DNA of 58,045 nucleotides, the filler included, from Jimgerdemannia flammicorona (lineage: Eukaryota), in NCBI GenBank assembly GCA_003990765.1. It is 3 parts of 3 records of this genome, joined end to end, with 100 filler letters (N's around TTAATTAATTAA, not from the genome) between each part and the next. Parts side by side here need not be neighbours in the genome. Positions count along the whole stretch, not along the records: positions 1 to 19,284 come from RBNJ01001984.1; 2 more parts are not named here. One strand, 5' to 3'. The notes below the pieces were generated by a model. The model saw only the letters and a list, made by a program, of their open reading frames with translations, was not told the DNA's origin and did not search any database. Below are positions 1 to 58,045 of the stretch, piece after piece (position 1 is the stretch's first letter; every line of letters starts with the position of its first letter). A program made the position numbers and the translations under genes.

Positions 1-102
1 AAAAAAAAAAAAAAAAAATAGTAAAGATTGAATTTATCCAATCATCCAAGTTATTCCATCATGGATATTTACTGCCTGAACATGACTCTGCACTCTGTAC
101 AG

Positions 103-282
103 ATCTCTTTGAAACTTCCTGATGGGACCGAGATTTGGGATGAAGATATCGATGCTCGCACTGGAAAGAATGCTATGAGTATAGATTATAACAATGTTTA
201 CAAGACCATTGCTACGGTTCATGGCAAAACTGTCTTGGGGGATATTCCAGGTACAGCCACCTGGATCCATCTGGTCGAATGA
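103..282 (+). CDS. Possible terminal exon of an unidentified gene extending beyond the left edge
   Basis: Acceptor-like ctgtacAG ending at 102, in frame with an open, CpG-containing reading frame (ISLKLPDGTEIWDEDIDARTG...TWIHLVE*). No family recognised. Confidence 0.3.
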   Translation: MSLKLPDGTEIWDEDIDARTGKNAMSIDYNNVYKTIATVHGKTVLGDIPGTATWIHLVE

Positions 283-419
283 AATATTGCTGAGTTCTCC
301 TTTACCCATAATTAAGGGGCTTAAGCTCGAGCATTAAAGCTTTTTTGTATTTGAAATAGCTATGTTGTTTAAACAAGTATTCAACATAACAGAAGAGATA
401 TAATAAATATCATGACTGA

Positions 420-479
<60 letters not shown>

Positions 480-483
<4 letters not shown>

Positions 484-2996
484 ATTTATCTCTTGGTTGA
501 TCTGGTTGGCTTTTCCAATCTTCATCTTCCTCTGGTTCTGAAAGGTAGGGATGGTAGTTTTCTTCTCCAGATATTTCAAAGTATACTTAATCTAGTGAAG
601 TTACTTGAGTTATGACAGTAGTAATATAATCACTTCTGCCTAAATTTCTCCTATAGATTAGAGTCTGGTATTCTTTAGGAAAGTCTTCTGCTAGTTCTAG
701 ACTTTGAGTGGAAATGGGCTCAGGTTGTCCTCTAAGTCTTCTTCTTTCTCTCAAGGTTAAACCATAGTCTGGGTCACTTCTTTCTTCTGATTTAGTTGTT
801 TAGTTATTAGTTCTGAACAGAGTGAGGGCTGTTCTGACAATAGTGTGAGCTTCTTCTTCTGAGGAGGGCAGTTATTGGCCCTGGTCTTATTGCTGACTAG
901 TTTCTCCTGAATTCTCCACTATCAATGACTGCTGGGTTCTTAAGCCAAATGGTCAAGTCTTTAGAAAACTTTCTCAGTTAAGTCTACAAAATATGATGTA
1001 TAATATGTATATCCTGCTTATAGAATGTACTACTTAATATACTACTTAGTTATCCTATATACTGTTTATCTTTTTATCTGGCTCAATATTCAGTTTAACT
1101 GCTGTTTGATTTGTTCATGTTTCTTCTTCACATCAAGTTGGAGTTTATGTATCATTGAAGTTTATATATCATGAGTTATTGGTCATATGACTAGATGTTT
1201 GGAATAGCAAAAGGTAAAAGTATATATGTTGTAGGTTCTGGTATACTGATAGTTATTCTGATGTTCTTAGTAAAGTTTCTTAGTAAGTTAGCAATCTTGT
1301 ATCTTGAATTTCATATAGTCTGAGGTCTTGTATCTGATTTCTATAGTGATAGTTCTTAATTAATTGACTTATATCTTTTTAATAATTTTTGTAGTAGCAG
1401 CAATTCATATTTTAAGTTTTATAATAATTTTCATATCAATTTCTGAGATGGTAAGAGTAATCTCTTAACTCTTAGAGATAGTGTGTTTCTCTGTAAATTC
1501 TTTTTACTTCAAACTATCTGACTGAGATTTATTCACTCTTGTCTTTAGGAGTATTTATATATATTTCTACTATACTCTAGTAGTATGGTCTGAATATACT
1601 ATTGATTTACCAGTGATAGTATATTAGTGGCAAAGACTATACTAATAGAAAACTCTTATTCTGTACTACTGATAAAGAATGTTTAGATAATAGAAGGAGC
1701 TATTCTATATTTAGCTAAACTATAATACACTTATATGGAGAGTAGTACTAACTAAATTAGATAAGACTGAAATATCTTTGTTCTGTTCCACTGATAAAAA
1801 ATGTTGATCTTTATCTTAAAAGATATAGTATTCTTTGCCAGTAGTAAGCAAATCACCTTGTTGAATTGTGACTTCATTATACTACTTTTCAAAGAGGAGA
1901 AGTACTGGTCAAGAGATGAGGGGATAGAATAGTGACCAATCATCTTCAATGATATTTTCTAACTCTTACACAGCTTGAAGATGAACTAAAGACTGGTAGA
2001 TTCTTTATTATTCTTCTTTTTGAGATTTATCAGTTTGGGCATCTTGAGATACTATAGTAGTTTTAATGACAGAGTCTTAGTGTTCTTCTTCTTCTTAGAC
2101 AGAAGCTTCTGAGACTTCTTAGTTTGGTTTTCATATAATATGATGTAATATATAACTAATAGAGTAGTGAGTGGTTATGGTAACTTCTATAGATATTTTA
2201 ATAATAATAGATGGTCTTTTGAAGATTTCCATGAGACTTACTAAATAGTTTTAATGATTGTCTCAGAGAGAGGTAGTATGGAAGCCTGATAGAGTGGGTT
2301 CAGTTTGTTGACTTTCTATAGTAATATGATTACTCCTGATGTAATCAGTAACTTCAGCTTCCATCCAATTGACTTCTTCAGTAGTAAGATAGACTATGTT
2401 TCTAACAATAACTCCTTATAAGTGAGCTATAGCCTAGAGTATATAGTGGAAGATTTTGTAAACATAAAGAGCTCTCTTGATCAGCTAGTTAGTGATTAAT
2501 AGTTCAGCAATAAGGTCTTTCTGATTGTCTTCTTGGGCTTCATTATAGAGATAATATCTAATTTCATAGTCATACTAGAGGGTCATTTAGTCAGTAGTAT
2601 TCTTGAGCTGCTGGGTTATTATATAGTAATAGTTGATGAAATGTCCAAGATCTTCAATATAGAAGTTCAGATACTCAGTAGTTTCAGGGCATTAGATAGT
2701 CATTTTGATAGCTTTAAAGATAAGACTCTTCAGACTTGATAAAGAAATACTATAGTAGGAGATCTGGTTAGAGTAGTGAAAAGGAGATATTATGTTCTTA
2801 TTTATTCTGATTCTTTTTAATACACTAGGTCTAGGTTTATTAAATAATATAACCTTTATTTTAGCTAGGATTATTATTACTCCTTTTGGTCAGATTGCTT
2901 AATAGATTGAGTAGGTCATTAGATAGTATTATCTGATTATTATATTATAAGATTAGAGTTATCATTAATTAAGATAATCATGAGATCTATTATTAT
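480..2996 (-). mobile_element. Heavily decayed transposon/LTR-retroelement relic
   Basis: Nearly devoid of CpG, TpA-rich, stop-riddled. The minus strand around 1100-1200 (ctagtcatatgacc...atatataaac) loosely resembles the LTR at 24700-24790. No domain confidently readable. Confidence 0.35.
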
Positions 2997-3420
2997 TAGT
3001 ACTCTCAATGAATCAAATCAAATCAAATTTGGTCCAAACTCAATTCAATTCGATTGAATCAAGGGTCCAATTTGATTCAATTTGAATCGAATCAAAGGTC
3101 CAATTCGATTCAAAGTTTGATTCAAACCTTAATTTTCAAAATATAATAACTCAATGAAAACCCATCCAAATTTAACATATTTTAGCTTGTTAGATTCACC
3201 ATATTAATGTGATTCTAATAAGCTAAAGTATGTTAGATTTTGATGAGTTTATGCTGAGTTATTGCATTTTGAAAATTAGGGTTTGAATCAGACCCTCAAT
3301 TCAATTCAACTTTTGATTCGATTTGAATTGATTCAAATTAAAAAATCCCCAATTTGATTCAACTCATTTAACCCTCAATTCAATTTGATTTGAATTGATT
3401 TGACTTATTTGGGAGCACTA
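2997..3420. mobile_element. Foldback MITE, hAT-like (424 bp)
   Basis: Imperfect TIRs (TAGTACTCTCAA... / ...TTGGGAGCACTA), 8-bp TSD attattat/attgttat, subterminal attcaatt/tgaatc repeats, and a long internal palindrome (about 3118-3290). Confidence 0.75.
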
Positions 3421-4194
3421 ATTGTTATTACTTCCTTATTCTAGTATTATTAGTTATACATATATATCACAATATTTATAGCTCTCAAAATTATTAGTAT
3501 TACTCAATAAGTTATAGAAAAATAGTAATATATCAGTAAATCTTTAATTATAGAAAATTTCTTTAATAGTATCTAAAATACAATATATATATATATCTAT
3601 TTTAAATTTCTTACTTTAATATATGTATACTAATATAGAACTGAATTCTATAAGCATTTCAAACTAAACAACTTAGTTATTAATAATTAAATATAAAAAA
3701 AAAATAACTAAATTACTATCTATTAAATCTTCTATCTTATAATTACAAAGTATATCTATAAATTATTTAAGAATAATAAATCAGTATTATTTTATTCTAA
3801 AGATATAATTTTCAGAGACTTTAGATATATATAAAGAAATAGTATTAAGAGAAAATAATGATATTGATTGAGTAGTATAAAATAATCAGAGATATACAAT
3901 CTTAGGAGCTTAAATAAATACTTTAAAAACAAAGATAATCTATTCAGAAGAAAGTTATGACATGTGATCAAAATTAGACAAAAATTAGAAAATAGATATT
4001 TAATTACAATATCTGAATTTGATTCCTGATATAGTATTAGATTAAGATAATAGTTAGCTGTCTTCAATTTTGTAGATACTACATATTTTACACTTGTGAA
4101 ATGGTTTATATTTTACAGTTACTATTTTATACTTGTAAAACAAGTAATTGCTATTTTGTAGTTACAAAATGACTTATTATTTAGCTATTGTATA

Positions 4195-4270
4195 GCTAGC
4201 AAAACTTGTATAAATAACTCCAGAATCATGAGTGAATAAACCTCAGATTGAACCAGTTCAGAAAGAACAA
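4195..4270 (+). repeat. LTR-like remnant
   Basis: tataaataactccaga...gagtgaataaacctcag matches the TATA/poly(A)-signal core of the Gypsy-A LTR at 24733-24775. Confidence 0.35.
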
Positions 4271-4559
4271 GTAGTCTGATAAAGAGACCTTCAGATACCA
4301 CTTTGAGCTTATCCTGCAACTGACTCTGGGGGTCAAGAAGACAAGAAATTTCAAGATAAAGAAATCCGACGTACTTTCCAAGTTAAGCGTCCGCTATGTT
4401 ACATTATACATAAATTTCTTCTGACTAATACTAAAGGATGTGTAAGCGCTTCCTAATCCCGCGCAGAACCCTCCAGATATCTTTTCCCGAGGTGTACGCA
4501 ACCTGAAACCGTGTAGGGACTTCTTCCGTTAATAGCCCAGGCCACCGTTCCCCAAACTT

Positions 4560-5160
4560 CTTACAAAACAAATCTCATCTTCGCTCAAGCCACACTACTC
4601 ATCTCCCCACCCTGGCGACTTCGCGCACTTCGCCCATTCAAACTATGTACTTGGACATTTCACCTCTTTCTCGCTGAAGTTATTGCTACCGTACAAACTG
4701 TAAGAATTCTTTATATTACATAGAAAGCAGCTCTTCGAAATGTGTGAATCTTCCTCACTTTACCCCCATGCACTAATGTCAGGCTCGAATGTTGGCCACC
4801 GTAACCCAACCGCCTACTATTCTAAAATATTTCACGATGGGGTTAATCGCTCATACGTCAATGTTGCCAGATAATTTTCCAACTGTAGATTTATGTTCGG
4901 CACGCATTGTCATCATTCCAATTAAAAAAACGGGAAGAGTTAAATCGTGCGATTGTACCTGATACCTATACGCCTCGGGTTAGAATATCAATAGTCTGCT
5001 GGATTTCGCGATAGAGGGACATGTGACAAAAAGGTATATTCCCAAGGGAGTGATGAGAGCCATCTAAAGCGGTTTTGTGATATATAATTGATGAGAATAT
5101 GGAAAGAAGGGCAGAGTTTTCTAAATCATATTTCGAAAAATAAAGTGGCCGAAATAAAAT
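4560..5160. repeat. Flank duplicated at about 16260-16730 (part of the segmental duplication)
   Basis: Shared blocks tcttcgctcaagccacac, tattgctaccg, tttatattacatagaaa, tattctaaaatat, ctcgggttagaat, gatgaga.gccatctaaa, ggccgaaataaaa. Confidence 0.75.
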
Positions 5161-5477
5161 TGTTGAAACTTGTGGATCATAAACGTCAAGTATAAAAATA
5201 CAAGAGTACGATGGGAAAAGCGAGAATTAAATTTTACCAACTTGAAACATAATATATAAACTAGCAAGGGTTGCACAAGTCCCGCAGATGGAGGATAGCT
5301 CACCAAAAAAAACCCCTTCTGAATCGCAGTGGACACATGAAACCATATCCGCACAGCGTTTCGTAATCAATTTTGAGAAATTATCGTACCAAATATTTAA
5401 TTTCATTCTTATACTGAAAGTACAAATTTGCTATAAGCAGACTATGGTAGTTACAAACTTGCTGTAAATACTATAAG

Positions 5478-6738
5478 CTACAAAAATATAGCATGATCAG
5501 AAGATGGTGGAACAGCAATCCATACTTTAGATTTCCAGTGTATCGCGCCCTTTTCATCGGTATAACAAATGCCAGGAAAGCAGACAACTTGCTTTTCTGA
5601 CGAAGTAAATCTAATCTCAAATGATTTCCCATTGTTCCTGTTGTATGTAGATGAGATGGCCGATTTTCGGTCACACAAGATGAGCTTACCAGAGACTTCG
5701 ATCATATCGTCGACTAGTGCGTCAAATTGTTTTTGCGCCCCATCATGTTGATTGATCTTCAGGAAACTTTCTCGAAGATCTAAAAATGGTTTCTGCTTGG
5801 ATGCTTTTTCATGTATTTGCTCTCTGAGATCTTGTTCGAGCATCTTGTAATTTGACTGCAGTACACCTATAACGAACTGTATGTTGGTTGGAGATACCTT
5901 TACGTCGAACATGGATTCACGGATGGTTTCGATTCGGCTCTTGATGATATTCTGAGTCGCACCGAACACACCCGTCATATTAATGGACAATAGTTCGCCG
6001 TTCTTGGCATTATCCTCGAAGAGAAACAGGCTAAGCCATCGTTGTCTATGGTCATAGAAGATATCATACATATATATATATTTAAAATGCTGGAAATTAA
6101 ATAAAAAAGCAATGGGAAAAAAAGCTAGTAACGTACTTACCGAAGACTATCAAATTTTTTCAACACAACGCTAAGATTCCAGGCTTCGAAATCAGTTCCA
6201 ATAACAGTTACACGCAATCTGTCTCTGTCTTCCTTTAAGATATCGTTATCCTTCCGCAACTGGCTGGCCTCACTCCGCAATCTGCCGGCCTCACTCCGCC
6301 AATGCTGAACCTCCTTCTGCAACTGCTTAATATCCTTCAGAGCTTCGGAATAGTCATGCTAGTTCATAATGAAGTTACTTACAATAAGTACTTATCCCAC
6401 AAATTAGAAATTTCTGTCAATGTCAATTTTTAGAAGAACTCGTACTTTCGAAATTTATGTTTTTGTTAACCTACCTCTAGTCTCTCCCTACGTTCAGTTT
6501 CATCCCCATATCCTATGGCGACATTTTTCAGAAATTTTACAACCTCGTCCATTTTATCACGTGTTGACGCGGCAGTAATAGTATTGTCTTGAACTTCAAC
6601 TACTAGCTTTTGAGGCTCGCTAATGTTGCAAAGAATATTAAGATATCTGTAAGTAATGGAGTGACGATAAGCAACACAATGAATGAACTCCACTTACGCG
6701 ACTTGCGGAGAGCTTCTTTGATTAGATGAATGCTGCAT
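5478..6738 (-). CDS. Coiled-coil Hsp70-partner protein, copy 1 (323 aa; C-terminus Mieap/GIL1/GrpE-head-like)
   Basis: Exons 6738-6698, 6619-6475, 6358-6141 and 6045-5478 (972 nt, in frame, GT-AG introns with phases conserved in all three copies). Heptad segment HDYSEALKDIKQLQKEV...LKEDRDRLR; C-terminus VVCFPGI...WKSKVW. The gene model is well supported; the family assignment is inference. Confidence 0.85.
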
Positions 6739-7301
6739 CTTTTCAATATACTTCAGTCCTCCACGACATATATCTATTTATGTGCCGGATTTCAGCCTAA
6801 ATGCAACAGCCCCAAAGACAACCTATTTCAGTTGTTATCGCTTATTGTGCCAAGTCTTGTGAATTAATTATAAGAAAGCTTCTATGAGGAAGAACTTTGT
6901 ACCACACGGGTTCCTATGAGAATTTCAACTTTATTAGCACAAACACTTTGTAATCACATTATGCAATCTTTCGAATCTGATGACTGACCATGGCAGTACA
7001 CATCCGAGCTTTTAGGCATTTGTGTTCCAGATTCTGCACGGTAAGGTTCGCATGAATGCATATTATGCATTATGCCAATCTTTACCTTTGGGGCTCTGGC
7101 AATAATCTCTCGCTCAATGAATTTAGTATATAGTGACGACTGTTTGTGTTCCGTGCTCAAAAATCCCAAGAGTGGGGTAAAATCCTCCGCATCCGTGGTC
7201 ATGTATATATATATGTAACAATAAATTGTCCATGCCTAGTTAGGACCACCATATGTTTAAAATCAAATTATAATCTCAGTCTCATTCATACTTTTACGAA
7301 A
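6739..7301. promoter_or_regulatory. Bidirectional promoter region, unit 1
   Basis: 563 bp between divergent start codons, with motif blocks conserved in units 2 and 3. Confidence 0.6.
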
Positions 7302-9502
7302 ATGCCTCGCAAGACTAAAGCCAAGAACACCACCACAGTGAAAAACACCACTACAGTCAAGAGCACCACTGCAGTCAACGCCACCACTGGTGTTTTCCGC
7401 AATATACTCAAGCCGAAAACTTATGGCTTTATCTGTGCCATAGATTTTGGTACAAGTGGTACGGGGTTCTGTTATGCAGTCTCTAATAATGGCACAATAG
7501 ATGACAAACGAGACATTATCCCGAACCCTGACTGGCATGTATTGTTAATTTTGAAGTTGCGTTTAAGTTATCCGCTTTCAGATTCGCTAACTAATATTTC
7601 TTTCTTGTTAGGCCGGGTAACCAAGAGCGTGGCAAAACGAATACCTCCATCATCCTTGATAAGACAACCAATGCCTGTATCAAATTTGGCACGGAAGCCA
7701 AATATGCCGCCCGCGACTACGCTTTCAACGAAAGCGACAGATTCTTTGAGCTGTTCAAGATGCAGTTATATGAGCATATTCCAGGCACCCCTTTTATCGT
7801 TAAGGACGCGGCAAGCGATGGAATCGATGCTATGATTGTTTTCAGAGAATCATTACGCTTTATAAAAAAAGGTATTGCTTTATATATATATATAAACGAA
7901 AATCTACGACGTGTATGTAAACTGTCTGCTAATTTTATCGAAATTAGTATTTTTTGAACACCTCAGAAGGAAAAACGTTTCCTGCTCTGAGATGGACGTC
8001 TTCTGGGTGTTGACCATTCCTGCAATTTGGGACGACGCCGCCAAGTTACTAATGCGTAAAGCTGCCGTGGCTGCTGAACTGGAGAAAGAAGACGGTCAAC
8101 TGGTACTCGCATTGGAGCCGGAAGCTGCATCTCTCTGGTGCCTCGCAAGTGGAGGAATCTCTTTGAAAAAAAAAGATGTCTATATGGTCGTCGATTGCGG
8201 TGGCGGTACTGTGGATATCACGATCCATGAAGTAGAGCGAGCGGACGAGCGATGCCCACGGGTGAAAGAAGGTATGTATAGTGGTGTCTGTTTTGTATTC
8301 ATTATGTGATTTTTTTTGGCATGTCTAAATTTGAGGTGAATCTTTTAATTCACCAGTTGCGCCTGCCAGTGGTGGAGCCTGGGGATCAACCAGCATTGAT
8401 CGTTGTGTGTTCAAATTGTTTGAAGACGTTTTTGGACGCAACCGATACAATCAAATGATGAAAGATTCCCTTGGTCATATACAACTTCAGGATGACGTTG
8501 AGAGAGCCAAATGCTCGTTTAACGGCGAAATCAATCCTGTCATCCAACTTCCTGATTCACTCTTGAATTCGACGAAGAATGATTTGGACACACCAAACCA
8601 AGCTGTCAGCAATTACAACCGAATAAATCAGGCAAGGCTTCAGTTGAAAGGTAAGCTATTTCATAGTATGCATATGTATTGACCATTTACTTTTTTTCTT
8701 CTTCTATTTATGTTCTGACATTGTATATGCATTCTACAGGATCAAACCTTCTAATTCCAGCGGCGATATTCTCGGAAATCTTCAGTTCTGCGATACGCTC
8801 GATCTTAAATCACGTGAATGACCTCTTGGTGAAATATGTCAACGTCAAATACGTCGTGATGGTGGGAAACTTTACCAACTGCATTCCATTACAAAAGCAA
8901 ATGGAGACTCTTTTGGACACATTCAAAATCAAGTTAATTATCCCAGATCAACCGGGCGATGCAATTATGAAAGGTGCTGTAATCTATGGGTTAGATTCCT
9001 CTTCTGTTACCTCCCGACGTGCCAGGAAAACCTATGGTGTGAGTGTGTTTGAAAGTTTTAACGATATGAAGCACCCCATAGAGCGGCTTGTGATCAGAGA
9101 TGGAAAGAGGTCTTGCGCAGGTGTGTTTGACCCATTTGTAAAAAAGAATCAGATAATTCCTTCGGGCCATATTGTGGAGCGTATATACCAGAAGGGGGAT
9201 AATCAACAAACAGAGATGGTAATACGGATTTTAGTCTCCGACGAAGACGAATTTCCACAATTTTCCGATCACTACTCTGTAAAGGTTATCGGAATACATT
9301 CAATCAACATTCCAATGAAAGGAACCGGAAGGTAAGATTTTATTAATTTTTTTATCATTTATTTCGTTTGAGTGACCTGACTTTAATACAATCTCGTTCG
9401 TCTAGAATTACTACGGGAATGCTATTTGGCAACACAGAACTTCGTTGCAAAAGTGTAAATGAGCTGGGCGAGGAAGTGGAAACCGCTTTGGTTTTGACAT
9501 GA
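7302..9502 (+). CDS. Atypical Hsp70 family protein (HSPA12-like), copy 1, 599 aa
   Basis: Exons 7302-7534, 7612-7871, 7948-8271, 8357-8650, 8740-9331 and 9406-9502 (1800 nt, in frame). Motifs AIDFGTSGTG, FKMQL, WVLTIPAIW, LALEPEAAS, VVDCGGGTVD, SGGAWGSTSID, SRRARKTYG and FGNTEL. No EEVD tail or helical lid. Confidence 0.93.
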
Positions 9503-11622
9503 ATGTTCGAGCTCGGTGGCGATGTTGTACATATAAATAGTCTGCAATAAATTGTCGGCACCCGACTGTAAATCATTTTTACTATGTAAAGTGTGCTCAA
9601 GTATCTGATATTTATTTAAAAAGAAAACCGCCCCCTTTTTTTTTTGTGTTCTCTCTGGTTCGAATCGTTGGTCTGCATAGAAACCAACCCTAAATTTCAA
9701 TATCGTTATATCGTTTATTCTGATGCCACAACAAAGCTGCAAAAGTATATACTCCGCCAAGGAGTACCAATCCGGGAATTTTCAAGTCATCATCTCCGTT
9801 CCACTTGTAATAGACTAATATGGATGTGGTTGGTGCACATGATAGTGTGAGATCGAACCTGCTCGCGTCACTAAACTCCAACCAAATAATGCAAATAATG
9901 GGGGAGTTTCACATCCGTCTGTCAAACATTACAGGCTAAAAGGCAGTCGGTCGGGTTACCCATCATTTTTGCCACCTCGCAGGCTGGGCGTTATTCCGAA
10001 AGTAGCAGTAAGATCTGAGAAATATTCTATCTCCGATTTCGAACCGCAGTCTATTCACACACCCACGTATCCACTATAGGGTCAGTGCAGGGTCCTGTGC
10101 GTTTGGTATGCCCCAAGCGCAATGGGCTCTCCATTTTCAAACATCGGAACGTATATTTTCGTGAGAGCTATTTGTATGACATAATTAGAACCAGCGCGGC
10201 TTCCGAGACAACAGCCTTCTGGTCATGCGACCGCATGGTATGGGGGTTTGTAACCTTGTTTTTATTTTTGTGTGTATAGAATAAACAAATGTGTGGCTCA
10301 CGATGTTGTGTTATAAATCGCGGGTACGCATTCAACAATAATTGTATATATAATTATATATGCCATGTTTGAAAAGGACACGTCCTCATAATATAAACAC
10401 TATACTAAGGATCATAATGGTGTAAATACAGGAATTGGCACAAAACCTCAACCATGTATGATCTATTGTACAAACATTGCGACCATTTTTATCATCATTC
10501 ACAATTATGTTGACACGGTAAGGCCTATTGTGCATTAAATGCTAACACCTTCACTGTGCTGGTACCCTGCATAGTTTCGTCATGTTCCAAATAACAAAAT
10601 GGGCATAGTTTGATAGACAGGAGAGCTCTGATGCCTTTTCTGTGTAAACGAGGGAAACGCCCACTGGTGGAGGCTGAGGGTTTCGACCCCCTTGGAAACA
10701 TAGAACTGGTTGAATTTGTAACCGAAGGGAATGTTGGAAGCTTGGGATTGGCTGTACGCCGGTAAGAAATGGTATTTCGTATGTCATCTGGAGGTGAAAT
10801 GGCGAGCAAACTATCACAGGTCAGACGTCGCTCACCTAACTGAGGATCACGCAAGCGAGAGCATTAGGAGGGGAGTGGGTGTCAAAATACCTTATATGGT
10901 GCGGAATGTATAGGACGGAGGCAAGCGCTTGTGATGAAATGTGATGATCTCAATAAAAACAATAAAAATAAAAATAAAAAAAAGATCAATAAAAACACTA
11001 TGGAAAACGAATACATAGGCGCGATGGGAGTTGGTTGTTCGGTGAAAACCCACTTGTAAGGGAGAAGATATAGATGACAGAAAGTGGGAGAAAAAGATAG
11101 ATTGAGGAGATGTAGGTTTGTGTAGCGTAGAATACAGGTATTTAGCGAGCAAAGGCTGCAGGGAGTTTATTTTTTTCCCTTTCCCCCTTTTCCCTCTTCT
11201 CCGGCTAACCCATCCTATGCGATTGTACCTGGTGGCTTTGGCAAATCTCTGCAGCAAAGGTATAACCTAGTAAGGGTCGCCCAGGCCTGAGGGTGGAGTA
11301 TAGCCCGCTAGATTACAAAAAATAAAAAAAAAAAGTCTCTGGATCGCAGAGAACCAAATAGACACAGATTTAACCGTATAAAAAAGACCTTGGCACCGTA
11401 CATTGAGTACTATTCAGTATCTGCGTCATACATTTAAATACATGTATGTACCAAGTGTATCATATTGTGATGTGATTTATGATGCGTGGCCATTTGTGCT
11501 TGCACAGAACCGATCAAACAAAGTAGCGCTCAGCCACCGAAACAGTATATATTTTCAATCCTAAACTGAATGTACAAACAGGCTATACTGGTTACAACCT
11601 GAATAAAAACTTGACTACAAAA

Positions 11623-12770
11623 CTATTTTGCAAGACGAGGTCGAGTGGCAACCCATACTTTGGATTTCCAGTCAGCCCTACCATTTACATCGATTGAACG
11701 AATGCCAGGAAAGCAGATAACTTGTTTATCTGCCGAAGTGATCACAATCGTATACGCTGTCGTATCGTGCCGGTCAAAATCATGTGAAATAGTCAATTTT
11801 TGGTCACACAAGAAAAGCATACCGGAGATTTTGATCATAGTGTCGAATAGTGCGTCAAATTGATCTTGATTAGATATCTCCAGGAAACTGATTTTAAGAT
11901 CATCGTGAGCTTTCTCCTTGCGTGCTCTTTTACGTATTCGCAATCTGAGGTCCGATTCAACCGTCTTGTAATTTGACTGGAGTACACCTGTGATGAACTG
12001 TATGTTTGTTGGAGATTCCTCATAGTCGAACATGTGCTCACAGACCTCTTTGATTTGATCCTTGAGGAGCTTTTGAGTTTCTCTGAACACAGACTCCATA
12101 CTAGCCGTCAATAGTGAACCGTTCTTAGCACTATCACCGAAGAGATACAGGCTAAGCCATTGTTGTCTATGGTCATAGAAGATATGATGAATTTTTTTAA
12201 AAATAATAACTGGAAATTAAGTCAAAAAGAAACGGAAAAAATAGCCAGTAATTATACTTACCGAAGACTTTCAAATATTTTCAATACAGCACCAATACTC
12301 CAGGCTTCATAATCGGAACCAATAACAGTAGCACGTAATTTGTTCATTTCCTCCTTCAAGAGAGCATTTTTCCTCTTCAAATCTTCTATTTCTTCCTGAG
12401 CTTCTGAATATTGATGCTAGTTCATAATATAGTTACGATAAGTACTTATTCAGAACAACCCGTGCTTTCGAAATCTTTTTTTTATTTTATTTTTTTTGGT
12501 TAACCTACCTCTAATAGCTGCCTCCGTTCAGTTTCAACCCCATATCTATTGAAGATATCTATCAGATGATTCACAAAACCATCCCTTTCACCGCTTATCG
12601 ACGCGGCAGTGATAGCATCGTCTTGAACTTGCTCAGACACTGGCTTTTGAGACTCGCTAATGTAATAATAAAAGATATCCATAAGTAAAGGAGTGACAAT
12701 AAGCCGCATGATGAGTTGATTCAACTTACCCGACTTGCGAATAACTTCTTTGATCAGTTGAAGGCTGCAT
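11623..12770 (-). CDS. Coiled-coil Hsp70-partner protein, copy 2 (295 aa)
   Basis: Exons 12770-12730, 12656-12509, 12416-12262 and 12166-11623 (888 nt, in frame). Same intron phases as copy 1; SPTNIQF.TGVLQSNY and VICFPGI...WKSKVW conserved. Confidence 0.85.
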
Positions 12771-13325
12771 ATTTTCAATATATTTCGGTCCTCCGCGACA
12801 TACTTATATTTATGTGCCCAAATGGAAAAGCCCCGAGACATAATTCATTTCAGTTTTTATCGCTTATAGTACCAAGTCCTGTGAATTGATTATAAGGAAG
12901 AACTTTGTACTACTCGGCATCTGGTTCCTATGCGCATTTCAACTTTATTAATATATAAACACTTTGTGATCACATTATGCAATCCTTTTTGATAAACAAT
13001 GTAAGCATAACAATGATGTAAGCTGGTGGCTGACCATGGCAACGACCAAACAGAAGAGTACACAATTGTGTTCCAGTCTACATGGTAAGGTTTGCATAAA
13101 TGTATATTATGCATTGTGCCAATCTTTACCAGCAATAATCTCTCGCTCAATGAATTTAGTAGATAGTGACAATTGTTTGTGTTCCACGATCAAAAAATCC
13201 CAAGAGTGGGGTAAAATCCTCCGCATTCGCCCATGTAACAATAAATTGTCCATGCCTGGTTAGGACCATCACATCTTGGGTATAAGCTTAAAATCACAAG
13301 TCTCAGTTTCACATTTTTTGCGAAA
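12771..13325. promoter_or_regulatory. Bidirectional promoter region, unit 2
   Basis: 555 bp between divergent ATGs; homologous to 6739-7301. Confidence 0.6.
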
Positions 13326-13848
13326 ATGCCTCCTCACGAAACACACGAAGTCAAGAACACCACCTCTGGTGTTTTCCGTAATATACTCAAGCGAAAAACG
13401 TATAACTTCATCTGTGCCATAGATTTTGGCACAAGCGGTACAGGATTCTGTTATGCAGCCCCCAACGAAGGTGCAATAGATGCCAAGCGAGACATTATCC
13501 CCAACCCTGACTGGTACGTATTGTTATTTTTGAAACTGCATTTATGTTATTCAGATTTGATAACTAATATATCGGCCTTGTTAGGCCGGGTAACCAAGGG
13601 CGTGGCAAAACGAATACTTCCATTATCCTTAATAAGACAACCAATACCTATATCAAATTTGGCACGGAGGCCAAATATGCCGCCCGCGATTCTGCTTTCA
13701 ACGATAAAGACAGATTCTTTGAATTGTTCAAGATGCAGTTATATGAGCATATGCCAGACACGCCGTTTATCGTCAAGGACACAGCGAGCAAAGAAATAGA
13801 TGCTATAATCGTTTTCAAAGAGTCGCTACGCTTCATAAAAACAGGTAT

Positions 13849-13885
<37 letters not shown>

Positions 13886-15491
13886 TAATGGAAATCTACA
13901 CTGCGTTGATAATCTGTTGATTTGACTTGAAATTAGTATTTTTTGAACACCTCAGAAAGAGAAATGTTCCCTGCTCTGAGATGGATGTCTTCTGGGTGGT
14001 GACGATTCCTGCAATTTGGGACGACGCTGCCAAGTTGCTAATGCGTGAAGCTGCTGTTGCCGCTGAACTGGAAAAAGAAGAAGGTCAACTTATGTTCGCA
14101 TTGGAGCCAGAAGCTGCATCTCTCTGGTGCCTCGCAAGTGGAGGAATCTCTTTGAAAGAAAAAGATGTCTACATGGTCGTCGATTGCGGTGGCGGTACGG
14201 TGGATATCGCGATTCACGAAGTAGAACGAGCTGACGAGCGACACCCACGGGTGAAAGAGAGTACGTGTGACATTGTTCATTTTGTATAAATTACATGATA
14301 TTATGTCTGTCTAATTCTGAGATAAATCTTTTAATCCAACAGTTGCGCCTGCCAGTGGTGGAGCCTGGGGATCAACCAGCATTGATCGTTGCGTGTTCAA
14401 ATTGTTTGAAGAAGTTTTTGGTCGCAACCGATACGATAAAATGATGAAAGATCCCCTTGGTCATACGCAACTTCAAGATAACGTCGAGAGAGCCAAATGC
14501 TCGTTCAATGGCGAAATAAATCCTGTCATCCAGCTTCCTGATTCACTCTTGAATTCGACGAAGGATGATTCGGACACACCAAACCAAGCTATCAACAATT
14601 ACAACCGAATAAATCAGACGCGGCTTCAGTTAAAAGGTTAGGCTATTTCATAGCGTGCATTAACTGTTTTTTCTTCTCCTTTTTTCTTTTTTTTTAAGTT
14701 CTGACATTCTGTATGTATTTCACAGGCTCAACTCTTCTAATTCCAGCGGCGATATTCTCGGAATTCATTAGTTCTGCAATACGCTCGACCCTAAATCACG
14801 TGAATGACCTCTTGGTGAAATATAGCAACATCAAATACGTCGTGATGGTGGGAAACTTTGCCAACTGCGTCCCATTACAAAAGCAAATGGAGACTCTTTT
14901 GGACACATTCAAAATCAAGTTAATTATCCCAGACCAACCGGGCGATGCAATTATGAAAGGTGCTGTACTTTATGGGTTGGATTCCTCTTCTGTTACCTCC
15001 CGTCGTGCCAAAAAAACCTATGGTGTGAGAAAGATTACAGCTTTTATCGATGGGGAGCACCCCGTAGAGCGGCTTGTGATCAGGAGTGGACTGAGATTTT
15101 GCTCAGCTGTGTTTGATCCATTTGTACAAAAGAATGAGACAATTTGTTCAGACCACATCGTGGAGCGTAAATATAAGAGGGCGGAAAAGGAACAAAAAGA
15201 GATAATAATACAAATTCTAGCCTCCGACGAAGACGAATTTCCACAATTTGCCGACCACTACTCCGTAGAGGTTATCGGAAAACATACCGTCAATATTCCA
15301 ATGAATGGAACTGGAAGGTAAGATTTTATTTTCGGGGGGTTTTTTTTTTCGTTCGAGAAACCTGATCCTATTATAATCTCGTTCGATTGTCTAGTATTAC
15401 TACGGGAATGTTATTTGGTGACACAGAACTTCGTTGCAAAAGTGTAAATGATCTGGGCGAGGAAGTGGAAACCACTTTAGTGTGGACATGA
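13326..15491 (+). CDS. Atypical Hsp70 family protein (HSPA12-like), copy 2, 584 aa
   Basis: Exons 13326-13513, 13585-13844, 13937-14260, 14343-14636, 14726-15317 and 15395-15491 (1755 nt, in frame). Exons 2-6 are identical in length to copy 1 and carry the same motifs. Confidence 0.93.
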
Positions 15492-15517
15492 ATGTTTGCA
15501 ATAAGTTGTCGGCGCTG

Positions 15518-15552
<35 letters not shown>

Positions 15553-15849
15553 TGCGCTCTCTGGCTTGAATCGTTGATCTGCATGTAAACAAACCCAAAT
15601 ATGAATATCGTTATATCGTATATTCCAATGCCACAACAAAACTGCAGAAGTACTCCGCCACGGAGTACCAAATCCGGGAAACGAGGTCACCATCCCATTC
15701 CACTTGTCCATCTAGATACCTAAGAAAAATGCTCTCTGATCCATCTGATACAACGAACCCCTATAACAAATAATCCCATTGACTTCAATATGCCAACACT
15801 AATCCCTTCTTGACAATAAAATCCATCACATCCGCCCTCCATACCATAT

Positions 15850-16145
15850 ACCAGCCACTTCTCTAGTATGCAGTACTTGTCGGCATGGTCCCTGTTCGCA
15901 ACAGCATTGGCCTGACGAGCCCCAACCTCGATGGCGATCCCGATATTGTACAGTAGGTAGGGAATATCCCTCTTGTGCTCGCCGATGTCTATGGATGAGA
16001 TGAAGCGCTTGGGGATGTCGGCGATGCCTTCCACGCAAATCGCACCATCCCGGATCTGAAATTTAACAGCCTAAACTCGACGCAAGACCTCGTCAATAGT
16101 ATTAAGGAAGCAACTTACCTTCATATCTTCTCAACAATTCACCAT
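15850..16145 (-). pseudogene. Isolated GC-rich exon-like gene fragment of unknown family
   Basis: Donor gtaagt at 16118 and acceptor tttcAG at 16056, then a C/G-ending codon-biased frame IRDGAICVEGIADIPKRFISSIDIGEHKRDIPYLLYNIGIAIEVGARQANAV...EKWL. No complete gene recoverable. Confidence 0.35.
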
Positions 16146-17081
16146 ATTTTTTTGTTTTATGGTTCGCTGGCAGAACATCCCGTCAACAAGGGGTATTTAT
16201 ACAGGTTGCCACAGAAAGGACCGGCTGAAAGAATAATTGAACACGTGCCACATATAAAAACTATAAAAACAAACGCCGTCTTCGCTCAAGCCACACAACT
16301 CACCTCCCCATTCTCACAACTACCCATTCAAACCAGGCACCAACACATTTCACACCTTTCTCACCAAATCTATTGCTACCGCACAGTTTGTAGGTATCCT
16401 TTATATTACATAGAAAACAGCTTATCAAAATGTATGAATCTCGCGCTTACTTTACCATCTTGCAGCCCACAACCACCTAACTATTCTAAAATATCTCATA
16501 ATGGAGTTGGAGGTAGCGTAACCGCTCATATATGAATGCCCTCCAACTGTAATTTATTGGCTTTGGCAAATAAAGAACATCTCGGGTTAGAATGACACGC
16601 GTCTGCTTGATTTCGCACATATTTTCGGGGAATGATGAGATGCCATCTAAACTTTTTTTCTATGGAAACGATGACAATAAAAAAAAAAATGGAAGAGGCC
16701 CAAGAAAGAGGCCGAAATAAAATTGTGCAGATAAACTACAGGAGCACGATAGGTTAAATGTGATCAACTTGGAGTTATTCCAGTATATAATATATAAACT
16801 GGTAAGGGTCGCCTAGGCCCTGAGGGTGGAGGAAAGCCCACTGGATCGCACAAAAAAGAAGGAAAAAGAAAAAAAGCCCTCCGAATCGTGGAGACACAAA
16901 TATAACCGTGGCTGCACAGGACCAGTTTCGACGTGATCAAGTTTGCCCAAACAGCAGCACACTGGGAATAATCATATCAAATATTTAAACTCATTCTTAT
17001 ACTGAAAGTACAAATGAAATATAGGCAGACTATGCTGTTTACAAACTAAATAAAATCTTGACGAAAAAAATAAAAATAAAC

Positions 17082-18263
17082 CTATGAATATGTAGCCCGA
17101 TCGGAGTGTGGTGGAATGGCAATCCATACTTTGGATTTCCAGTCAACCACACCATTTTCATCGGTTGAAGAAATGCCAGGAAAGCAGACAGTTAGCTTTT
17201 CTGACGAATTAATCACAATCTCGAACGTTTCCTTATCGTTTGGGTTGTATGCACGTGAGAAAACTAACTTTCGGTCACACAAGAAAAGCATACCAGAGAT
17301 TTTGATCATATCGCTGAATAGTCCGTCAAATTGTTTTTGCGCTACTTCACGTTGATTAGATTTCATTAGGAAACTAGCTGAAAATTTTAAGAACACTGGG
17401 TCTTGGTGTGCTATTTCACGCATTCGCTTTCTGAGGGTCTCTTCAAGTGCCGTGTAATTTGACTGCAGTACACCAGTGACGAACTGGAAGTTTGTTGGGG
17501 ATTCCTTGAAGTCAAATAAGTATTCACGGATTGTTTTCATGTGACTATCGAGAATATTCCGAGTCACGATGAACACAGATTCCATATTCCTGGTCAACAG
17601 TTCGCCGTCCTTGGCATCATCATCGAAGAGAAACAGGCTAAGCCATTGTTGTCTATGGTCATAGAAGATTTCATATAATTTTTTTTTAAAAAATCGCTGG
17701 AAATTAAATCAAAAAGCAAAATAGCTAGTAACGTACTTACCGAAGATTATCAAATTTTTTCAACACAAAACCAAGGTCCCAGGCTTGAAAATCACTACCA
17801 ATAATAGTGGCGCGTAATTTGTTCATTTCCGCCTTCAAGAGAGAATTATTATTCTTCAGCTGTTGGATTTCTTTCTGAGCTTCTGAATATTCATGCTAGC
17901 ATAATAAAGTTACTTACGATAAGTACTTATCTCATAAATTGGAACTTTTGTCAAAATCAATTTTCAGAATAACTCGTGCTTTCGATTTGTTAACCTACCT
18001 GTAGTAACCGAGTCCGTTCAGTTTCTCCCCCATATCTAGTGAAGACATTTTTCACATAACTTACAACACCATCCATTTCATTACGTATTGACGCGGTAGT
18101 AATAGTATTTTCTTGTTCAACCTCTGGCTGTGGAGACTCGCTAATGTTGCAATGAATATATAAGATATCCGTATGTAATAGCGTGACAATAAGCAGCACA
18201 ATGAATGTATTTCACTTACACAACTTTCGGGCGACTTCTTCGATCAGAAAAACTCTTCATCAT
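17082..18263 (-). CDS. Coiled-coil Hsp70-partner protein, copy 3 (302-303 aa)
   Basis: Exons 18263/18260-18220, 18140-17999, 17895-17741 and 17652-17082, in frame, with the same structure as copies 1 and 2. Confidence 0.85.
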
Positions 18264-18744
18264 TTCAATATGCTTCAGTTCTCCGCGACATACTTATATA
18301 TATATTTATATGCCGAACTTCAGCCTAAATGCAACTGTCCTCGAGACACAATGACATTTCAGTTATTGCTTATTGTGCCAGGTCTTGTGAATTAATTATT
18401 AGAAATATTCTACAAGGAAGAACTTTGTACCACACGGCGTTGGTTTTTTCACACTCCGAGGCAAATTGTGTACCCAAATGTTTCGGAAAAGCTCGGATAA
18501 AATGCTATGCATTATGCCAACCTTAACTTGTTAGCTCTGGCAATAATCTCTCGCTTGGTAATAATGACAGTTGTTTGTGTTCCATGATCAAATAATCCCA
18601 AGAGTCGGGTAAATTCCTCTGCATACGTGGTCCGTGGTCATGTACGAGCGTACATGTACTCATACCCAGTTAGGACTACCTCATCTCGGGCATAAGCTTA
18701 AAATCGCATTGTAGTATTAAGTCTCATTCATACTTTGTGTGAAA
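18264..18744. promoter_or_regulatory. Bidirectional promoter region, unit 3
   Basis: 481 bp between divergent ATGs; homologous to units 1 and 2 with internal deletions. Confidence 0.6.
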
Positions 18745-19264
18745 ATGCCTCCTTACGAAAAACGTGAAAACACCACCACTGGTGTTTTCCGCAATATACT
18801 CGAGCGTAAAACTTATAGCTTTATCTGTGCCATAGATTTTGGCACGAGTGGTACGGGGTTCTGTTATGCAGTCCTTAAGAATGGCAAAATAGATGCCAAG
18901 CGAGATATTATCACGAACCCTGACTGGTATGTCTTTCTATTTTTGAAAACTTCGTTTAAGTTATTCGCTTTCAGATTTGCCAACTAATATTTCCGTCTTG
19001 TTAGGCCGGGTAACCAAGGGCGAGGCAAAACAAGTACCTCCATCATCCTCAATAAGACAACCAATGCCTATATCAAATTTGGCACGGAAGCCAAATATGC
19101 CGCCCGCGACTACGCTTTCAACCAAAGAGACAGATTCTTTGAGTTGTTCAAGATGCAGTTATATGAGCATATGACAGATACGCCGTTTATCGTCAAGGAC
19201 ACGGCAAACAATGGAATCGATGCTTTGATCGTTTTCAGAGAGTCATTACGCTTCATAAAAAAAG
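18745..19264 (+). CDS. Atypical Hsp70 (HSPA12-like), copy 3, 5' part only (cut by assembly gap)
   Basis: Exons 18745-18926 and 19005-19264 (AIDFGTSGTG, FKMQL). Intron 2 runs into poly-T and Ns. Confidence 0.88.
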
Positions 19265-19284
19265 GTATGGTTTTTTTTTTTTTT

Positions 19285-19384
19285 NNNNNNNNNNNNNNNN
19301 NNNNNNNNNNNNNNNNNNNNNNNNNNNNTTAATTAATTAANNNNNNNNNNNNNNNNNNNNNNNNNNNNNNNNNNNNNNNNNNNN
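19285..19384. other. Assembly spacer
   Basis: N44-TTAATTAATTAA-N44, an artificial six-frame-stop linker. Confidence 0.98.
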
Positions 19385-20320
19385 CCCTACCCCTTCTTGA
19401 TGAAAGACCACTCTGTCTAATACAATCTCCACCCTTCCCCCACTCTGTTCACAGATCCTTGTCACCAAACCATGATATTGCCCCCCTGAAGGACCCCAAC
19501 CTATCCACCATCCAGTCAATAGATCCCCCAACAACTCCTCCCACCTCGAAACCTTCTCCCACAGTCCCATCTGCCACCCCTCCTCAAACACAAAAAGCCA
19601 ATATCCTGCCAATCCCACTCAAATAGCTAACACCCACCTGACAGTGAGCCAACTATCACTCACCCCCCTCACTAGCCAAGTCTCAAGTCCTCCCAGCAGT
19701 CCCCCTATCCTGCCGGCCTGTGCACCACACCCAGTCTATTCTCTATTTCTATCCAAAAGTCCCCCAAAATCTCACACTCTCCCAGCCAATATTCCAGTAT
19801 CTGTACAACACCCCCAGCTTGCCCCACATTGTAACACTCCTCACAATCGAAACAGCCACCATCCACCAGATGCCCAGTGTGGAAATTCAACATGACATTC
19901 CTCTGCAGCAATCACCACTACACCACCCAGTACTTGGGAGGAAGCCACTGCCATACCTCAGCACTCCAAGACCAGATACCTGCCCAGTCCCACTCCTCAC
20001 CGATAACTACCACCTGCCAACTGCTTGGCCAAAGATCCTGGCCAAGACCCTGCTGACACTCCCCTCCATCCCCAATATCAAAAGCAGCAAGTGGAGTACC
20101 CCCCAGGAGTAGTCTATCCCATCATCATATACTAGGTCCCCACATCTCCTCCCCCTCATTGCCTTGCCAGCACAGACCAATTCAGTGTACACCATCAACC
20201 ACTCTCCACCAAAAGCTCTGAAACTGCAGCTGCCAATTTTCATTGAGTCCTACTAAAGAGAGTAGATCTCCTGAGAACCCTTGGGGGGAGGTTCTCATCT
20301 CTCACACCTTCTGTAGCAGA
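19385..20320 (-). mobile_element. Tx1/L1-group LINE, 3' fragment
   Basis: zf-RVT-like CEECYNVG...EYWLGEC; homologous to 37730-38666. Confidence 0.8.
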
Positions 20321-20694
20321 AGATTCACCTCGGTTATGATGGTTCAGTCCATACTTTAAAGAGAGGAGACAACAGAGACCAGATCCAAAAATGCCAGACC
20401 AAGAAGCCAGGAAGAAGAATCCTCAAGATCTATGATTTCTGAGAAGACATCCTAGCTCTCATCAGATATGCAACCCACTAAGGATGGGCAGAAGATATCA
20501 CCAACTTCATGGAAGCCCTAGACCCTACAAGAAGAAGAGGAATCAATTATCTCTAAGACTCCTCTACCAGAGCCAGATGGCTACACCTCAATCTCAGAGC
20601 CTGAAGGCTCTCTGCTAGTAGAGCTTCAGTCCTAGGACAGCCTGAACTTAGTAAGAACATTGCCCAGTATACCCTGCTACATCCCATGGCCAAA

Positions 20695-21066
20695 CCTCTG
20701 ACCAAAGCCCACCTAGAAGATGTAGAGTATGATCTTCACAGTCTAGAGGATGAATCTATCAAGCCTGGAAAAACTTTCATAATCAGAACTGGACTAGCCA
20801 TGTAGCCACCCCAGGGATCTTACATCCAACTGACCTCAAGGTCCAGACTTGCTAGAAAAGGAATAACTATAGAAGGAGGAACCATTGACCCAGGATATAC
20901 AGGCGAAATCAAGGTCATTCTATACAACAGCAGTGCAGAATGGCACTGAATCATTAGAGGACAGAAGATTGCCCAAGCCATCTTCATGAAGGTCAAGACC
21001 CCACAGTTACAAGAAGTCTCTGAACTAACTGAAGCAATAAGACAAGCCAAGGGATTTGGAAGTTCA
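20695..21066 (+). pseudogene. dUTPase domain in Gypsy-A pol
   Basis: YDLHS, SRSRLARKG, GGTIDPGYTGEIKVIL, GQKIAQAI and RQAKGFGSS correspond to the five trimeric dUTPase motifs; two in-frame stops. Confidence 0.9.
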
Positions 21067-23948
21067 AATAAGAAGGAAGTACATCTCCTTCAAGGCAACC
21101 ACCTTAAGAAGAATGTTCCCCAGCAACTGTATTGGCAACCAGTCAGGCTGCACAAGAATCTCATCCTGGAGCCTGGAGAACAAACAACCCTCGAAATCTT
21201 TGTACCACCCGATCCCAGAAACCTTTTCTTTGAACCCCAGAAAGATATCCCCCACCTAGATATAGAAGGACACACATTCCCTGACAAGATGAATCCAGTA
21301 CACTCCCAAGCAACCAACCAAAGTTGGGAGACCACCATCTTGCCAAAAGGAACCATCATAGGGCATCTAGTGCCTTTTCTCAAATGAACTCATAGGGAAG
21401 TTTATGAACTAAACCTATCAGGAAACAGCAAAAGGTCCCAGAAGAAAGGAAAGGCCCCTCTGCGACCCAAGAGACAGTGAAGCCTTCCACTAACATTGGA
21501 GAAGAATTGATACCTGAACAACAGCAATAACTAGTAGAACTCCTCAACAAATATCAAGATATCTTCACTACTAATTATGGCAACCTGCCATACAATCCAT
21601 CATATCACTACAGAATAAATACAGAAAATACAACACCCATCTGGCAGAAATCCAATAGAATACCCCACCACTTGAAAACATTTGAAAAGGAGCACATTCA
21701 GGAACTCTTAGACAATAGAGTCATCCGACCCTCTACCAGCCTCTGGGCCAGCCCTATACTTATTGTACCAAAGAAAGGAGGATGGAGACTCTGTGTGGAT
21801 TACAGGAAACTCAACTCAGTCACTGAAAAGGATGCCTATCCTTTGCCCAGAATTGATGATCTTTTGGATCAGTTATGGAATGCCAGATACTTCAGCAGTA
21901 TGGACCTTTTCACAGGATTCCATGAGATCTCCATGGACTCCAAAGACATTCAAAAGACAGCCTTCCTTGCCTTAGGAAAATTGTTTGAATACCTCTGAAT
22001 GTCTTTTGGACTTTACAATGCACCCCCCACCTTCCAGAGGATAATGAATTCAGTCTATGCCCCTTTGATCTACCACTGCCTGATTGTATATATGGATGAT
22101 TCCAACATCTATACAGCCAATTTCAAAGAACACCTATACTACCTAGAGGAATTCTTCAAGCTCGCCTGTGAGAACCACTTGAGATTAAATGCAAAGAAAT
22201 GCTACTTTGGAAAACAGAAACTTAAATTTCTAGGATTCATAGTTTCAAAAGAAGGAACCTATGCAGACCCAAAGAAAACCAAGAAGTTCAATAATTGGCC
22301 AGTACCCAAAACTCTGAAGGAAACACAATCATTTCTGATGCTAGTATCCTACTACAGAAGATTTATCAAGGACTCTGCCCAAATTGCTGCTCCAATCCAA
22401 ATCCTTCTCAAGAAAGAAGTACCATTCAAATGGACAGAATCACAAGAGAAAGCCTTCTAAGAACTCAAAAACTGCATGACTACAGTACTGAACCTTGTGC
22501 ACCCTAATCTATAGAAGCCATTCATCTTGTACATAGATGCTTCTAAAGATGGCCTTGGAGCAGTTCTAGTCTAAGAAGGACCTGACCAATAGCCTATATA
22601 ATAGCTTATGTAAGTAGAGCTACCAATCAGCAGCAGATGAACTATGGTAGCACCAAACTAGAATGTCTTACAGTCATATGGGTGGTCACTCTGTTCAAGC
22701 ATTACCTTATTGGAAAAAGATTCACTCTGATCACAGACCATGCAGCCCCCCAATGATTATTCAACTACAAGGAACTCACTGGAATCCTAGTCTGCTGGAT
22801 CCTTATCCTTCAGAATTTCAAAATCACTATCATCCTCAAAGCAGGGAAAGGCCACAATAATATTGATGTACTTTCCCACCAGCTTCAATAAATCAGAAGA
22901 AGGGTGTCCTGAGGAACTACACCCTAAAGGAAGCCCCTCAGACCATCAAGGCACAAGAAGATCTCATCCAAAAAGAACATCAGAAAGCCCACCAAGGACA
23001 GACAAGTACAGAAGACAAGATTTGAAAACAATATCAGTGTTGGCCCCACCTCAGAACACAAGTCTGAGACATTATTCAGAAGTGTGATATCTACCAAAAG
23101 TACCAAGAAAAGAAGAACTATCAAGCCCCTCTGCAGCCAATTCCCCCACCCACTCACATCTTTCAAAGATGGGGAGTAGATGTAATTTGACCCCTACTAG
23201 TTATACCAAGAAGAAACAAATACATCCTTATACTTGTGGAATATCTGACCAAGTGGCCTGAGGCTTTCCCAATGGAAATTACAGATGCCATAACCATTGT
23301 AGGCCTTCTCCATGAACTCACACTCAGATATAGACCCCTGGAAGAACTCATCTCTGACCGAGGCACAGAATTTGTTAACAACATAATCATTAGTTATATC
23401 TAAATTCACAAGATCCTCCTCAAACAGACTATATTATACCACTCTCAGACCAATGGCATGACAGAGAGAATGAACCAGACCATCAAGAAAGGACTTGCCT
23501 AAGTCAATCCTACCAATTGGGACCTCTGCTTACCTGAAATCCTGTGGGAAATCTGAAACACCCCTGCAGCTTCAATCAAACAAAAGCCATTCGAAATAAT
23601 GTTTGCCAAGAAAACCAGAACTGCTGACCATGAGAATATCAGAGATCTCCTCAAGAAGGCAGAACAGTTATATAATCAAGCCTGAGGTCAGATTATTAAA
23701 GCCCAAGAAAGACAAAAGAAGTATTATGACCAGAAGTAGAAGGATCAGAAGATCAAGATTGGAGATCAAGTACTAGTTTGGAGAAGTATGATTATAATGA
23801 ATTTTGCCACCAAAATGGAACCTAAATGGGAAGGATCTTATTTTGTACACAATATCAGAGGAATCAGTATCTATTTAAGAAGCATGGATGGAGAAACCTT
23901 GAGAACTCCAGTCCACATCAATCACCTCAAGATATACCTACATGAACC

Positions 23949-24455
23949 ATGACTCAGAGGATTGATCAATGCCTCCAGACCCTCATTCTCAGCTCTTTCC
24001 AAGCCCTGTCAATTCCCCTGCCCCAGTTTTACCAACTTGAAGGAACCCCCATACAATTTATCTAGAAGTATCAAGAAAACCTTGCCATTGCCCAGAGGTT
24101 GCTTCAGACCCATCATCTACAAGCCTTCTACAACATTGGACAGCTATTGACAGAATAACCTTATATAAAGAGCCCAGCCGGAATTACTCTCAGAGAAGCA
24201 AGAACTGCCAAATAAATCTACACCCTGTACAAATGAAATGTTGGAGCCCTGTTGCAGTCTCAATTCCACCTCAATGATATCCATCAGATGAATGAGACCA
24301 CCTGCCAGAGTATTCTTCAACAAGTAGACATCCTGTTTCCCAAAGAACAAGAAGAAGATCCAGAGTAAGAATGGAGTGACCCAGATACTGATAATGAAGA
24401 TGATAGAACAGGCATAGATGCAGAAGATGCCTATGCTTACTGGAATGATGACTAA
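23949..24455 (+). pseudogene. Extra ORF (ORF3) of Gypsy-A between integrase and PPT, acidic C-terminus
   Basis: 169-codon frame MTQRIDQCLQ...FYNIGQLL...EARTAK*IYTLY...DAEDAYAYWNDD*. The internal stops are compatible with C>T/G>A changes. Homologous to the ORF at 49209-50045. Confidence 0.6.
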
Positions 24456-24494
24456 AGGATAGCCTGGGACAGACTACCCTTTAGTGGAGGCTGA

Positions 24495-25758
24495 TGTGAC
24501 AATCCATAAAACAGAGCATCTAAAAACTTAGCTAGATAACACAAATATTAGCATAACATAGTAACCAGTAATCATTACTGCAGAGAATATATAAATAACC
24601 CAGATAGCTAAAGAAGAGAAAACCCCTGACAGTGGCTATTACCCTGATAGTAGCTATCACCCTGACAGTGAATGTCACCCCATAAATAGCATTCTATAGT
24701 TAGTCACATAGCAACCAGATAGCAACCATAATATATAAACTACCCCAGAGATAAGAGTGAATAAACCTCAGTCTGAAAGTTCAACACAAACTAAAGCAAA
24801 AGTCAATTATCTGGTATACTTAGAAGAAATGCCTGCCAAAAGCCACTTGATCCAGGAAGGATTATAATACTTAGGAGATATATCTGCCAATGAGCCACTG
24901 CCAAGAAGTTGTAAGCTTGGTTCTCTTCTCTTCCACTCTGGTCCACTTTCCAATACCAAGCTTGAAGATTTTGCTACCAAGTTTGAGTGAAGAACTTCAC
25001 TACTTTTGGAATTATTATTATTGGTTTGCTTGCCAGATAAGTCTGACGATTTGCCACCCAAGTTCAAGAAAGAACTTCACCACTATTTCCCAGTTGTTTG
25101 CTGAATTCCCAGTTGAAGCCACTGATTCAGAAGAATCCATGCCATCATATTTCCAGAAAAGCCTGCCAATTTAGAAAGAATCCATGCCATCCATATAGTT
25201 TTCCCAGTTGAAGCCAATTCAGGAAGAATCCATGACATTCAAGTTATTCAAATTATCCATACCATCTGAAGTTATCCATTGTTACCAGTGAGCCCAAGAT
25301 ATCAAGTTATCTACCAAATTATCAAAATGTCCCATATAAGAAACTCACTTCACTACATAGAGATTATCATACAGAAACTACAAAAGAAAACTGTTAAATT
25401 GCCAGATTGTCCCACATAAGGAACTCAGTTATACTATACAAGATCATCACACAGAAATCATATAAGGAGAACCACCAAATTGCCAGACCATCATGCACCA
25501 AGATCATCATACTATACAAAATTATAGCATTCTCAGTTGACCCAAGAAGAAAACCCATTCATATACAAATCGCTGCTATACCCAAAAAACCATCCCAATT
25601 AGGAAATCGACATATAAACCACTCGCAGATATCTATCTTAACTATTATTCCACTAAACACCAAGAACCTCAGGAATCATAGAACATTTTGTTGCTTTTTG
25701 ACAAAATAACTGTGGGCTCAAGCCAAATAATACCCACCCCCAACCTTGTAATTTGCCT
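24495..25758 (+). repeat. 3' LTR of Gypsy-A (right boundary uncertain, interrupted by LINE poly-T)
   Basis: Starts TGTGACA after the PPT; 18-bp tandem repeats at 24623-24680; TATA (atatataaac) and gaataaac signals. Confidence 0.55.
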
Positions 25759-28700
25759 CTTTTTTTTTTTTTTTTAATAGTCACTTGGACTGCCCTTTAT
25801 TACAAATCTATAGTGCTAACAATACATTATCACCCCAACCCTCAACCAATGCCCTGTGGACCCAACCCTCCCCCCTCGACCTCCCCCTGCCCAAGCACCA
25901 CCCAATTACCCACTACCCAAATCCTCCCACCACTCTTCCAGGAGATACACTGTACCAAACCCCTGTGGTACCCCCCACCTAGCCCCCAACCTCACCACCA
26001 GCTATTCAAAATGTCCAATAGCAACCATTCCCAATATGCCACCTTGTCCCCAACCCTAATCCACCACCCCTCCTTGAAGATATGAACCCAATGTCCAGCT
26101 AACCCAACCCACATGGCCAAAGCCCAACCAAGAGTCAGCCATTCATTCCCAATCCCACCCACCAGTCGCCGGCAGAGCTCTCCCCATCTCTCCCCTTCTT
26201 CTCCCTCCAAGGCACCCAGCCCTAACCAGTCTATAATATATCTCCAAAACTCCTCCAAAACTTTGCACTCACTAAGCCAATGTTCAGGTATTTGTACCAT
26301 GCCTCCCTCCTGACCAACACTGAAACAATCCTTGCACTCGAATACTCCACCAGCCACCAAGTACCCAGACCAATAGTTCAACATCACATTCTGCTGTAGG
26401 ACACACCACCACACCACCCAGAACTTGGGGGGCAGTCACTGTCTCACCCTTTTGCTCCAAAGCCAGAGTCCATTCCAAACCCACTCCTCACCAATTCCAA
26501 CTCTCTGCCAGGCTTCAGGCCACAGGTCTCCACCTAGGCCTCACAGACACTCCAAACCCTTGCCAAGCTAAAAGTTCTTCATTGGGACACCACCCAGTAG
26601 AAGCCTGTCCCACCACCACATCTGCAGTCCCCAATCCTCCTCAGCTTCATCACCTTGCCACTGAAGTCTGATTTTCTTAGCACTATTCACTGCCTCCCAC
26701 CAGAAGCCCATAAACTGCATCCTCCTGCTCCCATCCATGGCCACCATCACAAGCAGGTCACCTGAGCCACCATGTGGGAGTACTGAACCTCCCACAACCT
26801 CTGCATAAGTGGTACCTACTCCTAACCCCTAAGCTCCCTTACCCTTTGCAACCACCAAACTCTCAAACATTGAAGCTGCTTAGTAAAGTCCACTAAGCCC
26901 AGTCCACCTCTTTCCAAGGGCAGTGTGAGCACCTCCCAACCCACCTGGCTCTGCAGCCCTCCCCAGATCCATGACCTCGCCATCTACAACAGCCCCTTGA
27001 CCACCCAGGTTGGGAAATCCAAATGATATCCCACATACCACAGCTTTGGCATCCAATACACATTCAGCACCATCACTCTTCTGGCTAGTGACATATGCAA
27101 ACCTCCCCATCACAGCAGAACATTTCCCCACTCCAGAAGTTTTCAGTCCCACTATGCCCAGGAAAGAAGAGATCTGAACACTAAGAAGTAGATCCCCAAA
27201 TAGTGTACTGGTTCACCAGCCAGCACCACTGTCCCAATGACATCACCACCAACAATTCCAGCACCCAGCACCAGAGTCTTGCATTTGTGCCAGTTTAGTT
27301 TAGCACCAGAACCCCTCTCATACCATTCCACAGACCTCTGTAACTCCCCCACATCCACCAAGGAGCTCAGCCCGACCACCATATCATCAGCAAAGGCCCC
27401 CACCTTCCAATTAATCCCTAAAATGTCCAAACCCCCAATCTGATGCTGAATTCTATCCAGTAGAGGCTCCAGGGAAAGGGCATACAATATGGGCAACAAG
27501 GGGTCCCCTTGTGGTACCCTACATCCCAGGGAAAAGATCATCCCCCTGTAGTCATTGATGACCAATGCCACCTGACTGTCCTCCAAGAGGCTGATCAATG
27601 ATCCTCAGAACTCTGGGGGGATACCAATCTGTTTCAGCACTCCCTCCAGCCATATCCTCCGCACTCTATCATAAGCCTTCTCTTGGTCCAGAAACACCAA
27701 TCGGCCATCCACCTCTGTTGCCTAGGTACCTTCAATCACTCCATGTACCCAAGCCATCCCATCTCGAATCAACTGGCCACCGACAAACCCACGCTGCTCC
27801 ACACCAAGCACCTGCTGAGCAATTCCTTGCAGCCTCATCACCAAAATCTTCATTACCAGCTTTCAGTCCATGTCGAGAAGCATGATTGGCCGCCAGTTCT
27901 TCCAGTCCTCTTGCCTCCCCTTATTCTTGTAGAGCAAGGAGACTAGCCATAAGTACTGTCCCCCAATCCAAGCACTAGACCAAAGAACTCCATCACACAT
28001 AGCAGTCATTTCCTCTAGCACCTTGCCCACCCTGGCCATCTTCTGCCAAAAATCCCAGGAAAGTCTATCCTCTCCTGGGGCTGTCCCCTTACTCGTTGAG
28101 GCCACAACCCTGCGAATTTCCTCACCACTCACTGGGTCCCCCAATGCTCCAAGACCCATTGCAGGGTCTGGGTGCCCATCCCCCAGCTGTCTTTCAATGT
28201 CCAGAGCATCCATTCCTCCTTCCTCCTCACTCCATAGATTTTCCCATCTGGCTCTCAATAGGCCCAGAATAGCTGGAGTCCCTACCATCAGCTTGCCATT
28301 CACGTCCAGAACTTTCTCCCACCACTGCTTCATTTGTCATACTCATAACAACCATGACAAAAACCTAGTAGGCCTCTCCCCCTCCTCAAGCCCCTGCCAC
28401 TGCAGTCAGGCCACCATTCTCTGCAACTTCACCTCCTCCTCTCTTCATAACACTCCTTTAAGCTCCTCCACCTTCTGCCAGATTCTCACAATATGCCAAT
28501 CAGTCATGTCCCCATCTTCCAGCACACCTGCCCATCTCTCCATGAGTGCTGCCAGATGCTGCAAGGCCCACAGCACCCTCTGCCTTCACTGGGCACACTT
28601 TCCTTTCCCAGCTTCTCTTCAATACCCCTGAGCATTTGCCTTCAGCCTTCTCCAGCGGTCCCCAATCTCAAGGCCTTATTCCTGCCACCTACCAATATTT

Positions 28701-31514
28701 CCAACCACCTCCATTTCCCAACCCTCCTATAACCCCCTATCCTCTAACAAGGAAGAATTTAGCTGCTAATGTCCAGGCCCATCCTCATTTCCCCCAAACC
28801 TCCCCCCTCCAAGCAGCCCCCAGTGATCAGACCACAGACACCAAACACTTCCAGCACCAACCAGACATCTGCTCCCCAACACTCCACTGTCAAAACCCAG
28901 TCAATGCTAGAGCCCAGCCCTGCTGCCCAGTGGGTGTACACCTGTCAATCAGCCCAAAAATGTCTTCCTGAGTCCACTAAAGAACTCAACCTCTCTGTCT
29001 CCAACCAGTCACCCAACCTACCACTTTCACCCCACATGCCTCTCCCTCTATCTGTTCTATCCATCTCCTTATCCCAGACCATATTGAAGTCACCCCCCAT
29101 ATAGTCCAGCCCAACTTCTCCCAATACACCAGCCTCTTTCAATCTGTGAATCCAATCCACCCTCTCCCCTCTCTCAGCTGGGCAGTAGCAAGACCCAACT
29201 GTCAGCGAGCCCCATCCAGGCCTCTTCCACACTCCCCACACCACCCAAGACCCCCAATGTCCAATGTCCTCAATGTCCCCTATCCCTTTCCGAACAAGAA
29301 TACACACTCTCCCCCTCCATACTGCTGCACCCCCCCATTCCTTAGTCCAATCCTGTAAGTTCACATCTGCCTCATAACAAACATCCTGTAACAAGAAGAG
29401 GTCTGCATCCAGTCCCTTAAGCCATCCAAATATATACTTCCTTCTAGCCGCCCTCCATAACCCATTAATGTTCAATGAGAATATCCTAGTTGTACTGTTC
29501 ATATTGAATAAATGTTGCAATAGAGACCCCATCCTAGAATTCCATGCTCATCTCATCCTCAGCCAGATCCAAGCACTGTTCAGCTTCTAAGTCACCCTCC
29601 GCATTAGCCTGAGCATCCAGTGCCTCCAAGATTTCCTGACATTCCACCCCATCCACTACCTCTATATCTGACTGATAATCTAAGCAGACTGTGTGCTACT
29701 TCTCCAGTCCCTTCCTCAAGTTCTACAAGAATAGTGCCCTGTCACTTACAATCCTCCTAAGTTCCTCCTCCCTCTAATCATTGACTTGATATTCAACCGA
29801 CTCCAGGAGAATAGCCAGGATCTTGTTTCTCATCTTCCTTGACACCTCCTCCCCCCATAGGATCTCCTCCCAATGCCTTTCTTCCATCACCCTGAAATCC
29901 TCACCCCCCAGCTCTTCAGCCACCACCCCTTCCAGGGTCTTCCACATCTACTTCTCCTCATCCACCACCTCCACCACACTCTGAGTAATTTGTCCCCCAT
30001 CTACCTTGGGGTCCACTAGCATGCTCCTCTGCACTGACTCATCCCACTCCTCATCTGGTACATCTAGCAGCTCCTCCTCCCCCTCAGCTCCATCTGGGAT
30101 ACTATACTGGGGGTGCACACCTTCGCTCATATCCACATCTGCCTCCATATTGCCTACCCTCTCCACCTCCACTCCCAGCTGAGCCCCACTCTGGGTCCTT
30201 TCACCCCCCTCAGCCCAGGCACTCTCCTGCAATCCTGCACCCCTCTCCCCTGAACTTCCACTGGCCCTACCCCTACCCAACCTCACCAGCAGCTCCTTCT
30301 GGATTTTCCTCCTCTGCAACTTCTCCCAGGCCCCCTTCTCCATTCGGACCCTCTTCCCATCCACCTCCCCCACCACCATCCTGGCCTCAAACTCCTTCCA
30401 TGCCAATCTCCTCCTCACGACCGCCCCTTCTAGATCCTCTAGAGCCTCCAACAGGTCTTCCTCCTCCTCCTGGGTCCCCTTCACCCTCATGACCTTACAC
30501 TCCACCAGTCCCCACCTCAGTATCGCTGGCCAGTCCCTCGACTTCCCCATACTCTCCCTTCTGGCCAGTCTCACCCTGACATCAACGTCACCAGTCCAAA
30601 GCTCCGTACCCTCCCAGACCTTGAACCCAACATCCACAATCTCTCCATACTCTCTGATCGCCTCCACAACCAACTCCCTGGTCCTCTCCTTCAACACCAT
30701 AGGGAGATCCAGCACTGTCAACTGTACCACTCAGGGGTCCCAGTGCATACACCTGGTCATAGGGACGACAACTTCGCCAACTGTCACCCCCTTCTCCAAG
30801 GCTACCAACAAGATGTCTTCCTTCTCGAACCCCACCTTGACCCCTTCCTTCTCCTTCAAAAACTTCACTGATGCCACTCCCTTTGCCTCCTGCACCACCA
30901 GCTCCAAAATCATCCTTGCCGTCACTGCCAAGCCCTGGAAACACATTGTGACTGTGAATTCTGACCTCGACTTCTTGAGTAACAGGGCCGACACCATGTC
31001 TGTAACCCCATCTGCCAGATCCCGGGGCCTCATGCCCACTCCCCATCCTGAATTATCAACTGTCATCACATCTGGATTTTTTGCCAGATTCCCAGTTACA
31101 GCCCCATCACCAGTCACATCTCCAGCCCCCCCTCAGTAACTCCCCTGAGTGCACCTCCCAGACCCCCAGCAGTAGCTGTTGATGCCTTCCCCAGGTCCAG
31201 CCAACCATCTAGACCTGAGGCCATCTTCCCCATTCTGACCTTGTCAGCAAAGGTCAACCTCTCCCCTCCTCTCTGCCTCAGACTGCCCCTCCCTCCACCA
31301 CCAGGACTATGGCTAGCCATCACGGCCCCTGGCATCTCCAAACCATCTCCCCTCCTTCCCACCTGCTGCCAGCCAAAGGCACCATCTCCCCCCTAGTCAG
31401 TATGCTTACCAGTTTGATCATTGCCATCCATGTCAATAGTCGTTGGATACCAAAAATATAGTAAAAAGTGTTGTCTGAGTCTTGTATCACCTGAATATTA
31501 CTGGTGAAAGATGA
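25759..31514 (-). mobile_element. Full-length degenerate Tx1/L1-group LINE (ORF1 about 31360-29534; ORF2 APE-RT-zf-RVT 29502-25992; poly(A))
   Basis: APE SLNINGL, LFLLQD and GGDFN; RT WKNWRPIMLLDMD, PQGDPL and AFADD; C-terminal C..C...HWLSEC; AATAAA and poly(A) at 25760-25775. The 5' end catctttcaccagtaatattcag is shared with 41683 and 47146. Confidence 0.92.
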
Positions 31515-31690
31515 TACCTTTGGTTATATCTGAGATATATCTGTTTTGGTATAGTATCTTTTTCCTTTTGCTATTATTAATATAATATTATTGTAGTATA
31601 TTATAGACTATATAGAAAGTTAGTCAATCTTGAGCATTAAGTATCAATATAGGTTATCTATAAATTATCAATATCTATAATAGAGAGTAT
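31515..31690 (+). repeat. Decayed internal fragment of the 1.2-kb retroposon X
   Basis: Aligns to 57100-57255 (tctgttttggtatagtatctttttcc...tcaatcttgagcattaagt). Confidence 0.65.
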
Positions 31691-32186
31691 CACTTTTGAT
31701 AGAGTGTAAGAAAAATACTATACTTGTATCTTTAATTGATTAGGCTCAGAATTGTTAATAAGTTAGGTCTGAAGATTCTTAAATAAAAATACTTAGTTTA
31801 TTTTTGAGAGAAGAAAGTAGAGCTGAGGTTATAATATACTCAGTATAAAGAGTATTTATATATATTTGAGACTATGACTAAATATGATATACTAGATATA
31901 TCTATATATATTTATACTATTTTAGATAACTATAACTATGAGTTAGAAATTCTATAGAAATTTCTATAGGAATTTCCATCAAAATTTCTGTCAGAATTTC
32001 TAGTAGCTTATAGATATATAATGATTTATTATACATACTATAACAATTCTTATTAAATATATCTTGAAATATATTAAGAGTATAATATACTATTTACTCA
32101 CTTTAAATAATAATAAAAATAATAGTAATATATAGTTATTTAATACTCTTGAGAGAGATATAGATTAATTAAAAAGTCAATATAAT

Positions 32187-32916
32187 GCTTCTTTCTCCAC
32201 TATCTTACTGGTCACAATAGTTTGGTAGGTAATCTTCTAAGTCCACTTTCCACAATTATTACCCTCTCTATCTTGGGTTGGTTTGCTATACCTATTGCAG
32301 GGCAGTGGAAGAGAGGTAATGGTGATGAGTTGCCCCTTTATTGGTGTTGGATTGGTGTCTTCTCCACTTTTTCATAGTTTCTGGTATTTTCAGCTGTATC
32401 TGGAGTACATCTATTTTGGTATAGCACCTTTTTCCTTTTGCCATTGCCAATAAGATGCTGTCATGGGCTGTATAGAGAGTCAGCTGATCTTGGGCATCAA
32501 GTGCTCAGTATAGGTTATCTGTAGGTCCATGGTACTTATGGTGGAGCCCTCTGGCTTTAGCAAGCTTTCTAGTGAGTATAGTTCTGGTATAGATAACTGC
32601 TTTTTGGGTGTTGTCAAGATGGGAGGGGAGATGACTATCACAGATAGGAGAAAGGGTGATTATGGTAAACCAGTAGGGTGTCAGGCTGGGGATGGTCATC
32701 AGGACTGAGGTGGGTACTGCTTCAGTGGGGCCTTTTGATTGGTGTGGAGCAGTTAGGTAGTAGGTGTCACTCTCAGCTTCTTCTGGTAATTCAGCAGGTT
32801 GGGCCCTGGTCATTGAGGGGGATCAGGGGGCCTGAGGCTACCCATTTCAGACATCTTAGCTGTACTCAACTAGAACCAGGAGCTGATATGGCAATGTAAT
32901 TGAGGTCTACAGGCTT
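32187..32916 (+). mobile_element. Retroposon X, 5' 730 bp (interrupted by a LINE)
   Basis: Starts ttctttctccactatcttactggtcac, the same 5' end as the other copies; collinear with 56905-57642. Confidence 0.8.
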
Positions 32917-35900
32917 TTACCTTTCTTCTATACAATTCACATTACATCAACTTCGATCAATAGTTTTTGATACAACTTGGAGAAAAGGTATTATAAAAAT
33001 ATCATCAAGCAAGAGTTCTGATAGATATGCTGGGTCAGGCAGACCTGGGGCTTTGGCTGGCAGAATGTGGGGAGGGGTTATGGCCTAGGGATGGAGGTCT
33101 TTGGAGGGTCGAAGGGTGGAGAGGGCTCTAAAGGTGGACTAGTATCTGGTGGCAATGGGGGAAGGCCTGACCCCCCAAGCTTTACAGATAAGGTGAAGGA
33201 GAGTGAGTGGCCAACTGGATCTAGGGCTGGTGCTGCTAAAGAAAAGGGCAAGGTGAGCCTAGAGAGGGGGGGAGGTACTCAGGTGAGGGATGCGAGTATA
33301 GGTGCTAGAGGTGCTGTGGCTGGGGGTGGGACTACTGATGGAAGTGTGATGGGGAATCAGGAAAAAAAAAGAGATGTGATAGCTGATGGCAGAGTGGGGC
33401 AGGGGTTCTCAATGCAGAAAGGAGATCTGGCTGATGGTGTAATGGGGCTAATGGTAGCACCATTACTCTGGAAATTGATCTCAGAGTTTGCAGTAATACT
33501 GTACTTCTGGGGCTTGGTAGTGACAGTGAGGATAGTCCTGGGGCTTATCTCAAAGCAAGTGGCTGGGGCTACCTTGGTGAAGTTCCTGAAGGGTCTGGAG
33601 GGGGTTGAGGTGGGCTTTGAGGAGGCAGGCCCACTGGAAGAGACTCTGAAGACTGGAGTGGCAGTTGGGGAAGTGGTGGTCCCCATGGTATGCTGCCTGA
33701 GCTGCTGGTGAAGAGGGTGCCTATAGTAATAAAGGAGAAGACTAGGAGGAGAATGGAGGAGGTGATGGCAGAGTATGGTAATGTGGTAGATGTCAGCTTC
33801 CAGGTATGAGAGAGGACCTCCATCAGGATAAGTGACATGGATGTTAGGGTTAGACTGGCTGGAAGAGAGACCATGAGAAAGATGAGTGACTGACCCTTGG
33901 TATTGATGTGGGGAGCTTTTGTCTGTAAGGTATCAAGGGTGAGAGAGAGTGAAGAGGAGGAAGAGGACTTATTGGAGACTCTGAAGGAGTTGAGTGGTGC
34001 TGTTGAGAGAAGGGTGAAGGCCTGGAAATTGTATGTAGAGTCGATATATCTGGAGATTGTTGATGAAAAGCATATTCATGCTGATAAGAGGCAGTGGGAG
34101 AGAGCTCAAGGGCATAGGAGGCAGAGAGAGTTACTAGCAAGTATGGAAGGAGGGAATAAGATAAAGGCTGGGGGCCCTGAGAAGTCTGGGGGAGTAGAGG
34201 TAAGTATCTGGGCTAGCAAGAGAGAAAGTGATAGAGAGGAGGGCCTGAAAGAGGCTGAGAAGGCACTGCTCAAGGACCCATTTGCTGATGGTACTTTCAA
34301 GGTCTGGGACCCAGTCATGGATGACACTCTCTCTCTGATTAGATGGAATCCTACTGTGAGAGGTCAAGCAGCAGAGGATGAGCTGATGTGGGATACTCAG
34401 CAGGTGCACTTTAGGGTTTGATGTGGCAAAGGGTGGACAGGTGGTGGCCATTGGTGAGGTTGAGCTGGTGGATGTCCCAGAGGAGAGATGGGATGAAACT
34501 GCTAGTGTAGGAGCAGATACTACAATGCTGGATGCAGGAAGGCCAGGGATACCAGGAGGGAAGGAGGTGGGGAACCTGCTGTAGATGAGCAAGGTGATGG
34601 ATAACCTTGTAGTAGAGGAGTTGGGGGAAGTGGACCTGCAGGTGATGAGTGAGAAATATTAGGCAGAAATTCTGTAGGGAGAGGTGGTAGTGGGGGCACT
34701 GAAGGCAGAGATTCTTGTGATCTTCCTGGAGGAGGAGGGATATGAGGTTGATAAGGTAAGGGAGGTAGAGTTTGCAGTTGTTGCTGGTGAGCAGGCTGCC
34801 TACTATTGGGCTGAGCAGCATGGTTTGCAGCTCTGGCAGGAGGCATGTCTGGAGTATCATGAGAACTTTGAGGAAAAGGAAGATGGGGTGATGGCTGAAC
34901 TTCTGGAAGAGTTGGAAGTACAGACAGCTGAGGAGAAGGTGCTGGCTGCCAAACATGACTTGGACTTAGCACAGGAGGAGTTGAATGCAGATTTGTAGAG
35001 GCTGTGATTGATAATCAACATTATTCCTAATAAATAGTACAACTAACATTTTCTCTCTAAATGTGAATAGATTGCAGAATACTGGACAGTATAAGAACAT
35101 TTTTACTTGGCTTAAGGAATTGGAGGCTGATATCTTTTTACTGTAGGATGTATGGTGTGAGGGGGAGGAGGATCAAGTAGAGTAGACTAGAGAATGGGAA
35201 GGAGCTAATGTGTGGGTTGGCAAAGTAGCAATTCTGGTGAGGAAGGGTAGAGAAGATTTGGACAGAATCAGAAGCTGGGGTAACTGCTTGGTCTGGAGAG
35301 AATGTCATAGACTGGGGTGGGAATCAGTAAAGATTGGCTCCTTCTACTGTTCTGCAGTTAGGGGTGAGTGAATTGAGTAGATTAAGGATCTTTTAGAGAA
35401 GGGCATTCTCTTAGAGGAAGGCATTGATGTTCTGGGAGGTGACTTTAATATGGTACAGGATCCACAGCAGGATAGAACTGATGGAGGGAGGAGTGCAGGA
35501 GGGAAAAGTAGTGGTCTAAATAAGTAGAAGGAGGCAGAGAATCTTAGCTCCTTAGAGGATATGGGTAGAATATATTGGGGCAACCAGAGGGTCTATATGC
35601 ACTGGATGAATGGGCTTGGTATGAAAATTGATTGAATTCTGACAGCTGAATATTGGGAAGTTGATGTTTGGAAGACTCTGGAGGTGGAGTAGTGTCCATA
35701 GTCTGATCACTAGGGGCTATTGGGGCAGGGACAGTTTGGGGGGAGTGGAGATGGACCTGGACATTGGTATTAACTCCTCTCTGCTAGCTGAGAAGGGGTT
35801 GTGGGATCTATGGGTGGAGGAAATCTAGGAGAAGATCACTCACTGGATATATAAGGGTTCATCTGTGAGTGACTGCTGGATGCAGTTAAAGGAGGCTGTA

Positions 35901-38666
35901 AGGGTATATTGAGAAGAAGCTGGTAGGAAGGCTGGAAGGTAGAGAAGAAAGCAAGTGAGGTGTGCTTCTAACAGGCTAATTAGATTGTAAATGAAATGGG
36001 CCGATTTGCTTTCTTCTGAAGAGGTGGAGGATTGGAGGTTAGTGAGAGTGAAATTGGAGGTAGTGGAGTTGCAACAGATATTGAGAGAAGAGGAGGAGAT
36101 TCATTTGAAAGAAATGACTGCCAGACTATGGTGGCAGGGGCTTGAGGAGGGTGAGAGGCCTACTAGGTACTTGTTTAGGCTTCTCTAAGCTAGGAGGGTG
36201 TAAAATCAATGAGATGGAGTCTTTGATGCTGAGTGGGATATGGTGTGTGGCATGCAACAGATCTTGGGGGTACTGAAGGAGTGATGGAGGGGTCTGTGGA
36301 GTGAGAAGAAAGGAGATGCAGATGAAGAGGTGATTGGTGATATACTGGAGGAGTGGGATCTACCATGAGTAAAGAGGGTTGGTGACTTGATTGAACTAGT
36401 CTAAAAGGAGGAGATCAAGAGTGTCTTTGCAGCAACCAAGCTTGGGACAGCACCAGGAGAAGATGGGTTACCTTGGGACTTCTGGAAGAAGATGGCAAAG
36501 GTCTCTAGAGTATTGGGTGAGATGGCTGCTCTCTGTGACCATGTTCTTCTGAATGGTGAGTGGGTTGGAGAGCAGAACTTGGAGCTGGTGGCCTTATTGT
36601 ACAAAGACAAGAGAAGAAGGGAGGACTTGAAGAACTGGAGACTGATCATGCTTCTGGATATGGATAGGAAGATGGTGACTAAGGTAATTGTTACAAGGCT
36701 ATAGAAAGTTGTCCAACAGGTACTGGGTGAGGAGCAGCAGGGCTTTGTAGGAGGCAGGCTTATAAGAGATAGAACTGCATGGGTGCATGACATCATTGAA
36801 GGGGTCCAGACTTGTGGACTGGATAATAGACTGGTCTTTTTAGACCAGGAGAAGGCCTATGACCATATATGGTGGGTTTGGCTGGGTAAGATATTGGATA
36901 GAATTGGTGTTCCTCTATAATTTCAGACTTCTATATTGAATCTATTAGAGGGCAGTAGGGTGGTGCTGATGTGTAATGGTCACTGGGGTCTGGTATTTTC
37001 TTTGAGAAGAGGAGTTCCTCAGGGGGACCCACTGTTCTCTATTCTCTATGCTCTTTCATTAGAACCTTTGATGGATAGGATTTACTGGAGAGTGGTAGGG
37101 CTCTCTATATATGGTATAGTATGGAAGGTGGGGGCCTTTGCTAATGACATAGTAGTTGGACTTGATTCTGTGGCAGATATTGAGGCACTTAAGAAGACAG
37201 TAGAATGGTATAAGGTACACTCTGGAGCAAAGCTCAACTGGTATAAGTGTGAGATAATAGTGCTAGGAAATGGGCTAGTGAGTGGGGACATCATTGGAAC
37301 AATTGTCCCTACAGATGAGATGGTGCAGTATCTGGGCATCTTCCTTTCTGTATATGGATCTGTCTTGCCATGAGTGTGGTGGAAGAGGAGGGTGACCATT
37401 TGGGAAGAGGTCCTTAGAGGTTGGAGAGGCCATTATATCTCTCTGACAGAGTGGGTGTCAATTCTGAATATCTACTAGTTCCCCAAGCCATGGTATGTGA
37501 TGTGGCCTATTATCTAGACTTCTCAGCTTAGGTGGTGAAGAGGCTGACAAAGATGGCTAGAGATTGGATTTGGGTAGAGAGGAGGTCCCAGATCAGTTGG
37601 GATACTCTTATAACACCAGTGGTTAGGGGAGGACTAGGTCTTGTAGATTTTCCTAAGAGATTGTATTGCCTGCAAGCCTGGTGGTTGAAGAGAGCTATTG
37701 AACTGCAGAGAGGGGATTGGGTACCACTGTTGCAGAAAGTGTGGGAGATGAGATCCTCCTCTTGAGAGTCCTTAGGAGATTTGCTCTCTCTGGTGAGACT
37801 GAATGGAAGTTGACAGCTGCAGTTTAAGGGCTTCTGGTGGGGGGTGGTAGATGGAGTATACCAAATAGGCCTGTACTAGTGAGGTAATGAGAGAGAGGTA
37901 CTGTGGGGTCCAGATATGTGGAAATGGGACAGACTGCTTCTGGGGGGTGCTCTGCTTGCTGAGTTTGATATTGGGGATAGAGTGGAGTATCAGCAGGGTC
38001 TTGGCCAGGATCTTTGGCCAAGTGGCTGGTAGGCAGTAAAAATTGGCAAGGAGTGGGACTGGGCAGGTGTCTGGTTGTAGAGTGCTGAGGTATGGAGGTG
38101 GCTTCCTCCCAAGTTCTGAGTGGTATGGTAGAGAATGCTGCAAAGGAACATTATGTTGAATTTCTGTGCAGAGAATCTGATGAAAGGTGGCTGATTAGAT
38201 TGTGAGGAGTGTTATAATGTTGGATAAGTTGGAGGATTTGTACAGATGCTGGAACATTGACTGGAAGAGTGTGAGGTTCTGAGGGACTTCTGGATAGAAG
38301 TAGGGAATAGGCTGGGTATAGAGAAGAGACCAGATGGCAAGAGAGGCTGCTGGGAGGATTTGAAATCTCAGCTAGTGGGTGGTGTGGACAATAGTTGACT
38401 CACTGTAGAGTGGATTTTAGTGGTATAGGTGGGACTGGCTAGACATTGGCTCTTTGTTTTTGAGAAGGGGTGACAGATGAGTTTACAGAAGAAGTTGTTA
38501 AGATGGGAGGGATTGATGGGGGATCTGCTGACTGAGTGATGGATGGGTTGGGGTCCCCAGGGTAGGCAATGTTGCAGTCTGGTAGAAAGGATCTGTGAAC
38601 AGAGTAGTGGGCAGGTAGAGATGGTGTTAGACAAAGTGGTCTTTTATTGAGTGAGGGTGGGGGGGG
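32917..38666 (+). mobile_element. Near full-length degenerate Tx1/L1-group LINE (ORF1 about 33067-34998; ORF2 about 35029-38650)
   Basis: GGDFN, SDH, LKNWRLIMLLDMD, GVPQGDPL, AFAND and zf-RVT; many TAG/TGA/TAA stops; 3' end runs into the gap. Confidence 0.92.
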
Positions 38667-38766
38667 NNNNNNNNNNNNNNNNNNNNNNNNNNNNNNNNNN
38701 NNNNNNNNNNTTAATTAATTAANNNNNNNNNNNNNNNNNNNNNNNNNNNNNNNNNNNNNNNNNNNN
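38667..38766. other. Assembly spacer
   Basis: N44-TTAATTAATTAA-N44. Confidence 0.98.
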
Positions 38767-39005
38767 TTTTGGAATACTGGATCTCTCATACCCTCTGCAT
38801 GAGTGGCACCCACTCCCAGCCCCTCAGCTCACTCACCCTCCTCAACCACCAAGCTCTCAAATAATGAAACTGCTTAATAAAGTCAACTAAACCCAGCCCA
38901 CCTCTTTCCATGGGCAGTGTAAGTACCTCCCAACCCATCTGACTTCGCCACCCTTTCCAAATCCATGATCTCACCATCTTCAACAGCCCTCTGATCACCC
39001 AAGTC
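38767..39005 (-). mobile_element. LINE ORF2 fragment
   Basis: WEVLTLPMERGGLGLVDF...LRAWWL, the post-RT region of Tx1/L1 elements. Confidence 0.8.
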
Positions 39006-39009
39006 AGGT

Positions 39010-41682
39010 TACTATAAGAAGTTTAAATTCTACTCTATTACTGAAGGTACCAGAACCCACTCTAAGCCCAATAACAAGAAGAGCAACAGTAAGCCAGTTG
39101 GAAGACCAAAGAAGACCCTAGCTGTCACTATTTAAAGCAAAACCCAATCTGAGAAGATTGATCAAGACATAGAGTTAGATGAAGCTGCCTGCTAAATTAT
39201 TGAAGACACCACTCTAGTCTTAGAAGAAAGTGAAAGTAAGAAAGAATAAAAGTTACATAAGACCAAGATCTACTAGTATGATATCTACAAAGACCTTAAG
39301 AAATAGAAGGTCAATGCTACTTTTGGACAACTAGCTGAAGTCTCTGCCTTTAGATAGTAGTTGAGAGTAAGACTTGTAATTACCATCAAGAATCAAAAGG
39401 ACAAGATTATAGAAGCTCACAATATATAAGAAGAATCTGAGAACTTAGGTGAAGAATCTAAAGACTAGTGCAAGATCTCAGCCTATATTCTATGTCAGAT
39501 TGAAGATTGTATCTTTGATACTATCATTGATATTGGTACTAGAGAATATCTCATGAGTAAGAAGACAATTAACTACCTAGGCTGGGACATTGAAGAGTCT
39601 ACCAAAATAGTCTATATTATAGCAGATAATATACAAGCTACCCTACTAGACAAGATCTGAGAAGTCTCTATCAAGATTAGAGGAACTATCATCTCAGTAG
39701 ATATAATTGATATAAGTATCACCAACTATGATATTCTCATTGGTAACTAATGGTTTTACAAGGCTAAGACTATCATTAAGCTCAATATCCAGAAGATACA
39801 GATCAACTATAGAGGAAAAAAGGGTATGAGTCTCTATCAATATCCACAAAGGAGTATTATCAGATATGGAGAAAGGAGATGAAGAGGATACAGAAGTCTT
39901 CATATACTAAGTATATAAGAATAAGAACAAGACACCTAAGCTCATAGATGAGCAGTGATATAATAAGATTATTGATAGCTATGTTCCTCAAGGAAGATGC
40001 TCCCATAGTACTAAGATATACTACTCTGAACACTTGAATGACTACTGGTCCTATATCAGTGAAGTTAGAAAAATCTGTCAATAAAGGTATAAGTAAGAGG
40101 CCACTGAAGTAAAAAGAAAAGCCAAAGAAGATGACTAGTCCTCAGAACTTTAAGCTGATAGTAATGATGAGAAGGAATAAGAACTAGACATCACTCTTAA
40201 GATCAAGAAGTTTTATCTTAAAGCTAAGATTCTAGAATATAAGACTGAAGGAGCTATAGGAATAAACCTTGTCAGTATCCAAGATGCTATCCTCAAACCA
40301 CAAACTACTACTCTACTTGATACTGAAATTGGAGTAAAGTTGCCAAAGAACTATGCTAGAATTATCAAGACCAGAAGCAGTCTGGTCAAAAGTGAAATCT
40401 CAGTTGAGGGAGGAGTTATTGATTCTGATTATATTAGTGAGATCTTCCTTATAATTAGGAATTACAACTCTACCATCTCATTTGAAGTCAAGAAGCATGA
40501 TAGAATTGGCCAGATGTTGATCTATGATATCAAGAAGTCTAAGATCACTGAAGCCATTGAACTCATCAAGATTAAGAGAGAAGAACAAGACTTTGGATCT
40601 ACTAGAAGAGAAGTCTATACTACTATTAAGATTACTGAACTCAAGCACAAGAAAGACAAGAACCAAAACAAGTATATATATACTATTAGAGAAAATTTTC
40701 CCCTAAAAGAACAACTTCTTAAGATCCTATATCAGAATGAAAGAGTACTTGTTACAGACTTCAGAGACATCTACAATTAAGAATATAAATACTATCATAA
40801 AGTTGACACTGGTGATACCAAGCCTATCTATCAGAAAGCTAGACCTATACCATCTGCTTATAGAGAATGGCTGCAAGCAGAACTCAAAGAAATAGAAGAA
40901 GCCAGTATTATCAAGCAAGCTATTAGTCCCTGGGCTTCATCTATTGTCCTTGCCTCAAAGAAAAATAGCAAGCCTGGAGAGTTTGCCTCAAGACTCTGTA
41001 TTGATTACAAGAAGCTCAATGTAATCAACAAGAAGAATAGAAAACTCTTGCCAAATATTCAAGAAATCCTTATCACCCTTAGAAATAAAGTCAAATACTA
41101 CACTACCTTAGATCTATTCTCAGGCTTCCATCAGATTGGTCTCACTTAAGATACTAGTGAAAAATCAGTCTTTATTACACCTGATGCTATCTATATCTAT
41201 CTGTGAATGTCATTTGGAATATGCAATATATCAACAAGTTTTCAGCAAATGATGAATAGAGTCTTCAGTAATGAAATTAGAAAATAGCTCTTTATCTATA
41301 TTGATGATATGATCATCTTCAGCAATACTATATGGAAATATATTAATCATATATAGCTAGCTCTTAAGAAGCTCAAGAAGTATGGCCTCTACATCAAGCT
41401 CAAGAAGTACAAGTTTGTAGCTTACAAAATTGCCTATCTAGGGCATATTATTAACCAGACTAGAATTCATATAGATACTATAAAGATTGAGGCTATTGCA
41501 GCTTACCCAAGACCCAGAACAACTATAGAAGTTCATATCTTCCTTGGACTGGCCTCCTACTATAGAAGATTTATCAAAGGATACTTCAATATTGCAGCAC
41601 CTTCTATAAGCTATTGAAGTAGGAGACCAAATTTAAATAGACTAAGGAACATCAAGAAACCTTCAATGAACTCAAGACCAGC
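39010..41682 (+). mobile_element. Ty3/Gypsy family B, older copy, part 1 (gag end-protease-dUTPase-RT)
   Basis: Collinear with the reverse complement of 52285-54960; dUTPase TRSSLVKS..VEGGVIDSDY..HDRIGQ..DFGST at about 40220-40605; RT SPWASSIVL, RLCIDYKKLN and YIDD. Confidence 0.88.
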
Positions 41683-44600
41683 ATCTTTCTCTAGTAATAT
41701 TCAGGTTATACAATCTTCTGACAATACTTACAATATAGTTTTTGGAGAAAAGATACTAGTATCATAGTGACTAATAAATATTCCAAGGTACATACTGAGT
41801 AGGGTAGCCCTGGTGCATTCAACTGGCAGTATGTAGAGAGGGACCCTGGCTTAGAGGGAAGTATGAGGGGCCTGCTGGTGAGAGGACATAGTAGGGGAGG
41901 GGGTAGTACTAGAGGTCAGGAGATAAGGAGAGTGAGCTTTATAGATAAGGTAAAGGGAAGGTCAGCAGAGAGCTGGGCTGGAGAGTTGGCTGAGGGGGGG
42001 CAAAGTAACAATAAAGACTGCAGAGCAGAGGCTTCAAAAAGGAGTCCCTCTGGGGGACCAGAGTAGTGGGGCTGATAGTGTAGTGACTGAGGAGATGACT
42101 ACTAATGAGAGTATAATGGGCAATCTGGAAAAAAATCTAGATGAGACTGCTGATAGTAGACTGAGCTGTGGGAAAGACATGAGGCCTAGTGATCTGATTG
42201 ATGGTATAATGAGACTGGTAGTGGCACTATTACTCAAGAAGTTAATCTCAGAGTTTATAGTTACTCTATACTTCTGGGACTTAGTAGTGATAACAAAAAT
42301 AGTCTTAGGGCTAATTGCAAAGCAGATAGATAGAGTAGTATTGGTAAAGTTCCTGAGGGAGTTAGAAGAGTAAAGGTGGGCTTTAAGAAGACTGAGCTAT
42401 TGAAAGCTGTGCTGAAGACAGATTGGCTATTAGAGAAGTGTGTGTTCTAATAGCATAATATTTGAGGTAGTATCCAAGAGTGGTATAACTTCTGGTAAAA
42501 GGAGTGCTCATAGTGACTACTATGGAGACAAGGAGGCAAGTAGAGAAGATCATAGCTGAGTATGATAAGGTAATTGATATTGACTTCTGAGTCTGGGAAG
42601 AGACCTTATTCAGGATAGAGAATGTTGATGTTTGGCTTCAGCTAGCTAAAAGAGAGGCTACTGGGAAGACTTGTAATTGGCCAATAGTAATAATGTGAGG
42701 GGCCTTCATGTGCAAGATGTCAAAGGTGAAGAAGAGTGAGGAGGAGGAGGAGGAGGAGGAAGATTTGTTAGAGGTATTAAAGAAGATGAGTAGGGCTGTA
42801 GAGTAGAGGACAAAGACTTAGAAAGTATATGTGGAGTTAATGTACCTAGAGATAGTGAATGGGAAATGAGTCTGTATTGACAAAAAGCTGTGAGAGAGGT
42901 CTTAAGGATACAAGAGGTAGAGAGAGCTGTTGGCAAGACTGGAAGAAAGGGTAGAGAAGGATGCTGGTGGAGTTGAGGAGGCTGTGGGCACTAAAGCAAG
43001 TATTTGGATAAATAAGAATAGAGGGGATGTGGAGAAGGGTCTGGATGAGACAGGGAAGATGCTGAGTAATGACCTATATACTAATGGTACTTTCAAAGTC
43101 TGGAAGGATACTCTCTCTCTTATTAGGTACATAGGATCCAGCTATGAGGAGCTGGGTGGTGGAGGATATACCAATGCACAGTGCTCAGCGAGTATACTTT
43201 GGAGTTCCTGAGGTAGCAAAAGAGAGACAGATAGTGGTGGTTGACAAGGATGAACTAGTGGATGTCTCAAAGATAGAGTGAGATGAGATGGTGAGTATAG
43301 GAGCAAATATCTCAATACTGGATACAAGAAGGCTGACAACCCTAGAGAGGAAGAAAGTGGGGAACTTACTATGGGTGTACTGGATGATGAACAACTTTAT
43401 AGTAGAAGAGTTGGGAGAGGTGGACCTGAGAGTGATGAGTGATGAGTATTGGGCATAGATTCTGCATAGTAATAGAGTGGTGGAGACACTAAAGGCAGAG
43501 ATACTTGCAATTTATCTGGAGGAGAAAAGATATGAAGTTGATAAGGAGAGGGAGGCTGAGCTGGCAGTTGTTGCTGGTGAGAAGGCTGCCTTTTGTTGGG
43601 CAGAGTATTATAGATTGTAGCTCTGGCAGAAGATCTACCTGGAGTATTAAGAGGACTTTGAGAAGAAGGAGAATGATGAGATAGCTGAACTTCTGGTTGG
43701 ATTGGAGACTAAGATAGCTGAGGAGGAGGGTCTGATCATGGAATATAACTTAGACTTGGCACAAGAGAGAATTAATGTAGATTTGTAAAGGAAGAGTATG
43801 ATACTTAATATTATCTATTATGAATAGTATAATAAATATTTTTTCTATGAATATGAATGGATTGTGGGGATCAGTATAAAGATAAAATATTTTTACTTGG
43901 ATGAAGAAATTGGAGGCTAATCTCTTTCTGTTGCAGGATATCAGATGTGAAGATGACTTGGATAGAATAGAGTAGACAAGGAAATAGAGAGGTATGGTAG
44001 TATAGAAGGACAAGATTGGAATCTTGGTTCAGAGAGGCAAAGGGGAGATATAGAATATAAAGGGCTGAGGGGACCAGTTGGTGTAGAGAGAGTGGTGTCA
44101 ACCTGGTTGAGAGCCAGTTACTGTGGATTCATACTACTGCTCTACTGTGTGGGGTAAGTAGGTAGAGTGGGTAGAGAGTCTTAGAGAAAATGGGGTCCTT
44201 ATAGAGGCTGGAGTGGACATTCTCAGAGAGGACTTTAACATGGTCCAGGATGTATGGATAGATAGAACTGATGAAGGGAGGGGTGCTGAGGGTAGGAGCA
44301 GGGGCCTAGTGATATAGGAGAATGTAGAAAAGCTGGGTTCTCTGGTAGATGCTAGAAGGGGATTCTGGGGAGATAGATGAGTGTATACATACTGAATGAA
44401 TGGCCTAGAGATGAGGATTAACTGGGTGCTGACAGCCAATTGTTGGGGGCTGGATATTTAGAAGTCACTAGAGGCAGAGTGGTGTCCATAGTCTGATTAT
44501 TAAGGGTTGTTAGGACAGGGACATTTTGGGGAGAGTGGGGATGGGCCTGGACATTAGTGCCTAAATTCCTCTTTGTTAGCTGAGAAGGTATTGTGGGACA

Positions 44601-45115
44601 AGTAGGTAGAGAATATTTAGCAGAGAGTAGAGAGTTGGGTATAAAAGGGTATCATGATTGGTATTTGGTGGATAAGGTTGAAGGGGGCTGCTAGGGTTTA
44701 TTAGAGAGAGATGGGTGAGGTGGCAGGCAGATAGAGGAGAAGAAGGGTGAACTGGGCTTCTGCTAGATTGGCTAGACTCTTGGAGAATTGGGCTGATTTT
44801 TTGGCTCTGGAGGAGGTGGAGGACTGGTGGTTGAGCTGGGCTAGGATGGAGGTCAATAAGCTATGACAGGTATTGAGAGAAGAGAAGGAGATACAGATAC
44901 AGAGCTTAGTTGCTTGATTATATTGGCAGGGGCTTGAGGAGAGGGAGAGATCATCTAAATACCTTTTAAGAATTCTGTAGACTAGGAGGGTAAGGCAGAG
45001 GTGAGAGGGGATTCTGAATTCAGATGGACTACTAGTGTATAGTATATAGGACATTCTGGGCTCACTCAAGGAGATGTAGAGCAGTTTGTGGAGTAAGGAG
45101 GAGAGTGGGGCAATG
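41683..45115 (+). mobile_element. Tx1/L1-group LINE, 5' half (ORF1, APE; 3' part deleted), nested in Gypsy-B
   Basis: 5' end catctttctctagtaatattcag; ORF1 homologous to 33067-34998; ORF2 ATG at 43820. Confidence 0.88.
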
Positions 45116-45922
45116 GATAGATCTATAGACTGTAAGAGTATAATTGTACTGTCAAATACTACTCAGGAAGAACTAATACCAATACTGATGCACTCTTAAG
45201 AACACCCTGAAATACTCCTACCAAGACTATTTAATATGAATAAGGAGCTATACTATAGATTAATCAGCTATCTTAGATAGTAGAAGATATCCAACCACCT
45301 TGAAATCTGAACTATTACCATTATCAACTAGACTTGAAAACAATTTGAACTAGACAATACTATACTTAGAAAAGAAGGAAAACTTGTAATACCTGAATAC
45401 AAGAAGTATCAAGTAATGAAGGAAGTATATGAACAAGGATACCTAAGAGAAACCAACATATATAATAAGATAAAAAGAACTATATAGTGGTCTAAAATAA
45501 AAGAAGACCTGCACCAATTTGTCAAAGGGTGTGACAAGTACCAAAAACAGAAATAAGATCAGCAAGACTAGGCATCTGGGTCATCAAGAATCAAATCTAT
45601 CCTCTTCCACTACATTGCAATAGATATCATTGGACCACTACCAGTAACTCTATCAGGAAACTATTATATTATAGTTATTATAGACCTTTTTACCAAATGG
45701 ATAGAAGTAGGAGCATTACAAGAAGCCAATGCTCTCTCTATTACTGACTTCCTATATCAAGAAATCATCTGCTATTATAAGATACTAAGGCAAATCACTA
45801 CAGACTATAGTATAGAATTTGTCAACAGATTCTATAAGATAATATATCAGAAATATAAGATTTAGCATATCAAGACTACTATATATTACTCTCAAGAAAA
45901 TGGATAGATAGAAAGAACCAAC
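45116..45922 (+). mobile_element. Ty3/Gypsy family B, older copy, part 2 (RNase H end and integrase N-part)
   Basis: Collinear with the reverse complement of 51162-51968 (VKGCDK, DIIGPLP, DLFTKW). Confidence 0.88.
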
Positions 45923-45926
45923 ATCT

Positions 45927-45930
<4 letters not shown>

Positions 45931-45972
<42 letters not shown>

Positions 45973-47138
45973 GACTCATGTCTTGCAGATTTTTATTAGA
46001 AGGGAACCTAGACTATATAGGCCAAAACCCTCCCCCACCACCTACCAAGCACTGCCCCCCCATTAATCTAGGCTAGTTATTGTCTAACAGCTCGACCATG
46101 CCAGGCGCAGCAGGGCCAATTAGGCCCATACCTCATTCTACACACTATGCTCTCCCTACCACTGGGGGAAACCCAACCATATGCCAATGACTGAAAGCGC
46201 ATGCCTGAGAACCCAATATATGTACAAGGCCATGCCTGAGCCAAATAGAATAGCCCCTGCCACCTCAAAGAGAATGACAGGCAAAGAAAAAATCCTCATC
46301 AAAGCACAACATGGTGGGTAGGGCCTAGTTCTCCCAGTCGAGGTGAGTAAAGGACTTACACGTAAGGCAGGAGGAAACCCCCAATACCCCACTACTCAAG
46401 CCTGTGGGCCTCGATCATGTTGCTGTATCAGCTCCTGGTTCTAGTTGAGTGTAGCCAAGATGCCTGAAATGGGTAGCCTCAGGCCTCCCGACCCCCCCTG
46501 ACAACTGGGGCCCAACCCCACTGACCACCAAAAGAAGCTGATAGTGACACCTACCACCTAACTACACCACACCAATCAAAAGACCCCACCGAAGCAGCAC
46601 CTGCCCCAGCTCCGACGACTGTCCCCAACCTGGCACCCTACTGGTTCACCATTATTGCCCTTCCTCCTATCTGTGATGGCCATCTCCTCTTCCATCCCAA
46701 CAACACCTGAAAAACAGTCCCCTACACCAGAACCACGCTCACCAGGAAGCTTGCCAAAGCCAGAGAGCCCCACCACAGGCACCAAGAACCTGCAGGTAAC
46801 CTACACTGAGCACTTGATGCCCAAGGTCGGCTGACTCCCTATATAGCCTGAGATATACTGAGATAACTCCTTGTTGGCAATGGCAAAAGGAAGAAGGCAC
46901 TGCACTAAAACGGGTATACCCCAGATGCAGCCGAAGGCACCAGAATCCACGAAAAAGTAGAGGAAGCACTGATCTGATACCAATAAAGGAGCAACTCATT
47001 ACCATTGCCCTTCTCCCACCATACCCCTGCAGACACAGCAAACCAACCTGAGGTAGAGAGGGTAATAATAGAGGAAAGGGGACTCAGAAGGTCGCCTACC
47101 AAATCTTGTGACTGGTAAGGTAGTGGAGAAAGGAGCTG
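45931..47138 (-). mobile_element. Complete ~1.2-kb non-autonomous poly(A) retroposon X (SINE-like)
   Basis: Poly(T) of about 40 nt at the left, AATAAA near the 3' end, 16-bp TSD gaaccaacatctctct (45915-45930 and 47139-47154), no RT or other recognisable ORF. Confidence 0.82.
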
Positions 47139-47145
47139 GAACCAA

Positions 47146-48766
47146 CATCTCTCTCTCTAGTAACATTCAGATTACACAACCTTTTGGCATATATAGTGTG
47201 GTATAGAAGGTAGGGGCCTTTGCAGATGATATGGTAGTTGGACTTGGATCAGTGATAGACATAGAGGTACTTAAGAAGACAGTGGAATGGTATGAGGCAT
47301 ACTCTGGGGTGAAACTCAACTGGTATAAGTATGAGACAATGGTTTTGGGGAATAGGCTAGTGGGAGGGGACATTATTGGAACAATTGTCCCCACAGGAGA
47401 GATGGTGTGGTATCTGGACATCTTCCTTTCTATATATAGATCTGTCTTGCCATAAGTGTGGTGGGAGAAGAGGGTGGCCATTTGGGGAGAGGCTCTTAGA
47501 GATTGGGGGGGTCACCATATCTCTCTGGTAGGGCAGATGTTGATTCTGAATGTCTATTGGTTTTCCAAGCAATAGTATGTAGCCTATCACTTAGACTTCC
47601 CAGCTTGGGTGATGAAGAGGCTGATAAAACTGGCTAGAGACTGGATGTGGGCAGAGAGGAGGTCTCAGATCAGTTGGGATACTCTTGCAATACCAGTGGT
47701 TAGGAGAGAACTAGGCCTTGTGGATTTCCCTAAGTGGCTGTACTGCCTGCATGCTTGGTGGTTGAAAAGGACTGTTGAACTGTAGAGAGGAGGTTGGATG
47801 CTGCTGATGCAGAAGGTGTGGGAGATAAGATTCTCTCCTCAGGAGTCCTCAGGAGATTTGCTCTCTCTAGTGGGTCTGAATGGAAGCCAATGGCTATGAT
47901 ATAAGGGCTTCTGGTGGGGGGTAGTAGATAGAGTACACTGGATAGGCCTGTGCTGATAAGGCAATAAGGGAGAGGTGCTGTGGAGCCCAGCTATGTAGCA
48001 ATGGGACAGACTGCTTCTGGGGGGGGGTCTGCTTGCTGAGTTTGATATTGGTAATAGAGTAGAGTGTCAGCAAGAACTTGGCCAGAATCTTTGGCCAAGT
48101 AGTTGGTAGGCAGTAAGGATTGGTGAGGAGTGGGACTGGGTAGGAGTCTGGTCCTGGAGTACTGAGATATAGAGGTGGCTTTCTTCCAAGTTCTGAGTGG
48201 TAAGGTAGTAGATGCTGTTATAGAATATTATGTTAAATTTCTGTGCTGGGCATCTGGTAGATAGTGGTCGATTAGATTGTGAGGAGTATTATAATGTAGA
48301 GTAAGTTGGGAGATTTGTGCAAATACCAGAACATTGGCTGGGAGAGTGTGAGGTTCTGGGGGACTTTTGGATAGCAATAGGGGACCAGCTAGGTGTGGAG
48401 AGGAGGCCAGATAGAGAGAGAGGTTGCTGGGAGGATTTGAAATCTCAACTAGTGGGAGGTGTTGGCAATGAGGGCTCACTGTAGGGTGGGCTTTAGTGGT
48501 GTAGGTAGGGTTGATGGGATATTGGCTCTTTGTTTTTGAGAAAGGGCAACAGATGGGTATATAAGAGAAGTTGTTAAGATAGGAGTGATTGTTGGGAGAT
48601 CTGCTGATTGGATGGTGGGTTGGTTGGGGTCCCCAGAGTGGGTGACATTACCATCTAGTAGAAGAGATCTGTGAAAAGAGTGGTGGGCAGGTGGAGATAG
48701 TGTTTGACAAAGTGATCTTTCATCAAGAGGGGGTGGGGAGAGAGGGAGGGGCCCTAGGAGAATCAG
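47146..48766 (+). mobile_element. Internally deleted Tx1/L1-group LINE
   Basis: LINE 5' terminus (catctctctctctagtaacattcagattacac) joined at about 47185 directly to the RT AFADD region, then collinear with 37105-38666. Confidence 0.8.
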
Positions 48767-50287
48767 TGTCACGTAGTAGTCACTGAGTCCTTCAAATATG
48801 CCAGATTCTCTTCAAGGTATATCTCTTAGACTAACTCAAGTTTGTTATAAGTAAGTTCTTATTAGAGTGCCTTCCCAAGGTCTTATAGTTCTCAAACTTC
48901 TTATCTTTAACTGTCTTGTTATCTCTTAGATTGCTTGTAAGGAAGTGTATATAAATAAAACCAGAACTGACTTTATTTTAAAGGAAATAAGAGGAGTATT
49001 TATACAAAATATAATTTAATGATTGCTAAGATATAAAGCTAAATATAAATTCCAATAACTAAAACTACTAAGTTCCAGGGTTGGTACTGATGGTTATACA
49101 GGTTCAGGATACTGACATTATTTAGTATCACATTAAAATGCCAGTACTGGAACAATTTCACATCACCTCAGAATACCAGTGCTGGCATTATCCAGTGTAA
49201 CAAAGAACTTAGAGCAGAAAGTTCAGAACCATGGGGGCTTCATCCTCATCATCATCATCACTGAAGGAGATGAGATCTACGAATTTGTTGTTTTCATGTA
49301 TTTTATCATGCATCTCACATATGTCAATGTCACGTGGGATGACATCATCACTGATGATGTCATCATGTTCAGCTGTAGTGGGGAAATCAGGAACAAGGAG
49401 ATCTGGAGCTCTCTAGTCTATGAAGTTCTCTTCCACAAAATAGAAAACAAATGTGGGGTCTTAGGGAGGTCTAACCTGGATGCTTGGGCCTTGGAATACT
49501 GAGATCAATCCTTGCAGGAATTGGTCTGGGTTGTCCTGAAGGATAGGGTGCCAGAAGTCTTCTACTTCTTCACTATTGAGAGTGATAGTAGACTGGGCTT
49601 CTATAGCCACTCTGGCTTCTAGTACATTGATATGATAGGATAACAGATCTCTGAAGTCTGAGACTCTAACATACTCTAAGTTGGGGATTGACCATGGTGT
49701 ATGCCTGAAGATCTGATAGATCTTTTTAGCTGTCCTTGTTTCATATATATCTATGGGAGTGGCATCTTATAGCTCTTGAGTGCTGGTCTGTGGGAACTCC
49801 CAGTAGAGGAGGTTTCCTATTTCATACTCCTGCCATATTTGGAGGCATTCGGTAGCAATGGTGATCCTTGTTTCCATTTTGCAATAGTAGAGAATAAAGT
49901 GATAAGGGTCTGCAGTATCCAGGTTGACACTAGGAGTCCTTCTTGAGTGGGTCCCCATGGCTCTTCTGATATCTTGGAATATCCTTTTCTCGACTGAGAT
50001 ATCTTGGTAATTCCTTAACCTTGAGGTTTGGCAGGCAGCAGGCATTTTGTTTGTAGTAAGTCTTTGAGCTATTTTGGGATTGGTGGTTCTTGTTGGTTAC
50101 TGTTACTGCAGTTTCTTAATCCTTCTTTTATATTCTTCAGGATGTTTGTACTGTGGTCACAATGACTCACAGTTGGTCATCATTGCTCATCTCGTATGCC
50201 ATAAGATCTTCTTGTGCTCCAATCTGGTGGCTTGTAAAGAAAGGCTGTCTCTTGTACTGATGTCATCATTCTGGGGTCACTGTTACA
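48767..50287 (-). repeat. 3' LTR of Gypsy-B (about 1.52 kb)
   Basis: TGTAACA start directly after the PPT and TGACA end; 48767-49690 is a direct repeat of 55981-56903. Confidence 0.8.
49209..50045 (-). pseudogene. LTR-encoded ORF of Gypsy-B (279 codons, acidic tail)
   Basis: One frame from MPAACQTSRL to ...SDDDDEDEAPMVLNFLL* with three internal stops, two of which are sense codons (CAA, TGG) in the 5' LTR copy. Confidence 0.7.
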
Positions 50288-53200
50288 TCTTCCTCCTGAA
50301 TAAGGATTTTCCTGAGCATCCTTATTCATTAGTCCAGTTCTGAAAAATTTGCTGATCCCATAACCTCTGGCAAGGGGTCAAAAAGTGGTGTTTATGGGCT
50401 AGCGTCTTCCCTTTGTATTTTGGCATGATGGTGAAGAGTCACTCCCTTCATATAGAGCAAGGGCCTGATTCTGATCTTGACCAATCAGTTGATGGTTCGA
50501 ACTCCTCTGACTTCGAAAGTCACATGGATGAATAGTTGCCAGTTCTGTATCTCTTAGAGAATGGTCCAGACAGATAGCCTGCTGGTCACAGGACATGCTA
50601 TTACAATTCATGGACTAGAACCTTGCAGGTGGTCATCACGTTTTACTTCTCTTATATAGGTTCATGGTACTTCTTGAGTCTATTCCTGTATACCATAGTA
50701 GACAGTATGGTCCCTGAGATTTTTCTAAGCCAGAAGGTAGTTCTCTTGATATCTTGCACATAGAAGGGTTCTTCCCATTTGGGCTCCAGTTTTTGTGACC
50801 ATGAGGCTTCTACCATATTTCAATACAGTAGAACCTTTTCTCCGATTTAGATGGGTTCTAGGGCCTTGTGATTCTTTTCCACATTCTTCCTTATCAGCAC
50901 TTGTAACTTGGTGATGTAATCTTCAGGCTTCTTCCTGATTTGGTGTAGTCTCTGGATTTCTGCATCAATCTGTCTCCAAGTTAGGTCTAGATTTGTGGCT
51001 GAGGTTCTATCAGAATCTTCTTCTCCGAAGAGCAGCTCTCTTGGGGTAAAATGTATACTCTGTAACTATATATCTCGTAGAACAGAGAGGGTAGTTGGGA
51101 GATAGTTATCCCAATTCTCATATGTCTCTGAGATCTTTGCTAGGATGTTCTTGAGGGTCTTGTTGGTTCTCTCTGTCTGTCCATTTCCTTGAGGGTGGTA
51201 CATGGTGGTCTTGATGTGCTAGATCTTATATTTCTGATACATTATCTCATAGAATCCATTGACAAATTCTGTTCTACAGTCTGTAGTGATTTGCTTTGGT
51301 GTCTTGTAGCGGCAGATGATTTCTTGGTATAGGAAGTCAGCTATAGAGAGGGCATTGACTTCTTATAATGCTCCTGTCTCTATCTATTTAGTGAAGAGGT
51401 CTACAATAACTATAATATAGCAGTTTCCTAATAGTGTTACTGGTAGTGGTCCAATGATATCCATTGTGATGTGGTGGAAGGAGATAGGCTCAATTCTTGA
51501 TGACCTGGGTGTCTGGTCTTGCTGATCTTGTTTCTGTTTTTGGCACTTGTCACATCCTTTGACAAATTGGCACAGGTCTTCTTCCATCTTGGGCCACCAC
51601 ATAGTTCTTCTTACCTTGTCATGTGTATTGGTTTCTCCTAAGTGTCCTTGCTCATGTACTTTCTTCATTACTTGATACTTCTTGTATTTGGGTATTACTA
51701 GCTTTCCTCCTTTTCTGAGTGTGGTGTTGTCTAATTCAAACTGTTTCCAAGTCCAGTTGATAATAGTAATTGTCTAGGGTTTGAGGTGGTTGAGCATCTT
51801 CCGCTGCCCAAGATAGCTGATTAATCTATAGTATAGCTCCTTATTCATGTTGAATAGTCTTGATAGGGGTGTTTCAGGGTGTTCTTGAGAGTGTATTGGC
51901 ATTGGTATTGGTCTTTCCTGAGTGGTGCTTGATAGTACAGTCATACTCTTGTAGTCTGTAGATCTATCTGGCATATATTCCTTTGGGGTTCAGAGTGTGG
52001 AATAGCCAGGTAAGAGCAGAATGGTCTGTTTAAATGGTGAAGTGTTTTCTGGCTAAGTAGTAGTGGAACTTGTCTACTGCCCAAACTACTGCTAAGTATT
52101 CAAGCTTACATGACTCGTAGTTCTGTTCTGCTCTACAGGTACCTTAGCTTGCATAGGAGATAACATATTCATGTCCATCTTTCTTCTGAGCTAGGACTGC
52201 TCCAAGTCCTATAGCACTCGCGTCTGTCTGCAGGATGAATTCTAGGTTCCAGTCTGGTCTTCTGAGGATGGGTGCTTAGGTCAACCTGGTCTTGAGTTTA
52301 TTGAAGATTTCTTGGTGCTCCTTGGTCTATTTGAATTTGGTCTCCTTCTTCAGTAGCTCATAGATAGGTGCTGCAATGTTGGAGTATCCTTTAATGAATC
52401 TTCTGTAGTAGCTGGCCAGTCCAAGGAAGGTGTGGACTTCTGTAGTTATTCTGGGTCTCAGGTAGGCTTCAATAGCCTCATTCTTCATGGGATCTGTATG
52501 GATTCCAGTCTGGTTGATGAGGTATCCTAGGTAGGTGATTTCTTGAGCTGCAAACTTACATTTCTTAGGCTTGATATAGAGGCCATGCTCCTTGAGCCTC
52601 TTGAGGACTAGCTGTATGTGATTAACATGTTCCCATGCAGTGTTGCTAAAGATGATCACATTATCAACATAGACAAAGAGCCATTTTCCAATCTCATTGC
52701 TGAAGACTCTATTCATCATTTGCTAGAAACTTGCTGGAGTATTGCACATTTCAAATGGCATTTGCAGATAGATATAGGTGGTATCAGGTATGGTGAAGGC
52801 TGATTTCTCACTGGCATCTTGAGTGAGACTAATCTGATGGAAGTCTGAGAACAGATCTAAGGTGGTGTAGTATTTGGCTTTACTTCCAAGAGTGGTAAGG
52901 ATTTCTTGAATATTCGGCAAGGGCTGTCTATCCTTCTTGGTGATGGCATTGAGTTTCCTGTAGTCAATGCAGAGTCTTGGTACAAACTCTCCAGGCTTGC
53001 ATCCTTTCTTCAGAGCTAGGACAATGGGTGAGGCCCAGGGGCTGATAGCTTGCTTGATGATTCTGGCTTCTTCCATTTCCTTGAGTTCTGCTCACAGCCA
53101 CTCTCTGTAGGCAGGTGGTATGGGTCTGGCTTTCTGGTAGATAGACTTGATATCACCAGTGTCAACTTCATAGTAGTACTTGGATTCTTGATTGTGGATA

Positions 53201-55980
53201 TCCCTAAAGTCTATAGCAAGTACTCTTTCATTCTAATACAGAATCTTGAGAAGTTGTTCCTCCAGGGGAAAGTTTTCTTCAATGGTATATATATGCTTGT
53301 TCTGGTCCTTGTCTTTCTTGTGCTCAAGTTCAGTAATCTTGATGGTAGCATAGGCTCCTCTTCCAGTAGATCCAAAGCCTTGTTCTCCTCTCTTAGTCTT
53401 GATGAGTTCAATGGCTTCTATGATCTTTGGCTTCTTGACTTCATGGATCAGCATCTGGCCAATCCTGTCATGCTTCTTGACTTTGAAGGAGGTGGTGTGG
53501 TTGTGATTTCTGACTATGAGGAAGATCTCGCCAGTGTAATTAGGGTCAATTACTTCTCCTTCAACTGAGATTTCACTTTTGGCCAGACTGCTCCTGGTCT
53601 TGATAATTCTGGCATAGTTTTCTGGCAGCTTGACTCCAATTCCAGTGCCAAGTAGGGTGGTGGTCTGTGGTTCAAGGATAGCATCTTAAATGCTAGCAAG
53701 GTCCATTTCTATGGCTCCTTCAGTCTTGTATTCTGGGATCTTGGCTTCAGGGTGAAACTTCTTGACCTTGAGAGTGATGTCTGATTCTTATTCCTCCTCA
53801 TCGTTACTGTCAGCTTGAAGCTCTGGGGGCTGGTCATCTTCTTTGGCTTTCCTTTTTGCTTCAGTGGCTTCTTACTCATATTTCTGTTGGTGGATTTTCC
53901 TGACTTCACTGATACAGGATCAGCAGTCATTCAGGTGTTCTGAGCAGTACATTCTAGTACCATGGGGGCATCTTCCTTGAGGGACATAGTCATCAATGAT
54001 CTTGTTGTACTACTGCTCATCTGTGAGCTTGGGTGTCTTGTTCTTGTTCTTGTTCACCAAGTGCATGAAGACCTCTGTGTTCTCTTCATCTCCTTTCTCT
54101 ATGTCTGATAGGACTCCTTTGTGGACATTGATAGAGACTCATACCTTTCTTCCTCTATAGTTGATCTGCATTTTCTGGGCATTGAGGTCAATGATGGCCT
54201 TGGCCTTGTGAAGCCATTGGTTACAAATAAGAATGTCATAGTTGGTGGCACTTGTAACAATCACATCTACTGGGATAGTAGCTCCTCCTATCTTGATGGG
54301 GACTTCTCAGATTTTGCCAAGGGGGGTAGCTTGTACATATACTATCTGCTATGACATAAACTATCTTGGTGGACTCTTCAATGTCCCAACCTAGGCAGTC
54401 AATTGCCTTCTTGCTCATAAGGCATCCTCCAGCACCAGTATCAATGATAGCATCAAAGATACAATCTTCAATCTGACATAGGATATAGGCTGATGTCTTG
54501 TGCTGGTCTTTGGATTCTTCACCTGAGTTTTTGGATTCTTTCTGTACATTGTGAGCTTCTACAATCTTATACTCTTGATTCTTGGTGGTAGTTGTAAGTT
54601 CTACTCTCAACTGCTGTCTAAAGGCAGGGACTTCAGCTAGCTGTCCAAAGGTAGCATTGACCTTCTGTTTCTTGAGATCCTTGTAGATATCATACTGGTG
54701 GATCTTGGTCTTGCACAGCTTCTGTTTCTTCTTGCTTTCACTTTCTCCTGAGACTGGGGTAGTGTCTTCAATAATTTGGTGAGCAGCTTCATCTAACTCC
54801 ATGTCTTGATCAATCTTCTCAAGTTGGGTCTTGCTTTGAATAGTGATAGCTGGGGTCTTCTTTGGTCTTTCAACTGACTTGCTGTTGCTCTTCTTGTCAT
54901 AGGACTTGGACCAGGTTCTGGTACCTTCAGTAGCAGGGTAGAATTCGAGCTCCTCATAGTATTCTTTATCATCAGTGTCACTGATCTCCTCAATGACTAC
55001 TGCATTGGTTTGTTCTCTAGTTCTGCTAGCATTGCTTAGTTGGGCTTTGCATCTTGTTTCAGTCATACAACTCTTTGCATAGTGGCCTTCTTCTCCACAT
55101 CTGAAGCATGTGATATTGTGTTCTTCTATAGTAGCTGCAAATCTCTGCACTGGTCTCCTGTTAGTACTTCAGACCTCTCTAACAACATCACCAAGGTGTG
55201 CAGTCATCTCAGCAAACTGCTTGGCTAGTTCCTCTACTGGGTCAGCTTTGGCTGTCTTGTGGATAGGTGGGGTTGGTTGTCTGTTTATGACTGTAGTAGG
55301 TAAGATACTAGTTGGCTTTGATGACTCCAACTTGATACCAGTTATTTTCTACATTGAGTATTTGGCAGGGTATCTGGCAGTTCAATATCTCTGTGCAAAG
55401 ACCACTTTCTGATCAAGGGTCAGTGCAGCTGGGGTAGACTGGATTGCTAGGGCAATTTCAGAGTGAACTCCTTTGAGGAAAGTTGAATCCACTATTTATT
55501 CCTTGAGGTGGTCATCATAGCTAGTCAAGACAATCTGGTGGCAAATTCAGGTATAGAATGAGTTGGGATCTTCACTAAGTCCCTGGCAGATAGTATTGAG
55601 TTGATCTTTGAGAGCTTGCTTGATCTCTTTGGTATAATATGTTGTTCTGAGGAAGACCTTCATGTTGGCAAGTTTGGCTGCACCAGCATCAGCAATGGTG
55701 GCTGTATTGAACTTATCTCTGGTAGGTCCTCTAAGGCTGACTGGTAGAAGGGCCAATTGAGCATCCACACCAAGGGCTCATATTGTTCAAAGTCTTCAAT
55801 GAAGGTCAGGATTGACTCTTCAGTAGTATATCTATAGAATATAGGGGGATATATTTTCATCTTGTCTTGAATTCTTGCAGGGGTGACTCTTGTAGTTAGG
55901 GTAGTTGTTGTAGGGGTTGTTCATTTTTCAGCTTGAAAGTGAGGAATTCATCTTGAATCACCAGCCAATGGGCACCAAGT

Positions 55981-56903
55981 TGTCATGTAGTGGTCGCTGA
56001 GTCCTTCAAATATGCCAGATTCTCTTCAAGGTATATCTCTTAGACTAACTCAAGTTTGTTATAAGCAAGTTCTTATTGGAGTATCTTCCCAAGGTCTTAT
56101 AGTCCTCAAACTTCTTATCTTTAACTGTCTTGTTATCTCTTAGATTACTTATAAGAAAGTATGTATAAATGAAACCAGAACTGACTTTATTTCAAAGGAA
56201 ATAAGAGGAGTATTTATATAAAATATAATTCAATGGTTGCAAAGATATAAAGCTAAATATAAATTCCAATAACTAAAACTACTAAGTTCTAGGGTTGGTA
56301 CTGATGGTTGTACAGGTTCAGGATACTGGCATTATTTAGTATTATATCAAAATGCTGATGCTGGAATAATTTCATGTCACCTCAGAATATCAGTGCTGGC
56401 ATTATCCAGTGTAACAAAGAACTTAGAGCAGAAAGTTCAGGACTATGGGGGCTTCATCCTCATCATCATCATCACTAAAGGAGATAAGATCTGCAAATTC
56501 ATCGTTTTCATGTACTTCATCATATGTCTTACATATGTCGATGTTGTGCAGGATGACATCATCGCTGATGATGTCATCATGTTCAGCTGTGGCAGGGAAA
56601 TCGGGAACAAGGAGATCTGGAGCTCTCCAGTCTATGAGGTTCTCTTTCACAAAATAGGGAACAAATGTGAAGTCTTGGGGAGATCTAACCTAGATGCTTG
56701 GGCCTTAAAATACTGAGATCAATCCTTGCAGGAATTGGTCTGGGTTGTTCTGAAGGATAGGGTACTAGAAGTCTTCTACTTCTTCACTATTGAGAGTGAT
56801 AGTGGACTGGGCTTCTGTAGCCACCCTGGCTTCTAGGTCATTGATATGGCAGGATGATAGATCTCTGAAGTCTGAGACTCTAATATACTCCAAGTTGGGG
56901 ATC
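55981..56903 (-). repeat. 5' LTR of Gypsy-B (interrupted by retroposon X)
   Basis: Direct repeat of 48767-49690; homology stops at the start of element X. Confidence 0.85.
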
Positions 56904-58045
56904 ATCTCCTTTCTCCACTACCTTACTGGTCACAAGGTTTGGTAGGTGACCTTCCGAGTCCCCTTTCCCCTATTATTACTCCCTCTACCTCAGGTTGGTT
57001 TGCTGTGCCTACAGGGGCATGGTGGGAGGAGGGCAATGGTGATGAGTTGCCCCTTTATTGGTGTCGGATCGGTGCTTCCTCTACTTTTTCATAGATTCTA
57101 GTGCCTTCAGCTGCATCTGGGGTATACCCGTTTTGGTACAGCACCTTCTTCCTTTTGCCGTTGCCAACTAGGAGTTGTCTCGGTGTGTCTTGGACTACAT
57201 AGGGAGTTGGCCGACCTTGGGCATCAAGTGCTCAGTATAGGTTATCTGCAGGTCCTCGGTGCCTGTGGTGGGGCCCTCTGGCTTTGGCAAGCTTCCCGGC
57301 AAGCACAGTTCTGGCATAGGTGATTGTTTTTTGGGTAGTGTCGGAATGGAAGGGGAGATGGCTGTCACAGATAGAAGGATGAGTAATTACGGTGAACCAG
57401 TGGAGTGCCAGGCTGGGGGCAGTCATCAGGACTGGGGCAGATACTGCTTCAGTGGGGCCTTTTGATTGGTGCAGTGCAGTTAGATGGTAAGTGTCACTAT
57501 CAGCTTCTTTTGGTGGTCAGCAGGGTTGGGCCCCAGTCATCAGGGGGGGTTAGGAGGCCCGAGGCTACCCATTTCAGATATCTTGGCTGCACTCAACTAG
57601 AACCAGAAGCTGATATGATAACGTGATTGAGGCCCACAGGCTTGAGTAGTGGGGTATTGGGGGTTTCCTCCCACCTCATGTATAAGTCCTTTACTTACCT
57701 CAACTGGGAGAACCAGGCCCTACCCACCGTGTTGTACTTTGATGAGGGTTTTTTCTTTGCCTGTCATTCTCTTTGGGGTGGCAGGGGCTATTCTATTTAG
57801 CTTGGGTATAGTCTTGTATATATGTTGGGTTCTCAGGCATACACTTTTGGTTGTTGGCATATGGTTGGGTTTCCCCTGGTAGTAGAGAGAGCATGGTGCG
57901 CAGAATGAGGTATGGGCCTATATTGGCCCTACTGTGCCTGGTATGGTTGAGCTGCTAGACAATAGCTAGCCTAGATTAATGGGGGGGCAGTGCTTGGTGG
58001 GTGGTGGGGGAGAGTTTTGGCCTATATAGTCTAGGTTCCCTTCCA
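56904..58045 (+). mobile_element. Retroposon X copy (runs off the right edge)
   Basis: Reverse-complement match to 45998-47138 from the same 5' end ctcctttctccactacc. Confidence 0.85.

Follow-up and report, generated by a model that had tools for sequence, protein, structure and literature searches.

A tandemly triplicated divergent gene pair in Jimgerdemannia flammicorona encodes an HSPA12-type Hsp70 and a candidate coiled-coil cofactor

Does an atypical Hsp70 have a protein partner of its own, encoded beside it in the genome? The question is raised by a locus of the soil fungus Jimgerdemannia flammicorona (Endogonales), in which a gene for a coiled-coil protein and a gene for an HSPA12-type Hsp70 lie head to head three times in succession. 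The window, i.e. the whole stretch of DNA analysed (58,045 nucleotides), consists of three contigs joined by artificial linkers (N44-TTAATTAATTAA-N44) at 19285-19384 and 38667-38766, and positions 1-19284 are a single whole contig. That contig contains three tandem units of 5.4-6.1 kb, each with a gene for a protein of 295-323 aa (the partner) on the minus strand and an HSPA12-type Hsp70 gene on the plus strand, 481-563 bp apart. Gene structures are spliced models built in this analysis and were compared with publicly available annotation for two assemblies of this species. The features are as follows.

4565..5459, no strand: left flank, edge of the repeated segment; fragments 4565-4772 and 5379-5459 resemble the unit-2/3 spacer
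5478..6738, minus strand: partner gene 1, 323 aa, spliced model; exons 6738-6698, 6619-6475, 6358-6141, 6045-5478
6739..7301, no strand: divergent intergenic region 1, 563 bp; long blocks common to all three units
7302..9502, plus strand: Hsp70-1, 599 aa, spliced model aligned with P0003/P0004; exons 7302-7534, 7612-7871, 7948-8271, 8357-8650, 8740-9331, 9406-9502
9503..11622, no strand: spacer 1, without a recognised gene; similar to spacer 2 in short stretches only
11623..12770, minus strand: partner gene 2, 295 aa, spliced model; exons 12770-12730, 12656-12509, 12416-12262, 12166-11623
12771..13325, no strand: divergent intergenic region 2, 555 bp
13326..15491, plus strand: Hsp70-2, 584 aa, spliced model; exons 13326-13513, 13585-13844, 13937-14260, 14343-14636, 14726-15317, 15395-15491
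15492..17081, no strand: spacer 2; partly repeated in the left flank (4565-4772, 5379-5459)
17082..18263, minus strand: partner gene 3, 303 aa, spliced model; exons 18263-18220, 18140-17999, 17895-17741, 17652-17082
18264..18744, no strand: divergent intergenic region 3, 481 bp
18745..19284, plus strand: Hsp70-3, exons 1-2 only (18745-18926, 19005-19264); the contig ends inside intron 2
19285..19384, no strand: artificial linker (N44 TTAATTAATTAA N44); a different contig lies beyond

Direct-repeat families seen three times, at spacings of 5973-6133 and 5413-5490 bp, together with the spliced models of both genes, bear out the three head-to-head units described in an earlier note on this DNA; the ATG-to-ATG spacers of units 1, 2 and 3 measure 563, 555 and 481 bp. 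Each partner model has four exons and each complete Hsp70 model (Hsp70-1 and Hsp70-2) six, with exon boundaries at homologous positions and in the same phases across the copies of both genes, and the claim of intact genes with conserved intron phases holds for the three partner genes, Hsp70-1 and Hsp70-2. Since the window is made of joined contigs, the end of Hsp70-3 in intron 2 is a contig end and not a biological border. The island had also been described as bordered by decayed repeats; this fits the two spacer-like fragments in the left flank, but tblastn found no decayed copy of the partner or Hsp70 gene elsewhere in the window. Joint duplication of the two genes, which had been read as meaningful, is trivial, because the repeat unit is the entire 5.4-6.1 kb segment, spacer included, and their co-duplication therefore needs no selection. 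The triplication would be the outcome of tandem duplication of the entire unit as one segment. No heat-shock element at up to one mismatch was found in divergent intergenic region 1 (6739..7301).

The annotated partner proteins of the two assemblies match the models in length (323, 295 and 303 aa) for all three copies. Partner 1 differs from P0001 (hypothetical protein BC936DRAFT_141059) at 5 of 323 residues and partner 2 from P0002 (BC936DRAFT_141057) at 1 of 295, and partner 3 is identical over all 303 residues to P0010 (RUS32544.1, BC938DRAFT_475120). Hsp70-2 differs from P0004 (BC936DRAFT_141056), a model 18 aa shorter, at 7 of 566 aligned residues; the 147 residues encoded by the truncated Hsp70-3 are identical to P0003 (BC936DRAFT_141054), which is complete at 581 aa in the sister assembly. 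Copy 1 carries internal repeats in both genes: an 18-nt repeat (3.4 copies, 7322-7389) at the Hsp70-1 N-terminus and a 21-nt repeat (2.2 copies, 6253-6299) that extends the coiled coil of partner 1. The first intron of Hsp70-1 has a GC donor in place of GT at 7535, its splicing being predicted from the model.

The Hsp70s of the triplicated units belong to the HSPA12 type, as the earlier note had proposed. The Hsp70 profile PF00012 matches P0003 and P0004 at 29.0 and 31.1 bits (cut-off 20.6), and among solved chains the nucleotide-binding domains (NBDs) of DnaK and mortalin match at E 1.2e-7. The motifs DFGTSGTG, EPEAAS and DCGGGTVD, which we take to be counterparts of canonical Hsp70 motifs, are readable in all copies. 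The top ESM Atlas match is 'heat shock 70 kDa protein 12A-like' (score 0.98, 215/256 shared features, by a method of lead grade). Profile and solved-chain matches end near residue 330 of 581, the canonical substrate-binding lid is absent, and the C-termini read LVLT or LVWT without an EEVD tail. DUF8340 (PF27033) appears in a precomputed listing for P0004, and neither P0003 nor P0004 gave a match to it in our own hmmscan at E <=0.1. Absence of the helical lid is also described for HspA12A/B in a 2026 review, where HspA12 function is given as unknown (PMC13580251).

In the partner, a coiled coil leads into a helical/beta domain, in which a multi-helix domain of ~140 residues precedes a C-terminal tail. 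The family is a near-orphan, with six matches among 1.84 billion representatives and seven by profile search, every match of named origin coming from J. flammicorona, and a relative from a JGI metagenome retains the full architecture at 44% identity. Pfam gave coiled-coil noise only on all seven fungal family members; MIEAP (PF16026) matched none of the seven at a maximum E-value of 10, a setting at which the HMMER filters drop most matches above ~0.1, and PDB searches with the fungal partner gave no MIEAP match. When residues 112-303 were used in an ESM Atlas structure search, the best match was a MIEAP cluster (TM 0.65 by query, 169 aligned residues), which is below the bar for naming a family. 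MIEAP proteins, including animal Mieap/SPATA18, likewise combine an N-terminal coiled coil with a C-terminal domain of ~190 residues. A Basidiomycota family, 57% of whose members have a GTPase domain, is another of the Atlas structural neighbours. GrpE clusters reached TM values of only 0.34-0.35 in the same search, and GrpE was absent from the Pfam matches of the fungal partner (PF01025), from a PDB profile search of its family at E <=10 and, as regards its C-terminal domain, from the fold searches.

Bacterial genomes were surveyed through 120 loci gathered by the DCGGGTVD pattern. Relatives of the fungal Hsp70 are encoded at 76 of these, many with 25-31% identity over nearly the full length, and across ten genomes with wide flanks a coiled-coil ORF of the partner family lies directly downstream, on the same strand, of 10 of 11 HSPA12-type genes. 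The bacterial genes are co-oriented and not divergent, and the homology between fungal and bacterial partners is not significant at the sequence level. One such gene, directly behind the HSPA12-type Hsp70 gene of the cyanobacterium Nostoc, exceeds the Pfam MIEAP cut-off (28.6 vs 27 bits, E 1.7e-6), and a MIEAP match at E <=1 is seen for only two of seven bacterial partners. Some bacterial modules also adjoin double-AAA+ ATPases or a dynamin-like GTPase.

Direct comparison of the two partner families gave hhalign E-values of 0.12, 0.36 and 0.17 against three bacterial alignments, with probabilities under 1% across the C-terminal domain; the register, pairing CD with DPP and FPGI with YPGY, was the same in two of these runs. 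A fourth comparison, with an initial bacterial alignment, matched the coiled coil only (probability 12%, E 0.0024), and the fungal profile did not recover the partner genes from five bacterial genomes. Comparison with the MIEAP-positive bacterial family is thus not significant and the fungal protein has no Pfam model match, in contrast to the Atlas structure match. In our main reading, the C-terminal domain of the partner would probably be a strongly diverged domain of the MIEAP type. The bacterial partner domain profile gave two GrpE chains among 10 PDB matches, at E of only 0.9-1.2.

A complex was predicted for cognate pair 3 (P0003 with P0010), with ipSAE values of 0.70, 0.69 and 0.73; the best of three controls scored 0.00. 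In calibration, 51 of 78 solved complexes reached the mark, compared with 2 of 108 mismatched pairs; for eukaryotes the counts were 39 of 65 (solved pairs) and 2 of 126 (unrelated pairs). Because 7 of 44 blind-drawn pairs of neighbouring genes pass too, the pass is not decisive, and because DnaK-GrpE complexes are solved it may stem from resemblance. At least 53% of contacts are common to the runs, and the partner pLDDT is 69 or higher. Predicted Hsp70 interface residues are 25, 43-68, 156-160, 305-319, 351-358, 423 and 426, and the contacts fall on the lobes of the NBD, to which the partner is thus predicted to bind. Residues 305-319 align to DnaK 268-282, presumably within lobe IIB. Invariance among the three paralogues is not significantly higher at the interface (19/36) than in the rest (100/256; p = 0.15). 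The dedicated partner of the earlier note gains support from the complex score and the bacterial adjacency (10/11).

In our reading, which we hold at about an even chance, the triplicated divergent pair encodes an HSPA12-type Hsp70 ATPase and its own dedicated coiled-coil cofactor, the latter possibly acting like a nucleotide exchange factor. For docking, the partner would use the end of the coiled coil that is conserved, the helices that open its C-terminal domain (partner 3 residues 83-126) and its C-terminal beta tail, spanning the nucleotide cleft of the NBD and contacting both the hairpin of lobe IIB and the IA/IB side. Once docked, it would govern the exchange of nucleotide or tie the ATPase cycle to a client or cellular site, much as GrpE does with DnaK. 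The likeness to DnaK-GrpE (1DKG) lies in an Hsp70-fold ATPase matched with a coiled-coil protein ending in a small beta-rich tail, in predicted NBD contacts that include the stretch aligned to DnaK 268-282, in bacterial relatives encoded by adjoining same-strand genes, and in the faint GrpE matches of the bacterial profile. However, the fungal partner has neither a GrpE Pfam match nor a GrpE-like Atlas score and carries its ~140-residue multi-helix domain before the tail, the fungal Hsp70 is of the HSPA12 and not the DnaK type, and the unit encodes no J-protein. The pair may represent, in a fungus, an old module whose bacterial version is an operon: the HSPA12-type Hsp70 gene comes first, and the gene for a coiled-coil partner, with a tail resembling MIEAP or GrpE, comes next.

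The two genes have evolved at different rates. dN/dS is 0.60-0.84 for the partners and 0.21-0.39 for the Hsp70s, with partner dN ~3 times Hsp70 dN, and at dS of 0.37-0.48 all three partner ORFs are intact, with in-frame indels only. Partner exon length differences are all multiples of 3; those of the introns are not. Among paralogues, partner exons 2-4 (71-77% identity) are more diverged than partner introns (79-91%) and intergenic DNA (81-85%), the opposite of the Hsp70 pattern, although short introns and promoters may be constrained and are imperfect neutral yardsticks. The diversifying selection claimed earlier is not borne out by dN/dS, which is below 1 in all three comparisons, yet the exons do exceed the introns in divergence. 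After triplication, purifying selection would have continued to act on the Hsp70s, while the protein sequences of the partners changed at about three times their rate.

These rates bear on whether the genes are merely coincidental neighbours, the partner being a young, lineage-restricted orphan that shares a bidirectional promoter region and was co-copied without physical or functional coupling. A family so small and devoid of Pfam domains, near-neutral dN/dS, spacers inside the repeat unit that make selection unnecessary for co-duplication, and non-significant homology to bacterial partners would all be expected of such a gene. We consider it unlikely: three ORFs have stayed intact at the dS given above, the metagenome relative keeps the full architecture, the predicted structure is MIEAP-like, and a MIEAP-positive family stands behind bacterial HSPA12-type genes. 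The complex score (0.70 vs 0.00) also counts against coincidence, its mark being reached by 2/108 mismatched pairs, but by 7/44 blind neighbours.

Fast partner evolution could be expected of a conflict or non-self recognition module, with the partner as recognition or effector part and the Hsp70 as guard or activator, diversified by an arms race or allorecognition. The excess exon divergence, the threefold dN, the tandem amplification, the AAA+ and dynamin-like neighbours in bacteria and the GTPase-bearing Basidiomycota neighbour would suit this, but dN/dS stays below 1, the neutral yardsticks are imperfect, and the partners lack allelic hyper-polymorphism, differing between two strains, which may be close relatives, at 5/323, 1/295 and 0/303 residues (Hsp70-2 7/566, Hsp70-3 0/147; two assemblies only). 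No HET, NLR, HeLo, NACHT, TIR, nuclease or toxin domain was found in the partner or Hsp70, and PADLOC gave nothing for P0003 and P0010 and only JetC and LmuB coiled-coil noise (13 bits) for P0001. Neither the allorecognition nor the toxin-antidote role suggested in the earlier note is supported, and a conflict role appears quite improbable. The partner might instead be a client, a self-assembling MIEAP-like scaffold or condensate former whose assembly state is controlled by its dedicated Hsp70. Animal Mieap is reported to form condensates, and the coiled coil followed by a MIEAP-like domain, the one-to-one gene ratio in all three units and the predicted binding are in keeping with this. We regard it as improbable, as the predicted contacts lie on NBD lobes (43-68, 305-319, 351-358) and not on the C-terminal region expected for a substrate, and the tail of the bacterial partner has a weak GrpE-like similarity.

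The comparison extends to animals. The HSPA12A/B proteins of animals and the HSPA12 expansions in bivalves, with tens of copies according to the same review (PMC13580251), are Hsp70s of the same atypical class in a family prone to tandem expansion, but in the fungus every copy of the Hsp70 is coupled to a partner gene in divergent orientation; the literature searched describes no such partner for animal HSPA12, and the searches returned no paper tying MIEAP to HSPA12 functionally. A broader proposal, which we think rather doubtful, is that MIEAP-type coiled-coil proteins are the missing dedicated HSPA12 cofactors, GrpE-like nucleotide exchange factors of a module conserved across bacterial operons, fungi, amoebae and animals. 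If true, animal Mieap/SPATA18 would work with HSPA12A/B, and the three co-evolving cognate pairs of J. flammicorona would provide a natural specificity panel. For the HSPA12 chaperones, a family whose workings are poorly understood, the fast-evolving coiled-coil partner is a candidate helper that can be put to the test.

The locus on the first contig (positions 1-19284, RBNJ01001984.1) is best explained as a dedicated pair of Hsp70 and cofactor that segmental duplication has brought to three copies. Each unit sets a minus-strand gene for a coiled-coil partner protein head-to-head with a plus-strand gene for an HSPA12-type Hsp70. The three consecutive units proposed in the earlier note are borne out by the spliced gene models and by three-copy direct-repeat families, spaced at approximately 6.0-6.1 kb and then 5.4-5.5 kb. 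The encoded proteins match hypothetical proteins of J. flammicorona (Endogonales, Mucoromycota) exactly or at 99% identity, and in a second assembly of this species the locus lies on a contig of 20,594 bp, with locus tags BC936DRAFT_141054 to 141059. No additional copy of either gene was found by tblastn over the whole window. The 'decayed repeats' said to border the island amount to two fragments that resemble the spacer, at 4565-4772 and 5379-5459 in the left flank, and nothing more, the rest of this flank being AT-rich and without a convincing ORF. Linkers of the form N44-TTAATTAATTAA-N44 at 19285-19384 and 38667-38766 join three separate contigs, so adjacency to the locus beyond 19284 is not inferable from the window. 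The other two contigs (19385-58045) are repeat-rich, with GC skew reaching -0.55 at 26-31 kb and +0.55 at 33-45 kb; they have segments in common at 67-81% identity and contain fragments of ORFs that look like those of retroelements, among them one endonuclease-like (28948-29547) and one resembling a zinc-knuckle gag (54239-55168).

Spliced models were built by hand and then carried from unit to unit by alignment. The partner genes have four exons each and encode 323, 295 and 303 aa in units 1, 2 and 3, the same lengths as in the public annotations, from which the models differ at 5/323, 1/295 and 0/303 residues. Hsp70 genes 1 and 2 have six exons each (599 and 584 aa); the third ends after exon 2 at the contig end, and its complete version in the sister assembly (P0003, 581 aa) is identical over all 147 residues encoded here. 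Splice positions and phases are equal across all copies, in agreement with the earlier claim of conserved intron phases, and the start codons within pairs lie 563, 555 and 481 bp apart. The donor of Hsp70-1 intron 1, at 7535, is GC (GCATGT), against GT in the other two copies (GTACGT, GTATGT); this may be a GC-AG intron or the onset of decay. Unit 1 also carries a 21-nt repeat (2.2 copies, 6253-6299) in the partner gene, where the coiled coil is longer by 21 residues, and an 18-nt repeat (3.4 copies, 7322-7389) giving a KNTTTV-like repeat in the Hsp70 N-terminus. Two sister-assembly models, P0004 (Hsp70-2) and P0005 (partner 3), are shorter by 18 and 22 aa than the present models and P0010, the public annotation of partner 3; these shortfalls probably stem from how introns were annotated, not from true deletions. 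The divergent intergenic regions (6739-7301, 12771-13325 and 18264-18744) have long near-invariant blocks in common, for example at approximately 7105-7125 and 7140-7195. No heat-shock element was found in any of the three with up to one mismatch allowed, and regulation is therefore likely to be other than by classic heat shock.

HSPA12-type Hsp70s are distributed from bacteria to humans, and the plus-strand genes belong to this type. Their products exceed the PF00012 cut-off, the nucleotide-binding domains of DnaK and mortalin match residues 164-328 (E 1e-7), the neighbours in the ESM Atlas are HSPA12A-like clusters (0.98) and the C-termini lack an EEVD tail. The family is greatly expanded in bivalves, and a 2026 review describes HspA12 function as unknown and its mechanism as untested (PMC13580251). 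The open-access literature searched, mostly as abstracts, held no description of an HSPA12 partner, of a link between MIEAP and HSPA12 or of the present locus.

The partner on the minus strand comes close to being an orphan. A phmmer search of 1.84 billion representatives returned six matches: three from J. flammicorona, one of which is a partial fourth paralogue on a separate contig, and three short proteins at 36-42% identity. One full-length relative, a metagenomic protein of 317 aa, came from a profile search of 5.8 billion proteins, and none of 293 pattern matches in metagenomes was confirmed when the partner alignment was used. The partial paralogue (P0009, on a contig of 6,528 bp) diverges from the family in its C-terminal part. 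Pfam gave generic coiled-coil similarity, and neither Pfam nor PADLOC nor a PDB profile search gave anything specific. AF2 models of the partner (pLDDT 66 and 67) consist of a long coiled-coil helix, a five- or six-helix bundle and a small, poorly resolved beta region; no solved structure is convincingly similar (best Foldseek E against PDB 0.2). The best neighbour in an ESM Atlas structure search was a MIEAP-domain (PF16026) cluster (TM 0.65 over 169 residues), with GrpE clusters at 0.34-0.35; such neighbours of predicted folds are leads and no proof, and the case for homology between the fungal partner and MIEAP is evenly balanced.

Nearly all the bacterial HSPA12-type genes examined have a neighbour of one family. 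A degenerate DNA pattern for the DCGGGTVD motif of the window found at least 120 bacterial loci, with relatives of the fungal Hsp70 in 76/120 among the matches listed, many at 25-31% identity and near-full length. Wide flanks were taken from 10 genomes with 11 HSPA12-type genes, and ORF maps and a profile search placed an ORF of a single family directly downstream, on the same strand, in 10/11, a count that is no unbiased frequency since the loci were chosen via the motif. The profile was built from seven of these ten ORFs and recovered the other three at E 1.7e-27 to 6.6e-45. The one gene lacking such an ORF is a second HSPA12-type homologue in Oscillatoria (L129, G005:C3:381097-382386); it lies in a 952-aa ORF, is not followed by a partner-family gene and may be a fused form. 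Nine more actinobacterial loci of 4 kb gave weaker matches to the profile (E 6e-8 to 4e-4), at least eight of them directly behind the Hsp70 gene as judged by coordinates. In the Calothrix locus (L124) the partner-family gene behind Hsp70, at 3933-4811, is in two ORFs (4521-4811 and 3933-4517), a sign that this copy may carry a frameshift or stop. A third gene is often found upstream of the bacterial Hsp70, encoding a DUF4407 protein in Nostoc and, in Trichodesmium, Scytonema and Parabeggiatoa, proteins of 303-682 aa that share a motif at the C-terminus; some loci among L125, L128, L124, L130, L131 and L133 are adjoined by large double-AAA+ ATPases or a dynamin-like GTPase.

The bacterial partners combine a coiled coil with a C-terminal domain ending DPP...F....HE....G.....YPGY......KA.VFT. 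The Nostoc protein passes the Pfam MIEAP cut-off (28.6 vs 27 bits) and 2/7 bacterial partners match MIEAP at E <=1; when five bacterial genomes were searched with the Pfam MIEAP family, the partner gene cleared the cut-off in a single genome. Of ten PDB matches to a profile of the bacterial domain, two were GrpE chains, with E values (0.9-1.2) short of significance. Aligned to the bacterial partners with hhalign, the fungal partner gave E 0.12-0.36 and a probability below 1%, with 2/3 runs in one register; the fungal profile had three weak matches in five bacterial genomes, none at the partner gene, and hmmsearch with filters off over 3,329 ORFs from the loci retrieved reached at best E 1.4, in coiled-coil parts. 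Any fungal-bacterial partner link is thus weak at the sequence level.

Complex prediction covered cognate pair 3 alone (P0003 with P0010), and gave ipSAE values of 0.70, 0.69 and 0.73; none of the three controls scored above 0.00. The runs agreed in at least 53% of contacts, and partner pLDDT was at least 69. The pass mark used was reached by 51/78 solved complexes and 2/108 mismatched pairs, in eukaryotes by 39/65 solved pairs and 2/126 unrelated pairs, and by 7/44 neighbouring genes drawn blind. The model supports binding in pair 3, and we consider it fairly likely that Hsp70 and partner bind each other. The predicted interface involves partner residues 83-126 (a comparatively conserved stretch that takes in the last part of the coiled coil and the initial helices of the domain), 221, 260-263, 285-287 and 295, and Hsp70 residues 25, 43-68, 156-160, 305-319, 351-358, 423 and 426. 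Hsp70 305-319 aligns to DnaK 268-282, a stretch of lobe IIB, the site of action of nucleotide exchange factors. The partner would probably dock on the nucleotide-binding domain; a GrpE-like role in nucleotide exchange, or a regulatory one, is a tentative suggestion. Rival readings would have Hsp70 and partner as coincidental neighbours, or in a client-scaffold relation. Interface residues were not significantly more conserved (19/36 vs 100/256 elsewhere, p = 0.15).

The remaining rival, a conflict or allorecognition module, recalls the earlier suggestion of an obligate pair under diversifying selection, and the rates at which the paralogues have diverged bear on it.

Divergence among the three paralogues of each gene
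Protein identity: Hsp70 82-84%; partner 54-57%
dN: Hsp70 0.08-0.10; partner 0.27-0.31
dS: Hsp70 0.25-0.39; partner 0.37-0.48
dN/dS: Hsp70 0.21-0.39; partner 0.60-0.84

Partner exons 2-4 are 71-77% identical, below the introns of the same gene (79-91%) and below the intergenic DNA (81-85%); Hsp70 exons (84-92%) are above Hsp70 introns (67-85%). Such a pattern is compatible with very weak constraint plus some positive selection, or with constraint on the short introns and promoters, and does not demonstrate diversifying selection. Length differences between partner exons are all multiples of three, so reading frames have been maintained. Both proteins are near-identical between the two assemblies, which, for the two strains compared, argues against the allorecognition-like polymorphism that had been envisaged.

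A dedicated Hsp70-cofactor pair would give this chaperone class a genetically linked partner, predicted to sit on the nucleotide-binding domain, and with it a handle on binding, nucleotide release and the specificity of cognate and non-cognate pairs. MIEAP proteins of animals are under p53 regulation, and if the MIEAP link is true, a p53-regulated protein family would be tied to a class of Hsp70 with which it is unconnected in the open-access literature searched. Furthermore, three diverged pairs at one locus provide a ready test set for interface co-evolution.

What the first reader, a model, noticed from the sequence alone, without database searches (positions are those of the whole stretch)
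9042..9331. Hsp70 paralogues diverge mainly in the C-terminal substrate-binding region
Hand comparison of copy 1 and copy 2: exon 3 differs at 11/108 aa and the first 101 aa of exon 5 at 10 aa. The 97 aa after the TYGV linker differ at about 37 positions without indels, clustered in SVFESFNDMK vs RKITAFIDGE and QKGDNQQTEMV vs KRAEKEQKEII (counterpart 15028-15317), including charge changes. These segments map by position to the SBD-beta strands and loops. Inference: a conserved ATPase engine with a rapidly evolving specificity surface.
Basis: partly seen in the sequence, partly recalled or inferred. Interest (0 to 1): 0.72.

Follow-up and report, generated by a model that had tools for sequence, protein, structure and literature searches.

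The report
Fast-evolving peptide-cleft loops in duplicated fungal Hsp70s
Three neighbouring copies of an unusual lidless Hsp70-type gene in a root-associated fungus keep their ATP-using half nearly unchanged but differ strongly in the two loops that, in ordinary Hsp70s, grip the client protein; this is a real but family-typical pattern, and adaptive change is not proven.

Summary
Copy 1 (7302-9502) and copy 2 (13326-15491) are intact six-exon genes in a ~6-kb tandem unit. Copy 3 (from 18745) is cut by an assembly gap. The 97 codons at 9042-9331 differ at 38 of 97 residues without indels, against 11/108 (exon 3) and 10/101 (start of exon 5).

Synonymous divergence is not raised in the segment (dS 0.28, gene-wide 0.30). 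Non-synonymous divergence is about 4-fold higher (dN/dS 0.82, against 0.21 in the ATPase domain).

The proteins are HSPA12-like, lidless Hsp70s of an Endogonales fungus. A confident model and fold searches show that the C-terminus is an Hsp70 SBD-beta sandwich. A profile alignment to DnaK places cluster 1 at the end of beta1 plus loop L1,2, and cluster 2 at loop L3,4 plus beta4. These elements flank the peptide pocket.

All three paralogues changed at the same sites. The rates do not exceed a neutral simulation, so positive selection is unproven. Faster SBD evolution is typical of the family (29 of 31 close pairs).

Aside: each unit also carries a fast-evolving orphan coiled-coil gene, head-to-head with the Hsp70 gene, that is predicted to bind the ATPase domain. 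This scan had noted similar Hsp70-partner pairs on other DNA of this genome.

The parts
7302..9502 (+). Copy 1, HSPA12-like lidless Hsp70 gene. Exons 7302-7534, 7612-7871, 7948-8271, 8357-8650, 8740-9331, 9406-9502 (599 aa). Intron 1 has a GC donor.
   Evidence: the exon joins match the public proteins P0003/P0004
9042..9331 (+). The finding: 97 codons that encode SBD-beta from the second half of strand beta1 to loop L5,6 (copy 1 aa 472-568). They differ from copy 2 at 38/97 aa, with dS 0.276, dN 0.226 and dN/dS 0.82.
9042..9071 (+). Cluster 1 (SVFESFNDMK): end of beta1 and start of loop L1,2. It aligns with DnaK E402-M404 and the start of the family-specific insert of 23 residues. There are 12 non-synonymous and 0 synonymous differences. 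Six of the 10 sites differ in all three paralogues.
9189..9236 (+). Cluster 2 (QKGDNQQTEMVIRILV): loop L3,4 and strand beta4. It aligns with DnaK S427-Q442, including arch residue A429. The conserved Gln (DnaK Q433 position) is kept. Seven of the 16 sites differ in all three paralogues.
9406..9502 (+). Exon 6 of copy 1: strands beta6-beta8 of the SBD and the stop codon. No helical lid follows. It differs from copy 2 at 4/31 aa.
13326..15491 (+). Copy 2. Exons 13326-13513, 13585-13844, 13937-14260, 14343-14636, 14726-15317, 15395-15491 (584 aa). The counterpart of the segment is 15028-15317. The gene is nearly identical to public protein P0004.
18745..19284 (+). Copy 3, exons 1-2 only (18745-18926, 19005-19264), cut by the N run at 19285. 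Its N-terminus is identical to public protein P0003, which was used as the full-length stand-in.
5481..6738 (-). Unit 1 partner gene, head-to-head with copy 1: an orphan coiled-coil protein (orthologue of P0123).
11638..12661 (-). Unit 2 partner gene, head-to-head with copy 2.
17088..18145 (-). Unit 3 partner gene, head-to-head with copy 3 (orthologue of P0124). It is predicted to bind the ATPase domain of P0003.

Best explanation
The window holds a young tandem array of three HSPA12-like genes. These encode an atypical Hsp70 with a complete actin-like ATPase domain followed by an SBD-beta sandwich, without the helical lid. The finding covers the SBD-beta. Within it a conserved framework (the Tyr-Gly of beta1, the Phe/His/Cys/Phe of the family-specific L1,2 insert, the L3,4 Gln and the inward-facing beta4 residues) alternates with two stretches that evolve at about the neutral rate in all three copies: the end of beta1 plus loop L1,2, and loop L3,4 plus the outward face of beta4. 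In canonical Hsp70s these elements flank the peptide pocket and carry the arch residues. The most likely reading is that purifying selection is strong on the ATPase engine and on the fold of the SBD but weak or absent on the cleft-lining loops. The paralogues therefore now carry different client-binding surfaces and probably differ in client preference. Shown here: the gene structures, the rates, the fold and the positional mapping. Inferred: that the domain still binds clients under nucleotide control, and that the differences alter specificity. Whether the loops drift or are driven by selection is not resolved.
For: Rates. The segment has dS 0.276, dN 0.226 and dN/dS 0.82, against dS 0.30, dN 0.062 and dN/dS 0.21 for the ATPase domain. 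N:S differences are 45:14 against 66:76, p = 1e-4. Introns have JC distances of 0.21-0.51, so neutral divergence is even along the gene.

Family. Named hits are 'heat shock 70 kDa protein 12A/B-like' at 28-32% identity, E 1e-53 to 1e-68. Pfam HSP70 scores 29-31 bits against a cut-off of 20.6. ATPase motifs are intact in all three copies.

Fold. The full-length model has pLDDT 91.5 and pTM 0.91, and its best matches are two-domain DnaK structures (E 4e-27). The C-terminal model has pLDDT 94.3. Its listed Foldseek hits are predominantly Hsp70 SBDs or SBD-containing Hsp70 chains, with top E 1.8e-5 and TMq 0.60-0.67. VIA-align gives Z 12.5, rmsd 1.6 A over 107 residues to the mortalin SBD; the best non-Hsp70 chain has Z 5.4.

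Mapping. The profile aligns TYGV to DnaK SLGI 398-401 and the L3,4 stretch to DnaK 427-442. The pocket lies between L1,2 and L3,4, with arch residues Met404/Ala429 (PMC4110032, passages read).

All lineages changed. Pairwise differences in the segment are 38/38/33 of 97, with unique changes of 13/8/8. Sites differing in all three copies number 17/97, against 9/416 in the ATPase domain (p = 1e-7).

Generality. The SBD diverges faster than the NBD in 29 of 31 independent close pairs of the family. The two loop stretches diverge faster than the rest of the SBD in 25 of 31.

Function in a relative. The HSPA12A 'substrate binding domain' binds a client tail, more with ADP and less with ATP (PMC6345817, passages read).
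Against: Copy 1 needs a GC donor at intron 1. The structural model is of P0003, the orthologue of copy 3, not of copies 1 or 2. I had no coordinates, so solvent exposure and the shape of the cleft with its 23-residue L1,2 insert were not examined. Some numbers lean towards positive selection rather than mere relaxation. Codons 472-498 have 20 non-synonymous differences over 63 sites against 2 synonymous over 18 (dN/dS about 3.4), although Fisher p = 0.13 and the window was chosen after looking. A run of five consecutive sites that differ in all three copies has P = 0.007-0.045 under neutral simulation. No client of any HSPA12-like protein of fungi is known.
Confidence: 0.55

Rival explanations
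1. Diversifying positive selection: the cleft loops are driven to change because new copies are selected for new client specificities. This is the strong form of the first reader's idea.
For: Cluster 1 has 12 non-synonymous and 0 synonymous differences in 10 codons. Its pN of 12/25 exceeds intron divergence of 110/387 (p = 0.044). Codons 472-498 have dN/dS of about 3.4. All three lineages hit the same sites: 17/97 sites differ in all three copies. A run of five such sites has P = 0.007-0.045 under neutrality. Silent divergence in 8894-9131 is low (9/80) while protein divergence is high.
Against: Totals do not exceed neutrality. P(38 or more differences) is 0.95-1.0 and P(17 or more three-state sites) is 0.36-0.93 for branch lengths of 0.15-0.20. 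The best 10-codon window has P = 0.06-0.34. dN/dS of the segment does not differ from 1 (p = 0.59), and the 472-498 window gives p = 0.13. The windows were picked after looking. Only two coding sequences and one extra protein were available, so no site model could be run. The same loops are the more variable part of the SBD across the whole family, as expected for weakly constrained loops.
Confidence: 0.3
2. Recombination or gene-conversion mosaic: the ATPase half is kept alike by conversion between copies, or the segment was imported from a more distant paralogue.
For: The longest identical tract over all sites is 62 nt (8886-8947), just upstream of the segment (permutation P = 0.008). Synonymous divergence in the first part of exon 5 (11/70) is below that of the flanking introns (46/161, p = 0.046).
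Against: dS in the segment (0.276) is not raised against the gene (0.30) or its flanks (p = 0.40). On silent sites alone the longest identical run is not significant (P = 0.098). Introns 4 and 5 on either side of exon 5 are as diverged as the others (JC 0.395 and 0.32). The three copies are equidistant both in the ATPase domain (52/54/53 of 416) and in the segment (38/38/33 of 97), so the two parts share the same tree shape.
Confidence: 0.05
3. Decay: one or more copies are pseudogenes or are losing the SBD, and the divergence is the start of degeneration.
For: Copy 1 has a GC donor at intron 1 and an expanded low-complexity N-terminus. A fourth public paralogue, P0005, looks frameshifted or mis-annotated. 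dN/dS of the segment is near 1.
Against: Both full copies have open frames, no indel in 128 C-terminal codons, and AG acceptors at all five introns. Changes are spread over all three lineages rather than one. Framework residues of the SBD that are nearly invariant in the family (Y451, G452, C478, F482, G537, and the L3,4 Gln) are kept in all copies. The rest of the SBD has dN/dS of 0.3-0.4.
Confidence: 0.07

Closest known systems
Animal HSPA12A / HSPA12B and the HSPA12-like proteins of bivalves, amphioxus, fish and birds
   Same: They are the best named sequence relatives (28-32% identity over more than 90% of the length). Length is the same (about 570-600 aa). They share a divergent ATPase domain, lack the helical lid (PMC13580251, passage read), and have a C-terminal beta domain with the same conserved framework (alignment A1). 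In bivalves the family expands by tandem duplication (PMC11268181, passages read).
   Different: This is a fungal (Endogonales) lineage, and orthology to the animal genes was not tested. Here the fast sites are mapped to particular SBD loops, whereas the bivalve paper (passages read) gives whole-gene Ka/Ks only. Each copy is paired with an orphan coiled-coil gene.
Canonical Hsp70s (DnaK, HSPA1A, BiP, mortalin) and the E. coli paralogues DnaK / HscA / HscC
   Same: Two-domain layout of ATPase domain plus SBD-beta. Beta1, L3,4-beta4 and beta5-beta8 align by profile. The E. coli paralogues differ in the arch residues (Met/Ala, Met/Phe, Ser/Ala; PMC4110032, passage read), which is the same kind of paralogue difference at the same place.
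   Different: No SBD-alpha lid and no EEVD tail. The linker is polar/basic (SVTSRR aligned to DnaK VLLLD). There is a 23-residue insert in L1,2. Sequence identity to DnaK is only about 17%.
DnaK-GrpE (Hsp70 with its nucleotide-exchange factor), for the co-duplicated neighbour gene only
   Same: The neighbour combines a coiled coil, a helical region and a small beta tail. It is predicted to sit on the ATPase domain.
   Different: No sequence match to GrpE or any other family: 0 of 8 family members match in Pfam, and no PDB hit has E below 0.1. Its fold was not predicted on its own. The family is an orphan, with 8 hits among 1.84 billion representatives.

Membership tests
Hsp70 superfamily (Pfam PF00012) | Actin-like ATPase domain with phosphate-1, phosphate-2 and adenosine motifs | tested here: met
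   Pfam HSP70 scores 29.0 and 31.1 bits (cut-off 20.6) for P0003 and P0004. The family profile against DnaK chains gives E 9e-23. Foldseek gives E 4e-27. The motifs AIDFGTSGTG, LEPEAAS, VVDCGGGTVD and VMVGNF are present in copies 1, 2 and 3.
Hsp70 superfamily (Pfam PF00012) | SBD-beta sandwich after the ATPase domain | tested here: met
   C-terminal model with pLDDT 94.3. Foldseek hits are predominantly Hsp70 SBDs or SBD-containing Hsp70 chains. VIA-align gives Z 12.5 and rmsd 1.6 A over 107 residues to 3n8e_A.
Hsp70 superfamily (Pfam PF00012) | Helical lid (SBD-alpha) and C-terminal EEVD-type tail of canonical cytosolic members | tested here: not met
   The proteins end two residues after strand beta8, and the model has no helix after residue 441. 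This matches the statement that HspA12A/B lack the lid (PMC13580251, passage read).
Hsp70 superfamily (Pfam PF00012) | Hydrophobic interdomain linker (DnaK VLLLD) | tested here: not met
   The profile alignment puts 'vitsR' (here SVTSRR) opposite DnaK VLLLD. R445 is nearly invariant in the family. In the model the stretch forms a strand (442-446), and the domain arrangement is closest to the docked ATP-state DnaK (rmsd 5.5-5.7 A, against 15-25 A for undocked states).
HSPA12-like subfamily | Closest named relatives are HSPA12A/B-like proteins, alignable end to end | tested here: met
   305 proteins with E <= 1e-10. Many of the listed hits that carry a source name beyond 'hypothetical protein' are 'heat shock 70 kDa protein 12A/B(-like)', with 93-97% query coverage. 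Others carry generic names such as 'chaperone protein' or 'molecular chaperone DnaK'.
HSPA12-like subfamily | Family-specific framework of the C-terminal domain (Y-G of beta1, insert in L1,2 with conserved F/H/C/F, conserved Gln in L3,4) | tested here: met
   Nearly invariant Y451, G452, C478, F482 and G537. Low column entropy at F459, H464 and Q509. All are kept in the three copies.
HSPA12-like subfamily | Orthology with animal HSPA12A or HSPA12B | not tested
   No tree was built, and identity is only about 30%.
Hsp70 chaperone function | Nucleotide-regulated binding of client peptides in the SBD cleft | not testable with these tools
   Only indirect evidence: an ADP/ATP-dependent client pull-down was reported for human HSPA12A (PMC6345817, passages read).
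GrpE family (for the neighbour gene) | Sequence match to GrpE (Pfam PF01025) or to solved GrpE chains | tested here: inconclusive
   No GrpE match for 0 of 8 members at E <= 1. None appears among 5 PDB hits at E <= 10.

The most novel reading that the evidence does not exclude
Each ~6-kb unit is a co-duplicating two-gene module. It pairs a lidless HSPA12-like ATPase whose peptide-cleft loops diversify with a fast-evolving orphan coiled-coil protein that clamps the ATPase domain like a private exchange factor. On this reading the array is a birth-and-death repertoire of client-specific chaperone modules, a recognition system rather than a housekeeping chaperone. It would also give the functionally unknown HSPA12 class a testable cofactor and a testable specificity determinant.
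Probability: 0.18. Interest if true: 0.72.

Novelty: new member of a known kind. Interest (0 to 1): 0.42.

Why it matters
A 2026 review calls the function of HSPA12-type Hsp70s unknown (PMC13580251, passage read), although animals, and bivalves most of all, keep many copies. Here three young copies allow a clean comparison. The ATPase domain and the SBD framework are held fixed, while the stretches equivalent to the DnaK pocket-flanking loops are free to change. This points to where client choice would be encoded in a lidless Hsp70. It also gives a simple experiment: swap two short loops between copies and compare binding. The predicted ATPase-binding partner encoded beside each copy adds a candidate cofactor. 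The general pattern of a conserved NBD and a changing SBD is already in print, so the gain is in the detail and the test system, not in a new principle.

Tried and rejected
1. Whole genome: none is held for this window. Paralogues outside the window could only be seen as public proteins.

There is therefore no evidence on expression, splicing or strain variants.

3. In-frame intron: the public model P0004 removes 19 codons inside cluster 2 as a 57-nt GT..AG intron, and both window copies have GT..AG there. I rejected this reading. The stretch is L3,4 plus beta4 of a confidently modelled sandwich, it contains the family-conserved Gln, and P0003 keeps it.

4. Compensated frameshift as the source of the clusters: rejected by codon-by-codon reading of the alignment. 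The differences are base substitutions in register.

5. Copy-1-only decay: rejected, because changes are shared among the three lineages.

6. Gene conversion or mosaic: see the rivals.

7. Partner contact with the variable SBD loops: in the predicted complex the confident contacts lie in the ATPase domain, and the SBD loops are not among the named residues. By the tool's own note this is no evidence that they do not touch. Paralogue differences are not enriched at the predicted interface (10/38 against 65/378, p = 0.18).

8. GrpE or MIEAP likeness of the partner: an Atlas lead to MIEAP (score 0.91) and the earlier notes' GrpE idea found no support by Pfam or by PDB profile.

9. The Atlas search on the SBD gave no named family.

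10. Exon-wise Pfam and PDB sequence searches of the segment alone gave only chance-level hits.

11. Literature: a search joining HSPA12 with Jimgerdemannia, Endogonales, Mucoromycota, Basidiobolus or chytrid listed 10 of 1,381 papers, and none of the 10 contains 'HSPA12'. This is weak evidence that the fungal genes are undescribed.

I used Nei-Gojobori counts, Fisher tests, permutation of identical tracts and a neutral codon simulation instead.
Full report
WHAT IS THERE

The window is eukaryotic DNA (42% G+C). It contains a ~6-kb unit repeated three times in tandem. Region 7200-9600 matches 13233-15496 at 82% identity, and the first 500 bases of a third copy at 18769-19274 match at 89%. Short N runs at 19285-19384 then break the assembly.

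From the genomic alignment of the two full copies I derived six-exon gene models.
- Copy 1: 7302-7534, 7612-7871, 7948-8271, 8357-8650, 8740-9331, 9406-9502 (599 aa).
- Copy 2: 13326-13513, 13585-13844, 13937-14260, 14343-14636, 14726-15317, 15395-15491 (584 aa).
- All acceptors are AG. All donors are GT except intron 1 of copy 1, which is GC.

The exon joins agree with two public proteins of Jimgerdemannia flammicorona (Endogonales, Mucoromycota). P0004 is nearly identical to copy 2. P0003 has the same N-terminus as the truncated copy 3, so I used P0003 as the full-length form of copy 3.

THE OBSERVATION

It holds. Exon 3 differs at 11/108 residues. The first 101 residues of exon 5 differ at 10. 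The 97 residues from 9042 to the end of exon 5 differ at 38, with no indel. The counterpart coordinates 15028-15317 are right.

Nei-Gojobori estimates:

| Region | dS | dN | dN/dS |
|---|---|---|---|
| Segment (9042-9331) | 0.276 | 0.226 | 0.82 |
| ATPase domain (aa 30-471) | 0.30 | 0.062 | 0.21 |

The excess is significant.
- Non-synonymous:synonymous differences are 45:14 in the segment against 66:76 elsewhere (p = 1e-4).
- dN of the segment against its flanks gives p = 1.4e-7.
- dS against the flanks gives p = 0.40.

The five introns have JC distances of 0.21, 0.51, 0.37, 0.395 and 0.32. Neutral divergence is therefore about 0.3-0.4 all along the gene.

WHAT THE PROTEIN IS

Exon by exon the Pfam signal is weak. 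The full-length public relatives pass the HSP70 threshold, but only over profile positions about 135-285.

A search with P0003 found 305 relatives at E <= 1e-10. Many of the listed hits that carry a source name beyond 'hypothetical protein' are 'heat shock 70 kDa protein 12A/B(-like)' of bivalves, amphioxus, fish and birds. There are also relatives in Basidiobolus, chytrids and cyanobacteria. The family-invariant ATPase residues are present in all three copies.

An AlphaFold2 model of P0003 with 91 aligned relatives is confident (pLDDT 91.5, pTM 0.91). Everything after residue 441 is beta strand. Its best structural matches are two-domain DnaK and BiP chains (E 4e-27). The domain arrangement is closest to the docked, ATP-type state: rmsd 5.5-5.7 A to 4b9q, 7ko2 and 5nro, against 15-25 A for undocked states.

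The C-terminal 144 residues were modelled alone (pLDDT 94.3).
- Among the listed Foldseek hits, Hsp70 substrate-binding domains or SBD-containing Hsp70 chains predominate, with top E 1.8e-5.
- An aligner that does not depend on Foldseek gives Z 12.5 and rmsd 1.6 A over 107 residues to the mortalin SBD. The best unrelated chain reaches Z 5.4.

The protein ends two residues after the last strand, so there is no helical lid. A 2026 review says the same of HspA12A/B (PMC13580251, passage read).

WHERE THE VARIABLE CLUSTERS SIT

A profile of the family aligned to DnaK gives the positional map.
- TYGV lies opposite DnaK S398-I401 (strand beta1).
- After the positions of E402-M404 the family has an insert of 23 residues in loop L1,2.
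- The stretch from P0003 residue 503 to 518 lies opposite DnaK S427-Q442 (loop L3,4 and strand beta4). The conserved Gln lies on DnaK Q433.

Cluster 1 (9042-9071) is therefore the end of beta1 and the start of L1,2. Cluster 2 (9189-9236) is L3,4 plus beta4.

In HSP70 and DnaK the peptide pocket lies between loops L1,2 and L3,4, and the arch over it is formed by Met404 and Ala429 (PMC4110032, passages read). TYGV itself is a strand of the SBD, not the linker.

WHO CHANGED, AND HOW FAST

The three paralogues are equidistant. They differ at 52/54/53 of 416 residues in the ATPase domain and at 38/38/33 of 97 in the segment. Unique changes in the segment number 13, 8 and 8. Sites where all three differ number 17 of 97, against 9 of 416 in the ATPase domain (p = 1e-7). 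The divergence is not the decay of one copy.

Framework residues stay fixed in all copies: Y451, G452, F459, H464, C478, F482, Q509 and the inward positions of beta4.

Within the segment:

| Codons (copy 1 numbering) | dN/dS |
|---|---|
| 472-498 | about 3.4 (20 non-synonymous over 63 sites, 2 synonymous over 18) |
| 520-534 | about 1.1 |
| 499-519 | about 0.4 |
| 535-568 | about 0.3 |

These local values do not prove selection.
- The 472-498 contrast has p = 0.13.
- dN/dS of the segment does not differ from 1 (p = 0.59).
- In a simulation where all 97 codons evolve neutrally on a star tree, the observed totals are at or below expectation.
- In the same simulation the best 10-codon window is not unusual (P = 0.06-0.34).
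- Only the run of five consecutive three-state sites is marginal (P = 0.007-0.045).

IS IT SPECIAL?

Not in kind. I compared 31 independent close pairs from the family alignment, with the Jimgerdemannia pair left out.
- The SBD is more diverged than the ATPase domain in 29 of the 31 pairs (median ratio 1.35).
- The two loop stretches are more diverged than the rest of the SBD in 25 of the 31 (median ratio 1.44).

The window's pair is at the strong end. The SBD differs at 0.33 against 0.12 for the ATPase domain. By my count from the table, the loop stretches differ at 19 of 26 positions. The review cited above also says that Hsp70 derivatives keep the NBD while the SBD changes most. An oyster study reports 89 HSPa12 genes, mostly tandem, with whole-gene Ka/Ks only (PMC11268181, passages read).

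RIVALS

- Mosaic or conversion origin is disfavoured. dS is not raised in the segment, the flanking introns are as diverged as the others, and the tree shape is the same in both parts. The longest identical tract is significant only when constrained sites are included: 62 nt, P = 0.008 on all sites, against P = 0.098 on silent sites.
- The 57-nt in-frame 'intron' that the public model P0004 removes inside cluster 2 is an annotation artefact in my view. It would delete L3,4 and beta4.
- Decay is unlikely, given open frames, no indels and a conserved framework.

HOW IT MOST LIKELY WORKS

It is a lidless Hsp70 whose ATPase domain controls a small SBD-beta. Human HSPA12A shows ADP-favoured, ATP-disfavoured binding of a client tail through its C-terminal domain (PMC6345817, passages read). 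The copies differ in the residues that line and flank the cleft, so they probably prefer different clients. This last step is inference.

SURROUNDINGS

Each unit also carries a minus-strand gene, head-to-head with the Hsp70 gene (5481-6738, 11638-12661, 17088-18145).
- It encodes a coiled-coil protein with no family in Pfam.
- It has only 8 relatives among 1.84 billion representatives.
- Its large exon has dN/dS of 0.65-0.83 between units.

Earlier notes of this scan on other DNA of the same genome described HSPA12-type genes paired with a coiled-coil, possibly GrpE-like, partner. I took that as a lead and folded P0003 with P0124, the orthologue of the unit 3 partner.
- The score was 0.76, and the best of 3 controls scored 0.00.
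- The mark was reached by 51 of 78 solved complexes and 2 of 108 mismatched pairs in the tool's calibration. On eukaryotes the figures were 39 of 65 and 2 of 126.
- The runs agree in at least 50% of contacts, and the partner's pLDDT is at least 68.
- My alignments were not used.
- Of neighbours picked blind, 7 of 44 passed.

The model supports binding but does not show it. The confident contacts lie in the ATPase domain (residues 25, 43-68, 156-160, 305-319, 351-358, 422-426). Paralogue differences are not enriched there (10/38 against 65/378, p = 0.18). No GrpE likeness is detectable by sequence.

The rest of the window (19-58 kb) looks transposon-rich.

VERDICT

The evolutionary reading is plausible, family-typical and not shown to be adaptive.

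Noticed in passing
5481-6738 (-), 11638-12661 (-), 17088-18145 (-): Each tandem unit carries an orphan coiled-coil gene head-to-head with the Hsp70 gene. The family has 8 relatives among 1.84 billion representatives, and dN/dS is 0.65-0.83 between units. It is predicted to bind the Hsp70 ATPase domain: score 0.76, best of 3 controls 0.00; the mark was reached by 51 of 78 solved complexes and 2 of 108 mismatched pairs; runs agree in at least 50% of contacts; partner pLDDT at least 68. No GrpE or other family match was found by sequence.
   Followed up: partly
7534/7535 (copy 1 intron 1 donor): Copy 1 has a GC donor (GCATGT) where copies 2 and 3 have GT (GTACGT, GTATGT). The gene is otherwise intact, and splicing was not checked.
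   Followed up: no
7311-7390 (copy 1 exon 1): Copy 1 has a 15-residue Thr/Lys/Asn-rich low-complexity expansion at the N-terminus that is absent from copies 2 and 3. The model of P0003 has its first 11 residues at pLDDT below 50.
   Followed up: no
15166-15222 (copy 2); 9180-9236 (copy 1): The public protein P0004 lacks 19 residues here, consistent with an annotated 57-nt in-frame GT..AG intron. The stretch encodes L3,4 and beta4 of the SBD and is kept in P0003, so this is probably an annotation artefact.
   Followed up: yes
19285-19384 and 38667-38766: Paired 44-base N runs mark scaffold gaps. The first cuts copy 3 after exon 2, so the array may be longer than it appears.
   Followed up: no
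19385-58045: A repeat-rich region with inverted and direct repeats of 0.7-2.9 kb at 63-91% identity. It contains ORFs with an endonuclease/exonuclease/phosphatase domain (28945-29547), dUTPase (40181-40780) and a CCHC zinc knuckle (54236-55168), which looks like retrotransposon remains.
   Followed up: partly
8886-8947: A 62-nt tract identical between copies 1 and 2, just upstream of the hypervariable segment. It is the longest in the gene (P = 0.008 on all sites, not significant on silent sites). It could be a short conversion tract or reflect strong constraint.
   Followed up: partly
public protein P0005 (not in the window): A fourth Jimgerdemannia paralogue (424 aa) goes out of register twice relative to the others. 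It is either frameshifted or mis-annotated.
   Followed up: no

What the first reader, a model, noticed from the sequence alone, without database searches (positions are those of the whole stretch)
17082..17652. Partner protein looks like a GrpE/Mieap/GIL1-type coiled-coil plus beta-head and evolves fast
Architecture seen: short variable N-terminus, coiled coil, helical region, then M(I)xxSGxLxLCD, a loop, V(I)CFPGI, and G..xWKSKVW at the extreme C-terminus. This recalls the C-terminal signatures of Mieap/SPATA18 (VWPAL...KG), plant GIL1/IRKI (VxPGF...KxxVY) and the GrpE head (xGY...RxAxVxV), the Hsp70 nucleotide-exchange factor. The last exon of copy 1 vs copy 3 is only about 58% identical by hand count, versus about 90% for the Hsp70 ATPase domain. 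Inference: a private GrpE-like exchange factor or client for an HSPA12-type Hsp70, which could link two orphan eukaryotic families.
Basis: inference. Interest (0 to 1): 0.72.

Follow-up and report, generated by a model that had tools for sequence, protein, structure and literature searches.

The report
Fast-evolving partner gene of fungal Hsp70
A soil fungus carries three side-by-side copies of a gene pair, an unusual Hsp70-type ATPase and a rapidly changing coiled-coil protein; the coiled-coil protein is probably the ATPase's private helper, but its suspected kinship to the known Hsp70 helper GrpE could not be shown directly.

Summary
17082-17652(-) is the last exon of an expressed, spliced four-exon gene (about 303 aa) in Jimgerdemannia flammicorona. 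The gene has three tandem paralogues. Each is head-to-head (481-563 bp between start codons) with an atypical Hsp70-family ATPase gene. The partners are 53-59% identical with dN/dS 0.61-0.83; the Hsp70s are 76-90% identical with dN/dS 0.20-0.40.

The fungal protein itself gave no significant match to GrpE, MIEAP or GIL1_IRKI_C, by Pfam, by profile-profile comparison (no better than shuffled controls) or by fold search of two medium-confidence models. A language-model feature search does place MIEAP and GIL1_IRKI_C clusters nearest, which is a lead only.

The indirect evidence is stronger. The fungal Hsp70 has full-length bacterial relatives. In 43 of 47 such loci one partner family is present, directly downstream in 42. 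One cyanobacterial member passes Pfam's MIEAP cut-off, and the family's C-terminal head matches GrpE (hhalign 95%, E 2e-8).

Best reading (0.5): a strongly diverged member of this MIEAP/GrpE-like partner family that acts as a dedicated cofactor of the adjacent Hsp70. Earlier notes of this scan reported the same module on other DNA.

The parts
17082..17652 (-). Partner copy 3, exon 4 (last). Encodes 189 aa plus the stop at 17082-17084: a six-helix region, then a small beta unit with the motifs ISGMLFLCD, VCFPGI and WKSKVW.
   Evidence: Translation; spliced contig joint 17652->17741 in runs X1 and X2; structure models.
17741..17895 (-). Partner copy 3, exon 3 (end of the coiled coil and the conserved IGSDFQAWDL...KKFDNLR stretch).
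   Evidence: Joints 17652->17741 and 17895->17999 in X1 and X2, the latter also in soil metatranscriptome run X4; ORF.
17999..18140 (-). Partner copy 3, exon 2. It is 22 codons longer than in the database model P0002.
   Evidence: A contig covers 17999-18140 and its loose end matches 18220-18230; paralogues P0003 and P0004 carry the homologous stretch.
18220..18263 (-). Partner copy 3, exon 1 (ATG at 18263-18261).
   Evidence: P0002 residues 1-15 map to 18263-18219; the loose end of the RNA contig; sequence read.
18264..18744 (.). Divergent intergenic region between the two start codons (481 bp), a presumed shared promoter.
   Evidence: Start codons at 18263 and 18745. Promoter function is inferred, not tested.
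18745..19284 (+). Hsp70 copy 3, 5' part (the protein P0012 of another assembly is 581 aa). Intron about 18926-19003. Cut by the N gap at 19285.
   Evidence: Exact match of the P0012 N-terminus at 18745; spliced joint 18925->19004; N gaps.
11623..12770 (-). Partner copy 2 (P0004, 295 aa).
13326..15491 (+). Hsp70 copy 2 (P0013, 566 aa), head-to-head with partner copy 2 (555 bp between start codons).
   Evidence: Pfam HSP70 E 9.6e-8.
5478..6738 (-). Partner copy 1 (P0003, 323 aa).
7302..9502 (+). Hsp70 copy 1, head-to-head with partner copy 1 (563 bp between start codons). The end coordinate is approximate.

Best explanation
The finding is the last exon of one of three expressed paralogous genes. 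Each encodes a protein of about 300 aa with a variable N-terminus, one helix of about 85 residues (a likely dimerising coiled coil), a six-helix region and a short five-stranded C-terminal unit. Each gene is transcribed divergently from an atypical Hsp70-family ATPase gene, and the 5.4-6.1 kb pair was triplicated in tandem.

The protein is most likely the strongly diverged fungal counterpart of a partner family that accompanies the same Hsp70 branch in bacteria. There the partner is MIEAP-like and its C-terminal head is homologous to the GrpE head. By inference, the fungal partner binds the nucleotide-binding domain of its own neighbouring Hsp70 through the helical region and beta head and controls its nucleotide cycle, GrpE-like exchange being the leading guess. 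The fast-changing surface tracks its cognate Hsp70 paralogue or a changing client.

Shown here: gene structure, expression, pairing, rate contrast, and the bacterial pairing with its MIEAP and GrpE links. Inferred: homology of the fungal protein to that family, binding, and exchange activity.
For: - Spliced transcripts exist for both genes.
- 3 of 3 partner copies are head-to-head with an Hsp70 copy, 481-563 bp between start codons, in a tandem repeat of 5.4-6.1 kb.
- For both genes copies 1 and 3 are the closest pair, which fits duplication as a unit.
- P0012 aligns over nearly its whole length with bacterial proteins: 47 loci with a hit spanning more than 380 residues, 24-31% identity, E down to 3e-64. 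DnaK and HscA models match only part of it, at E about 1e-10.
- One neighbour family occurs in 43 of these 47 loci. In 42 it is downstream on the same strand, median gap 97 nt. 32 of those 42 are recognised at E<=0.01 by an HMM built from ten of them.
- That family has the same layout: variable N-terminus, coiled coil, helical region, C-terminal ...YPGY...KAxVFT.
- L073 matches Pfam MIEAP at E 1.1e-6, 29.3 bits against a cut-off of 27, profile positions 47-195 of 195. 4 of 10 members match at E<=1.
- hhalign of the bacterial family against 9 GrpE sequences gives Prob 95.3%, E 2.3e-8, over 44 columns. GrpE 3a6m_A ranks second in a PDB profile search, E 0.019.
- Independently, language-model features of the fungal protein put MIEAP clusters nearest among named clusters (0.91 with 174 of 256 features for the whole protein; 0.89, 0.88, 0.88 for the C-terminal part) and GIL1_IRKI_C at rank 8.
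Against: - No sequence method links the fungal family to MIEAP, GIL1_IRKI_C, GrpE or the bacterial partners. Pfam gave no such hit at E<=10 for 9 family sequences.
- An exhaustive HMMER profile search of 1.84 billion representatives found only 9 hits. Eight are the family itself. The ninth is a repetitive coiled-coil protein.
- hmmsearch gave nothing in either direction.
- hhalign gave Prob 0.1-0.4% against the bacterial partners and 0.2% against GrpE. 42 of 150 and 10 of 150 block-shuffled controls reached the real score, and the reversed GrpE profile scored higher than the real one.
- The beta unit is modelled with low confidence (pLDDT about 50-68).
- The MIEAP link of the bacterial family rests on one protein just over the cut-off. 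In 151 cyanobacterial genomes only that same genome passed.
- Feature-search scores under 0.9 are leads only, and the best whole-protein hits were unnamed clusters.
- Neighbourhood within one tandem array is a single event, not independent conservation. No second fungal species could be examined.
Confidence: 0.5

Rival explanations
1. The pair is a lineage-specific conflict or stress module. The fast-evolving coiled-coil protein is the specificity subunit (sensor, adaptor or client) and the Hsp70-type ATPase is the motor. The partner need not act as an exchange factor, whether or not it descends from the MIEAP/GrpE-like family.
For: dN/dS is 0.61-0.83 in the partner against 0.20-0.40 in the ATPase. 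The pair is tandemly amplified. The family is narrow: 9 hits among 1.84 billion representatives. In the bacterial loci the Hsp70-partner pair often sits beside effector-like or regulator genes: patatin-like phospholipase (cluster in 14 of 47 loci), GDPD phosphodiesterase (12 of 47), Ser/Thr kinase with TPR (8 of 47) and AAA+ ATPases.
Against: PADLOC models gave no meaningful hit (best E 0.0036-0.014, short or coiled-coil stretches). With three paralogues, positive selection cannot be told from relaxed constraint. No effector gene lies beside the fungal pairs; the rest of the window is repeats and retroelement ORFs.
Confidence: 0.25
2. The partner is an unrelated orphan coiled-coil protein that merely shares a bidirectional promoter with the Hsp70 gene. 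The motif resemblance to GrpE, MIEAP and GIL1 is chance.
For: All direct sequence and fold tests on the fungal protein were negative or at chance level. The three pairs stem from one duplication history, so adjacency was observed once in effect.
Against: The same Hsp70 branch keeps a partner of the same layout in 43 of 47 bacterial loci. The feature search independently names MIEAP and GIL1_IRKI_C for the fungal protein, and the bacterial partner also hits MIEAP. Both genes of all three pairs have open frames, and transcripts were seen for pair 3.
Confidence: 0.2

Closest known systems
GrpE (Pfam PF01025), nucleotide-exchange factor of DnaK and mitochondrial Hsp70
   Same: Overall layout: a long N-terminal helix, then a helical part, then a small C-terminal beta unit. 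It is encoded beside an Hsp70-family ATPase. The bacterial partners of the related Hsp70 branch share the GrpE head (hhalign Prob 95.3%). The fungal motif order (FDxxD ... VCFPGI ... KxKVW) can be laid on FDPxxHEA ... GY ... RPAxVxV.
   Different: There is no significant sequence or profile similarity for the fungal protein. The helical region is about 140 residues with six helices, much larger than I recall for GrpE (recalled, not measured here). No GrpE chain was listed in five fold searches. Exchange activity is untested.
MIEAP domain (Pfam PF16026; Mieap/SPATA18 of animals)
   Same: It is the nearest named family by language-model features. A cyanobacterial partner of the related Hsp70 branch passes the Pfam cut-off over profile positions 47-195. 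Like the fungal protein, that partner has a coiled coil ahead of the domain.
   Different: The Pfam MIEAP model does not match any of the 9 fungal family sequences at E<=10. No eukaryotic MIEAP sequence was available here for a profile-profile or fold comparison. No link between Mieap and an Hsp70 was found in print (0 papers).
GIL1_IRKI_C (Pfam PF24994; plant GIL1/IRKI proteins)
   Same: Rank 8 among named clusters by features for the C-terminal part, score 0.85, 142 of 256 shared; the family is on 44% of that cluster's members.
   Different: No Pfam match. The score is below the level at which the tool counts a hit as more than a lead.
HSPA12A/B-type atypical Hsp70s
   Same: The neighbouring ATPase matches the Hsp70 model only in part (Pfam HSP70 E 4e-7 to 1e-7; DnaK and HscA models about 1e-10). 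It carries the motifs IDFGTSGTG and VVDCGGGTVD, and its C-terminal part is matched by no Hsp70/DnaK model.
   Different: No HSPA12 reference sequence was available, so membership of that subfamily was not tested here.

Membership tests
GrpE (PF01025) | Match to the Pfam GrpE model at or above its gathering score (25.8 bits) | tested here: not met
   No GrpE hit at E<=10 for P0001-P0008 or the two other last exons. A PDB profile search with A1 listed no GrpE chain.
GrpE (PF01025) | Profile-profile similarity to GrpE sequences | tested here: not met
   hhalign A10 vs 9 GrpE: Prob 0.18%, P 0.33. 10 of 150 shuffles and the reversed profile reach the score. As a positive control, the bacterial partner family against the same GrpE set gives Prob 95.3%.
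GrpE (PF01025) | GrpE fold (long helix, helical bundle, C-terminal beta domain) | tested here: inconclusive
GrpE (PF01025) | Accelerates nucleotide release from its Hsp70 | not testable with these tools
   This needs a biochemical assay.
MIEAP (PF16026) | Match to the Pfam MIEAP model at or above 27 bits | tested here: not met
   No MIEAP hit at E<=10 for any of the 9 fungal family sequences. The bacterial syntenic partner L073 scores 29.3 bits.
MIEAP (PF16026) | Remote similarity by other means (features, profile-profile, fold) | tested here: inconclusive
   Feature search: MIEAP clusters at 0.91 (174 shared; 14 of 30 hits) for the whole protein and 0.89, 0.88, 0.88 for residues 136-323. hhalign against the MIEAP-like bacterial partners gave Prob 0.4%. 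No eukaryotic MIEAP sequences or models were available.
GIL1_IRKI_C (PF24994) | Match to the Pfam model | tested here: not met
   No hit at E<=10. Only a feature-search lead at 0.85.
Hsp70-branch partner family seen in bacteria (unnamed; MIEAP/GrpE-like) | Encoded next to a member of the same Hsp70 branch | tested here: met
   3 of 3 fungal copies are head-to-head. The partner is present in 43 of 47 bacterial loci.
Hsp70-branch partner family seen in bacteria (unnamed; MIEAP/GrpE-like) | Detectable sequence homology to its members | tested here: not met
   hmmsearch in both directions found nothing in the C-terminal domain. hhalign gave P 0.14-0.17, and 42 of 150 shuffles reach the score.
Hsp70-branch partner family seen in bacteria (unnamed; MIEAP/GrpE-like) | Same domain order: variable N-terminus, coiled coil, helical region, short C-terminal beta unit ending aromatic-P-G-x ... 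K-x-x-V-aromatic | tested here: met
   Fungal. Bacterial. This is a resemblance of layout, with no statistical weight.

The most novel reading that the evidence does not exclude
Animal Mieap/SPATA18, plant GIL1/IRKI, this fungal family and the bacterial operon partners are all descendants of one GrpE-derived cofactor that has travelled with the HSPA12-type Hsp70 branch since bacteria. On this reading the two 'orphan' eukaryotic families (HSPA12 and MIEAP-domain proteins) form an ancient two-protein machine. The rapid change and tandem amplification seen here would reflect matching of cofactor and ATPase paralogues, or an arms race over clients.
Probability: 0.3. Interest if true: 0.85.

Novelty: new variant of a known kind. 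Interest (0 to 1): 0.6.

Why it matters
A 2026 review states that the function of HspA12 is presently unknown (PMC13580251, passage read). Mieap is studied as a p53-inducible mitochondrial quality-control protein (recalled). Full-text searches found 0 papers holding both Mieap and HSPA12, 0 holding both GIL1 and Mieap, and 1 unrelated paper holding both Mieap and GrpE (listing only).

A dedicated GrpE-like or MIEAP-like cofactor for this Hsp70 branch would give both families a testable biochemical function: binding and nucleotide exchange. The fungal triplet, with its matched fast-evolving partners, would be a natural experiment on cofactor and ATPase specificity. For this window the membership is still indirect. 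Its value is as one more, very divergent, eukaryotic instance of the pairing.

Tried and rejected
- **Pfam, NCBIfam and PADLOC on the fungal partner:** only weak coiled-coil-type hits.
- **PDB sequence profile (A1):** 9 weak hits, none GrpE.
- **Word-index searches with P0001 and A2:** only the family itself.
- **P0011:** this 2786-aa repetitive coiled-coil protein from the exhaustive search (E 3e-6, 6 stretches) was set aside as a probable composition match and not followed.
- **Fold searches:** Foldseek PDB twice, VIA wide twice, VIA second look once. No GrpE chain was among the rows listed. The long helix filled the first list.
- **Complex prediction (P0013 full length with P0004 residues 91-295):** no verdict (score 0.00, controls not run, alignments not used). 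This counts neither for nor against binding.
- **Collection scans:** The search for related loci found nothing with the Hsp70 alignment in genome contigs or with A1 in metagenome contigs.
- **Metagenome pattern scan for QF[IV]xG[VT]LQSNY:** one locus, L131, which is a chance match with stops around the motif and no tblastn support.
- **Whole genome:** none is held for the window, so genome-wide copy number and pairing could not be counted.
- **hhalign of the fungal family vs the bacterial partner and vs GrpE:** the best local alignments are collinear, but their scores are at shuffle level. I do not count the collinearity as evidence.
- **MIEAP model over 151 cyanobacterial genomes:** only the genome already in hand passed the cut-off, so the Pfam model barely reaches the bacterial family.
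- **Runs X3 and X4:** each holds a small share of the stretch. Only the X4 joint is used, and no habitat is claimed.
- **Possible in-frame alternative splice 17129-17293:** seen in one contig with only 29 letters on one side, which is too weak to claim.

Full report
**What is there**

The window is eukaryotic. Proteins identical to its translations are named as hypothetical proteins of Jimgerdemannia flammicorona. It is followed by 13 further residues rather than ending the protein.

Contigs of two runs of the same coded organism are spliced exactly at 17652/17741 and 17895/17999, and a loose end joins 18140 to 18220. The gene therefore has four exons: 18263-18220, 18140-17999, 17895-17741 and 17652-17082. 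It encodes about 303 aa. The database model P0002 (281 aa) lacks 22 residues of exon 2, which the paralogues P0003 and P0004 possess. A soil metatranscriptome contig shows the same 17895/17999 joint.

**Copies and neighbours**

tblastn finds two more last exons, at 5484-6044(-) with 58.5% identity and at 11638-12165(-) with 53.6%. Each partner gene faces a plus-strand gene for an atypical Hsp70-family ATPase. The distances between start codons are 563, 555 and 481 bp. The unit repeats every 5.4-6.1 kb.

The ATPase proteins P0012 and P0013 match Pfam HSP70 only in part (E 4e-7 and 1e-7). They match DnaK and HscA models at about 1e-10. The third ATPase copy is cut in the window by N gaps from 19285.

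**Rates**

Partner last exons are 53-59% identical, with dN 0.27-0.33 and dN/dS 0.61-0.83. The ATPase copies 1 and 2 are 82% identical overall (76-90% per exon), with dN 0.09 and dN/dS 0.33. The first two exons of all three copies give dN/dS 0.20-0.40. The partner therefore evolves about three times faster at the protein level. For both genes copies 1 and 3 are the closest pair.

**How wide the family is**

An exhaustive HMMER profile search of 1.84 billion cluster representatives gave 9 hits at E<=0.001:
- two of the window's own paralogues;
- six fragments at 34-51% identity. One is named, from a second J. flammicorona isolate, and five are unnamed. They appear to be three further genes, judged by shared contig lengths;
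- a 2786-aa repetitive coiled-coil protein, which I set aside.

Word-index searches added nothing.

**Direct tests of the GrpE, MIEAP and GIL1 idea on the fungal protein**

- Pfam gives no hit to PF01025, PF16026 or PF24994 at E<=10 for any of the 9 family sequences.
- A PDB sequence-profile search lists no GrpE chain.
- AlphaFold2 with the shallow family alignment (pLDDT 73.5) predicts a helix at 30-115, six helices at 124-259 and five short strands at 264-306. The strands have pLDDT of only about 50-68. The last exon modelled alone has pLDDT 67.8.
- Foldseek against the PDB finds nothing at E<=0.001 for either model.

The fold question stays open, because the beta part is poorly modelled.

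A language-model feature search is the one positive direct signal. For the whole protein, 14 of 30 hits are MIEAP clusters (0.91, 174 of 256 features), behind unnamed ciliate and Mucoromycota clusters. For residues 136-323, among named clusters, ranks 1-3 are MIEAP (0.89, 0.88, 0.88). GIL1_IRKI_C appears at rank 8 (0.85), and 9 of the ten best share a family or clan. By the tool's own calibration these are leads.

**Indirect test through the Hsp70**

A scan of bacterial and archaeal genomes for the motif DCGGGTVD returned 120 loci. 74 of them hold a tblastn match to P0012. In 47 the match spans more than 380 of its 581 residues, at 24-31% identity and E down to 3e-64. These matches usually cover residues about 20-578, so they include the non-DnaK C-terminal part. 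They come from Streptomyces and other actinomycetes, several cyanobacteria and some proteobacteria (titles).

I clustered all ORFs of 80 aa or more within 3.5 kb of the Hsp70. One family is present in 43 of 47 loci, and in 42 it lies downstream on the same strand, with a median gap of 97 nt and median length 302 aa. A few of these ORFs (L057, L062, L079) look doubtful. 32 of the 42 are recognised at E<=0.01 by an HMM built from ten of them.

The family has a variable N-terminus, a coiled coil, a helical region and a C-terminal ...DPPG.L...G..F....HE...GC...G.I..T.YPGYLV..RV..KA.VFT. Its ties to known families are:
- **MIEAP.** Pfam MIEAP matches the Nostoc member at E 1.1e-6, 29.3 bits against a cut-off of 27, over profile positions 47-195. 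4 of 10 cyanobacteria-type members match at E<=1. In the full-length scan at E<=0.01, 2 of 42 matched.
- **GrpE by Pfam.** GrpE matches 2 of 10 below its cut-off (best E 0.0021).
- **GrpE by profile.** Thermus GrpE 3a6m_A ranks second in a PDB profile search (E 0.019). hhalign against 9 GrpE sequences fetched from five of the same genomes gives Prob 95.3%, E 2.3e-8, over the 44-column head.
- **Caveat.** The MIEAP model hardly reaches this family. In 151 cyanobacterial genomes only the Nostoc genome passed the cut-off.

**Does the fungal partner belong to that family?**

By sequence this cannot be shown. hmmsearch finds nothing in the C-terminal domain in either direction. hhalign gives Prob 0.1-0.4% against the bacterial partners and 0.2% against GrpE.

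The best alignments are collinear: LCD on DPP, FDxxD on FDxxHE, CFPGI on YPGY, KSKVW on KAxVF. However, 42 of 150 and 10 of 150 block-shuffled templates reach the same scores, and the reversed GrpE profile scores higher. I give the collinearity no weight.

What remains is convergence of two independent lines on MIEAP: features of the fungal protein, and Pfam on the bacterial syntenic partner. Added to that are the same gene neighbourhood and the same domain order.

**Reading**

- About 0.65: the fungal protein is a very diverged member of this MIEAP/GrpE-like partner family.
- About 0.5: the full best explanation, membership plus action as a dedicated cofactor on its neighbouring ATPase.
- About 0.3-0.35: it specifically accelerates nucleotide exchange.

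The rivals are a conflict-type specificity subunit or client (0.25) and an unrelated neighbour (0.2). A complex prediction gave no verdict, and I list it only among the things tried.

**Known or new**

Full-text searches found 0 papers with Mieap and HSPA12, 0 with GIL1 and Mieap, and 0 with TOTE, 'conflict systems' and Hsp70. They found 1 unrelated paper with Mieap and GrpE (listing only), and 2 with 'mitochondria-eating protein', HSP70 and expansion (listings only). Among the 31 papers with HSPA12 and GrpE, I read one passage of a 2026 review, which says the function of HspA12 is presently unknown.

Earlier notes of this scan report the same kind of pair on other DNA, in fungi, Naegleria and bacteria, with mixed verdicts on GrpE likeness. 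I re-derived the bacterial pairing and the GrpE link independently here. I did not check their fungal cases.

Noticed in passing
window 17999-18140 (exon 2 of partner copy 3): The public protein model for this gene (P0002, 281 aa) skips 22 codons (VSYVKNVFTRYGGETERTRLLQ). Spliced RNA-derived contigs and both paralogues include them.
   Followed up: yes
window 17129-17293: One contig of run X1 skips 165 nt in frame with GT..AG ends on the minus strand. This would delete almost the whole C-terminal beta unit (GMLFLCD...WKSKV). Only 29 letters lie on one side, and another contig runs through unspliced.
   Followed up: partly
window 19285-19384 and 38667-38766; 19285-20319 vs 37727-38762: Two identical double N gaps (44 N, 12 bases, 44 N) sit at the ends of an inverted repeat pair (I5 and I7, 77-78% complementary). 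They enclose about 18 kb with extreme GC skew that flips sign near 32 kb (-0.52 to +0.49). This may be a large inverted structure or an assembly artefact. It truncates Hsp70 copy 3.
   Followed up: partly
window 20950-22460 (+): ORFs with retroelement pol motifs (for example IVYMDDSNIY) lie just beyond the truncated Hsp70 copy 3. Further repeats and inverted repeats fill 39-58 kb.
   Followed up: no
L075:1573-2901(-), L036:1816-4149(-), L069:1090-2496(-), L076:7584-9533(+), L077:6826-8829(-), L054:1561-4224(+): Several gene types recur beside the bacterial Hsp70-partner pair: a patatin-like phospholipase (cluster in 14 of 47 loci), a GDPD phosphodiesterase (12 of 47), a Ser/Thr kinase with TPR repeats (8 of 47) and ClpB-like AAA+ ATPases (5-7 of 47). 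This hints at a larger system.
   Followed up: partly
L126, L127, L128, L129 (genomes G004, G005, G002, G001): These genomes hold a second or third GrpE-family gene over the Pfam cut-off (35-80 bits) besides the canonical one. I did not check whether these sit near other Hsp70-like genes.
   Followed up: no
window 5481-6044 vs protein P0003: The window's copy 1 last exon differs from the database protein at two residues (SSTYN against SSAYN, KGAIH against KGVIH), while copy 3 is identical to P0002. The window and the named assembly are therefore not letter-identical throughout.
   Followed up: no
window 15529-15553: A (TA)n microsatellite lies in the spacer between Hsp70 copy 2 and partner copy 3.
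   Followed up: no
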